A stretch of DNA of 64,000 bases from Styela clava (taxonomy: Eukaryota), in the NCBI RefSeq assembly GCF_964204865.1, contig NC_135257.1, forward strand, positions 5,580,001-5,644,000. The letters run 5' to 3'. Positions 1 to 64,000 of the stretch are shown here, in pieces (positions within the stretch are counted from its first letter, which is position 1; the number at the start of each line of letters is the position of its first letter). A program made the position numbers and the translations under genes. Below the pieces are notes generated by a model, which worked only from the letters and a program-made list of their open reading frames with translations, searched no databases and had not been told where the DNA came from.

Positions 1-282
1 GGGCGGATTGTAAATACGTCAAAAATTGTGTATATTAAATGTAAATAATACATATTATATAAATATTCTTCGATTACGGATTATACACAACTTCAATTTT
101 CGAAGAAAATAAATTTGGCCGTAGGCACTAGTCGTGGTATTATACAAAGTTGTGCTTTCTCAATTCTTAGTACATACATATTTACTTGGATTATCAAGCA
201 ACAAACGAACCTACAGTTTTTTAGTCAACATAAATTTTCAGTTTAGGGCAGTTTAATTTTGTTACAGTGTAACAAAACTGCC

Positions 283-3200
283 ATGATAACTCTAAGAATA
301 ATCGTGTTCATCTCGGCCTTGATAGCCAAATGTTATGGAATTCCGAAGCCGGGTATGTTTCAAATATTCTTGGTATCTTGTTTCTTGATATCTTAGGTTG
401 GCTTGTTTTATAAGTATTTTCTTGGAGAAATGAGTGGGGAAATCTGTGACTATGATATCTGTGATAAAGCAATATAAAACAATGTGGCATTTATTAGCAA
501 GATTCTGCATAGTCATGTACAACAAGAGAGCAATCTCAAATATATGGACCTAGCGAACAACAACAATCTTTGACCAAAACGATCGATGGGTTCACACTAT
601 CAGCTCAATCCACAAACATATAGACACCGAGTCCGTTACCGTTTAAAACGCATGTCACCTGAAAATGCGTTGGCAATATTTTGTAAAATCTTCAACCAGA
701 CAAGGTCCAGATTGAATTTGAAGATGATAGAAATAATAATGACTTATAAGACAATTCAATTTAACTATCAAAACCTGGAAACAATTAGTTCAGTGGATAA
801 GATAAAAATTTTGTTACAACTACAATTGGAAAAAATGCAATAATTCTCTGTCTGAACAGTGCAAACGCGTGATACTTCTGCAAAATAAAAACGTGTTTAT
901 TACGTTTCCTATAGACGTTATTCGTTGCGTTTCTTTCGGAAGCCAAATTGCTATATCCGGTAGAAGAGTTTGTGATGGAATGCGCGATTGTGACGAAGGC
1001 GAAGACGAAGAAAATTGCGATCAATCACTCCATCCATACGTAAGTCTACAATAAAAATGAAATGAAATTTTGAATCAACTTGTTCTCTATTTGAAATGTT
1101 GCAAGGTTTGTCCCATATAAGTTTCTGAACAATTCGCAACTATGCGTCTCGGTACTATGTTTTGCAAGAACGGTATTTTTTGTTAGTTGGTCATACCCAT
1201 TTTTGTCAGTACCTAACTCAATTAAGATGATGTTTGGTTATATCACCACATTTATGTCGTAGCGTTGAAATATTCGGACACAAAAGCGAATTTTTATCAG
1301 TAGCCTATCGGTAGTTTTTCTATCAAAAATAGTATTATTGTTAAATATCAAGTTTTTGACTGTAATTTAAATATGCCATCATGATAGTCTAAGTCACAAA
1401 TTCGACTTTGCAAAATAGATGTTTCAGAATTTTTGGATTGGTTTTAATACTCAATGTGAAAATTGCGATGTCGATTTTATTTTTTGAAACCGATGTATAT
1501 TAAAAACTTTTAGAAATTCAATTTAGAGGTAACGATAGTAGAAAATTATGGAACTAATGACATAGCTATTTGTGCTTTTCCGCCCCTCATCTTTTTGTTA
1601 GGATTGTGCAAAAAGAGAGTTTCAATGTTCAAACGGCATATGCTTACCAAAATTCCTGCATTGTGATGGAATAGAAGATTGTGGAGATGGAAGCGATGAA
1701 ACCAATTGTGACGTAATTAACGTAATTATTTTTTTGTGCTTTTGATTAGTTTAACTCGTTATTGTATTTTTATCTCACTCGTGACAGTATTGACCAAAAC
1801 CTGTCTACAAAGTGAAGAACGTGTAAATATTTAAAGTTTCATGGTCACACTATTTATAATCTCACAAAAAATTCAGCTCAATCCCGTCAAATACCTATAA
1901 TTTAGACAAGCAAAATCAACGTCTAATAACGTTTTAAATATAGTTTAACCTTATCACGCAAACAAGAAACAAACAGTTTAAGTCGATACAGGTGAATATG
2001 TCTTTTCCTAAGGCACCTTGCGAGTTGGAGAATTTCGATTGTGGTGATGGAATGTGCATACCGGCTAGTTTTGTATGTGACGATGAAGCTGATTGCGTAG
2101 ATGGTGAAGACGAAGTAAACTGCACTGCGAAAGAAGTAAGTTGACCTTGCATTTAAGCATACAACGGTTTCAAGCAAACTCCATGATAGAAGTCATTGTA
2201 TTAATTTCACAGCACATGGTTAACAAGAATGCCGATCGCATGTTGCTGTTTGCTAAGTTGAAAGTACACTTGCGTTTCGAGGTTCAAGGTTTTTCAAGGC
2301 TCTTGCGAATCAAGGTTTATTTATATTCCCGTTTATTTTTTATTCTATGATACGGGTTTCTGTAATAACCAAACTTTAACTTGGAAAATCAGCGCAATTT
2401 GATGGCTAAACTCGATGATTTAGAGTTGATAGAGTGGATGTTGAGAATATTTCCAAGCGTTTCGCATCCCGCTTGAGTTTTTGTGTTACAAATATCCCGA
2501 TCTGTGAGATTTTCATTCAATTTCGTAATATTGAGTAGGCCTACATTCCTTTTGTAGTAATAGATTCCTAAACGGGAGATGTAATGCAAAGCGGTTCTAA
2601 CTAATTACTGTTTCAGCCATGCACAGAATCAGAATTCCGTTGTGGAAATGGGGATTGCATTAACAGACTATTTGTTTGTGACCATTATGGTGATTGTAAT
2701 GACGGATCAGATGAATTTAATTGCACGGTTAGTGTTCAAAAAACATTTATATTCAGCAGTTACCCCCGTCTAAATCTTTACATCATCTAATCCGTTTTTA
2801 TTATTTCTTCTATTACTTAATTCCTTTTGTAGCCTATTCTGCTCCTCTATTCTACCCCTGCTATAACCCAACAAATCTCAACTCATCAGAAATCTTTTCT
2901 TTTTGATAAATAACTCATGGTTACCTATTATGCCTAAGAGGGAAGGAAACAATTGATATACTTCATCTTAATTCAGAAATGCAAATCAGGTGAATTCGAA
3001 TGTTGGGGCGACGGTTCTTGTATTCCTGAGAAGTCAAAATGTAATTATAACAGAGATTGCGATGATGGTTCGGATGAAATTTCCTGTCCTGAGGTCGATA
3101 ATTCCAGTGTAAGTTTTATTAGATCCATTAGTTGAATTTTATCAGAATTTAAAATATAACTTTGTAAAAATAACGCGCCAAAAGTGTATGTACATGTCTT

Positions 3201-6200
3201 TTTTTCGCCAACAAAATAGATTAAAGCAACATATTTTTCCCAACATATAATGAATAATTAAGCTGATTTGATACTCTGCAGAATCTAAATGTACCATTTC
3301 ACGTGCTTTTCTGCAGTGTGACGAATTTCTATGCAACACTAACGAATGCATCCCTTATGAACAAGCATGCGATGGCATACAGCAATGTTCAGATGGAACG
3401 GATGAAAAAGATTGCAAAGTTTGTTGTACAAACATGATATTTGTATAGTTTGTTAAATTGAAACCTCTTGTATGGAGCTCTGTTGAGTACGACGTCTAAT
3501 ATCGTTTTCCTTTATATCCGATACAACTGTCCTTAGCTATACCACTGCATAAAAAATATGATGCAAATTATCAGAGTTAAGTTGTGGTTATTTGGACACC
3601 AATTGTCCATATGGATCGTTTTGTAAAATCGTTGTCGTAGGACTTTTTGTTGAAAAAATGGCTATTACTCGAAAATGATCAATTTCTAATTTTCAATACT
3701 TAAGAACTGAGGAAGATCGAATTGGGCTTGCAGGGACCGTACTGTTACGGAAACTCTTTGAATACGGTATAACAGTCTTAAGTTCCGAGATATTTATCAA
3801 CAGTACAAAACCAAGTCACAGTCCTCTCCCTAGTTTTTTTTCTTCAAGCGGCAATTCGCCGGCTTATATATTCGACAGCACAGATGGGCCGCCAAAAGTG
3901 TCACATCATTACCACTCATTTTGTTGTCGCCTCATCTGTTTAGTCGGTCGAATCAAGGTTGACACTACAAGCTCCGCTGTCGCGGTATTCGCACGATTAA
4001 GTGAAGTTATATATATTGAACGACAATAGAGGGTGGACCACAGATACCAGCAGGCTATCACCCTTTTTTAAATTAACCGTGACCACTATTTCACCCAATG
4101 ATTCCTTGGTCTATTCGCGATAGTTCTGCGATTTCATCCAAGTATCTCATCCAAGGAGAGCATTGCTCTCCTGTTAATTTAGCCGAAGCAGCCTAAACCT
4201 TCAATCAAGAAGCGTACATTAACTCCTCAATAGACCTTATTCATTTAAAATCCATCCTACGCGCAAAAAAAAAAGTGACGTAAAAATTTTTTTTTTAACA
4301 TTAGCTCTTATGGGAAATGTGATCACCAGAGCAGAAATTTGCATTTTTTGGGATTTTCTAGCAATATCTCAGTATGAACGTGGGCAGTTTTAAAAATAGA
4401 ATATTTTTTAGATAGTTTTCGATACTTTTATCACTATAAACACGGTCGAGATTTTTTATAATCGTTCATCGAAATTTTAATGGGCGAGGTGTTTCCACTG
4501 ATGTCACTCTCGCTTTACCATGACATTCGGCCATAGCATTGTGGTCTGCGATAAAATGCGCGCCGGCTGCTCGTTCTTCTCATTCTGTAGGACCGGTAAT
4601 TGATTACCGACATGTCGTCGCTTAGCATTTAGTGAAAGACCTATTTTCGCTATTGCAGTTATGCTGAAATGGCAGTCTGTTCACGTATTCAGTCAGGTTA
4701 TCTTCTCGTTATTGGCTTTGCACATGTCTTACCGATAGAGTGACCTTTCTCTAGAGGCTTGCTGACATATACGGTACCTGTATCTGTACCGGTATTGACT
4801 TTACACTTTATGTAATACAGTAATATGATGGTTAGATTAATGTTTGTTTGTACCGTACCGGTATACGACTTACCGTATCCTACCTATTGTCAAAAATGCA
4901 ATAAAAGTTTTAGTTTTCACTCTTTAATGCAATACTGGTGCCGGTACCGGTATGCTTAGGACTGTATGGTACGGTAATTATTATACGGTACAGTTTTAGA
5001 CTTAACAGTACCTGGTATGTGACAAATCAATTATCGTGTTGGAAATGTAATAATCAAATAATTTCTACATTAAGATCCTACTGTACGGTATATTATATAA
5101 CATATCATTTACAAGATGTCAGGCCGAGTTTGCTGTGTCATCAAATGCACCAATCATGCCTATAAACTTCAGAAGTGGAAATCATCCCACTGCCCTATTC
5201 ATAATGTATCGAAAGGTGAAGAAGGCTGTATTTGTACTCCACCGTTCGAGCATCATCCTTTTCCAACGGAACTCAAAGACCCGGAAGGTCGACAGAATTG
5301 GATACATAACATGAATAGAAAAGAACCGGGCAGTAGTAAGTGTGTACTTAATTGGCAGCCAACAAAATATTCTCGAGTATGTTCCATTCATTTCGTAGAC
5401 GGGAGACCCACTTCAAGTAACCCATATCCAACTCTGTGCATGGGATATGAAACATCAATCGTATCAAATAAAAGATGCTTGCCCAGTTATAGGGCGTCTT
5501 ATGCACCAAAATGTAAAAAACGTAGAACTGAAGTTTTGGCTGTTCCCACAAATTTAAATTTCGAACATAATTATTGCCTAAATGCAGATATGGGAAAACT
5601 TGCTCAAGTCATCAAAAGTCTTAAGATTGAGAATGCCAAATTACGAGGAAATAATAGAAATTTGAGATCCGAAGTTGCCAAACTAAAATGTTCATTTCGG
5701 AAAGTTAATGCTCTACCTCCATTACATACAGACAAGTCCGTGGCATTTTATACTGGGTTTCCTTCAAAAAAAGTTTTAGACAAAGTCACAAACCTTTTAA
5801 GAAGCAAGGCACCAAGGACAAACTTTTTAAAAGGCAACGCACCAAGAAAACGTATTATCAGCTCCAAAATCTTAATGTCTACCCGGATGCATAAACTGAG
5901 CTTTTCTCAACAACTCATTATGACTTTAATGAGGCTAAGACTCGGATTGTTAATCACAGACCTAGCTGAAAGATTTCATGTATCCCAAGCGACTGCATCA
6001 AGGGTTATCGGAAATATGTTGAAATTTTTGTCACATCAGATGAAAAGCCTAATCAATAATCCATCACGCTATCATATCATGAATTTACCCCGAAAGTTCA
6101 GAATAAGACCATACAATAAAGTCAGGTGGATCTTAGATTGTACAGAGTTGTTCATTGCGACCCCAAAGGACTTGCATATGCAGTGTATTACTTGGAGCGA

Positions 6201-9200
6201 CTATAAACACCACAATACTGCGAAATATCTTTTAAGTGTCCATCCAAATGGAATGATTAATTTTTTGTCGCGTGGGTGGGGTGGAAGAGCAAGTGACAAT
6301 CATATAGTCAAGAATAGCGGTTTTTTGAATTTGCTAGAACCTGGCGATATGGTAATGGCTGACAGAGGATTCCTCATCAGAGATGAGCTTCTCATTCGTC
6401 AAGCAGATCTATTGATACCTCCAGGAAAACAGGGCAAGGAACAAATGCCTCTAAGTGATGTGACAGCAACGAAAAACATAGCAAATAGGCGAATTGTGGT
6501 AGAGCAAGCCATAGGTCGCCTAAAAAAATTCAAAATTTTACAGTCGGAAATACCTATCAGACTATTGCCTCAATTGGACAATATTATGGTAATCTGCGCA
6601 GGTATCAGCAATATGAAACCACCCTTCTATTCCTAGGCGACCTAATATCCTGCCCCCCAATAATAGCCCTATGCTTTTGCTCTGTATTCGTGAGCTTTAA
6701 CTATAGTTAGATATCTAAATTAATATACAGGGTGTCTCAAAAGTAAGTTACGTTTCAGGTACTTGTCTTTTCATTTCTTCAGAAAACATAGTATGGATAA
6801 CTAGTAAAATTTAGGTAATGTTTGCATTTTTTAACAAACCATAAATGAAAAGGGGATTAACCTGAGAAATGAGGTGAAAATTCAAATTCTCTGAGGAAAA
6901 CATTAATTAATAATTTTAAATTCTCTGTTTAATAGGCGCTAAGTTTGCCTTGCTAATCTACATGCTTTTTGCCAATCAGCAATTTTGCTCCTCATTTTTG
7001 GGGTTAATCTTATTGTCATTCTGTGGGTTGGGAAAAAGTGTAAACAATACTTATTAAATTTTACTACTTATCCATACTATGTTTCCAGAAGAAATGAATG
7101 CTTTATCACGAGTACCTGAAAAGCAAATCAAAATTAAAAGTGTATACCGGTACTTACTTTTGAGACACATACCTACATGCATATTTGCAAAAACTACCTT
7201 TTATTTGTGGGGCTGAGCCATCACTGATTTCAATAAGTTTACTTCTTGATATTTCTATTTTTGAGCCCTATTTGTTTCTTGCAAAAACTGCCTTTTTTGT
7301 GAAGCAGAACCATTACTGATTTAAATAAGTTTATTTCTTGATATTTCTATTTTTGAGCACTATTTGTGTATTTGCAAAAACTGCCTATTATTTGTGAGGC
7401 AGAACCATTACTGATTTCAATAAGTTTACTTCTTGATATTTCTATTTTTGAGCCCTATTTGTTTCTTGCAAAAACTGCCTTTTTTGTGAAGCAGAACCAT
7501 TACTGATTTAAGTAAGTTTATTTCTTGATATTTCTATTTTTGAGCACTATTTGCAAAAACTGCCTTTTGTTTGTGAGGCAGAACCATTACTGATTAAAAA
7601 TAAATTTATTTCTTGATATTTCTATTTTTGAGCACTATTTGTTTATCTGCAAAAACTGCCTTTTATTTTTGAGGCTAAACTCTTGCTGATCTATTCATCT
7701 ATTAAGGACTATTTGAGTGAAACCCAAATAATAGTTTATTTATATTTGCTTACTCCTCTGCTGCCTTAAATGATTTATTTCATATTCATTTTTTTTACCT
7801 AATCTGACATTGAATGGTACTTCTAGTTCTGCTGTATATCCACATCCCCATTCATTAAACAATTCCTGTATGTAATCAGCATCATTTTGTTACTTGTACT
7901 CTTACAAATCATATGCCCACCCCAGGGATGGACCAAAAATTAAGGGTGATAGGCTCGCAGGACATATTTGTAGAAAGTTAAAAACCTTATTGATGGCCGA
8001 TAAATCACAGTTAAGAGTTTGAGCAGCGCATGAAGTGACTGCGCCAACATGGCGTCTGACATTTAATGTGAAATTTTTGTTAAATGTTCAGATGCATATG
8101 TCTGGTCTCGTAGTAGATTATGGTGCTTGAAGTCGACTTTCTTTTGTTGTAATGGCGATTGCTTGGTCACCTTGATGTACAAATCGAACGTATTTAGTTT
8201 GATTCATCAAGTTCCTGTAAGATTTCCCAAAGGGTGCCCCCACTTGTATCAGTTTTTGGCATCTCTAAAATGCGATTTTTTGTGCAAGTTCATACTTTTA
8301 TCATAGAGAAGAAATAAATGATTGTGTACTGCAAAATATTCCCATTCATTATAATAGGCGGACTCCTCAATGCTACTTTCCACTTATATTTGTGAGTAGA
8401 CAGCGCTGCTTTACTCAAACTTCAGTTTATTTTTCAATATTTTGGGGTTTTGAGCCATGCCTTTACAAGGTGGTCTTGAAATCCTGAATTTCTCAGTAAT
8501 AAAAATTTTAGCTGGACCTAAGTACAGCTAAAATTTTTATTATTGGGAAATTCAGGATTATAATGGCTCAAAGCCCCAAAATCTTGAAAAAAGATAGTTC
8601 TAAGTTCCAATATGATGGGCTTGAACATCAGAAATGAAATGTCCGAAACTTACATCTGTTCAGTGCAACTTAGGCCTAAGTCATAGGGGGGGGAAAAAGC
8701 TGAAGTGTGATTAAAAAAGGTTAATATAATCCACATTAAAATAACCAGAGCTCAGGTTTTCACCAACTGTGAATATCTAGAAAATCAAAAATAAAAAAAT
8801 TCCAAATTGTTTTTTTGCGTTTTTTTCGAAATTATGACTTAGGCCTGTTCTGTTCTCATAGGGCGAGGTGTCCAAATCTGAACTTGTGTACCAGTAGTTC
8901 ATTTAGCATCATTGCTTCATATACTCTTCACCTATAAAATTATTATTTTGTTTTAGAAGCTGAATCCTTGTGAGCTTTTGTGTTTACATATTGTTTATTT
9001 GCCAATACAGCTCGCCATTTGAAAAGCTGACACTCTGCTACGTCTTTGTTGACAAATAAATGATGATAGCTTATATGCGTGCGTTGGAATTATGTGTGTC
9101 AGGGATTGCCTAGGAGTTAGCTGATGGCTTGGAAATCCCATCGCATCTGTGTGTAATTACTTTAGGCCATGGAAGTACTGGCCGCCTCCATGAAAAGAGT

Positions 9201-12200
9201 TGATAAATGTAAAAAAAACTGGACTAATTTGGTTTTGGATAACCATAAAGAAAAACTCCATTAATATCAATGCTCTTTATTAATATGCAAACAATTTTTT
9301 ACTCTAGTCAAAGCAACTTGGGAGCAACAAACTCATTGAAAAAATATCTCAACTTGGGCTTTATACCCATCCAAAAACTCTCATCAAACATAATTCTACA
9401 TCTAATATGACCATGTACAGAGTAAACAAAAAAGTCACACCACTTAGTTTTTGAAATGGCCATTTGACCTTGAACTTGAAAATAGTATGGGTGTGTGGTT
9501 TTTAGCTTTGGTTCCCCCCCTTCATATACAATATATGGTGGCGGAGAGCATGCAGGAGAGGTATCTCTCAAGCTGTATGGACATTTAATTTCCAAAACAC
9601 CGTCACCGCAGCATTTGCAATACACCACCATGTCTGGAGATGCCCCTAGGAACAGCAAGTTTTGGTCAATGAAAAGGCCACATTCTCTAGCTGTTATCTC
9701 ATGTTTTGTTTGCCTCATCAAATCCAGGTAAACTGACTTTGCAATATTTTCTGTTTTCACGCCATATTTAACTGCAGGTAAGTGACCTAAATCTTTTTGT
9801 AGGCCGAACACTTTGTCTAATATTATATTGAGCCTAACATGCTTGCCTAAATTCAAACTATTGACCTTACACACTACCTCATGAAAATTTGAGGCAGTCA
9901 GCCTATTTTTGCGTGCCATTTTCCAATCATTATTAGTAGCCTGACCCTTTGTCCTTCTTTCTAAATCTTCAACCTCATCACTTGTAGCCGCTGTAAGACT
10001 ATTTTTCCAAACCTCCTTCATACTTAAAAGCTTATCAGATTTACTCTCCTCTTTCCCTGCATATTCGAACATCAATTCTTGAGACACTGAGGCATGAGCT
10101 ATGCTGAAACAACTACTCTCTCCAACATCTTTCAAACATTCCAGCCACTGCTCTGTACTTAGTGGTTTTTCACTTATAGGATCACTCTGTCGACAAATTT
10201 TTCTTTTGACTGAAATGAATATAATAGATTAAGTATATAGAAGTTCATCTCCCTCTTAATGATATTGCCCCATTATCAATCATTTCATTTCAGCAATCTG
10301 GCAGAAATAAAAACAAAAAGTAAATTAACAAACAGTGCAGTGCCTTTCAAAAATGAGTGTAGCTGCTATTCCATGTAGTGGAAGCTGGTTGTTTGAAGTT
10401 TCTGGATTCGTGGGTAATGTGAAGTTCGAGAATTGTTTCCCATTATCCTTCCATTACCTCAGTACACTATAATTTATACAAATGAGGCTCACCTGTTTCT
10501 CCGTATTTTGGCTTCTTCATTACTAAATGTCGTAGTTCACTTGGTTCAATTTTCAATTTTTTTGAGGGAATAATCCAAGTACATGGTAAGGAAGTGCACG
10601 CCTGATTTGAAGCACGCTCCATTTTTAGCAGAAGACTTGCTACATGATTACATGTTTGATGTATTCTAAGTATTGAAAAATAAATAATGTCACGAATAAT
10701 TATATCATAAGAAGATGTTTAAGGACAGAGAAATTATTATAAATGCAGTATCCATCTAATCTCTCACATCAGCATAGAGTTTTCAGCTGAAAACTACAAC
10801 CTTAGCACTTTTATAAATTTTCATTCTAACCATAATTCTACAACCTGCAGTTTTGTCAATTTACAATAATCTACTAAAATTTCACAATCAAAAATGAATT
10901 TCAGCAAAGTTATTAACAATTAAAAATAGTACTTTATGAGGTGCTCCTGAAGTATGTGTACCAAAAGGAGGTAATTATTTTTGTTCGCCTATTTTACATT
11001 AAGGCCTAACCTGGTACTCATACTTTGGGGGTACCCTTTACGAAATACATTCTGTAGGAATCTTACCCTGCAGTACAGGAACAAAATCCTCTAACAATCT
11101 GTCCATTATCCCGTCTGCAGCAAACCCACAACTTATGAGGCGGATCATTAATCCGCTGAGACGGGAAACAGTTTGCTTTCAGTATGCAATAATGTTTGAA
11201 GCGAAGATAATATACTTCTTTAAGCCACATGGAAGCAAAGTAGCTGTATGGCTTGCCCAGCTTATACCCATCCAAAATCTTCTCCATCACTTCAGCTTCA
11301 CCTTTACTCAAATACAGAGCAATGTCTGTAATGTGGAGGTTAGGCCAAAGAGCTACTCCATTTTTTTCCGCAATCCAGGGCAATGGATCAGATTCAGACG
11401 AATTAGGATCGGGTAACTTGATTCCATCTGGAGCAAGTAGGATATTTTGATATTCCTGCACCACAGAAGCTGAAAGCTCCTGCGGTGACTTTTTTATCTC
11501 CAGGTTCATTGCCTGTGTTGCATATGCAAGGGCAACCAACTCAGCTTTTGTTTTTTTTGATGTCGCAAGTCCATATCTTCTCAAAAAAATCTTTAAACTG
11601 TCTACATTCCACCGCATTATGTCCTCCATAGTATATTGTGGCATTGTTGGATGAAGATTTTAGAATATATGTGTTAATTGTAAATAATCTGATAACAACT
11701 ACAGGAAGATTGGCGAGGTGAAGCTTTTAGTCCTCGCTGCCGTAAGGTGGTTCACTAACCGCTGGTCGGTTACGGCTTGCTCCACCATCAAGTCCATGCT
11801 TCCGAAAACAAATAACTGGCTAACCAATACCAGACCTGGGCTGGTAACCGGACGAGAGGCCGTTGTTCGCCATATGATTAAGCCTCTCCCCCGGGATAAA
11901 TATGTAAATCCTATTGCAATATTGTATTCGCTGGACGAAAAGGAAGTTGCAGTAGCCTATACCGTTACTGGAAATATTAGGATCAGTTATGCATTTGTCT
12001 GTTAACTGAATAAAGATTAACTACCACTACCGATTTGTTCAAAAGGAATTATTTTAAATAGGATTTACATATATATCCCGAGAAGAAGAATATAAGACGG
12101 CCTAACTATAAGGCGAAACACGTCGTCTCATCTCGTCCATGTCGGTTACCGATATGAGGCTGGTTAGTTAATTTTCTCCAAAGCATGGACTTGATGATGG

Positions 12201-13127
12201 AATAAGCCTTAACCGCTCAGCCGTCACTGCGTTACGGTATGTGAACCCCCCCAACGATGGCGATGAGTCCAACCCGAATCGTATTCCTACTTCAGTACGG
12301 TACGGTACCGTACTGTCCTAACGCTTCTGAAACAAATGTTCTAAATCAAGTTTTTTTGGCCTGTCGGTATGGTACCGGTGGTTAAAATACGGTAACCTGT
12401 TAGCTTGTCTTCAGTATATGGTATCCAGCTGTACAGGTATAGATGCGTTAAACCTTCAACGCTTCCAGTATCCACGGTTACATTACCGCCTCCGTTGACG
12501 CGCATATTTGACGTACTGAAGCAATGTTGGCCGAATGTCATGGTAAAGCGAGAGTGACGTCAGTGGAAACACCACGCCCATTAAAATTTCGATGAACGAT
12601 TATAAAAAATCTCGACCGTGTTTATAGTGATAAAAGTATCGAAAACTATCTTAAAAATATTTTATCTTCGAAACTGCCCACGTCCATACTAAGATATTGC
12701 TAGAAAATCCCAAAAAATGCAAATTTCTGCTCTGGTGATCACATTTCCCATAAGAGCTAATGTTAAAAAAAAAATTTTTACGTCACTTTTTTTTTTGCGC
12801 GTAGGATGGATTTTAAATGAATAAGGTCTATTGGACGACTTACATTATCTCCTGCTGTGTCGACCATCATGAAAAGCCGTTTAGGTAAAATCAAATAATC
12901 GAGTTTTTCGTCGTGTTGTTTGCGTCAGTGGAATAAGAAACAACGGATCAGTAAAATGCATTCAAAATAACTATATAAAAACTATGCTTTTCTTTCAGTA
13001 CGCAGGAGGATGTCCACCAAATCACTTTAAGTGCAACAATACACAATGCAGACCGGACAAATGGAAATGCGACGGAATTGATGATTGTGGGGATAAATCG
13101 GACGAAATTGATTGCCCATACATATAA
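283..13127 (+). CDS. Secreted LDL-receptor class A (LDLa) repeat protein, ~300 aa, 8 coding exons
   Basis: GT-AG exons join in frame: 283-352 ([23 protein letters not shown], signal-peptide-like), 915-1039, 1602-1712 (alternative donor after 1721), 2013-2135, 2617-2727, 2977-3108, 3317-3418, 12999-13127 (TAA). Exons 2-8 each encode one Cys-rich module such as [30 protein letters not shown], with the acidic DCxDGSDE tail; the first module is partial. No TM segment before the stop. Confidence 0.85.
4232..4533 (+). repeat. Left terminal inverted repeat (302 bp)
   Basis: Reverse complement of 12528-12829, including matching 10-nt homopolymer runs. Confidence 0.95.
5116..6636 (+). CDS. THAP-domain Harbinger/ISL2EU-type DDE transposase (506 aa, intronless)
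   Basis: N-terminal THAP (CCVIKC...PFP...W...VCSIHF), EHNY plus coiled coil, HTH ([33 protein letters not shown]) and DDE_Tnp_4-type catalytic motifs ILDCTE, MADRGF and [17 protein letters not shown]. Confidence 0.93.
   Translation: MSGRVCCVIKCTNHAYKLQKWKSSHCPIHNVSKGEEGCICTPPFEHHPFPTELKDPEGRQNWIHNMNRKEPGSSKCVLNWQPTKYSRVCSIHFVDGRPTSSNPYPTLCMGYETSIVSNKRCLPSYRASYAPKCKKRRTEVLAVPTNLNFEHNYCLNADMGKLAQVIKSLKIENAKLRGNNRNLRSEVAKLKCSFRKVNALPPLHTDKSVAFYTGFPSKKVLDKVTNLLRSKAPRTNFLKGNAPRKRIISSKILMSTRMHKLSFSQQLIMTLMRLRLGLLITDLAERFHVSQATASRVIGNMLKFLSHQMKSLINNPSRYHIMNLPRKFRIRPYNKVRWILDCTELFIATPKDLHMQCITWSDYKHHNTAKYLLSVHPNGMINFLSRGWGGRASDNHIVKNSGFLNLLEPGDMVMADRGFLIRDELLIRQADLLIPPGKQGKEQMPLSDVTATKNIANRRIVVEQAIGRLKKFKILQSEIPIRLLPQLDNIMVICAGISNMKPPFYS
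6728..7168. mobile_element. Decayed palindromic MITE (Tc1/mariner-like TA-CAGGGTG end) nested in the transposon
   Basis: GTGTCTCAAAAGTAAGT at the left matches ACTTACTTTTGAGACAC at the right. The arms (~6728-6875 and ~6989-7168) are imperfect reverse complements. The right terminus is degraded. Confidence 0.7.
7182..7692. repeat. Tandem array of ~93-bp units, ~5.5 copies, with an alternating (dimeric ~187 bp) pattern
   Basis: GCAAAAACT recurs at 7187, 7281, 7374, 7468, 7553 and 7649. The core CTGATTT.AATAAGTTTA.TTCTTGATATTTCTATTTTTGAGC is in each full unit. Confidence 0.95.
8430..8591. repeat. Long inverted repeat / hairpin
   Basis: Inner arms 8480-8514 and 8525-8559 (33/35 Watson-Crick); outer arms 8430-8458 and 8563-8591 (27/29). 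Confidence 0.9.
9308..11644 (-). CDS. SAP-like / SWIM zinc finger / YqaJ (lambda-exonuclease fold, PD-(D/E)XK) protein, 550 aa, 3 exons
   Basis: Exons 11644-11067, 10665-10493 and 10209-9308 have GT-AG borders and total 1653 nt in frame. Splicing creates the SWIM motif CSCTAG|IHQTCNH followed by CTSLPCTW. The N-terminus [24 protein letters not shown] is SAP-like. The C-terminus has RLTASNF, ECGL, LGASPD, LEIKCP and YYFQVQGQM. Minus-strand AATAAA at 9276-9281. Confidence 0.9.
10940..11036. mobile_element. Internally deleted copy of the GGGTACTCC MITE family in intron 1 of the YqaJ gene
   Basis: GGTGCTCCTGAAGTATGTGTACC...TTGTTCGCCTATTTTACAT...CCTAACCTGGTACTCATACTTTGGGGGTACCC matches copies at 34395 and 61808. 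Confidence 0.7.
11704..11914 (+). mobile_element. SINE 3' portion (same family as 39351-39664), nested in the transposon
   Basis: CAAGTCCATGCTTCCGAAAACAAATAACTGGCTAAC...GGGATAAATATGTAAATCCTAT is the reverse complement of the 39.3-40.8 kb copies. Confidence 0.8.
12058..12270 (-). mobile_element. SINE 3' portion in the opposite orientation, nested in the transposon
   Basis: ATAGGATTTACATATATATCCCGAG...AAGCATGGACTTGATGATGG matches the sequence from 39351. Confidence 0.75.
12528..12829 (-). repeat. Right terminal inverted repeat (302 bp)
   Basis: Reverse complement of 4232-4533. Confidence 0.95.
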
Positions 13128-13677
13128 ACAATGATGATCAATCCCCGAATATCGTTGTTGATGCTAAAAAAGCTATATTCATGTAGATTTTCATACGACA
13201 TTTTCATTGTATGTATATACTTATAACCCCATAATTGGTATTTAGTTGAACTACCTTGTTTCCCCGAAAATAAGACATAGCCTGAACTTCAAAAATGATT
13301 TTATTATAATCTCTCCTCCTAATATGAGACCTAGTCAAGAGGGCAAGTTTTTATTTTCGACCTAGTCGATAACAAGAACTCGTTTTCTACTTGTTTTGAT
13401 TGATTAATAATCTATGTTTAGCAGTTATTTTAAATAAAAGCGCATTATTTATAGGAAAATGGATATCGGTTTTGTATAATTGAAAATCTCGTAATTCTCT
13501 ACTTTGTAATTTCGATTTTGATAAATGAAAGTAAACGACATCAAAATGGATGCGGTACGTTTAAAAACTTCATTATAATGATGACATATTTTCAATCATT
13601 CATTGGCAGAAACGTGATAAACAGATGGCGTTGTTTTCGGGTGAGTTCCATGGCTTAAAGAACGGCCTTGAAAATAT

Positions 13678-13993
13678 ACAAATATAAAAACTGGGAAATC
13701 CGACAGAATGAATTCAGTTTTATTTCAAATAACAGTGTTGAATTTGATATTTCCGAGTTCATGAGCAGACGAATTGATAATATAAAAGGTATATAGGAAA
13801 CAATATGACAATACTTCAACAAAATAATAAGTTGACGAAATAGGCTGAAGAAATAGAAAAACTGTAAAAGCCGACAGACTGAATTTAGTTTTGTTTCAAA
13901 CAGTGTTAAAAGTGACATTTCCGAGTTCATAGGCAGACGAATTAATACAAAAGGTATATATATAGACAACAACATGACAATATTTTAACAAAA
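13678..13993. repeat. Diverged tandem duplication, period ~170 bp
   Basis: CCGACAGA.TGAATT.AGTTTT.TTTCAAA...ATTTCCGAGTTCAT..GCAGACGAATT...ATGACAATA occurs twice. Confidence 0.85.
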
Positions 13994-14338
13994 AGTGTTG
14001 ATGAATGCACAGCATACAAGAAAGTTAATGGATCGGACGTTTTGACTATAATCATAATAATAATTACGATTTTGGGTATCTTACGAATGAGAGTATTTAA
14101 AAAAGAGGAATCACTTTAAAATTATTGCTGGTCAAAATTAATGCCACCTATTTTTACTGCACGATCCCATTCTACTGAAACGCTAAATATTTATTAGGTA
14201 TCAATTGGAATATTGTTAGAAATTAAACACAAGAGAATCAAACACATAACATAGTATTACTTTCTTCATTCACAAGCGTTAATAACTTAAGACAATATCA
14301 TTACAGCACAAATGTTAAACCTATATATTAAACATGAA

Positions 14339-16030
14339 TCATGATTCGCTGTTGGTGTTTTCATCTAATTCGTCATTCTTCGATAGTTGTTTAAGATCGT
14401 TAGATTCTGTGCTCCGGCATTTTATCCAACAATGTTGCAGTTTCGAGCAAACATTTTCGAACCAGTGGGGCTGAAAACGGTTTGGGTTTCGTTGGCTGAA
14501 ATGATATCCATACACAAAGTAGATGACCAGACCTAATAAGAACAAATTTTGTTTGTTAACAAAAATGTTAATTTGCTTGTGATACCAATGAATAGCATTC
14601 CATTCAAACATTTATAAATAAAGATTTAGATTTTAGATTATGACAGAAATTCACGTACGTGTAGGATCATTTGACGGATAGGCTGATTGGCATTGCGTGA
14701 TTAACAAACATTAAAAAAAATGACTTCGGCCCAACATGCTAAACTTTTGTTTTTGCCAAGTCGACTTCACCGAATCGAAGTATCAAACCGGGTCGATTGA
14801 TCTGCCCTTTTGTTCTTTAGGTCGAGTCAGTGTTGCGTACCATCTGGTTAAAATTCAAGGGGGCGGGGCCTTGTGATTCAGATCACTAAACTCCATGCAA
14901 ATTATTGATGAAATGGTGTCGACAGTGGCAATTAAAGCAAAAGAAAATTATAAATAACTCACCAACCGACACCCATATAATAAGTCGAATCCAAGTCAAA
15001 TACTGAAGTTTAATCATGAAGAATAAATTTGTACAAATACAGAGATACGGAAGAAATGGAACTAGTGGCACCTGCGTAAATGTAAAATACAGAATGTCCA
15101 TATTTGCAATATTCATTAGAATATATGTGTGTAAACATGAAAAAATGATAAAGGGCAATTCAGTTCTGGTGATATGCAAGTCACATGTGAACTATGTCAC
15201 AACGACCTTTTGCTGTTTTCGCGATGTGGAGTACAAACATTAATATATTATTTACTATATTATTAAATTTATTATGTTGAGGGGAAAATTTGAAAAGGAA
15301 CAATATGAAGAAGGAACTTACTCGAAAATTCTTTTCCTGTGATGCGTCGTCTTCGTGTTGTTGATGAGCAGCGATTAATAGAAGAGAAGCAATAGTTATC
15401 AACGTGAAGATGACAAAAAGCAAAACCACCCACCACGAGCCGATGATAAATTTTTCCCAAGTATACGACAACAAGAGCATCCCCGATAAACTAGAACAAA
15501 CAGACACTAATAGCGCAAATACCACCACTTTTCCAGGCTTATATCGTCCAAAATGTAGGTCTAAGAAAGTTCCACAAAATTTGGATTTTAACATCCCGGC
15601 TTTATTTTTTCCGCTAGGCTGGGTGTTCTCGGAACTGGTTGTTGAATTGTTATCGGATTTGCTTCTCGCTGGTAATTCTTGTTTTGTAGAGTCGTCTCCA
15701 TTGTGAATTGTTTTTTGATAAACCAATCTAGAAGTTTCACTTTGCTTTGGTTTTGTTGCTGGTTGTGCACCGGATGAATCCAGTCCTGTTTAAAAATGTT
15801 GATAATTACTAAAACGAGAATATCGGTCGGAGACCAAAGACTTATCGATCGAAACTGCGGTTTCGATTCATGACTCTATAGTGACACTGCGTGTCCCATC
15901 ACTAATTAATTAATAACTCTCTAATTATACGACCTAATTCCGAGATATGATGAATGCACATGCAAAATTTGGAGCAGATTCAACCTCGCCTTCGTGAGAT
16001 ATCGCGTTCATCTAACAGACAAACAAACAA

Positions 16031-16075
<45 letters not shown>

Positions 16076-19000
16076 TACTATTAACATACTTACCGATCTT
16101 AAGATCGATAAGTGATAACTAAATTACTTTATAGCAATATGATGAATCGCTGATGAAGTTCTCGGTCTGATCTGGATGAGTTTTTGAAGGCTAAGTAGTA
16201 CAGACTTATAATAAAATAAGTAAAGTGCATTTGTCAGAAAAATACCTTACCATTGTTTTTAGAGTCATTATGTGAAACTGCTGAAACGTTATTTTCCTCT
16301 TTGATCGAAGGTTTTTCCGACTCGCTTGGTGCTGTTATGGATTGGATTTTGCCTAATAGGAAAGAAGACGTTGCTTTATAATACTGCTTTATTTACTCAA
16401 ACCTACTGTGACCTCGACCATACGATTAAATGGCACTCCAGAAGTATGTGCACCAAGATGGCGCACAGCCTGATGACCCTAACCTGGTACACATACTATT
16501 TTCAGCTTGTGCGCATTCTTGATGAACATCTTTGGGGGCACCGTTCAAGTAACTGGTCAATGCGTAATTACAAGCTTCAAGCCACCAAGCTTACTCACCT
16601 TGTTCGGTATCAGTGGAGGGGCTATCGTCTAAAGTAGTATATCCTCCACTCATTTGTCCATGAGAAGAATATCGAAGTATGATGACACATGCAGCAACAA
16701 ACGAATATGCAGTCAAGGTACCGATTGACATAAACTGAACGAGAGTTTCCAGGTCAAATAACAACGCCATAAGCCCACTTAACGCACCAGAAAACATCAC
16801 GGAATACACGGGAACCTAAGTGTTAATAGTTTTAATTAATATAGTAAATTAATTTATATTGCTCTGTCATTGTGATGGTATAGTAGTAACCATATTCAAA
16901 ATAGTTTGCTTTTAAGTCACTGAGCAATATATTTACCAGGAATCAGAATCTAAAAGCCTTCAAGTCTTATGGTTCTCCTTTATAAGCCACTTTTAAGATA
17001 CAAACAGGAATATTTATGTAGAGTAGTGCCCATCATTTCAGAGTATACCAGTATACCACAATGTGGTGAGTTTACACTTTTGCTGTTAATATACCTGATT
17101 CCTCTCATGAATAGATGATAATAGTGGACACAGCAATCCATCTTTCGAAATAGCGTAAAGAATTCTTGGTAATACAAATAATCCTGAAAAATTTGTTAAA
17201 GAGCGTTCGTTATATTCACTTGTATGTAATTATATATCTTTAGTTTGACACTTTTCTTAGGTTAGATCAGGTATTTAATTATAATTCACTGAAAAGTATT
17301 ATTGGTGAGGCGAAGAGACAGCCAGTCAAGCTGTTTTTTTTTTTTCTGACGAAATTGCAGGCAAAATACCAACCATAATACAATCTAGTCTAGTCAGCAA
17401 TACCTGAAAACATTGCTGTTGTCATTGTGCACAACGCTCCAATAGTGACGATAATTTGAGCCCACTTCCATCCTTCGTGTCTTCCGTATGCATCTGGAAA
17501 CGCTGATTTTGGTACAATTTCATCCCTGTATAACATATGATATGTAGTTGTCATTGTTGTGGTAACTACGGTAGCATTCTAATTTTGGGGCATTGAATAA
17601 ATAATTTTTGGCTAGGTTTGATTCAGTGTCAAAATAATGGGCCTGATGTCAGCTCTAATATTCAAAGAAATACGCTACATGCTTATATGGGTAGTTTGGT
17701 CCCACTGAGAGTTGAGGTCGAGTTCAGTTCGACAGTAAAATCCCCTTTTGCATTGATTTGGAAATCTTTCTCCATTAGGAATCTTTCATCGTGTTTAAGT
17801 TGACGTAATGACAGCAATTGTCAAATCCCATGGAATTATCTATGACAAAAAATCCTCTCAAAATTTTTAACACGATGTAATTGCCAAAATTTACTTTTTG
17901 CAGATTTTGATATTTTACGATGTGATAAGTGGTATTGATTTTTTATGTAATCTTAAATCCCGGATGGCCACTGATTTTCCAGTATTCTTTGATTATGCAT
18001 CTTGCACCTTAATCGATGAAGCACTATAATAACGAAACCCGACCTCCAATATGGATTTTGAGTAAAAAAATAAAATTTAGCATAAAAATGAGATCAAAGG
18101 GGAAAGATAGCCTATTCATATATAGGGTCAAGTAAAACATATTCGCTAGCGTCATGATCGAAACTCGTCTTGCAGTAATGATCATCATCACCCCATATTT
18201 GCTAGGCATAGGAACTTAATTTCCACGCTTTTTATTGAATTAAAATCCTCATCGTTTCACTTACCATGGAACCATTAACGTTAACATTGACGAAATCCCA
18301 AAATAGGCGATCGTTACTATGATTAGACTGACGCCGAGAGCGATCGGAATATCACGTCGAGGATTTCTCGCTTCTTCGCAAGATGACGCAACAACGTCAA
18401 ATCTGTGAGAACGTAAAATTAGTATGCTAAGTCGAGTTATATTACTCTGCTTGTATGGTCTGATAATTTTCAATCCACGGCCGGCGATGTTTGATAAATA
18501 AAATAGGATTGAATCACCTGGCGAAAAATCAATATCTAATTCCATTATCGGACTCTGATGTCAATAAAACAGCGGCTATGAGATAATATGTCTACTGTAA
18601 TATTAATATCATCATGCCATGACAAAGACACGTACTCTTCTTTCTAGAAATTTTTAGCTTAAAACGAGATTATAAGTCAGGAAGACTCGTTTTAAACATA
18701 ACTACGGCAATGTCACCTTTTCATCGATTCTAACCCATTGTCCAAAGAGGCTCTAATTCTCATTCATACATTATTTTAATACAAAGATTTTGATTGGCTT
18801 ACTGTCTAACTAATAGGTAAAATTCATAGCAGGAATATGAACGCATACTTTCAAAAAAATAGAAACGTTAGTGTCTTTCATCTTTTCAAAAATGAGGATT
18901 GTTTACTATAAAAACAAAATCACCGACACCGTAAACTGACCGATAAACCTACCCCGCATAAGCATAAAAACATCTTGAAGCTCCAGCTACAATTCCAGCA

Positions 19001-22000
19001 AATCCAAACGGTGCAAAACCACCGTTTACAGAGGTCCAGTTATGAATGTCTGCAAGGAAGAAGCCTAGAATGTTCAAGAAAAAGTATAATATGTTTATTC
19101 ACGACGGTATTATCAGAATGGCATCAAAAAGCCAGTGATGATCTGCATATCAAGTTATTGGTAAAGGTAAATTTTTACAGGCAATCTGATTCTACAATTC
19201 AGTAGTCATTGGATCTGTGCAAAACATTTCGTTGCAGTTCCAACTGTTAATGTTAAAACTGCGGTATTATATATGTGCAAGTTGTGCATATCATTGTGAA
19301 TTATAGATATGATAGTTCGATTACTCAACTACTAAATTGTTGCTTCGTTTGAAAAACTGGCTGTTGAAATCAAAAATTAATTTTTATAGTCTACACTGAT
19401 TGTTAACCATGCATGCACTGGGCGTAGGATTCGCTATGACGAACACCCTTTGATTTTTGGTTTCCCAATTAGCCCATCTACACGGTCAGCTAAAAAGCGT
19501 AGAAGAAATATTCATTGCGCACTATCGATCGTGAAGTGTTAAATCATTTAAATGCAGAAAGGGGGCATTCCTTTGACTGCAACTGACAAATATTCGCCAA
19601 TTTGTCAAAAATTAAAATCCGGATGAATATTCTAATTGGAATTGATTTGCATTTAATTTTCACCCTAATTCAATTTTATTCGATCAAACAACGTCTGGTT
19701 TTGATTCCTAGAATTCATTTCCCAAAACCGCATAGATGCGGCCACAATGCTCCTTTGTGACTTCACACCAAAATTGTCATCCGTAACCTCATACTTACAA
19801 TAAAATTTCACGGCATCTACGACGGCAGTATTCGACAGTATTTGTACAGACTTAATCTATAGTTCAACACTGAATTTTTTATTATGTGTTTGTGTCTCAG
19901 ACAACGAACTCGAATTTTCATTTTATTCGGTTGTCCTGGTTATAAAACTTCAGAATTGGGATTTGATAACCTGACCAGTGAACTCACTCACTCACATGCT
20001 TGATACAAAATTTTCAAGATCAGTCACACGAAACGTAGCAGATAACGAAGTCATTCATTTCTATTGGAATGGCTGTGACACTAAGTCTACTATAACAACG
20101 CATTCAAATTCACATTCAAATTCTATATCATAGACTTCAAAGTGAAGCGATTTCGGAAGCTTTGAAGGGATGCGGCACAGACAAAATTTATTTTCAATGT
20201 ATTGTTTGATATTTATAATTAGTATGTTTACATTTCGATAAAACGTAGTTTAGTAAAATATTGCCGGTGATCGCTGTGATTTGAATATACGACATCATAG
20301 ATTACCATACTTAATCACATGGCGTGTGTATGACAAATTGGGTATGGATAACGGACCTCAGCATTGCCATACTTCCAATGGTCTTCTATGCAGAATCTCG
20401 TTTGGAAAGCTGGTAATTACACAACTCTCACAAGTATCGACAGTAAAGGACGGTAATTAATAATTATAATAGGGAATTTTGTATTTGAATTATAGTTATT
20501 GACAGAATGTACAGAGCATTCAAGACACCTGTTTAAAGAATGGCAAATAGAGAGTGACCCAGTCAATATTTCACCATGGTTTTGTTTGCTTCAAAATGAC
20601 TCGATGACTGAAAATCGAAATGAAAGCCATGCCTTGGCTTCTACTGTATTTACATTTTACCGTAAACAAAGAAAACCAGCGTCGAGAAATCAATACCGTG
20701 AGATGTGCGAAATTTCCAAAAACATGTTATTGACATTTCCATTGGATAATTGAATCCAAACTCAAGATTGATCGAGTATGATACAAATTACAGTTTATGA
20801 ATAAAATAATAGCTTGCCTGTTATTATAATAAATCCCACGACTGCTACATTGATCAATGCGAACGTGATGTTAAATTTGTTCGATGAATTGACTCCACAT
20901 GCCACCAACACACATAACAAGACAATTATTCCCAATGCCAGAAAATCTGGATACGAAGCCAGAATGACGCCATCACCCATCGTAACATGATGTTGAAAAT
21001 ATGTCTAAAATAAATAAAAATTTGACAAAATAGATTTTCTCTTCGACTTGTGACAATGTCCTACTTGAGTAATTTTTCATTAAATCTCAGTTTTTTCAAG
21101 GTTTGTCATAAACACGTTTTCTATGGCATTGGAAACCAATCTTTTTACATCCTTACCAATTCCGCTTCCTTGGCCTAAATTTATCTCTGATGGATTTCGT
21201 GTCAATATAAGTCATATTAACCTTTTTGTTACTCTCTCTATAACTGACATTATTGTACAAAATATTCAGTCGAAATAAGTTTGTTTCAATTCAAGATTGC
21301 ATTACTCTTTTTCATTTCAGATTTTCATTTGCGTGAAACTGCCTGATATCTCCATCATCGTACACTACACTAAACTATACACAAATCAAAACACCAATAT
21401 TATCAGAAAAATTAATTTTTTTGATGTCGACTTCGATGGGTAATTAGATCTTTGAATTGGATCTTTGCTAGTAAATTCTGCACGTTTTCGATACTTAATG
21501 CAATTGAATTTATCCACTTTGTTTACGAATTTCAAAATTTTGTAGATTGAACAGTTGTAGATAGCGCAAACATAAAAAAGGATGTCAACAGAAACATTAA
21601 ATGTTGGTGGGCCGAATCATCAAGTATCATTGAGATACGCTTTTGAGTTAAGATTTCGATTTCAGGGCGCAATCCTATATAAATTGTGTTTCAAGTGTCC
21701 AATAAATAGAGAGCGTAAACTAGTTTTGAAAAACATCGAATTCTTTACGCTTCAGCAGGATGGGCTGACCCTTCATTTCATATCCACATCATCATGATTA
21801 TTGGGCGAACGTATTGTTTACCACTTTGCGCTGCAATAAACTTAACTAATGTTTTGTACATATACAAGTAACGATATTTGTTAAATTCGGGATGCTAATA
21901 TATATATTTTAAGTAGTGCTATAGAAGCATTAAATGATTGCCCAAATCGATTACCTTCATAGGATAACCCATCACAGAATCAAGATATCCGCTCCAAGCT

Positions 22001-23971
22001 TTGGCAACAGATGCCGAGCCGACTCCATGTTCGAGTATCATATTCCAGCCCATCAGAAAACCCCACAGTTCCCCCATCGTGACATACGTAAATATATATG
22101 AAGATCCTAAAAAAAACAAAAAGCGAAGGATTTTGATATATGCCATATTTCGCATAGGTTTATACCTCAGAGAGAAAAGAAATGGATTAATTCAATTTCA
22201 CAGCTTGTTTCTTTGACAAACAGATGTCAAAACGTTTTACTGACCAGGTTAATATAGAAAAAGGGAACAAATTTATATTAACTAGATTAACAGTAACAAC
22301 AATGCCAAATATTTGACTATTTCCTAGTTGTACATTCAGAAAGAAGGACACAAATATTGAAGATTACTTAATGTCAGTCATCTCAGTTTTAAATTGTTGT
22401 TCACCATTCGCAATTGATGTTTAATTGTCTACGTGTAGAAATACTTTGCAAAATAATATTAAGATGATGCACTCTTAAAAAACCTGTGGTTGGTATTCTC
22501 GCTCCAAATTCAGCGTAACATAAAGCCGATAAAAATGCTGCAAATGCTGCCAGTAAATAACTTATAGGAACTGCTGGCCCACTTGTATTTTTTGCCACTG
22601 CTCCTGTCAGAACGTATATACCAGCACCCAACATTCCGCTGATCTAGAGTGAAAAAATCACTGTGAGTCTTCAAATAGAAAATCGTTAGTTAAAAAATAA
22701 AATATGATATATGTGAATTAAATAACAGGGAATTTGTACTGTAGAAAAAACGTTAGAATTGGCTTTAATCGGTGTTTTCAAAAAGTATTGAACCAGACCA
22801 GACAGATCACCGACCGACGTCAGGGAACAATCGTCAGTTTACGGCTTCCTTTTTGCAATTTTAAAAAATTCTAAATAACGGGACGAGCGCGATTTCCATC
22901 AACTATACAACAAACTAGCAAATATAATAGTAACACAGAGTAAAATTGATCTTACCATTCGTGGTTTAATGAATAATAAATGCTGGCATATTGCCCGAAC
23001 AATACCTATGGTGCGGTTTAAGTGTAATAATAATTAAGCATAAGCCGCAAACACTCGTTTCCACCCTTTCATTATTTTCGCTATTTAGAAATTTCCAGAA
23101 TATTTTGTCCAAACGCGGGCAAAGGATAAATAAAGTTTTATATACACGTTACCACTCTTCCCACACTGTCTCAACTTAACAGTTTTGCGAAAGAACCGGA
23201 ATATGTATTATTCATGTGAAAGGTACAATCGTTAAACTGTTTTATATATATATAAATATATATATATATATTCTTAGTTTATTTTTTGCATCGCCGACCA
23301 AACCTGGAAGAATGATAATCTGACAAACTATCTTACACACAAACGTACAAACAATAGAATTTTCGTTATGATAACATATGTTAATAATTTGACATTTTAC
23401 TTTTAAAAATCGGAAATGGATATCAGCGTTACGTCAGTTATTCAATGAATGTATGTAAGTATTTTAGTACGGTTGACGCCTAACATTCTTACATGATGAA
23501 ATCAAAATATCTGAAAGTCTGTGCCTTTTCTTACTTGTTACTGTTTTGATATGGGGCAATTGTTTTTAGCGTATTTAGGCTTGAATCCATTTACTTTATC
23601 TCTAAACAGCTCTCTGTTGGAGTATCGCTGGTTGCAGTCTCCAAATGTGTTTAGGTTTGGGACGATGGTGTTACGACGGTCGGTGTCAATTCTTAATAAA
23701 TCCAACAAATTTCAAAAACTTGCTTTTAAAATATTGGGAGATCTTGTAAATCGATCAAGCATATGACATTTCAAATTTTACGTAATTTTCAACGTTTTTA
23801 GAAAGATGTGTAGCACGGCTGCTTTCTACGATTAAATATAGATAATAAAAAACTAACGCCAAGTAATGTTAAGTCCAATATTCCAAGACATCTTCTTAAT
23901 TCAGTTGTCAGAAGATTTTCATCCAGAGATTTCCTTCGATTGATGTTTCGGCAAAATACTTTCAACCACAT
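14339..23971 (-). CDS. Cationic amino acid transporter (SLC7A14/SLC7A4-like, APC family), 719 aa, 13 coding exons
   Basis: Exons 23971-23858, 22643-22484, 22106-21955, 21004-20818, 19064-18953, 18402-18265, 17525-17404, 17183-17095, 16815-16599, 16352-16251, 15785-15322, 15071-14963 and 14532-14339 total 2160 nt with consistent phases. CAT motifs: [81 protein letters not shown]. The exact paralogue is not assignable. Confidence 0.92.
15812..16119 (+). mobile_element. Non-autonomous Helentron-associated (HINE/DINE-1-like) element, copy 1
   Basis: Shared with 60902-61205. Subterminal IR ACTTATCGATC (15840) / GATCGATAAGT (16103), (CAAA)n(CAGA)n microsatellite at ~16015-16074 and 3' stem-loop ACTTACCGATCTTAAGATCGATAAGT. 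Confidence 0.65.
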
Positions 23972-25832
23972 TGTAACTTGTGACGATTTCTACAAATATT
24001 ACCTGTTGTAACTTTAAATGAAATTATAAAAACCCGTACTCAAACTAATAACACGACAGGTTCGAAGACCAACTGCCAAAGTTTGTTTTCTGCTGATAAA
24101 TACTAGTCAATAAGAATAAAAGACCCCAGTACCAATAACATTATGCTTGAAAAAATATTTCTATCAGACCTTTCGTACATATGTATACTATTAAACTACT
24201 GGAAACGAGCGAAATCGCCACCAGTTTATAGTTGTGTATTTGAACATTCTTATTATAAAATCCATGCAATTAATATCACGCTCGCTACGCTGATTTCACA
24301 CTTCACCTGTCCAATAAGAAGTAATGTAAGTTATTTACAGAAGAATAAAAAATATAATCCTATCTGATTGCCAGAGATAATGAGATGAACATATGTCATC
24401 AAATCTGAGTAAAAAACTTGTAGTCCGCTTTAGTGAACTAAATTATATATTTAGTGTAGATAAACAAAATATATCTATAATATAAAAACTAAAAATGCTT
24501 CAGATGCCGTTCAGACTACAGGTACCGAGAGTTCTTTCTATACTCCACTCAGGGCGGATTTTCAGCTAAAATCCGTTACATGATATCGATTGTATTCGAT
24601 AATGACAGGCCAATTCGGTGTATCAAAGCGCGAGATACTACAATATGTGCATTACAATGAATAGGAAATTCTACACATCCATGCGGGTAGATGATTTGTT
24701 ATATGTAGACGAAATTATGTCGCCTCTACACTGTATAAGCGCGTTATTTTCAACAAGTTTTTGTGAAAAATATGATTATAAAAATATTTGCGTATCATAT
24801 ATACTGAACGTTTAGTTGCAGGACGTAGACTAAATATTAGAATAATGTAGATTAGGAATGGCTTATAACACTGAGCGACCGTGAAACCGCACTAATTCTT
24901 AGAATCAATCTGATCTGACACTCATTTAAACTACCTTCACTTAAATAGCTTGGAGTAAAATTCTACAAATATAGGTCAGAATCCACACTATAGCAAACAA
25001 ATAACCGGTTTGGATTTCTCAATGTGCGTTCCACTATACTGTCATGCGTAAGTATCAAGATCTTCGTATTCTACTCTTACTTCAAGGCTTGTGATTGCTG
25101 TCGAATAAACCTTTATCAACGGCTCATTTTTGGAAAAAACGATTTCACTTGGGAAGTACCGCAATTCGGCGAAATCGTTCAAGTCTGACGATTTTCAGAA
25201 TCTACCGTGCGCTTTCATATAACCCAAACATTTAGTCTCGTTCGTTTCATTTGTTTTCTTAAAAGAATTTTTGCGTTCATTACCACAGTCACGGTTTCAA
25301 GTGCGTCACGAATTACGGGGTTAATAAAATACGCCGTTCGGGGTTGTGATAGTAGTCCGCACATAAAAATAACCTAGTACCATTTCCCATATTTCGTTCT
25401 AGGTATGCAAGTATACTATTTAAATATACGTCCCGGTCCCGCATATAAAAATATATTTTTATACTCTCAAACTGTCAAATTGTTGTTTCTACATTTCGTC
25501 AAATTTAGAAAACAAAATTCACCGAGCGCGTATCTGTTTTAAGATGAGTCAGTTGCTTGATAATAGGAATCAACAGCAGTTACTGTAAAATCTCTGAATC
25601 TCGTTTAGAGGTTTTATGACATCATGACAGAAAACGTATTTATTCTTAAAGATTTGTCAGTAACGGTAATTGACAACCTTATTCTTACGACATACCGCAC
25701 GGTACACTAATTACTCTTGCCATGATCGATAAAATATTGTTTGGAAACCTTTATTGTATTTTAGCTCTTTGTTGCCAATAATTCGAAATTGTTGGGTTGG
25801 GTCTTTTTGTAACTCGAGTTATGAGCTCGAGG

Positions 25833-26120
25833 CTGCTTCACTCAGGGTTTCAGGTTCATATATTTGAGCATTGCTTTCTTGTAATACATTAGAATACCGA
25901 ATTTTAACGCAATTAACAGCAAGTCGCGAAGGACCAGAACTGGTCATTATGAACCTGCACACCAATATTCAAAACGAGTCGAAAACAAAAATTGAAATGA
26001 AAAAAAAATATACATCTGAATTTAACTTGTTAATTTGTCTCTTTGGATTTCAAACAACAAGGGACAGCTTGGTCCGCAAGCCTGTATTTTTTTCGGATTT
26101 AATTTTCCCACCCGGAGCTT
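25833..26120 (+). repeat. Direct repeat copy A (~280 bp)
   Basis: CATATATTTGAGCATTGCTTT...GAAGGACCAGAACTGGTCATTATGA...TTTCAAACAACAAGGGACAGCTTGGTC...AATTTTCCCACCCGGAGCTT is repeated at 27876-28137. Confidence 0.9.
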
Positions 26121-27875
26121 TTTCGACGATATATTATACAAATACAGTACGATTCTATAAGGAAATAATCCGTTTTTTCGGCTATATCCCAGTCCGCCCG
26201 AAAAATACGTAAGCTAATAAAAGCCTGACGCATTACATATATGTCCGTCAGCTGATTTGACTTGTGTGCTTGAAATGGTGGCAGATTGTAGACGTACAGA
26301 AAAGATATATCGATTTGACAACGTTTACTCAACTATATATATATGTATATATATGTACTCAATAATAATATGAAATTCTCAAAGTGATATCATATAATAT
26401 TGATTTCACAAACATATATATTTCATACACCAAATGGTTATTCATGTTTAAATGAATAGATCTGAATTTGTGTGCTTTTAAAAAGGCGGAACGGGTAATA
26501 ATATTATTTGTTTTGGTATGTTAATGCCGTGCTAATAATCTCAGATTCGTTTCTTTTCAATTTCTTGATTCCAGAACTCATATGTGAATATGTTATGTTT
26601 TTATTAGTCGGGAAAGGTTGGCAAATTACAATAGAAGGAAAGACATCTGGGTTCTGGTACTCGACCAGAATATTCTTTTGTTATACTGCAGTCAGTTTAT
26701 GTGAGATTAAATTGTGAGATATGGCCACGGCGATTAAATGAATAGGGCATTTTAACTTATTTGATGAACGACAAATTCGAAAAGTAAGTATAGTTACCAA
26801 CATAAAAGTTTTATAGTAAATCTAATGAAATATGTGATATTTTCATAATATGTTCTTATATTTTTAGTATAGGATAAGGTGGGCTACGGTGGTACATGGG
26901 ACACAGTGAAAAATCAGCTCTCACACTATATCCGGAATCAGTCATGCGTTTTGATGTTCGACTCCGCCTTTTGGCGAGTTACGACGTTCCCGCAAATGAA
27001 CAGCGACTGTGCAAAGTGACACAAGATGTGAGATGAAGATGTTTTTAGGGGGTTGAAACAAAAACTTCACCATCCCCATCTTTTTTCTACTTTAGCCTTT
27101 CTAACAGGACAAACCATGTCTGGCATTTTTAGCTCTAGTCCACTGTGAAATATTCATAACGTTGGCGAGTGATGTGCCTCCTTAATCGTGATATGAAGCA
27201 GTTTGAAAAAGTTTGATGCCTCTGCGAAACAATGGACCAGGGTTCTGCGGGACATTATCCACTGGGCACAATTTGACAGTGTTTGATCCATTGGGTGATT
27301 AGGTCATAGAGATGCATCATGTTATGTGTAATATTGGGATATCTTTTGGCCCATGGCCCAATATTGAATATACTCTCGATTCAAAAAAAATTTCAGAGTG
27401 TATTCGAAAAAGTAAATTATTTGCCTTTGACCGGAATTAGACATTTTACTTGTTAGTATATAAATGTAGGTTTTGTTGTTTTATTGACACGGTGAACAGT
27501 TCAGTGATTAAAAAACATACACTTTTGTGTTTTGTTCTTTTTGAGCAGTACTCAAACAAAGAACTGTCACCGTCGAGAATGAAGGTTTCAGAACTCATTT
27601 TCAATTGGTTGAAATTAGGCATAATTCAAAGGTGAAACAATGAATTTACTTCAAATTCAATGATACGAATTTAAAATAGGTAATACCACAATGGCAGACG
27701 CTCTAGATATTGTTGTCGACAGAAGGCTAAAATATCTGTGAGTTCTAGGGCATTCGTTTTTCATTTCGAAGTTTTGTGTGGTGACGCCATAAGAATTAAA
27801 AATTGAGCACCGTGATCACATCTAGGGTAGCTGATGGTCAGACTATACCGATATATACTGTAAAAGAATTGTTAC

Positions 27876-28137
27876 TGCTTCATTCAGGCTTCAGGTCCAT
27901 ATATTTGAGCATTGCTTTATTGTATTACATGAGAATACCGAATTTCATCGCAATTTACAACAAGTTGCGAAGGACCAGAACTGGTCATTATGAGTTTGCG
28001 CACAAAGATTTAAAACGAGTCAAAAACAAAAATCGAAAGAAAAATAACTTGTTAACTCTTTGTGTTTCAAACAACAAGGGACAGCTTGGTCAGCAAGCCT
28101 GTATTCATTTGGAGTTTAATTTTCCCACCCGGAGCTT
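27876..28137 (+). repeat. Direct repeat copy B
   Basis: Diverged copy of 25833-26120. Confidence 0.9.
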
Positions 28138-28142
28138 GCTGA

Positions 28143-28710
28143 CATAATTTCTGCAGAAATATCTTCTCGAGTAGTATAAACGGTTGCATAAAACCATTTG
28201 AATCAAATACCTGGCGCATGGCTAAAAGTATAGCCTACCCGTCTGGTAGTGGGCTTGTGTTTTACAATCAACTCAAATATTTTTAAATCACAGTACATCC
28301 CACTCTCTCTTCGTCGAAAGATTGTCAATATTCGAATTCACTATAGACTTTGCTCGCCTAATTTCGGCTTTTACTAGCTTCTCAATAATTACTGCCTAAT
28401 CTGTTAGAAGAAATCAACTAATGCCATTGAATAGTCACATGGCAAGTCATATTCGGGTCACACCACAAGAGACGAAGTTAGTCGAAATCATCTGATTCTA
28501 GCCTCTCTTTCATCCGATGAAACATATATATACCGGTATATATATATATATATCTGATATCACATCAATTTTCTCTCGCTTGAATCTCAACAAACCTCCA
28601 GCCAAATCATTTGCAGAGTCCGGTCCTTGTAACATATTATCGTTCAATGACATCCCATAAAAAGTTCTGACGCCATTGAAAACTACATCGTATTTTGATT
28701 TTTCGTACTG
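28143..28710 (-). pseudogene. Decayed BEL/Pao LTR-retrotransposon pol fragment
   Basis: Manual minus-strand translation gives VVFNGVRTFYGMSLNDNMLQGPDSANDLAGGLLRFKREKIDVISDI..MFHR, then LRLLW, then PTTRR/ILLAMRQVFDSNGFMQPFILLEKIFLQKLC. These match the Pao RT and downstream motifs SLNDxLxxGP, LLRFR, ADIxxMF and (F/Y)DPLG. Frameshifts, stops and a (TA)n insertion interrupt it. Confidence 0.75.
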
Positions 28711-31553
28711 TGACGTCCCAATTACAAAGTTTTGTCAGCAATCATCAGTAATATCAGTAGGCTAACTCGGCATCAGATTCTGGTACACCCATTATTCGAG
28801 TAATGAGAGGCTGTCCCCAATTCAGTATCACTCACGTAGCCCACACTGGGAAATAGGCTACTAGATTTCAAATTGTCTCAAATCGCCTTTATTTAGGAAT
28901 CATTTTCTTAAACCTCAGGTATTTCCACAATCAATGTTTATTATCCGACCAACAAAGTGGACAATTAGACGTAGTGATTGCCCTCTACTGGGTCTCGCCG
29001 GTGAACAAGCACGAAATACAGAAAGAAGTTGTCTCAAATCCGTTGCTGTCCGACCTAACAGCGACCATGAAAAGCAATATGTTATAAAGCTTTATCAAAG
29101 AGACGAGTACTTTAGCTAACACCGGACGAATCCACAAAATACTAATGGCCTGTTATGTTTCCAAATACTGAAAATGAGATTTATTTTACTGGGAACAAGC
29201 AGCAACTGGCACTAATAAGTCGGATTGACCTTCGATACACAAACCGAAAAAGAATTTCCAATAAGTTTATACTGCATAAATGTAAGTATGGCCAACACAT
29301 ATACCAACTAAGATACCTACATTACCTAGGACGCTGTACACTTCCGTTCAAGTCCGTCAAATGCTGATAAATTTTGAAGATAAATGCGGATTTTTCGCTC
29401 CCTTATTTCAATTCCATAGCGAGACAGATGTTGAAAGATCTACTACAACCTATCTTTATTTGAAATAATGATTTTATTGCTGCTGTTGTCTGACATGATC
29501 ATAAAACGAAAATAATAATCAGGATAAAAACGAAAAACAAAAATAATGCGGAAGGTAAGCAGCAAATAAATACGACTATTCACACATTGAAGAAGCCGGA
29601 CCTTGGATAGCACTCGGTGCAGGTAGCCAGGTAACAACTATTATGACACGCCAATGCCAATGTACTTCACAAGCAAACATGGTTAGCTCATATTTTGCAG
29701 GGCATATCACTCACCTACCAGTAGGTAATAATTTGAAAAATCTTAACTTCAGTTTATGCCTGATTTCAGCAGTAAGAATAGTTACATATCTTGCAATCTC
29801 CAGATATGACAGCAGACTTAAGTTTGGGGATGTACCAACATCAAGTGTTTGTTAACATCACGAACATAAAATGTTTTGCTTATCACATACAGATAAATTA
29901 TAATTTCACAGATGATACCCAAAACATTTAGCCAAAATGTTGGACATAAACAATGTGTTTTGACATCATAGAAAGAAGCCAGTCACACATAACAATTCCT
30001 GTTTTAAAGAATGTTAATGTTACCAATAAAAAAACGGACACTGATTGCACATGACAAATTTACTACGATTCAAAATGGAATTAATCCCTATTATATTGCA
30101 AGTTATATTGAAGGCATCTCCCAGATAGACCTCAAAAACGAACTTGCGAACCAAGGCAGGGTAATCAGAGGTGCGGTCACAAGCGTATTTATTCTTAATG
30201 CTTAGCACGATGTGCCACACCCACGAGTAATTTAAAAAACAATACCGAAAGTAAAGATTTGGGCCTTGGATGATACCTTGATTGAGAAGGTTTTTGGAGC
30301 ATACATATTGTTCTATATCTCACAATAGTGTACTCAAAGAACCATGTTAATTAAAATAATTAAAGGTCGCAGAGATAAGTCTACAGCAGCCTTGGTGAAA
30401 CTACTTTTCAAGCAACAGTCAATCCTTGAATTTATGTTTTCATGAATCTTGCAGATGATGGAATGTTGCGAAAAATTTCAACTAGAATGAGATTGCAAAA
30501 AAAATCAAAATTAAGGTAATGTAAATTGTAACATGAAGATGGAAACAAATTTCAAAAATATGTCAAAATTTTAGATTCTTAAATTTAACAATTGGAATTT
30601 TTGTAAAGAACATCACTATCTTCACCTTTGCGGTTTATATTATAATCCAGTACAGGCATGCACTGTAGAACACTAAGCATGTGCGTCAATTATTGAAAAA
30701 AAAAAAACCTATTTACGATTTATTGATTGCATTCCTGACACCACGCAGCTCATAACTGATGAACAAACGAATTGACAAAAAAGAAAATATTTTTATCTTG
30801 AAGCCTTTAGTCTAGTGTCAGCTCCATCCAATGTAGATAAAATATTAGGAATTAAATAATACAAACATTAAATACAAAATATAGGTTAGATTAGATAATT
30901 GGTAACAGACTAGATAAATATTCTGTTAATCCAATAAATTCCTGAAGTTTTCGAAACACAAGAGCTTGTTGTTCATGTATCTTTATAAAAATTAGATGTT
31001 GTTGATGGCAAAAAGCTTCAGTGAGTCACAATTTTTTATAATTTTATAAAGTTTGACAAAGATTGTATCAGTCGAAACCGGAAACAGCTTTTGGGCAAAT
31101 TTCGAAACAATAGAGGGGTCCTTTAGCTCAAAGTTCAGAAATACCATGGGCTATGACAATAAATATACAAACACGAAAATGAAAAAAAAATTGGAATTCC
31201 TAAAAATTATTGTCAGAATATATTATAGCAATAATATTTATTATCAATGTAACATGAAGTCGAAAATGGATAAAGTTGAAGACAATCGGTGTTGAATGAC
31301 ACAAATTTTGTCACTTGAAATTATATTTGCTCAATGGTATCGCATGAGGCATGATGTGCCTGCTTGCCACAATTCATATTATGGTAATTGAATATAATTA
31401 ATACAACACAACACAATACTGGAAAAGTGGCGAAGGAAAAATCTTTTAAATTTTGCAATGTTGACTGGCATATGCTTTTCAATCATTCCTTCACTTTCCC
31501 TCGTGTTTGGAGACATTTTCTTCACAGCATTGATCTCCATTTAATAACATCAA

Positions 31554-34500
31554 TCATGCCCAAATCTGAAAAGTAGCGAATTCAGGGATGTTACAAGCTG
31601 GAAAAAGACTACAGAGACGTGTGTTACTTCCTTCAAGTTTAGCCAAGGCCTGATATCTCCACTCTCCAGTAGATATCACCAGTGCGAAAGCCAAAAAATA
31701 TGATTGAAACCAAATTTTGGTTTTACAAATGGCACTAAAATGCCTATAGCCAATTTAGATGATAGCAAAGAAATAAAATAATAAGCAAAAATTAACTGCA
31801 GATATGTAAAAATGTGAAAACCATACCATTTATATTACCACATATCAACATTTCCATCCAATAGAATCATAAATAGAATCTGACTAACCCATATGTTAAT
31901 GCAATCTTATTCTCCCTATCATATTTCAAATGGGCAGTACACACAGAGAATCCGATGTCATTATGAGGCTTTTATGAAGGGTTTCATACAAACTTTCGAA
32001 TAGCCAGCCACTAGGACGAAGGAAGCACGCCAAAACCAGATTTTTTCAGTCTTGACAAAGCCTACACCACAGGTGAAGTTTTGGGGCTGAGTTTAGAAAC
32101 TCATTCTCAAGCAATTGTTCGAGATGGCTAAGTTTTGAGTTCTCTATTATCCATAAATGGCGAAAATGAAAAAAATATCAACTGGAAATATAAGCTTACC
32201 CGTAATGTTGTATCCCAACTGCCAGAACAAAATGCTGTTCCATCAGGTGACATTCTTAAAGTACTAACTCTATTTTCATGACCAAATAATGCCCCAATCT
32301 TTATCCCTTGAATTGTATCCCATGCATGAATCAAATAATCATTGTAAGCTCCATACAATACTCTTCCTGAAATTAAATAACGAAAATTAGTTGCCACAAA
32401 AGGCCAAACCATATATTTTTACTATTCCGAATACATTCTGATAAAACATTTTCAAATATGGAATATTGAATACATTCTGAATTGGGGGGAAGTTTGTGTG
32501 GAAAATTACCTACGATAAATCACTATATCTTTGTGATAATCATTTACAACAACATAAATATAAAGGCCATTGTTTTTTCTGTGTTGTTTGTTACCCGTTG
32601 AGATATCGAAGTTTGATCTGCTTGTCTGATGTCTCAAAATCCCTAATTTTTCAATAAAAATGTACTGAACTATTCCTAAATTCAAAAATTTATTTCATCG
32701 ACTATAATGCATTTCGAATGTATCCGATTCTATTTGGATATCCCCAGTCAACAGTATTGAATTTACTTCACTAGCTCATGGAATTTTCAAAAAATGAATC
32801 TAATTGAAAAAAAAAGGAAACACATACCACTCAGAGAAAAGTCAACTGCATTTACTCCAAATAACACAGATTTCTTCTGGTAACAAGCGATCTCCTTGTC
32901 AGCACGAAGATCAAACAAACGTATCTATGAATAAATAAATGAAGTCGTTGTTATAGCTTTATAGCAACAATCAAATAATAAAAACACAACACAGGTGCTG
33001 AAAAGATATTGATCAGATTCAGAACAGAACAATCAAATTTGAAGTGAATGTAGTAGTGCTTCCACTTCACTATGTCTCACTCAAATAACAATGTTGTGCC
33101 CTTGCCTGGAGAACCAAATAATTCAGTGTGAAAAAAAACTACAATAAAAATACATAGAAAGAATAAGTAATGCCAGTGCAAAAATGAAATGCAAATAATA
33201 TAGTTCTTTCAAAGTATAATATAAGTTCTGTCAATGTATGGTTGGCTAGAGCTACCTGACATTAGTGAGAAAACTATAATATGAAGGAATAGAATTTAAT
33301 TTAGTATGAAAAAGCACATTGCAGCAAAATTGCAAAGCAAAAATGAATGGAGTGATAAGTGAAGAGATATTTTTCAGAAAAATTTATTTTTTTAACATTA
33401 TAAAATATTGTACCTAACTCATATTATTGCAATATTAAATGGGTCAAATTTTATAACATAAGATTTGACATACATTAACGCCCATGCAAAAAAGAATGCA
33501 AACATATATTCCGTAAATTTTTCGAAGAAACAGAAGTACATACCTTTCAGATAATATGAAGAATTGAGATGAACAGACAAAACACCAAAACAAAATGAAC
33601 AAATAACAAACAACATGAAAATCGACAGTGACCAGTTGGCATGCAAAAGCAAACATAGAGTGACAAGTGAAGTAAACACCTGTATGGAAAAGAAAGTATG
33701 ACAAAGAATGTTCAAACATGAACCTAATTTTGCTATATTCATAAATATAAAATCAAAGTAGTTTTAATAGCCAATAGTGTAAGGATTTGATCAAAACAAA
33801 ATTTTAATTTGAATGTTATTCGAAACTATGTTCCAGATGATCAAACTATATTTCTTATAAATTCAAAATAATTAGTATTTTTGTAAAACTTTACAGAAAA
33901 TATCGGCATATATTTTGATATATAGCAAAGTTGCCCAGTTGAATTATATAATATTTATACGTAACATAATATCAAACAACTTGGATATGTAGTCTAACGC
34001 TTTACAAGTTAGGCCCACACGCCCACTAATAAGTGTGAAAAATCTTTCAGCACTATTAGATATGACCACCTGTTTCGATCATTAATATTATTTAAATAGA
34101 ATTCTGGTCATCAACGAAAGAAAAACGCAATTTATGGAAGCTATTATTGTGTCTTTATGCAAAGTAGAATTTGAGGAAATAAAGCAGCAAAAAGCATGAG
34201 AGCTAGGTTACAACAGGTGTTAAAATCAGCCATTGATATTAAGCAGCCAATTTTTTTAAACATAAATTTTCTTTATGATTGGAATGTAGTGGTTAAAAAT
34301 ACTCATTGGTCTCGCATTCAAGAAATCGAATATTATTATAGAGTACAAAGGATGGAATAAAAGGAGTGCACATGCGACATATATAATGAATGATGGGTAC
34401 TCCAGAAGTATGTGTACCAATATGAAAGTAACTAATTTGTTTGCCTATTTTACATCAAGTTGTGTGAAAGGAACACAGACTCGTAAAAGAACTAAAATAA

Positions 34501-37500
34501 GGAAAATCAGAATAAAATGGCCTAACCCTAACCAGGTACACATACTACGGGAATACCGAATGATGTTATGAATTGTGTTTTATGCAATGAGTTTTTATGA
34601 TGACAGAACAGAACTGATAAAATCTCTTAAAAAAACGAACCACTTGACCCACCAACAAAAACCCTTCACTATGTGAGTATTTTAATATATAACACTTTCT
34701 CCAAGTAGTATATAATATCTGATTCCTCTACATCAAAAATTTTCAATCACCTTCAAAATTTTGTAATGCTTCTCACAAACATACAAACACATATAGGCCT
34801 ATATTCGTGCATGATACCACACTAATGAAAATAAACTCATGCAAATGACACTTCCTCAAATAAAAACATACCGAAGCATCTTCCGATCCTGATGCAAAAG
34901 CTTCACCACTTGGAAACCATCTGAGAAAATCAAGAAATAATCACAGAATTATAAAATGAAGGATCTGAACACTGGTGGTATTATGTAGCAAAAATATAAT
35001 TTACAAATTCTATCTTTATATTCTAAAATCTATCTAACACACATTTCAAAATGTTGGTACTCCCGAAGTATGTGAACCAAGCTGGCAGACACCGGAACGT
35101 GGTAAGTGTACCAGGCTGGGGTTAGGCCATAATTTTATTCCAATTTTCTATATTTTAGTTTTATTACGAGTTCGGGGACTAGCCAAGAGACTCTCGTAGT
35201 ATTTGTATCTGAAATTATGGCCCAACCCTAACCTGGTACAAATACTACGTTCCCAGTGTCCGTCATATAGGTTCACATACTTCGGGAGTACCCAAAATTT
35301 ATTGTGACGAATAAGCAAATGAGTTTGCATTTGTTTTCATTGCAAAGGACTAACTAAAGAGAAAAAAGTAACAAACCTGACTGTATTGATATCAGATTCA
35401 TGAGTGCTGAATCGTTGAACACATTGCGCTATTCTCATGTCCCATACACAAGCTGTATTGTCACATCCCTGCATTGAAATAAAACAGAATTAAATAAATT
35501 TCTTTTTTTATAAGAAAATATTCTCAACAAAGGCGATACACACTCTCTCTGATATAAAGATCTCAGAAGTTCACTGAAGGGCGCTCCAGAAGTATGTGCA
35601 CCAAGATGGCTGACACCGAAACGTAGTATGTTTACCAGGTTAGGGTTAGGCCATAATTTTAATCCAATTTTTCTTATTTCAGTTTCTATTATGAGTCCTG
35701 TAGTGTTTGTATCTGAAATTATGGCCTAACCCTAACCTGGTACACATACTATGTTCCTGGTCCGCCATCTTGGTTCACATACTACAGAGTACCCACTAAA
35801 GTGCCTTGGACTACTGATACTATAAAGCACATGTACAATCCAGATAACTACATTGTTTTTCAGTGATACATAAACATTTAAATTTCATCACAAGATTGTA
35901 TCAGCATTTTCTATTGTAATGATTAATAGGTATTTCCCGAGATTGATAGAACAGTTTCCACTCAACATAGTACTTACCCCAGATATAAATAGATTTCCTG
36001 TTTCAAGGGGAGACAAAGCAGCATCCATGACATCACATTGATGTCCATGGAAACTCTGTAATAATTGACTACTTTCTACATCCCATAATGCACAAGTACT
36101 GTCTCCTGAAGCTGTTAAAATCTGTAAGTGTCAAAAAATTATTTTAAGATAAAAAATTTTGATCATCGACTGAGTATATCATCCATGATGAATCAGTATA
36201 TCAGAACATTTACTATCAAGTAATTGAGTTGACTGTAATCGGTTGTAATATATTTTTATTTATTTCAAATAGGTTGATATAGATAGAATTCAGTGTTTAG
36301 TCTAGCGATGGATATCTGAAAATGTAATATACAGCAAAACTACGATAGGCACCATATTTTACTTTATATTTTTTTCACTTGCTGATGGCAATCCTAAGTG
36401 AAAGACCTTATTACAATATACACATTCTTGAGAAGATCTTTTTAACATATGATCATTTTACATTTTACTATATCTGAATTTTTTGCATGTCTAAGATTGT
36501 AATGCTTATTTATTTATGTCGAAAATTTCAAATAATGAAGTTAATGTTATGAAATATATAAATACAGAGATACATCAACACCAATAAAAAATATTAGAAA
36601 ATTTTTGTAAATGCATAAATACTTATAGAACGTTATCGATTTACTTGCTATCTTATGAAATCTCAAACTAACTAACTGACCCTCTTAGTGGGCCACGAAC
36701 GGCCTTCACTAGGTACCATTTGCGATAACTACATTAATATACAGTAGAATGACTGTAATTCTTTGACTGTAATGCATTATTTTTATGTTTTGGTTTGTCA
36801 ACTTTATTAGTATTAAAGAGGCCCATAAAATAACCGATGGAAACTGATATTAAAAGCAAAGCAGGTATTTTTATTTAACAGCAGGGGACCACAATTGTTG
36901 AGCCTTTAGAGGGCGGCCATAGATCATGAAAGTTTGAGAACCACTGGCCTTCACCTTATCATTCTAATATTATATATCAAAAGTTGCATTCTTGGATAAC
37001 TATCAAAAAATATAGAAAATAACCTGATGATCAGATTGTGTGAATGAGCATGATGAAATATAGCTTGTATGCATTGCCACCACTTTTCTTTGTTGTGATT
37101 GTGTGTTGGACCCTGCTTCTGGTGTACTGTTTGTTGAAGTTGGTTTGATTGCACCAGGATTGGTAGATGATGCAACTGAAGGATTACTTGCGGGTGATGA
37201 ACCGATACGGAACACTGAGCATTTATTATCAAGACCACTAAAATACAATAAAGCAAAGTGTGAAAATATGGACACAAAAGTTCAATATTAACAGCAGTAT
37301 CACCAGCTTAGGGAGACTCGCACAGAAATATGGCTTGGCACAGATTTTTCAAACTAAAAAAAGGGAACAGCCGTGACGTGACATAGGTCCGCAAATACAG
37401 GGCCGCGACCCAAATTTGTACTACAACTTTGTGAACCTCTGGCACCCCTGACATAGGAGGCCATGGTTGGCAGAATAAAAACAGTAATAAAATATAACAG

Positions 37501-40500
37501 TGAAAATTAGTGTGAAATATCAAATTTCATATGACAAAAAAATAGCCTGTTGGCAAATTTTTCGAGAACAAAAATTTGAAATCGATCAGTCTGTAAGAAA
37601 AGGGCCATAATAATCCATATGGCCACTTTTTCACCAATAAACAAATACCAAGCAAATCAAAAATATTTCTTCATGGGTATACTATAGTAATGACATTCAA
37701 GATATAAAGAGGTAAATATATATTAAAAGTTACTATCTGATATCAGCAAACCCAGTCTAGAGAATGATATGTATTATGTTTCCTTGTGAGAAAAAATTTA
37801 AAAGTAGTTAAAATCAAACCAGTAGTTTTTTGCTACTTCAGTGAACTCATCATGAGTAATTTTGAACTTTTTAATAATAATACATTATAGGTAGCACTGC
37901 CTGCAATATTAGCTGTTTCATTATTTTTTACAAAGTGAACAATATTTCTGTTACAAAAAGCCAAAGAAACCAGCAAAAAAAGTTCAGGGCTAAAGTCCAA
38001 TAAGTAAATACATGGAACTACCCAGCAAAAATAAAGGATAGATAGGAAATAAAAACATCAAATGATTCCCTCTCAAAGACTTACCCGCATGCAATCAAGC
38101 GTCCGGATGGAGCATATGCACAAGAATTCACCCATGTTGTCGGCAAACTAATGGTATGTTCCTGTATAGACATAGGAATTAGCATTTTTTCAAACAGGGG
38201 TATAAATGACAACAAAACTCAATGGACAAAATAACAAGAATTTTATATAATAAACACTTACCTTTGTTGATGTAAAAGCATCCCACACTATCACTTTACC
38301 ATCCTGAAAAATAAAGAAGAGATCATAATCATATTACTGTTTATTAAACATAAAAATAATTGATGCAATTGAACGAAAACTAGCTTCTTAGCCAGTCTGT
38401 ATTCATAATTTATCAACATACATAAAACAAGACACAATATAAGCTGAAGTAAATCTTTTTAAGTTGTATATTCAATCTACTTGATCAAGTGCCTTGACAA
38501 TAAAATAATTTACATGCATCCAGACCAAAAATCAATAAAGGATGACAACATTGAGCTTATTAGGATGAAACTACTTCATCTGGGAAAACCTTATAGACAG
38601 GGATGAATCTACCAGAATAAACCAGAATTATCAATACAAATTTTATGAAAGCTGGGTTGAACTTGAGTCGATAATAGTGGACTATATGAACTAAATAGCT
38701 ACACCAAACAAAAACATAATGTATATTCAATGTCAAAAGTTTATTACTCAAAAATTTAATAACAGGATACCTGTGAGGAACTGACAATTCTTCTTCTGTC
38801 TTGTGACCAATCTATATTAAGAACTTTACTTGTGTGACCTTTGAGTAACTTCCTAGTACGAAGTTGCAATGTAGATACCTGCTTCACTTTATTTCCCATA
38901 GAAAACACTGAAAAATGAGATAGACGTCACATGATGCAATAAAATCTCGCACTGTATTGATCTTCAGGTAAAGAAAAGCATATGTAAAAATCAGGACTAT
39001 GAATGGTGTCAGAATAAAATTAAAATAAAAGGCCTCATAAAACACATTGTGGGGATCACTGTCACATTTTAGAATACGCTATTTTTTCCAACCATACTTG
39101 AGTTGGTTGATTGGAAAAACAAAGTTAATTTAAATTTTCAAAAATACTCAACTTCAATTTAAAGAAATGACTTACTATCAAATGCAATATCAAGATGTAA
39201 ATTCAAAACAAAAAGTTTTCAAAAGTTAAGAAAACCATGTTTTTTGTTTTGAATATTGAATAGAGTAAGATTATGAAAAACATGGTGCTGTTTATGGTGC
39301 AAAGGCGTTGAAAACAGGAAAAAAATAAGTTTCATAACTTAATCCAGGTCTAGGAAGGATTTACATATATATCCCGAGGGAGAGGAACGCCGATAAGACA
39401 GCTTAACCATATGGCGAACCACAGCCTCTCGTCCAGTCCAGGTCGGGTATGGGATTAGTTAGCCAGTTATTTGTTTTCGGAAGCATGGACTTGACGATGG
39501 AGGAAGTCGTAACCACCCTACAGCCCTACGGTGGCGAGGAGTCCGGCAATCCTCTCGCACATGATCATCCCCGCATGGGATTCAAACATGCAAACCCACG
39601 AAGGGTAATCAGAGATGCGGTGGCGAGCGTATTCCTAACACTTAGCACGATGCGCCACATCGCGGAGTAAATGGATAAATCACCAGATCTTATTATTGAA
39701 TGTATAGGATAGGATTTACATATTTATCCCGGGGGAGAGGAAAGCCGATAAGACGGCCTATCCATATGGCAAACCACGGCCTTTCGTCCGGTTACCATTC
39801 CGAGTCGGGTATGGGATTAGGGTGGTGTAGCCAGTCTGCGGACGATTTCATTCAAACCGCTATAAAACAAAAACCAATATTTCTAACCCGTTAATTTTTC
39901 CACCGTAGGTGCATTGGCATTTATTCTACACGCTGAACTTCGAATTAACTTTCTACGACCAGGGGTTAAAGCTATACAAACCACCAAAGTACGACACTCT
40001 GAAGAAGTATTTGCGACCGAACGACCAGTATGCGATCACGGATTTCAAGCCTTGAACATCGTTTCTGCTGCGTCGAGACTAGGGCATACGCAGCCATGCG
40101 TGAAAAAATGGGCTTCTAATTGCATTTCTGACCGTCATATATTTTAAGAACACGGTTATTTCAAACAAAATTCTTCAAATTATAAACAAAGCACCGCAGC
40201 AATCAAACAGACAAAAACACGGTGGTCGCAAATTAGTTGACAAAGATTTTATTGACGTATTGGAAATGCGCACCCCCCTACTCCCCCTCCTTTGAAGGTA
40301 GAAACGCGAAACTTTAAAGATGGTTAAAAGAAACACAACTCTACCCACCTGCCAAGTTTCATCTCTTTATCTCTTATATTTGTATGGATTTTCAAGCTTC
40401 TTTGAGGGAACAATGGGTAGTTGGCGACATGGTAAAATGGTCCGTTTTTTCTCTTCGGTCGTAACTTTTTTATTTGTGGCCGCATTTTAGTGTAATTTCG

Positions 40501-41134
40501 CGGAGCTACGAGGGATAAGTGGACGATAACGCGTGAGAAATATCGTCGCGGTTCGTTAATTTTTTCGGCATTAATTTAATCGATGAAGTTGATGGTCGCA
40601 GATAGGTCATGGCCGCAAAGTGGGTAAGCCACCCTAGTTATATTGTTTTGTTTTCGGAAGCATGGACTTGGTGGTGGAGGAAGCCGTAACCGACCAGCGG
40701 TTACGTGAACCTCCCTCCCTGTCCAGCAATCCTCTCGCACATAATCATCCCTGCATGAGATTCAAACCTGCGAACCCACGCAGAGTAATTAGAGGTGCGG
40801 TGGCGAGCGTATTCCTAACGCTTAGCCCGTTGAGCCACACCGCCGCGCCTCAACGAATATTCTAGAGCAAGAGATTGACTTCAGCTGTTACACTTTCCAG
40901 CTATCGGTACAAATTTTATGTTACAGCTACGTGCGTAAGGATGCAATACAAATTTATTTTAGTTACCGTACAGTTTTAGGTACAATAATTCCTGAATTAG
41001 GTGTCATACTAACGGTTAGCATCGTCAAGCTTTCTTCTGTCTTCCTTGAGTTTTTGGCGAAGTTGTTGAGCTTCCTTTTTCAAGTTCTCGATCATTTCCT
41101 TCTTATTTTTATCCGACATTAAAATTCCAGCCAT
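31554..41134 (-). CDS. GNB5: Guanine nucleotide-binding protein subunit beta-5, 383 aa, 11 coding exons
   Basis: Exons 41134(or 41119)-41014, 38907-38771, 38303-38262, 38161-38085, 37237-37024, 36121-35978, 35468-35377, 34920-34872, 32924-32828, 32366-32200 and 31565-31554 total 1152 nt in frame. Beta-5-type strings: [68 protein letters not shown]. Confidence 0.95.
34395..34558. mobile_element. MITE, GGGTACTCC family
   Basis: GGGTACTCCAGAAGTATGTGTACC...CCTAACCCTAACCAGGTACACATACTACGGGAATACC. Confidence 0.75.
35056..35293. mobile_element. Palindromic MITE, GGGTACTCC family
   Basis: Arms GGTACTCCCGAAGTATGTGAACC...GGTTAGGCCATAATT and AATTATGGCCCAACCCTAACC...GGTTCACATACTTCGGGAGTACCC. Confidence 0.85.
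35579..35794. mobile_element. Palindromic MITE, GGGTACTCC family (~80-bp TIRs containing GGTTAGGGTTAGG)
   Basis: Long inverted arms. Further partial copies lie at 16431-16500 and 61808-62001. Confidence 0.85.
39351..39664 (-). mobile_element. tRNA-derived SINE, near full length
   Basis: Minus-strand head GTGGCGCATCGTGCTAAG (A-box-like)...GTTTGAATCCC (B-box-like) and tail GGGATATATATGTAAATCCT. Other fragments lie at ~30135-30222, ~48715-48785 and ~59780-59980. Confidence 0.8.
39704..40846 (-). mobile_element. tRNA-derived SINE split by an 815-bp DNA-transposon insertion
   Basis: 39704-39819 plus 40635-40846 together align to 39351-39664. Head GGCGGTGTGGCTCAACGGGCTAAGCG...GGTTCGCAGGTTTGAATC, tail (ATCCT)2. 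Confidence 0.85.
39820..40634. mobile_element. Non-autonomous DNA transposon, GGGTGG...CCACCC termini, TA TSD
   Basis: Imperfect 24-bp TIR (18/24: GGGTGGTGTAGCCAGTCTGCGGAC vs GGGTGGCTTACCCACTTTGCGGCC). Removing it plus one TA restores the SINE sequence GGGATTAGTTA seen in the neighbouring copy. Confidence 0.8.
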
Positions 41135-41232
41135 CCTAGGACTCGCCCATTTCCAAACCTCTGGCTGCTTTCCTGGAATATCAACAAAATTCACAGCAGC
41201 AGCAACTTTGGCTTCCCACCACACGAGGGCGC

Positions 41233-41866
41233 AAATTCGTTATTGATTTTTTTATACGGCTTTTAACCGTAAATAAATACTAATATGCTTTAACCTGATA
41301 TCTTCGAATTTGTGTGATTTTCGCAGTGTACCAGTTAGAAACATTTATCATCTTTTTTTCTGAATGTAATTGTTTTTCAATATTACTGGAGGAACTGATT
41401 CAGTATTTGTTTAAAAAAAGTGGAAGCGCCTGCACCGAGCTGGGGTGTTTCATTATTGATTCTTCATTCGAACCGTATCATATATGGCCCAACTCAATAC
41501 CTTCGAATTTGTGTGATTTTCTCAATGTATCAGTTAGGAACATTCATCATCTTTTCTTAGAATGTAATCACTCATCATTATTATCGGAGACCCGGATTAA
41601 GAAGTTGCTTACAAAAATGGAAACCGCTCAACCAAGCTGGTGTAATTCGTTATTGATTCTTTTTCGAACCTTATAATATATGGTTCTAACCTGAAAAAAT
41701 TAGCTTTGTTTTCATATTTTCAACATGAAATGGGGTACATTTGGGGGTTAATTGCTATACCATCATATTTTCCCTGAATGTAATTGCTCATCAATACCAT
41801 TGGAGGAACTGAATCAGCCGTCGTCTACAAAAAGTGAAAGTACCTGCACCAAGCAAGAGTGTTTCA
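41233..41866. repeat. Diverged tandem repeat, period ~199 bp, ~3 copies, directly upstream of GNB5
   Basis: CTTCGAATTTGTGTGATTTTC at 41302 and 41501. CTGAATGTAATTG...GGAGGAACTGA...CCTGCACC recurs at ~41774-41850. Confidence 0.8.
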
Positions 41867-42749
41867 ACCTATGGACCTTTCCCCGACCTTTGACCCCCGA
41901 AAAATTCTTCCTATACTTTACCATTGCAAAATTTTTCGGGGCTATTTTAAGAGTGCTTTTGCGAGTTGGCGCCTGTGAAATGAGGTATATGTTTCAAACT
42001 ATCATTATGATTCAAGGCATACAACAATCTGTTTTTTCAAAAAGTACCGTTAAAGAATTTTAGCCTAGTCTATCACAGCTATTTCTACACTAATTTTCAT
42101 TACTGCAATTAAATTAAAACCACCAGGAAGACAGGGTGACCATTAAATTATTTGATTTACATTTAATTTTACAAAACACAACTGAAAACTAACGAATAGA
42201 GTTCAAAAATGCGAAAACGAGATAATGTTTACGACCACGCTTAAAAATCTGTCTGAGTGAGAAAGTGTCTGAGCGGATGCGAAAAGGAGCATTGTTACAT
42301 CACTTTTTGCAATTTGCTGATTGGCCAATGTCACGAAGTAAACAAGGAAGTCGATGCTCGGGGAAAGGTCCATTGTCTTGCTTGTTGGCTGGTTTTATTT
42401 ATTTAAAAGTATAAAAGCCATTTTCCGAATGCTATTTAAAATTAATCGGCACTATCGAAGAGAAGAACAAGAATTGGTATTGTAAAATAGAAAATACTGA
42501 AACATAACAAACAAATGGAGAATTCTTGTGATCGTTCGGCAATATTCACGAGCCTGGATAGTTTCTCAGTCGCTCGACTGCAAGATATATGAAGCGTAAT
42601 TCAGACCTATGTAGGTCTTTTACTGAAACCGATTCCATTATTAAATGTCATTTTTGTGACAAAACTTTCGTTGTTCGATGTGCAACTTCTAGCTTTAGAT
42701 ATCATAAAGAAAAACAGCATTGTAATTTTGTTTTTGATAAATGAAAATA

Positions 42750-42838
42750 TAAGACATCCCCCGAAAATAAGCCCTAGTGTTATTTTTCGGAAGAAAATTG
42801 AAATATTACCCCGTCTTATTTTCGGGGGAACACGGTAG
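42750..42838 (-). mobile_element. pogo/Tigger-like MITE end (TA-CCGTGTTCCCCCGAAAATAAGAC)
   Basis: GTCTTATTTTCGGGGGAACACGGTA. A related end, TACCTTGTTTCCCCGAAAATAAGAC, is at ~13252. Partner ends not found. Confidence 0.5.
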
Positions 42839-43353
42839 CTCTATCGGTTCCGTACGATGTGATACTAGTGTAAAAGCAGAGAGTGTATTCAACACGACCG
42901 GGAATATTATTGCAGTAACTCGAGAGTGTTCGTCACTACTTCCCGAAAACGTCGATACTCTAATATTAAGTCGACAGAATTCACATCTGTTGAATGACTT
43001 GAATATAGACGCTCTTACAATATACCATGAACAATATATTCTGACCGGGAACTGAATGTGGACGTATCGTTGTCCAATTCCATAATCAGCAATATTTGTC
43101 CTATAATTGTTTTTTACATTTTTGGTGTGTACCAACACAGGTAATAATATTCAACGTAATAGGAGATAAATTTGCGATGAACTATCCGTTTTTTGAAGAA
43201 ATTATACAGTATCGGGATGATTGCTACCAGAGGTGTCAGATGCTCATCATAAGTCGTAACCGTTAACTGTCTGACATCGGTTTACTGATTAACCCTGCCC
43301 ATCCTACTAATTACACATCACATCGTTTGCCAAGGCAAAGGTCCCTGTCGGTA

Positions 43354-43908
43354 AAAATGGATGATTCAGGTATGTGAAAAATAAATTTTCTCTACATATT
43401 CATCTCACCATGGACTGAATTATTGCATCATTATGGCGTAATTCAAATGGCTTAGTAAGGACTATATTATTTCATTATAATTGGTTTTCCGGGAGTTTCA
43501 ATAGTCACTGAAACTAGAGTAGATGTTGCGTCTCCGAGTAGGTTGTTTGATGGAAAGTATGCCAAATGGATCTTTCAATGCTAATGGACAGGTACTTTAC
43601 GCCTGTATTATGGACTCTTTTTACAGTCGGAGGTTTGGCGTAAAAATGGATTCCATCGGGGTGATTCAAGTCGGTGAAAAAGAATTTTTCTTTTCATCTC
43701 ACCATGGACTGAATTATTGCATCATTTGTAGTTCTTATGGCTTAGTAAGAACTGGATTATCCCATTATAATTGGTTTTCCGAGAGTTTCAATAGTCACTT
43801 AAACTAGAGTAGATGTTGCGTCTCCAAGTAGGTTGTTCGATGCTAATGGACAGATACTTTATGCCTGTATTGCGGGCTCTCTTTACAGTCGGAGGTTTGG
43901 CGTAAAAT
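43354..43908. repeat. Tandem duplication, period ~294 bp, 2 copies
   Basis: CATCTCACCATGGACTGAATTATTGCATCATT...AAACTAGAGTAGATGTTGCGTCTCC...TTTACAGTCGGAGGTTTGGCGTAAAA occurs twice. Confidence 0.9.
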
Positions 43909-44469
43909 GCATATAATCCTTACATTTCCATGTACCCATGTTAACTACTGCTTGGTCTCTAAATTCACCTTTGCTGTGCGGATGGCAATACTCACAAGCC
44001 GAAGCCTGATTAAAAAGCAGAGTTTTCTCAATTGCATGCTATGTCAAAAAGAGAGATTGGCCATGTAGTACATACTTTTATATGTCTTTTGTTAATAGGG
44101 GACAAGTGAGGAGCTCAATATCATATATCAGGGGTCCCACAGGTATATAGAGGTTGAAAAGCACTGGTTTAGATTGTTCTTTCTTCTCTGTAACACACCC
44201 TGACCAAGGCAAATCATTGAAATTTGTAACAACATCATAGATCTGTAACTATGTAGAATGGAGTTAGGTCAATTCATTACATTAAGACTGCACATCTTAT
44301 AAAAAGTTTCTAGAAAATGGTCACAAAATGGATATCCAAGCAAAAAAAAAAAATTTAAATTGTAGTAGAGAATTTGTGTCAACAAGTCTGGGGAAACGAA
44401 TAACAAAGAAGAAACACAAAATAGAACAGTAAAAAAATTGCAAGAAAAATTTGCTAATTAGAAAAGTCT

Positions 44470-47400
44470 TCAATCAATTTTTCTCCTTTTTACTTCTCTT
44501 CCATCATCATTTTCACGGTCGATTTTGTCATATATGGAAGATACTTGAGGTAAATACTGAGAACTCGGTTCAGGAGGTGGATTTTTTAATAAATAATCAC
44601 CTGGAAATTGATACAGAAAAGTGGTAAGTAAAAAGTTACTTAGCAGAGTCAAGAAGACTTGATATTTTCAGCGATTCGACATCACCAACTGGTAAAAAAT
44701 AATAATAAAAAAGACAATAAAAAGAGCAGATATACTCCGAAAACTTACTGCTCTCGATTGTTAATTAAATTTTAAACTAGCTCTCGAATGATTCAACAAA
44801 GTTGACATTTTGACTATGGAAAATATTTTGTATGTTACAACTAGCTCAGAACTAGTCAGCTTCATTATTCTCTTTAAAATTATGCGCAGATTTTAATTCC
44901 TTATTACATTATCTTACCAATATATGAAGGATTACAAACATGAACTCCAGATTTTGCAACAAGTTCTTCTAAAATCCATGAGTCTAGTTGCTTTGCTTTT
45001 TCAGGATCAATAAAAGCATGGGTAATATTTCCAAGTTTTCCATGTAGTGGGAGCTGAGTTGCAATTACATCTGCAGAACCACATTTTAGAAGACGCTCAA
45101 AACCTTTCATTTGTCGATCACTGACGTGAAGTATTACCTAAACGAAAGAAAAATACTCCTGAAGTTACAAGAAGGTAGATTTTCGGTTAACACAAACCAA
45201 TTTGATTGCCGAACAACAGATTTGCTTATCAAGACTCAGTAACTATCTCTATTTTGTGAAATTAACAGTAAGAAATTACCTTCCATCCACCAAATGATCC
45301 TTTCCAAATTCCTGTTTCTTTTTCATTATGACGAAGTTTTGTTCTCCATCTGTATGGTGATAATGATATTTGACTCTGTAGTACATCAGGTTTGACCAAA
45401 TACTCGTTTGTGCTTGGATTCAATGGGTTGCCATATTCGAATTTTTCTTCCTGTAAGAAATTAGAATTTTTAAAGCATTTCTCGACTGTTGACGCAGCAT
45501 GTGCATTAATATTTTACCTGTGAACAACATAGTAAGGTTAATGACAAGATAATCCCAGTTTCAGTGTTTAGATATTTCTACTTTTAAAACCAGTTTTCAA
45601 AAAATCAATAAAGCTTCATATTTAAAAAAAAACCTCACCAAGATAAAACGATTAGCCTCCTTGCAAGCATTCAGATACTGAGCATTTACAATACATTTTC
45701 CTGATGCAAGTGCAGAAAGGAATTTTTCGCTTCGTCCTGGTTTTGTTACAAGTAAATGAGTAGCAGTGGGATCGATAGAACCTCCATCTAAGAACTCTCC
45801 ACCTGAAAGAATATCAAGAAATTAAATTTCAAACCAGCTGTCAAACCCTAGTTTGTTTAATGACAGCTTTATATCACAAATTCATTTCTGTTCTGAAAAC
45901 GAGCATACAGTGTGACCCAAAAACAGAACCCAGGTCGTTTAGATTTAGAACACTTTCTAAAGCAGGGATAGCGAAACAAAGTTACCAACCAAATCACAAA
46001 TAATGGCAAAACCCTACTGACATTTCAGTGATAAAAACTTATAATAAAAATCGGCTGCAATTCATATGCAGCAATCGGCAACATTACTGTTACAACATTT
46101 ATGACATAACAATACAGTTGGTACAATTCCCAAAACTTGCCTGGGAACAAGGTTTTCTTTCAGAGGTGCCTGATTCAAAAGGTGTCACAGAATTAGATAC
46201 TACTTTGCATTTTAATATTTCTCACATACAATGCCGTTTGGGAAACAAAATTTCATTGACTTCAACTGATGCCCACAAAAATCAGAAATAACAATGCATC
46301 AAAATGGTGGTATAATAAATGAGGTTTAAAGTCAATCGAAAAATATAAATCTCCCAGATTGAAATTCCCTTTCAAAGTTGAAAAGGATTGGCATAGTTTC
46401 ATGAATGTTTTTCGGTATGCATGCAAATCCGTGCGGCCCTGGATCCTCGTGAAAGTTTGATAACCACTGACCTAATTCCTTAATAATTTCAATGTATTTT
46501 GTTTTTTCTTGCGGGCTGACAGAAGACATGTGAAATCTCATAACTAATCCATCTTTTATAGTTTGAGGAATATCTTGGTTTTCAGTTCCCTGAATCAAAA
46601 TAAAAAATGCTCAACAACAACAAAATTAAATCCAACACATGAATGTCTCTCAAACAACAACTCATCTCTTGCCAACGAGGCTTGAATGGTTGTTCATTGT
46701 GAGACGGTGTTCTGCAGGTTCAAATCTTATTGGGATAATAATATTTAGGTAAATTGTTGGACTCACTACACTATCACAGTTCGGTTTGTGTAACTGCCGA
46801 TCAGTCAACTGGATGATTATCCTGGCATGGTTTGTAGGTTTGATTTCTTCTTATAGTATTCTTCACATAGTATAGCATAACCATATTCATTAGTCAGTGA
46901 CAAACCCCTCTATTAAGCATGCCCAATGAATTTGCAATGACTCCTGTTTGTTGTTCACTATATGCCGTCTTAATGTCTTTGCTTCCCCAAATTGAAAAAT
47001 CCCGCTCCTACTATATCGCAGGTTTATATTATGAGTTACATAGAAATATGCACCTGATCCTCGAAAACAGTCTCCTCATCATCCTTTGTCGTTTCCAAAT
47101 TGTTTATTGAAACATCAGCTGGTACCTGATTAACCAAAAAACATTCATAACATTATTACAAATTTCCATTTGCCTCCTAGTTCCTTGGAAATACTGTCAT
47201 GAATTGACTAACATTGCCGCTGCATTACATTACAATTCACAGCAAATCATTCAATTGTTACGCACTGCATACTGATTAGTACCTCACTAAAGTGAGGCAG
47301 TTGTAACATACGAGGTGGTACTGTTTAGGTTTTATTCCATTTATGGCACCGCTTGATTATTGTATGTTTCGCTGTCAACATTGTGATGCTATGGACTAGC

Positions 47401-50400
47401 GAGTCTGTGTGATGTTCAATGGTGGTATAGACAAAGGTATATGAAAGTTACATACAAATAGCTCGCTCCAAGACCTTGTTTGGTCAATCACAGTCTGGGT
47501 GACCACTACAACAATAAAAACAAAGATACCCTATTTCCCAGCTAAAAAGTCAACCAGGCAAATAAGACAATGTCTATTTTTAGCACTAAAAAAGAGGGTT
47601 TTTCCATATAGGCCTCCAATAAGACTGGTAGATAAATTGCTCCTCTGTTGATCAGTTAAACACTAATATGCGCTAAATATCAACACTATGCTATGGAAAA
47701 TATTATAAGGCCAAATAGTCGATAATAACATGTGTAGTTTTATTTGATCGTTCTAATAAATTTATATGCTTAGAATCAGATCATGTTTATTTGGTAGAAT
47801 ATATCACAGAATTAACTATTCTTAACAATAAAGCGGTAACTTTAAGTTAAAAAGTAGCAATCATTTTAAATAATCTATAATTTTATACGGTTAGAACCAG
47901 ATCATGTTTGTTTGGTAGAATCATACTCACAGAATTAATTATTCTTAACGATAAAGGGTAATTTTAAGCCAAGGTCTAAGGTAATAAACAGCAATCATTT
48001 TGAACAACCTAATAACCCGAACGTTGAAATACCCTTTGAATAAGGTGCGATTATTATTAAACTGTATGTCCATGGATTTGTTAACAGCTGTGTTTTCCTG
48101 TCTATTTCGTTTTCCGTCAATCGGCAAAACAGAAGTATCATAAATTACTTTATCTCGGTGGCCGTGATTTCTCTTCAAAGTCCCGATAAGTGGCGGACGT
48201 AAACGGAAGTGCTTCATGACACCAGCCAGTTATGATTACAAAGGAGTTTTTAAAAAGAATATGACAAATAACAGCTGTCAGTACGAAGTCAATTAAATAT
48301 CATGATTGGCATACCCTTTGGCGTCATAGAGTACATGATAAAATATATCAAACCAAATATAAGGTTAACACAAATCATGTTTGAGAAGACTCCTGCAAGA
48401 AAAGCTGACCACAGAAAAAGAAAATAAGCATACTCACTGAATAAGACAGCCCCCCCCCCAAAAAAAAAAAAAATCAGGCCGAAAAAATGGGTCTAGAAAA
48501 GCGACTTATTTGCCGGGACATACGGTAAGTCTTGACAATATGCGTATTAAGTCAACCTTGTTTATAAAATATCAGAAAGGTTTAGCAACAGTCACCTTAA
48601 AATTAGAATCATCGGTAGTTGTGTTCCTTTCCTTCATTAATCTTTCCATTTCTTCTCTGCCCGTTGGATCATCCCAACTAACCTAAACAATAAATATATT
48701 GGGGCTCGCTGGTTGGTGTTTCATGCTAAATGTTAGGGATGCACTTGCCATCTCAGATCTGATTACCCTGCATGGGTTAACATCCCTTATGAAATAATTA
48801 TGTGAACAAGAGTCTGAACGCATTGTTATAGAATGTTTTAAAATGTCGAGGTTCAACACAAGGTGTATGCTGGCAAATCAGTCACAATACCAAGACTATG
48901 TGTACAATGTGTTTGTTAAAAATGAATATGTAAATTATCATAAAAATGACAGTATTAGATATATTTTATTTAAAATATTTTTTCCAAAACCACTTTTTAG
49001 TTACATAACAACAAGACTTACTAACAATGGTATTGGTAATATTTTAAGATATTAGCTCAGAATAAACATACTTGAACATCCTGAGATAATTCTGTTTTAT
49101 CATGATCTAAACTTTTCATTGGTAGAGGAGTACCAGAGGTTGTCATTGTGCGACGTTGAGCAGCTGCTATTGATGGAGATGGTGTATTCACCCTGCTACC
49201 TAAAATTGTTGAAAATAGGCGATCAGACTAGAATGACCGGTGGAATGATTGTTGAGTGACAAATAGAAGGTTTTGCACGAAACAAAGGTTTGACTACTAC
49301 CACAAGTAGAGGCAGGCAAAATCAAACATTTTTATCAAATAAAATAATTCGAATATTTATAACAAGTATTGAATATTCGAATAGCGAATATCTTCAATTA
49401 CTATACAACAAGAGGCACAGACCAGGACTCCAGATGTCCAACACTATGGAAAATATTATAAGGCCAAATAGTCGATAATAACACATGTAGTTTTATTTGA
49501 TCGTTGTTTGCTTATAATGATCTTTTTGGCGACCGACATCCTAAGCTAGTGTTTCTATTTTTTGGCAGAACTGTATATGTACATCGGCAAAAGACTATGA
49601 TGAAGGAGTCAGTTCAGAAATCCACGTTAATTTTTTATCTGATTAGTATCTTTTGTGTCGGCTTTAATCGTTTTTATCATGGTTGGCAAAATAACCATCC
49701 CAATTTGGGGCCTACTGACTCTGGGATTTATGAATTGTGATAATTGACTTTCTTATGCTTTTACTTTTCAATTGTGTAAAACTTCAGCAAAGTTGAAAAA
49801 GTGATTAAATAAATCAGAAATAATAGTAATAGTATTTCTCAACTGTAAAAATGATATATCCATTTTAAAATGATTGTAAATTGTCATAGAATACTCTATC
49901 ATCAGGTTTGATGTTTCTAAATTTACAGTGGGGCCTACGAGAGAATTGTTAAAATTCAAGCGCTGCTGTCCTGCTTTATATTTAGAAAATCAAGTATCAT
50001 GAGTGTGGAAAGCTGTGCAATGAATTCTAACCGGATTCAAGCATTTGATTTAGCGATGCATGAGTTTTGTGTCCAAGCAAAATGGCGCAAGGCCATATTG
50101 TGGCACCAGTAATTCAGATACTAAAATTTCATTCAAATATTTTAATATTCCATTACCCATTCGTTATTTGAATATTTTGCACAGCACTTCATATGAGTTG
50201 GCTTTGCACTGGTTTACTATTACAAGGCAGAGTTGATAAGAAGGCTTAAACATATGGTGAACGATCGCCTCTCGCACAGGTTTGGATCAAAATAGTTAAC
50301 TAGTGGATTGTGCCAGAATGACTTTAATGTTGGAGGAAATAAGACGGTTGAGTGAGCCACCCATCATTGATGTACAAACTTTGTGAAACATCATGCCATT

Positions 50401-53400
50401 GTAGGCTCGGCTAAGAATAGCCCTTTTCCAGATGATTCAAAAGAAATACAGTACTTGGACGTGACATCACAATGAACAGTGATAACACGACCTAAATACA
50501 TGCAAAACATGGAAGGAACACCACATTCTAGCTAAACATTTGAAAATTTACAGAGACACGCTTTGAAAACATAATGTTGCAAGTGTGCGAGAATGAGGTT
50601 TTACTGCGCAAATGGTCTGGTGGTACCTTAGGAGAAACCTTTTTTGTTACCTAGTGTTTAACTTCAATCAAAAATTTTGGAGCTTCCAGATTCTACTAAT
50701 TGGTCGAAATCTATTAGTTGATAAATATATTTAGAACACTAATAAACTTACAGCTCAGCCTATGCATGTGTTTCTCATTCTTAAGATTAGTTGCTGACAT
50801 AATGTGCTCAAGTTTCTTTCGTAAATTTTCTCGAGCTTCTTGTGAATCTTCTATTTCTGGTTCTCCTTTTATTTTAGACTTGAATGGAAAAGAAAAGAGA
50901 CATTTAAATAAACTAAGTTAATTTAACGGTATTACAGTAATAATTTTTGGTAGTAAATTTATATTTAGTTTAAATTTTTGCCTATTTTGGTTGAACAAAG
51001 TTAAAGAATCATGATGCATGAATTCACGTAATAATAAATAAATAAAACACTGTTTCATCGGTGAAATAAATAGCACATTATATGCAGCAATATCACGGTT
51101 TACATTATAATTCATTTTGTTAAAAAGTATGAAGGAAAATTAAGAGCAAACTGTCTAACACAGGAAGATATCATTCAACACAATGCTAAAAGACTCTAAA
51201 AGACCTGAACTGCTTGTTGAACACTTGATGAATCCGCAACAATAAGTTGTAAGATATATGCAAAACAACTAATGTTCGTGACACCCAGGTTGTCAACGGT
51301 ATTGGCTATGTCCAGGCTGTCATCAGTTACCACTAAATCAATTTGGGGGCGGTTTGAATATTTTCACCATGAATCATGATAAAATGGACATCAAATCGTG
51401 TTATGAAAATCCTTTAGATTTTCACGATTGGTTATGTTTTTCCGCCCACCTCTAGCGTTGATCAATTTGTCTTCAATCAATTAGTTTGGTATACTGAAAA
51501 AAACAGATCTCAATCTTTCTTATATTATAACTTTCTCCGTCTCAGTAGCTGATTTGGTGGAGACAATTTTAAACCAAATTAAACAGGTAAAACATTCTGT
51601 AGGCCCGCAAAGGCCACAATCTCCCTTGAAATGTATAGTTGCTTGTTTAGCCTTGTCAAGAGCGAGTTGTGATGTATGTCATAGAGGTATCTGCACTGGG
51701 TCATACTTGTGTTATTCTCATTTACTCTCGTGCATTAACACTCACTGTTTTCGTTGAAGTTGTATCTTCTTCACTTTCTGTTGAATTGGATGAATTTCCT
51801 GACTTACCAGATGATGACGATTTGTTATCATTGGATGACGTTGAATTTCGAAGGGTCCGACGTCTCGTCTTGGGAGGACTGGTCGATACCATCTAGCAAT
51901 AAATACATACTAATACAAATTATTGAGTGAATTTGTTGTCATTCATAGTGAGACATACAAAATGAGTTAAATGAATTAGAAATAATCCTATTCAATATCA
52001 TAAATTTCTTGATTTTGTTAACAATTTTCAATACTATAATTGAAAAAAACATCACTTAAAGAATTTCACAGTCAAACGAATATAGGCAAATTTAATTTCC
52101 GATAACTTATGAAAAAAGAAAACGAATTAAAGGCCAACAACTGAAATAAAACGAATGAATGCGTTCAAAAAATTGAACGAAGCCCAGTCAATTTAATCTA
52201 AATTAATACAGTCATTGCAAATGGTACCCCGTGGCCTCCATAGGTGCTTCAATGCGACCGAAGACTCAAACGTGCCTAACAAGTAACCAATGTTTAATTG
52301 GATCCAGTGGCGCAGCCAGGGGGGGTTTTCGGGGTCGAACCCCCCCCCCCTTTTGAATTTTTTTGAAAACAGTAAAAGTCGCCGATAACGCGTGCAATTG
52401 CTTTCTGCTAAAATCGACGTATGTTTTCATCGAGGCGGCGTGTTATTTAGGCCGTAAACGCCTTCTCGTTGGTATTTATTCTCTCTAAATCACAAATTTG
52501 TGCCAGGGGAACAATTATAATTATTTTATTTTTGTACTCGCACGGAATTGTGAAAACTGAAAAAGCGTGCAATTGCCTTCTGCTAAAATCGCCGATTGTT
52601 TTCATCAGTGTGCTATTTAGGCTGTAAACGCCTTTACGTCGGTATTTATTCTCTCTAAATCACAAATTTGTGCCACGATAAACATGATGATTATTTTATT
52701 TTTGTACTTTGCAAGGAATTGTGAATTCGGTGAGAGTTATAATACGTTCATCGGCGGCGAGGTTCTAAAGACAAATGAAGGAGTAAACCCGCGATCTAAA
52801 TTTGACTGAAAATCGACAATATAAAATACAGAAAACAAAACCGTAAACAATAGGCTATAAGATTTGTCGAGTCCCGCGACAATCTAACAACGCTTTTCTA
52901 GTCTAAAAACGCTTTTGAAAATCGCAAAATTTCGTGTGCCCACGGCACACATTATGTTTCCTCGCTGTTTAGGGACATATCGCCATTAAAATCGAAACAC
53001 GGTTAATTGTGGGTGGGATCCATTACTTTAAAATTGTCATCGAAAATTTTAGTGTTATCATTAAACAAGGTTGAAAACGCGATTTTCCCCCTGTTAGTGA
53101 TGATATATAAGATAATTAATCTGAAGTATATCCATCAATTTTTATTCTACTGAAATAAATTTTACTCCATGAGAATTTACAGCAGATTTACGGATTTTTC
53201 GAAAGCTTTTATCTTTAAAAATAATCGGAGTGGCAGCATTGCGATTGAACGGAGTCAATGTTACAAGCACATCTCAAATTTGGCGAATTTGCAAAATAGA
53301 AAAAAAAGGATCAAAACAATATATAATAGGGCAGTTTACCACACAATTTTATGCGGAATTCCGTTATGTTTTAGAGCGGCTCTTGTTTTGTCGGCGCAAC

Positions 53401-56400
53401 CGCAGGTTAAATTGAAGACAATTAAATTAATAAAGCAGGACATTTTAAATATGCCCTTATCGGTCATGGATTGGTTACCTTGCGCAAGAGAAAAATCGTT
53501 TTTCGTTAGAAAAGTCGGCTCTTTTAACAAGTGACGTAATCGCGGCGACTGTTCGGCATGGATTTCGAGGCGGTGAATTTGTATTTTTGATTTACTGGTA
53601 TACTTTATATCTATTTTCATTGTATGAAGTAAAATTGTACTAAACGTGATTTTATATCAGATATCGAGATTTTACTAACGGCGATAACGAGGTCACAAGA
53701 TTGCAAAAATACGTATCAAAATTAAATATATCAGGCAGCTTATCTCATTGTTTTATGTCCATGGCAGTAATGTTTTTATTTTGACGTAGAAAGTAGAGAC
53801 CGCGAGTTGCGTTGGGACAATAAAAGTAATATATACGTAAGGATATTTTAGAATCTCGTAGTTGTCATGAATTGAATATTTTACGCGACAGAAGCTGAAA
53901 AGGCGGCTCTATTAACGAGCGCGTGATCGCGGTGACTGCTACAGACGGCATTAGTAATTTCCGATTTTGAAACCCCCCCTTTTAAAAATCCTGGCTGCGC
54001 GCCTGATTGGATCTATACACCAAAATGAACTGAAAATAATTCAGTAATATTTGATTGTATTGATATTAATATTGATTCATTCATACTTGAATAGATTTAT
54101 TAGGATCATAGACATGAGGAAATAAACTTTCATCAATTCTTGAACTGGTTTGTATACAAGCGTTAATCCAATATGGTGATACAATAAACTTCCCATCCCG
54201 TCTTGCAGCACAAAATTCCTTGTTCTTGTCATTTAATTTTCCCTGAAATAAGATCAGAAACAAAAATTATGACTTCGTGGGTTCAAACCTCGTGGACATA
54301 CATGCGAGAGAGAATTGCTGGACTTCTCACCATCAAATGGTGGTTCAAGTAAACAGCTAATGGTTAACTGCTCCCATGCCAAAATTGGACTAGAAAAGAG
54401 ATAAGACGCCATGGTCCACCGTATGATCAAGTCATATATCTGATTAATTTCACCTCGGTGCAAATCAAGAACTGGTAAAACTAAATCTATTGCAGTGGTT
54501 CCCAACCTTTTTTCAGACGCCTCAAGGATATGCTCGAATACTAAGTGGCACGTAGTACTTTCATGGTCACAAAATTAAATGACTAATATCAAACAACCGT
54601 TTTTACATACCGTAACATCTATTTCCGCAGAAATTACTTTAAAGTGAGAAAACTGCGCGAGTTTGCCATCAGCATGTTTCTGAAATCGTGGCGGGGCTTT
54701 ATTTTAGAAAAATAAACGCTTTCAAGTTTTTACGCTGTGATACTTCCCACGTATATAATTACTATTGAATCAACATTTCAATACCAAATATGAAATAAAC
54801 AATAAAGTTTACTATAAAGTAGAATTGGTAGCTTTTTGTTGACAGAACAAGCAACCAAAGAAAATATTCATAGCTATATGTTGGGGAAACTCTGATCTGA
54901 TGGATGCCTTTTAAATATACTTCACCTGGAATAAGAAATGAGTGCATGCATTGTCATACGTCCAACGAAATTCTCCACCATGATTAGAAATAAGTTTTCC
55001 CAAATCAGAGAACTGGTTGTGTAGTTTCTTCGCGAGAGAAATAACAAGATTTGAAAAAATATTCGAGCTGGAGGGATCAGTTGTTTCACTATTTGTTGTT
55101 GTGTCGCAATCTAAAACAGAAGGAATAGTATCTGATCATTATGGAATATTGAGAAAAATTTTACAAAAACTATTCCATTCTCCGCCATAGGTTTTTGTCA
55201 TTTTTTCATTAGGTTACTGCTCGTCGACATTTAGTTTTCGGAATAACTTCATCTTTGCAAAATTCCGTTTAACCTAGATCATTGGTTCTCAAATTTTTAT
55301 GAGACATGCCCTCATTCTTAAGACGCTCAACACTTCTGGCCCCCTTCTCTTCAGTAGCAATAAAATAAACTACCTAGTTTAACGACCTACCATGTTTAAC
55401 GATAAAAGCCCAACAAATAAAAGTGAAAGAATAAAAGCATCGTCATCAAGGAATAGAACAAATTTACTTTACATTAATATACCGGTACTTTTAAAATTAA
55501 TATACCCAGCTATATTGAAATGTGTTGAATATCTGATGACCTGACTGTACAATGACATTGTTTGTTCTATTCTGAAAGCAGAACACTCTAGTTCAAAACA
55601 GGGGGTTACACCCTCGTGACTTCGCTGATGGCTACACCCCTGATGTGGAGTGTAGCCTCCAGTTATTGGGAGTAATTGACATAAAATAACAGTTGTTATA
55701 AATGATGAAAAATATGAAATCAAACCTTTAGCTTCTTGCATTTCTTCTTTAACTTGTGTCTGTTCTGTTAATTTTTTTTCAAGATTCATAATCAATTCAT
55801 CAGGAATGTTTTTTACACCCTCGTCTAAACATCTACTCAAAAAAACACTCATCGGCTGAAAAGGATAAAAAACATGAGATTAGGTGAAAAAGATGAGATT
55901 ATATGATATACTGGTTTTTAGTCTGAGAAAAGTTAGGGCCTAATAATGTTCAATATTCGGACCTAAAATCTATCCAATTTATTCCAACCATGGTGATGTG
56001 ACGGGCATGGAAATTCAACCAGCGAATTTCACCTGTGATGTTATCTGGTCAAATTTCACGCTTTATATGTGAGATATAACAAGTCTCAAAGACAAGTGTC
56101 TCCTTGGGACAATAGTTAAGATTGCACTCTAACTAAACACAGCAGCTCTGAACATATCTGTTGCTACAGTGTTTCGGGAGACTTGAATCATTGACTCAAC
56201 TCAAATTGAACTCAGGTCACCATTTTACGAATAAGCAAAATGACTAGAGTCAACTAAATAAGAGTTTGACTCGGACTCGTCATTAACTAACTGCCAGTGA
56301 GATAACTCAGTGACCGGACTTCGGAGTCGACACTCAGATTACCTGTGACCAGGCTTGACTCATGACTCAGAGACCTCTACCTAACACTGATACTTGTACT

Positions 56401-59400
56401 GAGCCTTGTTCAGAGTGAATGTAAAAAATACGTTATAAATATAAGATTACAAAATAATTTACAGTTTCTGGATTTTCTTTCATTTCCTCCCGTATCTTCT
56501 TTTGCTTTTCAACTGGAGTTTTCAACAATTCAAATACTTCTGTGAGATCGAAAGAAACATTGACAGGAGGTCCACCTTTCGTCATGAATTTACTTGGTGT
56601 CTCCAAATTAAGTCTTTTGTACTGAAATATATATGATTATGTTCCTAGATTTACTGAAAGTCAAAAGTAATTAGGGATATGCATATCCATGTATAATAGA
56701 ATATCTCAGAAAATATCTTCAGACCTTTTTACGCCTTAACTTTAATTTTGAATATTAGAAAAACCTGGATATATTTTGCATCAAAATCATAAGACAGTGT
56801 TTCCAATTGCAGAAGAATTCCATCCAGGGAGAATTTGATTGTTTTAAGAAACAAGAAATTTCACTATGTATTTGCATGCAGTATTACTAATATTCTTTAC
56901 TGACTTTGTATTATTGTAATAACTGTACAAAATCTGTGGTATGGGCCACACCCACACGTATCACTAACTAATAGTAAGGGCCCGACCGATATATCGGCCA
57001 TGTTTTTCACAAATTTCGGCATCGGCTAATTTTACCGATATATATCGGCCAATCATGTGACTGCCAAAGTGCACATACATAAACGTATATTATATATTAT
57101 ATGAGCCAATGCAGAAAAACTCTGCTCAACTACATCTGAGACTGTTGAACTGGAGCTATTGAGATTCATATGCTTCCTGCCTTACAATATGTGTTCTTTC
57201 TTGCCACGCACACAATTGCACGAGTTCAACATTTCATTTCTTTTGCAACAAAAACACAATATTCTCAGAGTGTTGCTTGTTGTAGGTGAGGGAACATTGA
57301 ATATCAATATCGGCCTAGTTTTAGAAAACTAACGATATCGGTTCAAAAAGGCAGTATCGGCCGGGCCCTACTAATAATATATTAGCATTGAACAACAAAT
57401 GAAAACGGTTTTATGCACAGGGAGAGGGGAATCAAAAGTTTCAAAATATGCAAATAAAGAATGAGTCAAAAAAGGTTGGGAACCCCAGGCATAATGAAAG
57501 ATTATGGTATATGATAATTGATAATCCCAGCCAGCATTTGTGTAGCGAAATGAAATTCTTAGATTTCCAAACTAGGAAAATTTATTACAACAGAAAATGT
57601 ACGTACTATTACTGAATTGTATGTCAAAAGTCAAATTCAAAATGTAATAGCCTCATGATCTGAAATATAAAATACACTCACCCTCACTCTTAATGGTGTT
57701 TCCTTATTCTTAATGGCTTCTTCCCTGGCTTTCTTCTCAGCATCTGCTTTTGCTTCGAGTCTCTTTCTGATCTTATCCACAACACTAGGTGGGCGTGGCA
57801 TGGGAGGAAACTCTGTGTTCCATCCCACGTAACTGTGAGACTTGATCTTGGAAACTGAGAAAAAATATTTAAGAGTGTAAATATTCTTCATTCAAAAATG
57901 AATAAAACCGCTAAGAATCCTTCTTCAGTTTGTGTGTTTCCGTTGGCGCAATGGTTTAGCGCTTGACTTAACTGTGTTGGCATGATAGGTTACATGTCTC
58001 TGATTCAATTCTCATGCCTACCACCTCAACCAAGGTGTAATAAATTGCAAATTGTACCGAAAAGTTTCCGGTGCTTCCAAATGAGGTAGCTTGTTTCTTA
58101 TCAGTGCCTATTTGTTCTTGTTCTAGCAAAAGCCAAGAACAAGCATTGTATAAAAAAATGCAAAAAAAGTCTCATGGGAGAATAGCACTTTTGAGCTTAA
58201 TAGTATGATGGGCTTCATGCAATCTTTGTTGTCAGTTATGACTTTCTATGATCATTTTGATACAACATTTTCACATGCCTTTCTCTACACACATGTATAT
58301 GATATTGATATTCAGTAATTTATCCGGGCATTTGTATATTATCTTCTGTATTCTTATATATATTATCTTCTTATATTGTCATTGACCACATAGACTTGCT
58401 AAGTCGTGACATGCTTTAATCATTTAACATCGCCATACCAGCAGTATAATTTACACTAGTTGAGCATGTCTCCTAAATGAAATACAACTCAAACAGTACT
58501 ACACAGTAAAACGCCAAATTAACAACTGCCTTGCACACTGGCGAGCCCCATGCATCACACATAACAACTTCCACGAGTTACTTACCAGTATGCAGCGCAA
58601 ACCAAGTATATGCAACTACAACACAACAGTGCAAGACATTACATTTACCTTTACTCAAAACCTCACTTCTTGATACAGCTTCCCTGGCAGTTGTTGAAGA
58701 TGATGATTGAGGTACTGATGTTATATTCTCTGTTTGCTTTCCTCTTCTTGGTTTGTCGACTGAAAATTCATCTTCAATCATCCTTTTACCTTTTTTAGCT
58801 GATTCATAAACCCATCTATGAGAAATAATATTTTGAATTTTAATATAATGTAAACCAGGGATTCTTGAAGTGGGCAATATGCTGCATCAGTCAAAAAGTC
58901 AGAATTACCACCGAAACTTGTTTTGCATATGGATTGTACACGACCAAAATGTCTCTAAAGATTAAGAAAACTCATCGAAGATCACCAAAATCATCCACCT
59001 CACTAGAAAACCACCATGTACTTATACGAAGCCTTGTAGATAGAGAAAATACTTGGAACAGTCCATACAAAAAACTACATTTCTACAAGACTTACTCTTC
59101 AGTGACAGTCACAATCCCCCAGCTTTTGCATCCATCATATTTATCCCCTCCTGGTTCATTTATTATAAGATGAGTAGTTTGTTTCAAATCTTTTGTATCT
59201 CTTCTTGCAACAACTTCTTGAACTAAACCACCTGTAAGAAAGGAATTGGTGACTGATGAAAAAAAAATTGGAAAATAGTCCAAATATGGAAATATGGAAA
59301 ACATAATATCAAAACGATCCCTAAGTACACTTAGTGTCCAATAATTGAATGATAAATCATCAAAGGGTTTTTCCATTCTATTTCAAAATTAAAGTTCTCA

Positions 59401-62400
59401 ATAGATGATATACTGAAGAAAAATTGTCTTACCTAGGTCTTCAATGAGCCTTGAAAGATACACTCGTTCCGAGTCTCGATATTTACTCAAACATGCAACA
59501 CACTCTTGAAGAGGATATGAATCAGGAGGCACTGAAAACGGAATACACATTGGGTGTTCATCGGTTTCTATAAGTCTTCCTTCTTCTATTGAGAATTTCT
59601 GGAAGAAAATAGACTCAAATTAATGAATTGTGAAATTATTAATAGATTTCAAAAAATTTTAAAATTCATAAACTTGCCAGATGAGAAAGATGAATTACAA
59701 AGATTATTTATGTTATGCAAATCAAATAATGCCTCCACGATAGGATAGAATTTCCCTATTCAATTCTGAATATAATCAGTTATTTGTTTCAGATGCAAAG
59801 ACTCCATGGCGAAGTAAACCGTAGTAGACCAGCGGTTAGGTGAACTATGACAACGAAGAGTTCAGCCATCCTCTCACACTTAACTATTCACAGGATCCAC
59901 GAGATTCAACCTCGCAAACCGGCGGAGAGAAATCAGAAGAGCGAGAGCGAAAGAGAAATGTATTTTTAACACTTAGCACTATCCATTTATATCAGACTAG
60001 ATGTTGTTAAATTTCTGACAGATACTTACAATCCAGAAATTGGTAACAACATCCTGAACAGTTCTATCAACAGGCCAACCTGTTAAAGGTACAACTGCAT
60101 AATCTGCTATATGTTTGCTATTGACTGGAAGCACAGATCCTGCGTATGACTGAAGATACAAAATTTTATTCATCAAATAGAAGCCTAGTCAACAAATATA
60201 AATTTTTGTGAGCCTGCAACTAATATTTGTAGCTATATTACTGAAAGAGGAGTTGCAATAGAACATATTGCAGAATACTCATGATTCAGTTGACACTGGA
60301 CTTGAAAACTTGTAGTCTAGTCAACACTGTTACAGAAAATGACTCATGCCAAGGAATGTTTCAGAACATAGATTCTCAAAGGCAAATTTTTGACATTGGA
60401 AGTGTTGAAAATTGCAACTATCAAGCGAAATTCCCTCATCTAGTAGATAACTGCAAAGGAGTACAGGAATAACGATGTAGTGCAATGAAATACATGCATA
60501 CTAACAATAGTCCTAATTATCTGAATTTTATCAAAAATAATCCATTTCAAATCTTGTTTTGAAAAAAGAAATGTTTTGTGTATTCAAAATATAAAACACA
60601 ATCAAGCATTAAAATATTTAAACAACAAAAACAAAATGACAATATAGATTGTACTTCAATTCACGGAAGTCATCAATCTTTTATATTACCTCAATATCTG
60701 CTATTAATTCCTCTAATTCTTCAGCAGAAAATCCAAATATGAAAAAAACTTTCCCAGCGAAAATGTTTGTGATACTTGTCTCAGACTGCATGGTAGTAGA
60801 TTCCATTTCTGTATAAAAGAGAAAAACTTGCTTTGTACGGTTTATATACCAAGAAAACAAATCTATCATCTAAATTGCTTAAATATTCGGCATAAATACA
60901 TAAACGAGAATATCGGTCAGAGACCGAAGACTTATCAAGCGAAAGTTAGGGGATCCCCCAAAACAGCGCTCTTACTCCATAGTGAAACCTTTTGTCCCAT
61001 CACTAATTAATTAATAACTCGCTAATTATACGACATAATTCTTCCAGAATCAATAGGCTTCTGGTATGACATATGATGAATGCACATGCAAAATCTGGAG
61101 CAGATTCAATCTCGCTTTTGTGAGATATCGCGTGCATCTAACAGACAAACAAACAGACAGACAAATATCTATCAACTTACTTACCGATTAAAATCGATAA
61201 GTAACTAGTGATAGCATTGATAAGTCTTATGCGTGGAGAATTGCTGTCATATGTGGGATGGTGTTCCTGAACAGTACCAAACCTCACAGACCTGCTATGA
61301 TTGGCTTGGTAACCTGGTAACTCTTTCCCATAGATGAAATGTTGCTTTGCTTTGATTATTACTCAGATATATCTAAACTTCAGTGGTCGTTTGAAACGAC
61401 CAGGCTAAACTTGCTTTAGAAAAATTGTATAAAAACGGTTTCAAAAATTGTATGATACCTGTAGTTTCATTATCTTGAGGTCGAGTTTCATCGATATCCA
61501 TGTTAGTTTCATCTCCATATTCCGTTCTTAATTTTCTCCGTAGGAATGAACTACTTTCATGCATTGTATCCTGACAACAATAAAAATATATTTGTAAAAA
61601 ATTTGGTCTCTGAGCAGGAAGCATAAATTTAGATACATGGGGAGACCTGTAATACAAATAATTTAAGATTGATTAACAGAAGAGCTTAGCTGTAAAGTAA
61701 AAGATTTGTTAAAAATACTAAAACCTCATTACATAACACCAGTAGAAAGTACCGTAATTATTACTAAATTTATTTACTGAATTCTTACCAAATTATTACT
61801 AAATGGCGTGTACCAATACGGAGGTAACTAATTTTGTTCGCCTATTTTACATCAAGTTGTGTAAGGGACTGAAACCTGGGCAGGGGTATATTCACTTGGC
61901 TAACACAGACAGTCCACGAACTTTTAGTAGAACTAAAATAAAGAAAACCGGTATGAAATTATGGCCTAACCCAAACCTGGTACACATACTACAGGAGTAC
62001 CTACTAAATTGTTACGCCTAAAAATTATTGAGGACTGGGGAAAAATTTATCACATACGCGGTAAATTTTTCTAAACAAAACATAATCGAACAAAAGCAAT
62101 AAGGGCTTTACCCCAAAAGTGAAAAACTTGAAAAAGAAGTTTTGAGAAAATTAAGCAAATGTATAGTTTTGATTTTTGAACTCCTGTGACTCTTCCTTGA
62201 AATGCTTTGGCTAAGACTGAATACCAGCTTGAAGATCTGAAGAATATTTCTTTGTAATATTTTAAAAAAAATTACCAAAATCATAACTTTAGCTTTTTTT
62301 TTGTCTTGAAATCCTCGATTTGTAAGAAATATAATTATTTGCGTAATACATATTACTAAAATAGCCACAACATTTTAATTTGGCGATTAAAAAGGCAGCT

Positions 62401-63760
62401 TTAAAAAAATTACCGCAACTTCTGGGGTTTGCCTACGTTGCATATCATCATCATCATTGTGTCCAACATCATCGAGTTGTGGATTAATCATATATTGAGA
62501 CAACATTTCATTATCGTCCACTTCATCATTATGATGTAAGAAACCCAACATTGATCCATCCAGATTTTTATTACTAGTCGCAGCAGATGATCGACTGATA
62601 GGATTTCTTTTTACAGTAGATCTGTAATATGTTGTAGTATAATACAAAGACAAAATTATGGAATTGGATAACAGACAATAAAATTAATAAAGCACAAAGG
62701 TTCGCATATGCTGAATTTTCGTTCAAATGTATGGTATTTGGAGTTCGGAGCTTGAGATAAAGTAAAAGTTTTTCTCAGTTTTCACTCTATAAGCAGACTA
62801 TAACACTTTCACTAAACTTTTGTATCTATCCTAGACACCAATAAATAACACACTGAATCCTAAGTATACTTCAATAAGTTAGTTAGTAAAACTTTTTTGT
62901 GAAAGCCATACCATAAAAAACGGGTATTCAAATTTAAGAACGAAAAAAGCCACCCACTTATTATCATGTACTGTTGTTGCACTAGCTTCCGTTGTTGTAT
63001 CCATTTTAGTTTCATCATTTTCCATATCATGATGATCAGCAGGTATTGGAATGATTGATGATTCCCAGTGGTTTTTCTCTAGAACAAGTTCTCCTTTCTT
63101 CAATGATTCCAACACCCAAGATTGGTTTACAACACGAAGATCTGGATTCTGTAAAATTAAAAACAACTCAATGAATTGAATATAATTATATTATGGCACC
63201 ACATGCTACCCATCAATAAGACATGCAATATTTTGAGATGATTCACTGTTTTTGATAACTATGTTTCATGACGTTTTTCACATGGTTATTAGAGTTAAAT
63301 TTTTCATATTCATTATACCAGAAAGAGGCAAGTCAATAAGGTGTCAATATGGTGGGCCACAGCCTGTCACATCTGTCCGTTTACCTGCCCTCATTGAAAA
63401 TTTAAAAACCTGGACAAGGCCTGTGTTGAAAGCTATACTTACAACTATAAGTTATGGGCGACTTATGTATGATGACCAATTTTTCATCAAATTAAACAAA
63501 ATAATCAAATTTCACTACTAAATTACTGCAATCTAATTGGATTATTAATTATTTAATTGGAATTGTGATTAATTGAAATCAACTTTCTGTAATACCATAC
63601 TATTATACAGCTGTTATTGCTTAAATTATTTATTATGCTTTGTATTCAAACATTTTGTACCTGTGCACAAGCTGTCACAATATCGGTTTTCAAGCTTTGA
63701 GAAACTTTTGATAAATTTCCTACAATTACACATGATACACTGGATGTCAACTGGTTATAT
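44470..63760 (-). CDS. TOPBP1: DNA topoisomerase II-binding protein 1 (BRCT3-BRCT8 and ATR-activation domain), 5' end outside window
   Basis: More than 20 spliced exons with BRCT motifs: YNQLTSSVSCVIVG (63760-63661); ADYAVVPLTG..VVTNFWI; THLIINEPGGDKYDGCKSWGIVTVT; FIVSPYWINAC...DESLFPHVYDP; THLLVTKPGRSEKFLSALASGK; GSFGGWK|VILHV. AAD motif SQDVQ|VSWDDPTGREE. The terminal exon GDYLLKNPPP...KRRKID* ends at 44470. Confidence 0.92.
47760..47968. repeat. Tandem duplication, period ~122 bp
   Basis: TTAGAA.CAGATCATGTTT.TTTGGTAGAAT...TCACAGAATTAA..ATTCTTAAC.ATAAAG occurs twice. The adjacent 47692-47752 recurs at ~49444-49505. Confidence 0.8.
52305..54005. mobile_element. Non-autonomous hAT transposon, 1701 bp, perfect 8-bp TSD
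   Basis: ATTGGATC at 52297-52304 and 54006-54013. TIR CAGTGGCGCAGCCAGG vs CAGGCGCGCAGCCAGG (14/16). Internal ~165-bp direct repeat (52390-52554, 52565-52725). No transposase ORF. Confidence 0.92.
56976..57370. mobile_element. hAT-type MITE
   Basis: TIR (T/A)AGGGCCCG.CCGATA, TSD CTAATAGT / CTAATAAT (7/8), internal ATATCGG(C) repeats. Confidence 0.75.
60902..61205 (+). mobile_element. Non-autonomous Helentron-associated (HINE/DINE-1-like) element, copy 2
   Basis: AAACGAGAATATCGGTCAGAGACC...CACTAATTAATTAATAACTC...CTAACAGACAAACAAACAGAC...ACTTACCGATTAAAATCGATAAGT, colinear with 15812-16119. Confidence 0.65.
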
Positions 63761-64000
63761 CTGCAAAAACGAAAAAGATCATCAATCTAGAATGATGAAG
63801 CCAAATGAGGCTCATTATAATTCGTAACTCAGTTTTGTAATTTCTTTTGCTCTGTCTTGTAAAAACCACATATGCGATAAACTGATAAACAAAAATTGTG
63901 GTAATGTATGTTTCACATTTCCAATAAATGAGGTCTCTAAGTCCGGTTACCCGTATATATTAAAACAGCTAACAACGTTCCTCATGTTAGTCATACCAAA

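What the first reader, a model, noticed from the sequence alone, without database searches (positions are those of the whole stretch)
4232..12829. Intact two-gene transposon pairing a THAP-DDE transposase with a lambda-exonuclease-fold nuclease
Seen: 302-bp TIRs (~97% identical), an AT duplication in a palindromic CAATTG site, and two uninterrupted convergent genes around a 2.7-kb structured spacer. Known: the transposase + YqaJ pair with an AT TSD defines the ISL2EU/IS4EU group, whereas classical PIF/Harbinger elements pair the transposase with a Myb/SANT protein. The family is therefore not new, but I know of no established role for its exonuclease. Inference: this may be an active two-enzyme system in which the nuclease processes element ends, resects the donor break to favour copy-restoring gap repair, or aids targeting. 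It is the best candidate here for a mechanistically undescribed system.
Basis: partly seen in the sequence, partly recalled or inferred. Interest (0 to 1): 0.82.

Follow-up and report, generated by a model that had tools for sequence, protein, structure and literature searches.

The report
Intact ISL2EU transposon in sea squirt
This is a complete, transcribed, evolutionarily young copy of an already described kind of jumping gene (ISL2EU) in the sea squirt Styela clava; it is ordinary as a family, but it is a good natural test case for the still unknown job of the exonuclease these elements carry.

Summary
Window 4232-12829 is an 8,598-bp DNA transposon with 302-bp inverted ends. Its 2-bp AT target duplication is now proven by three paralogous empty sites.

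It has a 506-aa THAP-HTH-DDE transposase gene and a convergent lambda-exonuclease-like (YqaJ) gene. One correction: the nuclease gene has three exons and two introns. It encodes a 550-aa SAP-like/SWIM/YqaJ protein.

The host is Styela clava. The genome holds four copies 0.3-0.9% apart in substitutions. Only the window copy has both genes intact.

There are also hundreds of non-autonomous relatives sharing the ends, and at least 9 other transposase-YqaJ pairs at 30-35% identity.

Every feature matches ISL2EU (PHIS superfamily; Han 2015), so this is a new member of a known kind.

The nuclease keeps the catalytic D/E/K residues and the 5'-phosphate-pocket arginine. It models closest to the processive 5'-3' exonucleases LHK-Exo and lambda Exo, not to TnsA.

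My best inference is that it resects transposase-made breaks. No paper found tests this.

First-stage notes flag the same stretch (s1-822972) and, on other DNA of this genome, two ISL2EU-like relics (s1-810867, s1-816026).

The parts
4230..4231 (.). Left copy of the 2-bp target-site duplication (AT), preceded by CA
   Evidence: Duplication proven by paralogous empty sites for the C6 copy of the same family.
4232..4533 (+). Left terminal inverted repeat, 302 nt, starting AGACCTTATTC
   Evidence: I1, 97% complementary. Near-identical or 85-90% copies occur at 40 or more scored places, with 413 candidates in the genome.
4534..5115 (+). Region upstream of the transposase gene (5' UTR and presumed promoter)
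   Evidence: Inference from position. The X9 RNA-like contig reaches to about 5097.
5116..6636 (+). Transposase gene, single exon, 506 aa. THAP at residues 6-95, HTH_Tnp_4 at 259-310, DDE_Tnp_4 at 340-499. Catalytic residues D341, D416, E463.
   Evidence: Pfam (DDE_Tnp_4 2e-45). THAP11 match in PDB. Triad from alignment A2. Transcribed: contigs of about 1.5 kb in X5 and X10.
6725..7147 (.). Relative of a high-copy MITE-like repeat inside the spacer, with hairpin arms 6770-6813 / 7055-7098. Site of clustered A>G changes in RNA-like runs.
   Evidence: I3; about 50-fold higher depth in the DNA run; A>G only in RNA-like runs; 136 matches at 75-85%.
7136..7690 (.). Tandem array of units of about 92-95 bp. 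The window copy carries about 273 bp more of it than the other three copies.
   Evidence: D1-D4; deletion of 272-274 bp at about 7296 in C2, C4 and C6 relative to the window.
8430..8826 (.). Relative of a second high-copy MITE-like repeat, with near-palindromic arms (8430-8458/8563-8591 and 8480-8517/8522-8559)
   Evidence: I4, I5; depth; 140 matches.
9308..10209 (-). Nuclease gene exon 3 (includes the stop codon). Linker plus the YqaJ / lambda-exonuclease-like domain (Pfam match about 9449-9928), with motifs W-x3-R, ASPD, EIK and QVQGQ.
   Evidence: (joint 10209>10493).
10210..10492 (-). Intron 2 (GT..AG on the minus strand)
   Evidence: Joint in X9 only, absent from DNA run X4. Dinucleotides checked. 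Same junction in P0001.
10493..10665 (-). Nuclease gene exon 2: second half of the SWIM zinc finger (CxH) and the conserved TSxxCxW motif
10666..11066 (-). Intron 1 (GT..AG on the minus strand); it splits the SWIM CxC...CxH motif
   Evidence: Joint in X5 only..
11067..11644 (-). Nuclease gene exon 1: start codon, SAP-like helix pair, and first half of the SWIM finger (CSC)
   Evidence: SAP E=0.1, below the cut-off; 49% identity to family 2 over the SWIM half; Atlas neighbours carry SAP, SWIM, YqaJ.
11645..12527 (-). Region upstream of the nuclease gene (presumed promoter and 5' UTR)
   Evidence: Inference from position.
12528..12829 (-). Right terminal inverted repeat, 302 nt. Its roughly 3% difference from the left TIR is the same in all four copies.
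   Evidence: right ends of all four copies are 96-97% identical to the left TIR.
12830..12831 (.). Right copy of the AT target-site duplication, followed by TG

Best explanation
This is an autonomous, probably still mobile ISL2EU (PHIS superfamily) cut-and-paste DNA transposon of the tunicate Styela clava.

Shown:
- Two inward-facing genes lie between 302-bp inverted ends.
- The transposase has a THAP zinc finger, an HTH and an intact DDE core.
- The element inserts at A|AT|T sites (preferably YAATTR) and duplicates AT.
- The second gene is spliced from three exons into a 550-aa protein: a SAP-like motif, a SWIM zinc finger and a lambda-exonuclease-type PD-(D/E)xK domain. That domain keeps its catalytic Asp/Glu/Lys and the Arg that in lambda Exo holds the 5' phosphate.
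- Both genes are transcribed.

Inferred:
- The transposase binds the ends through THAP/HTH, cuts the element out and pastes it with a 2-nt stagger.
- The nuclease is an active 5'-to-3' double-strand-end exonuclease (about 0.7).
- It is brought by its SAP/SWIM part to the 5'-phosphorylated breaks that the transposase makes.
- Most likely (about 0.35) it resects the donor-site break, so repair goes by homologous recombination from the sister or homologue. That puts the element back and gives a net copy gain.
- Trimming of the non-transferred 5' strand at the element ends is the next most likely job.
For: Identity:
- Pfam domains.
- TIRs.
- AAT flank at 29 of 30 ends.
- Three paralogous empty sites.
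- The same features are listed for ISL2EU in PMC4482050, PMC4122938 and PMC9179366.

Mobility and youth:
- Four copies at different loci, 0.3-0.9% apart in substitutions.
- 413 TIR candidates, most sharing only the TIR with this element.
- dN/dS among the copies is 0.31, P=0.0055.

Expression and splicing:
-, and the NCBI model P0001.

Long-term partnership of the two genes:
- At least 9 further adjacent transposase-YqaJ pairs at 30-35% identity in this genome.
- SWIM-YqaJ architecture is shared with family 2.

Nuclease class:
- D324 is at least 90% conserved and E338, K340 and Q376 are invariant in 75 homologs at about 30% identity.
- Profile match to LHK-Exo 5e-31 and lambda Exo 1e-14.
- Foldseek TM 0.76 to LHK-Exo and 0.63-0.68 to lambda Exo, with no TnsA among the 50 matches listed.
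- W-x3-R is aligned to LHK-Exo.
Against: - No transposition event, polymorphic insertion or excision footprint was observed. 'Active' rests on intactness, youth and transcripts.
- Only one of the four copies is fully intact.
- The donor-resection role is pure inference. Nothing in the sequence separates it from other uses of a 5'-3' exonuclease.
- Relatives without a nuclease (Spy, sister clade, transposase alone active in human cells, PMC11304231; Harbinger with a Myb-like partner) show the nuclease is not needed for the basic chemistry, so it could even be dispensable.
- The physical link between the two proteins could not be tested.
- The SAP assignment is weak (E=0.1).
Confidence: 0.85

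Rival explanations
1. TnsA-like division of labour. The DDE transposase only nicks the 3' ends, and the PD-(D/E)xK protein cleaves the other (5') strand at the element ends, as TnsA does beside TnsB in Tn7. The nuclease would then be essential for excision.
For: - TnsA has the same broad PD-(D/E)xK fold class (my knowledge of Tn7).
- The nuclease gene is co-inherited with the transposase across families at 30-35% identity.
- In KolobokE a lambda-exonuclease-like nuclease lies downstream of the transposase domain (PMC9587614). This suggests action at the same DNA ends.
Against: - The closest sequence and structure relatives are processive end-dependent exonucleases. No TnsA appears among the 50 Foldseek matches listed.
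- The 5'-phosphate-pocket Arg is retained. That fits an enzyme that needs a pre-existing end.
- The sister-clade Spy transposase transposes alone in human cells (PMC11304231).
Confidence: 0.12
2. The second protein is mainly a DNA-binding or recruiting cofactor, the functional counterpart of the Harbinger Myb-like protein. It would bind the long ends or chromatin through SAP/SWIM and help nuclear import or assembly. Its nuclease activity would be secondary or regulatory.
For: - A SAP-like motif and a SWIM finger are conserved between two families.
- Harbinger needs its second protein for transposition (PMC9179366).
Against: - The transposase already carries its own THAP and HTH DNA-binding domains.
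- The catalytic and 5'-phosphate residues are invariant or nearly so across 75 homologs at about 30% identity. Catalysis itself is therefore under selection.
- This reading is not exclusive of the best explanation.
Confidence: 0.15
3. The element is a recently dead or silenced relic. The intact reading frames reflect youth only, and the transcripts are read-through or noise.
For: - Three of the four copies are already broken: C2 has a 2.8-kb deletion, and C4 and C6 have single-base frameshifts.
- Transcripts carry clustered A>G changes typical of ADAR action on a hairpin.
- No insertion polymorphism was seen.
Against: - The window copy has both genes intact, an intact DDE triad and intact nuclease motifs.
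- Introns are correctly spliced.
- Differences among the copies show purifying selection, dN/dS 0.31, P=0.0055.
Confidence: 0.3
4. The locus is a domesticated host gene pair and not a mobile element.
For: None found.
Against: - Four copies lie at unrelated loci with TIRs and duplications.
- Empty paralogous sites exist.
- Hundreds of non-autonomous relatives share the ends.
Confidence: 0.01

Closest known systems
ISL2EU (formerly IS4EU) group of the PHIS / Harbinger-like superfamily (Han et al. 2014, 2015; PMC4122938, PMC4482050)
   Same: - THAP + HTH + DDE transposase.
- Second ORF with a YqaJ exonuclease domain.
- AT duplication in an A|AT|T site.
- Animal host.
- Two intact ORFs as the criterion for 'potentially active'.
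   Different: - TIRs of 302 bp exceed the published range of 6-259 bp, and they start AG rather than the usual GG.
- The length of 8.6 kb compares with a published mean of about 4.8 kb, because of repeat-derived filler between the genes.
- The host is a tunicate. The main text of Han 2015 names no tunicate for ISL2EU, but I did not see its species table.
- The nuclease gene is spliced, and its SAP-like/SWIM N-terminus is not described in the papers I could search.
- There is a C/T preference one base outside the AATT core.
PIF/Harbinger and Spy (other PHIS groups)
   Same: Same DDE_Tnp_4-type catalytic domain and HTH, and AT-rich palindromic targets. Spy is the sister clade of ISL2EU (PMC11304231).
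   Different: - Harbinger pairs the transposase with a Myb/SANT protein and duplicates TWA.
- Spy has one ORF and no duplication.
- Neither carries a nuclease.
KolobokE lineage of Kolobok transposons (PMC9587614)
   Same: A eukaryotic DDE transposon that also carries a lambda-exonuclease-like PD-(D/E)xK nuclease of untested function.
   Different: It belongs to an unrelated transposase superfamily and duplicates TTAA. Its nuclease is encoded downstream of the transposase domain rather than as a separate convergent gene.
Lambda exonuclease / LHK-Exo (phage Red-type 5'-3' exonucleases) and herpesvirus alkaline nucleases
   Same: Same fold and motifs, including the catalytic D/E/K and the Arg of the 5'-phosphate pocket.
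   Different: - No annealing-protein partner gene lies in the element.
- There are extra SAP-like and SWIM domains.
- The gene is a spliced nuclear gene of an animal transposon.
- Trimer formation was not tested.
Tn7 TnsA/TnsB
   Same: A DDE transposase works beside a separate PD-(D/E)xK nuclease.
   Different: TnsA is a site-bound endonuclease. Here the nuclease resembles end-dependent exonucleases, and TnsA was not among the 50 listed structural matches.

Membership tests
ISL2EU (PHIS superfamily) | DDE_Tnp_4-type transposase with an intact D-D-E triad and an HTH | tested here: met
   Pfam DDE_Tnp_4 2e-45 and HTH_Tnp_4 2e-15. D341, D416 and E463 lie in conserved motifs.
ISL2EU (PHIS superfamily) | N-terminal THAP zinc finger on the transposase | tested here: met
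   Pfam THAP 2.9e-05, 25.2 bits against a cut-off of 23.9. THAP11 match in PDB 1.7e-06.
ISL2EU (PHIS superfamily) | Second gene encoding a YqaJ exonuclease-domain protein | tested here: met
   Pfam YqaJ 2.4e-17. Spliced 550-aa reading frame with no internal stop.
ISL2EU (PHIS superfamily) | 2-bp AT target-site duplication in an A|AT|T target | tested here: met
   AAT flank at 29 of 30 ends. Three paralogous empty sites show AATT becoming AAT-element-ATT.
ISL2EU (PHIS superfamily) | Terminal inverted repeats (published range 6-259 bp, usually starting GG) | tested here: met
   TIRs are present. They are longer than the published range (302 bp) and start AG. This is a quantitative departure, not the absence of the feature.
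ISL2EU (PHIS superfamily) | Transposase falls inside the ISL2EU clade in a DDE-domain phylogeny | not tested
Lambda-exonuclease / YqaJ family of PD-(D/E)xK nucleases | Catalytic Asp, Glu-x-Lys and the following QxQ helix | tested here: met
   ASPD, EIK and QVQGQ are present in the window copy. The Asp is at least 90% conserved and Glu, Lys and one Gln are invariant in 75 homologs.
Lambda-exonuclease / YqaJ family of PD-(D/E)xK nucleases | Arg of the 5'-phosphate pocket (lambda Exo R28) | tested here: met
   W-x3-R is aligned with the same motif of LHK-Exo and is at least 90% conserved in A1 (R231). Equivalence to lambda R28 rests on my knowledge of the lambda Exo sequence and structure.
Lambda-exonuclease / YqaJ family of PD-(D/E)xK nucleases | Fold similarity to solved members | tested here: met
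   AF2 model with pLDDT above 90 over the domain. Foldseek 3syy TM 0.76 and lambda Exo 0.63-0.68, probability 1.00.
Lambda-exonuclease / YqaJ family of PD-(D/E)xK nucleases | Toroidal trimer and processive 5'-3' exonuclease activity | not testable with these tools
Enzyme activity needs a bench assay.
Tn7-type TnsA endonuclease | Structural or sequence likeness to TnsA | tested here: not met
   No TnsA chain appears among the 50 Foldseek matches listed or among the PDB sequence matches.

The most novel reading that the evidence does not exclude
The element-encoded lambda-type exonuclease makes ISL2EU a self-restoring cut-and-paste transposon. It would load on the 5'-phosphorylated donor break left by the transposase, create 3' tails and force homologous repair from the sister chromatid. 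Each jump would then regenerate the donor copy. This would be a transposon-encoded control of host double-strand-break repair choice, evolved at least twice (ISL2EU and KolobokE).
Probability: 0.3. Interest if true: 0.7.

Novelty: new member of a known kind. Interest (0 to 1): 0.35.

Why it matters
The family and its gene pair have been known for over a decade, so the element is not a discovery in itself. Its value is practical.

Nobody appears to have tested what the ISL2EU (or KolobokE) exonuclease does. This Styela clava family offers a ready-made genetic series:
- one copy with both genes intact (the window, C9);
- one with an intact transposase and a natural deletion of the nuclease gene (C2);
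- two with frameshifted transposase genes but intact nuclease genes (C4, C6);
- hundreds of non-autonomous elements with matching ends as reporters.

Both genes are transcribed, and the nuclease gene model is now exact. A positive result would show how a transposon steers host break repair. A negative one would close a long-standing question.

Tried and rejected
1. Complex prediction of the transposase with P0001 was counted but not folded. A tool rule bars chains that resemble proteins of eukaryotic viruses.
The neighbourhoods of YqaJ homologs in cnidarians and molluscs could not be inspected, so cross-phylum pairing rests on the literature and on the paralogous pairs within this genome.
3. 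I looked for an empty allele or paralog of the window copy's own site. The 180 bp next to the insertion are unique, and there is no haplotig. The empty-site proof therefore comes from the C6 copy.
Insertion polymorphism at the element ends was not examined in reads.
5. The termini and duplication of the divergent family 2 could not be resolved from the one old copy that has TIRs.
6. The TIR conservation profile was uninformative, because it is dominated by one subfamily.
7. The three tandem YqaJ hits on C13 are a decayed tandem duplication without a transposase or TIRs and do not help with function.
8. The joined 550-aa spliced model was not sent to any search or fold tool. Exons were searched by reference, and the NCBI model P0001 (431 aa, C4 copy, 99% identical) stood in for SWIM+YqaJ. 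The only joined operation was an in-script count of codons and stops.
9. The large representative-protein search was not used. Pfam, the word search and PDB left nothing open that needed it.

Full report
**What is there**

Window 4232-12829 is bounded by a 306-nt inverted repeat at 97% identity (arms 4228-4533 and 12528-12833). Reading the ends gives CA-AT-[AGACCTTATTC ... GAATAAGGTCT]-AT-TG. That is 302-nt TIRs, an AT on each side, and a CAATTG site at this copy.

The plus strand carries an uninterrupted 506-aa ORF (5116-6636). It has THAP (residues 6-95), HTH_Tnp_4 (259-310) and DDE_Tnp_4 (340-499, E=2e-45). The minus strand carries a YqaJ / Viral_alk_exo domain in the ORF 9308-10135. Aligning the transposase with five divergent paralogs from the same genome places the catalytic residues at D341, D416 and E463, in the LDCTE, MADRGF and [10 protein letters not shown] motifs. 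All are intact.

**The nuclease gene is spliced**

Contigs of four public runs were laid on 5700-11699. Two joints have GT..AG ends on the minus strand: 10665>11067 in X5 and 10209>10493 in X9. The DNA run X4 shows neither.

The exons are 11644-11067, 10665-10493 and 10209-9308. They add up to 1,653 nt, giving 550 codons plus a stop with no internal stop, and both introns have canonical dinucleotides. The NCBI model P0001 for the near-identical C4 copy uses the same two junctions.

Exon 1 has a weak SAP-like match (E=0.1). Its ESM-Atlas neighbours are clusters carrying SAP, SWIM and YqaJ in molluscs and cnidarians. A SWIM CxC...CxH motif is split by intron 1. It aligns at 49% identity with the single-exon SWIM-YqaJ protein of a second family in this genome.

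I did not send the joined 550-aa model to any search or fold tool. Exons were used by reference, and P0001 served as the stand-in.

**Host, copy number and age**

P0001 is named as a Styela clava protein. The 377-Mb assembly holds four copies of this element: C9 (the window), C2, C4 and C6. There are 413 first-look TIR candidates, mostly at about 85% identity.

The four copies differ by 0.3-0.9% in substitutions, plus indels:

| Copy | Transposase gene | Nuclease gene |
|---|---|---|
| C9 (window) | intact | intact |
| C2 | intact | deleted (about 8339-11146) |
| C4 | 1-nt deletion at 5179 | intact |
| C6 | 1-nt insertion at 6500 | 6-nt in-frame deletion |

Variable codons split 7 non-synonymous to 7 synonymous in the transposase and 6 to 4 in the nuclease. 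The combined dN/dS is 0.31 (P=0.0055), so part of the divergence arose in functional lineages.

The ~85% relatives share only the TIR with this element. They are non-autonomous elements with matching ends.

**Target site**

AAT flanks 29 of 30 TIR ends. The preceding base is C in 15 of 30 (P=5e-5 against 17.5% background) and T in 9 of 30.

The C6 copy lies in a SINE-like repeat. Three uninterrupted paralogs (window 40760-40818, L029, L055) read ...gcagagtaATtagagg.... The filled site reads ...gcagagtaAT|element|ATtagagg....

**The spacer**

The 2,671 bp between the genes consist of three parts:
- a relative of a high-copy MITE-like repeat (6725-7147) with hairpin arms;
- a 92-95-bp tandem array (7136-7690), about 273 bp longer in the window copy;
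- a relative of a second high-copy repeat (8430-8826).

It looks like filler acquired before the four copies diverged, since all full-length copies share it.

**Comparison with the literature**

Han et al. 2015 (PMC4482050) define ISL2EU by these features:
- an AT duplication with a conserved A before it and T after it (A|AT|T);
- a DDE/HTH/THAP transposase;
- a second ORF with a YqaJ exonuclease domain;
- TIRs of 6-259 bp;
- a mean length of about 4.8 kb;
- animal hosts.

They state that the function of the extra ORFs is unknown. PMC4122938 and PMC9179366 say the same about the architecture. KolobokE elements also carry a lambda-exonuclease-like nuclease (PMC9587614).

ISL2EU is the sister clade of Spy, whose transposase alone is highly active in human cells (PMC11304231). 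I found no functional study of an ISL2EU element or its nuclease. That is limited to the open-access library.

The element is therefore a new member of a known kind. It has unusually long TIRs, a large size, a spliced nuclease gene and a documented SAP-like/SWIM N-terminus.

**What the nuclease most likely does**

In 75 homologs at about 30% identity, the Glu, the Lys and a following Gln are invariant, and the catalytic Asp and the W-x3-R arginine are at least 90% conserved. A profile of these homologs hits LHK-Exo at 5e-31 and lambda exonuclease at 1e-14.

The AlphaFold model is confident over the domain (pLDDT above 90). Its best structural matches are LHK-Exo (TM 0.76) and lambda Exo (0.63-0.68), followed by herpesvirus alkaline nucleases and mimivirus R354. 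TnsA is not among the 50 matches listed. The W-x3-R motif aligns with that of LHK-Exo. In lambda Exo this Arg (R28) binds the 5' phosphate of the strand being digested; that point rests on my knowledge.

This favours an end-dependent 5'-3' exonuclease acting after the transposase has made breaks. It disfavours a TnsA-like endonuclease that makes them. The autonomy of the sister-clade Spy transposase points the same way.

Which break is resected, and to what end, is inference:

| Proposed role | Rough odds |
|---|---|
| Donor-break resection leading to homologous restoration of the element | 0.35 |
| Trimming of the non-transferred 5' strand | 0.2 |
| Mainly recruiting cofactor | 0.15 |
| TnsA-like cleavage | 0.12 |

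The remaining odds are not assigned to a named role.

At least 9 further adjacent transposase-YqaJ pairs at 30-35% identity occur in this genome. Most are convergent and one is divergent. Selection has therefore kept the two genes together for a long time.

**Limits**

- No transposition event or insertion polymorphism was observed.
- No Repbase references were available for a clade test.

**Verdict**

- The family is already known.
- Interest is moderate to low (0.35). It comes mainly from the natural allelic series, which makes the open question about the nuclease directly testable.

Noticed in passing
window 6781-6845 and 7076-7079 (arms of the hairpin 6770-6813 / 7055-7098): There are twelve clustered A>G changes on the plus strand in RNA-like contigs of three studies (X5, X9, X10). 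The contigs run on from unique transposase sequence. The same positions are essentially unchanged in DNA run X4, and the four genomic copies are 99.5-100% identical here. This looks like ADAR-type hyper-editing of a hairpin in the transposase 3' UTR. No matched DNA and RNA from one animal were available.
   Followed up: partly
window 40635-40848; also L029 669-904 and L055 2966-3208: This is a SINE-like repeat family with a tRNA B-box-like 'ttcgaacc' stretch. It served as the paralogous empty site for the C6 insertion. A second, more diverged copy lies at window 39440-39663.
   Followed up: partly
G000:C14:20960259-20963080 (L034 4260-7081), and L035, L036, L037, L039: A second ISL2EU family is about 30% identical to this one. 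Its SWIM-YqaJ ORF is a single exon of 490-515 aa, its transposase frame lacks a THAP in the same exon, and its TIRs are about 127 nt in L035 (3608-3734 / 8374-8500). Its termini and duplication were not resolved.
   Followed up: partly
G000:C2:6907749-6909612 (L038 4738-6634): Here a YqaJ ORF and a DDE_Tnp_4 ORF lie in divergent (head-to-head) orientation. Every other pair seen is convergent.
   Followed up: no
G000:C13:21933276-21943590 (L058): There are three tandem YqaJ-like matches, each with a stop codon, in a 4.8-4.9-kb tandem duplication. No transposase or inverted repeats are present.
   Followed up: partly
C2 copy, junction of window 8336-8338 with 11144-11146 (L031 4038-4040): The 2.8-kb internal deletion that removed the nuclease gene has about 3 nt of overlap (microhomology) at its junction in the BLAST pieces. 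That is expected for abortive gap repair or end joining.
   Followed up: no
window 3832-4052: The 221 bp further out on the left flank belong to another dispersed repeat, with more than 40 matches at 75-90% identity in the genome.
   Followed up: no
homologs P0024, P0029, P0030, P0038, P0041, P0045, P0061: Many mollusc YqaJ relatives carry a PHD finger (PF00628) instead of, or in addition to, the SAP/SWIM part. The DNA- or chromatin-reading head of this nuclease family appears to be exchangeable.
   Followed up: no
window 6232-6291: A cluster of substitutions, all but one of them synonymous, is shared by the C2 and C4 copies. Four of these changes also appear in X5 contigs and one in X10, so more than one copy (or allele) is transcribed.
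   Followed up: no

Follow-up and report, generated by a model that had tools for sequence, protein, structure and literature searches.

Two pieces of open reading frame, 193 and 275 aa long, lie close together on the minus strand of a 64,000-nucleotide stretch of Styela clava DNA (hereafter the window), and the locus raises the question of whether they belong to one spliced gene and, if so, what its product does. A preliminary description had joined them through a 173-nt middle exon into a fusion of SAP, SWIM, and YqaJ domains, and regarded the result as a hidden, intron-containing version of a phage-type recombination enzyme. Both pieces were found in the window, the shorter one starting at the ATG at 11644 and the longer one fitting a TTG start within the third exon (counted by hand). 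The reconstructed coding sequence on the minus strand is formed by 11644-11067 (578 nt), 10665-10493 (173 nt), and 10209-9308 (902 nt), giving 1653 nt and a frame of 550 aa with a single, terminal stop; we refer to this gene as ORF2. Exon 1 (11067..11644) encodes a SAP-like domain at residues about 6-46 together with a sheet of four strands and, from a predicted SWIM finger, the C188-x-C190 half; the other half, C198-x-H200, is encoded by exon 2 (10493..10665). Exon 3 (9308..10209, with the stop at 9308) contains a linker and the YqaJ/lambda-Exo nuclease domain. Intron 1 (10666..11066, 401 nt) is in phase 2 within the Gly of CxCxAG and contains a piece of a high-copy dispersed inverted-repeat family (10926-11035), while intron 2 (10210..10492, 283 nt) has stops in all three frames. 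Both introns are of the GT-AG type, with the donors GTAAGA and GTGAGC and the acceptors ...TTAG and ...TCAG. The motifs fall where they had been placed, namely CSCTAG at 188-193 in exon 1, CNH at 198-200 in exon 2, SPD at 441-443 followed by M444, CKCC at 448-451, and EIKC at 457-460.

A scan of the frame identified 10 GT-AG combinations that stay open in the scanned ranges, all 10 of them using 11067/10665, and thus the frame alone leaves the second junction unfixed. Both junctions are fixed to the base by skips in RNA-like contigs: one contig of run X1 lacks the 401 nt that separate 10665 from 11067, and one contig of run X5, from a different study, lacks the 283 nt that separate 10209 from 10493, each with CT..AC on the plus strand. 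The exon ends 11067/10665 and 10493/10209 of the preliminary description were therefore both seen as joints, by one contig each (short side 29 and 47 letters) in probable RNA runs. Four of 14 sequencing runs (X1, X2, X5, and X8) were compared with the window, their RNA nature being a guess since none is recorded as RNA. Neither joint occurs in the contigs of the DNA-like run X8 or of run X2, no contig of the four runs spans both joints, and unspliced intron coverage is present in X1 and X2. The nine other frame-keeping combinations for the second junction were rejected, with no matching joint in any of the four runs. The X1 junction contig bears variants of a copy of the gene elsewhere in the genome (C4, see below), so the window copy is not necessarily the source of the spliced transcript. 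Both junctions recur in the NCBI model of that C4 copy (P0001, Styela clava LOC144422063, 431 aa), which offers only partly independent support because it was possibly built on similar RNA data. The model starts at Met120 and omits the first 119 residues including the SAP domain, an annotation that is corrected here. Given the 10 open combinations and the single contig per junction, one could still argue that mis-splicing joined unrelated frames, or that the gene belongs to the host or is a captured passenger; the exact junctions in two studies speak against this.

The three domains differ in how they are recognized. The YqaJ domain in exon 3 lies above the Pfam cut-off (E 2.8e-17), so this part of the proposed fusion stands as described. 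The SAP domain of the 550-aa product stays below its cut-off (E 0.1, 12.7 bits versus 23.9), and the SWIM model (PF04434) has no match in P0001 at E ≤1; both assignments are predictions drawn from homologs and fold. The Pfam SAP model is passed by aligned homologs from oyster, coral, sea cucumber, and clam (P0002, E 1.6e-8; P0018, E 1.1e-10), with which exon 1 aligns at 22-39%. The predicted structure of exon 1 matches SAP, LEM, and Rho-N domains at middling Z scores of 5-7; SAP domains including those of PIAS1 and hnRNPUL1 reach 5-6.4, tied with Rho-N and LEM, and Foldseek returned no match for this model at E ≤0.001. For SWIM, 9 of 30 homologs match the Pfam model at E ≤1 (best 2.5e-5), and the four ligands are invariant wherever aligned (C188 and C190 in 25, C198 and H200 in 28 of the 30 rows, the rest being gaps). 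At the predicted finger, the P0001 model shows strands followed by a helix, with a weak fold match to ZSWIM8 (Z 4.8). The SAP-SWIM-YqaJ architecture recurs across marine animals, many homologs carrying in addition a C-terminal PHD finger that is absent from the Styela clava protein. Public annotation already carries both N-terminal modules, with Pfam SAP on 7 of the 120 matches listed and the UniRef name 'SWIM-type domain-containing'. In the literature we found no earlier description of SAP or SWIM in the second gene of the transposon group identified below, and Repbase Reports or subscription journals may hold one.

The ligand positions, the splice joint, and the invariance in homologs bear out the proposal that intron 1 splits the CxC...CxH ligands of the finger. 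We extended the comparison to 80 metagenome loci found by a search with the ORF2 alignment. At 21 loci a GT donor follows the second base of the Gly codon in CxCxAG, the same position as intron 1, and 20 of these 21 also have an acceptor that restores CxH. The finger is encoded without an intron at 36 of the 80 loci, although some of these contigs may be transcripts; one locus has both kinds, two have spurious motifs, and 22 have none. The intronless relatives confirm that both halves belong to one domain, which also argues against a mis-spliced join. On an unrooted nuclease tree of 47 rows (six duplicates, two rows lacking the segment, and two ambiguous loci left out), the intron label requires 4 changes versus 15 for shuffles, and intron-bearing rows sit in several deep branches. 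The simplest reading of these sequences is that the intron is old and was lost several times, and its distribution shows it to be common to deep lineages of the group. The split finger is a case of ordinary intron placement, and nothing points to a regulatory switch. Intron 2 is not general, since a partial look revealed no second intron before the nuclease in 10 of 18 loci with intron 1. The intron position shared among related loci and the SAP domain missing from the NCBI model are the small additions made here.

The nuclease domain is the best-defined part of the protein. Besides YqaJ, exon 3 matches Pfam Viral_alk_exo (E 2.9e-13) and the sequence of LHK-Exo (E 2.2e-6). An AlphaFold model of P0001 based on a 30-sequence alignment (mean pLDDT 81.3) has two confidently predicted parts, an N-terminal unit of sheet and helix and the nuclease domain (mostly above pLDDT 90), with a low-confidence linker between them. 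In the PDB it most closely resembles LHK-Exo and lambda exonuclease (E 2.5e-9 to 1e-7; TM 0.65-0.74 over the target), followed at lower rank by mimivirus R354, herpesvirus nucleases, and Cas4. Enzymes of baculoviruses and giant viruses match in a viral library, and among the viral nucleases the fold matches reach E 5.7e-13 for a betabaculovirus protein and 3e-5 for KSHV SOX. The model of the protein alone thus has the PD-(D/E)XK fold that the preliminary description expected, and the assignment of the C-terminal domain to the lambda-Exo fold is supported at the level of prediction. In LHK-Exo, the 5'-phosphate pocket is formed by Arg12, Thr17, Ser19, and Ser100 and the metal ligands include Asp102 and Glu112, as given in PMC3239189. 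These residues align to R350, T355, S357, S441, D443, and E457 of ORF2, which belong to a predicted set of key residues in exon 3 (W346, R350, T355, S357, E404, S441, D443, E457, and K459). Among 77 nuclease segments that are open and longer than 180 aa, out of 81, D443, K459, E404, and S357 are conserved in 77, E457 in 76, and R350 in 72. The acidic PD and ExK residues are thus present in an intact, near-invariant active site as first claimed, and the claim that ASPDM departs from the usual motif did not hold: the position after SPD is variable, with G at the M444 position in only 47 of 77 relatives. CKCC was likewise rejected as a special feature, its three Cys positions being lineage-restricted (C in 32, 30, and 40 of 77). 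ORF2 is therefore predicted to encode an active lambda-type 5' nuclease. By analogy with homologs, the protein may bind DNA, depend on zinc, act in the 5'-3' direction, and form trimers; herpesvirus relatives are monomers according to PMC3239189, so that a processive trimer is not implied by the fold alone.

ORF2 lies inside a transposon of 8.6 kb (4232-12829) that contains two convergent, tail-to-tail genes, and it is almost certainly the second gene of an ISL2EU element. The left terminal inverted repeat (TIR; 4232..4533, plus strand, 302 bp) begins with AGACC and is 97% complementary to the right one (12528..12829, minus strand, 302 bp), the ends being set by four copies. ORF1 (5116..6636, plus strand) is intronless and encodes a 506-aa transposase with THAP (E 2.9e-5), HTH_Tnp_4 (E 2.2e-15), and DDE_Tnp_4 (E 2e-45) domains; D341, D416, and E463, whose motifs are located in the sequence, are its likely catalytic triad. 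The spacer between the genes (6745..8600) holds nested repeats, namely a hairpin element at about 6745-7125, a 95-bp tandem array at 7136-7690, and a hairpin at about 8425-8600, and a nested high-copy element formed by an inverted-repeat pair (11745..12235) lies upstream of the ORF2 start. Read depth exceeds 10,000 at 11732-11825 in all four runs. AT duplications flank the element on the left (4230..4231, within AAT) and on the right (12830..12831, within ATT), and AAT/ATT borders occur at all eight ends of the four element copies and at 28 of 29 distinct flanks from 30 loci of the wider TIR family. The C6 copy is inserted in a dispersed repeat whose empty form at window 40765-40813 has one AT and the filled site two, which shows an AT target-site duplication at an A|AT|T target as published for ISL2EU.

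Three further copies (C6, C4, and C2) diverge by 0.46-0.73% from the window copy at aligned bases. The C6 and C4 copies each have a one-base indel in the transposase frame and the C2 copy lacks most of ORF2; in the window copy both frames are open, and its 95-bp array is about 270 bp longer than in the other three. This family provides a spliced example of recent age, and since the window copy has kept both frames intact, the function of ORF2 is directly testable in it. ORF2 moves with the element in three copies, and the host-gene, passenger, and mis-splice reading, which we hold to be extremely improbable, is largely refuted by the junction contigs, the copies, the linkage described below, and the intronless relatives. 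At least 32 further TIR matches (83-90% identity) are present in the same genome (e.g. C6:12267388-12269419, C9:6887883-6890352, and C1:22363072-22365546), and several of them, paired about 2-2.5 kb apart, look like non-autonomous derivatives of this TIR family. Elsewhere in the window there are several dispersed inverted-repeat families at 34393-35761, 39356-40859, and 61911-62008, one of which has the piece in intron 1 while another is the one nested at 11745-12235, and a 202-aa stop-free frame at 15181-15789 (minus strand) with weak membrane-type Pfam matches (E 0.02-0.1), which is probably not a gene.

The association of the two genes extends well beyond this copy. The family comprises 403 representatives at E ≤1e-30. 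A transposase is present on 48 of the 80 metagenome loci, and on 26 of the 27 with a downstream flank of at least 3 kb, with convergent gene order in 47 of the 48. Distances in the ORF2 and transposase trees are correlated (Mantel rho 0.57, p 0.001; 30 non-identical pairs) and 12 of 17 supported transposase-tree splits recur in the nuclease tree, an agreement to which shared hosts and near-copies may contribute in part. Within the Styela clava genome, 12 of 22 other YqaJ loci (L051-L072) have a related transposase within a 3-3.6 kb flank. Three of these loci (L052-L054) are long open frames lacking the SWIM intron, and at L051 the nuclease and transposase genes point away from each other. A triplet of YqaJ copies about 4.9 kb apart at C13:21933276-21943590 (L058, L061, and L062), with no ISL2EU transposase nearby, is possibly another element type. 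Among database proteins, YqaJ is joined in frame to DDE_Tnp_4 in P0070 and to a Mutator-like transposase (PF20700) in P0077, P0080, P0098, P0103, P0104, and P0110. A YqaJ region also occurs in P0078, an isoform of pipefish syntaxin-binding protein 1b, where either an element was exonised or the annotation is chimeric.

The claim that the gene is under selection is supported as purifying selection. Against an older, decayed C9 copy, dN/dS is 0.16 in exon 1 (104 codons) and 0.45 in exon 3 (85 codons, one stop), and exon 2 gives no useful alignment (9 codons). Among 58 pairs of relatives, 36 are saturated at synonymous sites; of the 22 measurable pairs, 16 are below 0.7 (14 of them below 0.3) and six exceed 1. 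All six lie among four near-identical intact nuclease copies (L132, L141, L145, and L148), which differ by 10-19 changes, almost all nonsynonymous (dN/dS 1.5-3.5), and probably reflect neutral decay. The four young copies of the window family are too alike for an informative dN/dS (two synonymous and three nonsynonymous changes in the C4 nuclease).

According to PMC4482050, what the second gene of PHIS elements does is unknown. We lean towards a reading in which this spliced second gene encodes an active lambda-type 5' nuclease that resects the ends left by transposase excision. As in its family, the THAP-HTH-DDE transposase would bind the TIRs, excise the element, and insert it. The C-terminal domain of ORF2 is predicted from sequence and fold to bind a free 5'-phosphate end through R350, T355, S357, and S441 and to cut with two metals held by D443, E457, and K459, while SAP and SWIM may tether the enzyme to DNA or to the transposase. 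Resection in the 5'-3' direction at the empty donor site would steer repair towards copying from the homologous chromosome or the sister, and this in turn would restore the donor copy and raise the copy number of the element. The conserved pocket for a free 5' phosphate suggests action on already cut ends, and thus favours resection at the donor break. In the description of PMC4122938, a single ORF, the transposase, is the usual content of Spy elements, which indicates that related DDE chemistry has no need of an ORF2 nuclease and favours a helper role; the ISL2EU transposase, too, most likely carries out excision and insertion by itself. For the specific step, 5' resection of excision ends, the case is about evenly balanced. 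Since a single-strand annealing protein of the Red beta kind is missing from the element, the host would have to supply factors for any pathway resembling lambda Red.

The same linkage allows a closer partnership. TnsA is a catalytic subunit of the two-part Tn7 transposase, and ORF2 could be a similar subunit, with the DDE enzyme cutting and joining the 3' ends and the PD-(D/E)XK enzyme cutting or trimming the 5' non-transferred strands. The near-obligate linkage and agreeing trees are consistent with this, as are the in-frame fusions to DDE_Tnp_4 (P0070) and to Mutator-like transposases (P0077) and a lambda-Exo-like nuclease reported downstream of the KolobokE transposase domain (PMC9587614). 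However, the conserved 5'-phosphate pocket together with the Trp suggests pre-existing ends as the substrate, the related Spy elements mostly make do with one ORF, and the Pfam TnsA-like model is matched weakly by only 1 of 30 homologs (E 0.049), and we therefore consider a subunit of this kind rather unlikely. Its wider form, in which ISL2EU would be the eukaryotic counterpart of TnsA/TnsB, with a SAP/SWIM-tethered nuclease processing the 5' strands, strand transfer by the DDE enzyme, and a long co-travel that kept the old finger intron, is doubtful to a similar degree.

The N-terminal modules suggest a different emphasis. ORF2 occupies the slot of the Harbinger Myb-like gene, whose product is described in PMC9179366 as binding both transposase and TIRs; its own N-terminal module is conserved and the TIRs are long (302 bp), as they might be if SAP-SWIM bound the TIR or transposase and aided nuclear import, with the nuclease secondary. 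The catalytic residues, however, are kept in 76-77 of 77 segments and the transposase has THAP and HTH domains of its own, which makes a mainly DNA-binding adaptor unlikely. The nuclease might also limit transposition or clean up after it, digesting either the flanks or element DNA that is excised or abortive. A comparable role, the degradation of DNA intermediates, is proposed for the DEDDh exonuclease of KolobokD by Kojima et al. (PMC9587614). A purely self-limiting gene would be harder to retain in an element that spreads between lineages, and we regard this role as very unlikely. Resection of the donor ends thus remains the reading that we prefer.

Compared with known systems, the locus finds its place among ISL2EU (IS4EU) elements, a group of the PHIS or Harbinger-like DNA transposon superfamily (PMC4482050, PMC4122938, PMC9179366). 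ISL2EU is defined in PMC4482050 by an AT duplication, a THAP-HTH-DDE transposase, and a YqaJ ORF2, with ascidian families listed, and the same description is repeated in PMC9179366. The hidden recombination enzyme of the preliminary description is instead the standard second gene of these transposons. The window element shares with them the THAP+HTH_Tnp_4+DDE_Tnp_4 transposase, the YqaJ ORF2, the AT duplication in A|AT|T, and an animal host. It differs in its 302-bp TIRs (published range 6-259), in TIR ends of AG rather than the usual GG, and in its length of 8.6 kb against a published mean of 4.8 kb, which is in part due to the nested repeats; the values in PMC4482050 are published as typical rather than required. 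The ORF2 lengths given there include 500 (Ciona savignyi ISL2EU-1_CS), 512, 515, 536, 545, 631, and 646 aa. In that account ORF2 is described by YqaJ only, whereas SAP, SWIM, and the intron structure are additional here.

With lambda exonuclease and LHK-Exo (PDB 1avq, 3syy; PMC3239189), ORF2 shares the fold, the 5'-phosphate pocket, and the metal ligands, but its N-terminal part is longer by about 310 residues, which include SAP and SWIM, and it belongs to an element that has no annealing-protein partner. The alkaline nucleases of baculoviruses, giant viruses, and herpesviruses share the Viral_alk_exo match and the fold matches; theirs is a role in viral replication or shut-off, whereas ORF2 sits in a TIR transposon and has spliceosomal introns. 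KolobokE (PMC9587614) and Mutator-like elements (P0077) likewise pair a DDE transposase with the same nuclease family, but they belong to other superfamilies, and their nuclease lies downstream of the transposase or forms a fusion with it, in contrast to the separate, convergent SAP-SWIM gene of ISL2EU. PIF/Harbinger elements with a Myb-like ORF2 share the transposase family and the two-gene layout and differ in a Myb/SANT ORF2 and a TWA duplication, as PMC4482050 characterizes them. Collectively, the gene is another example of an already described two-gene element type, whose classification is unchanged by the present findings.
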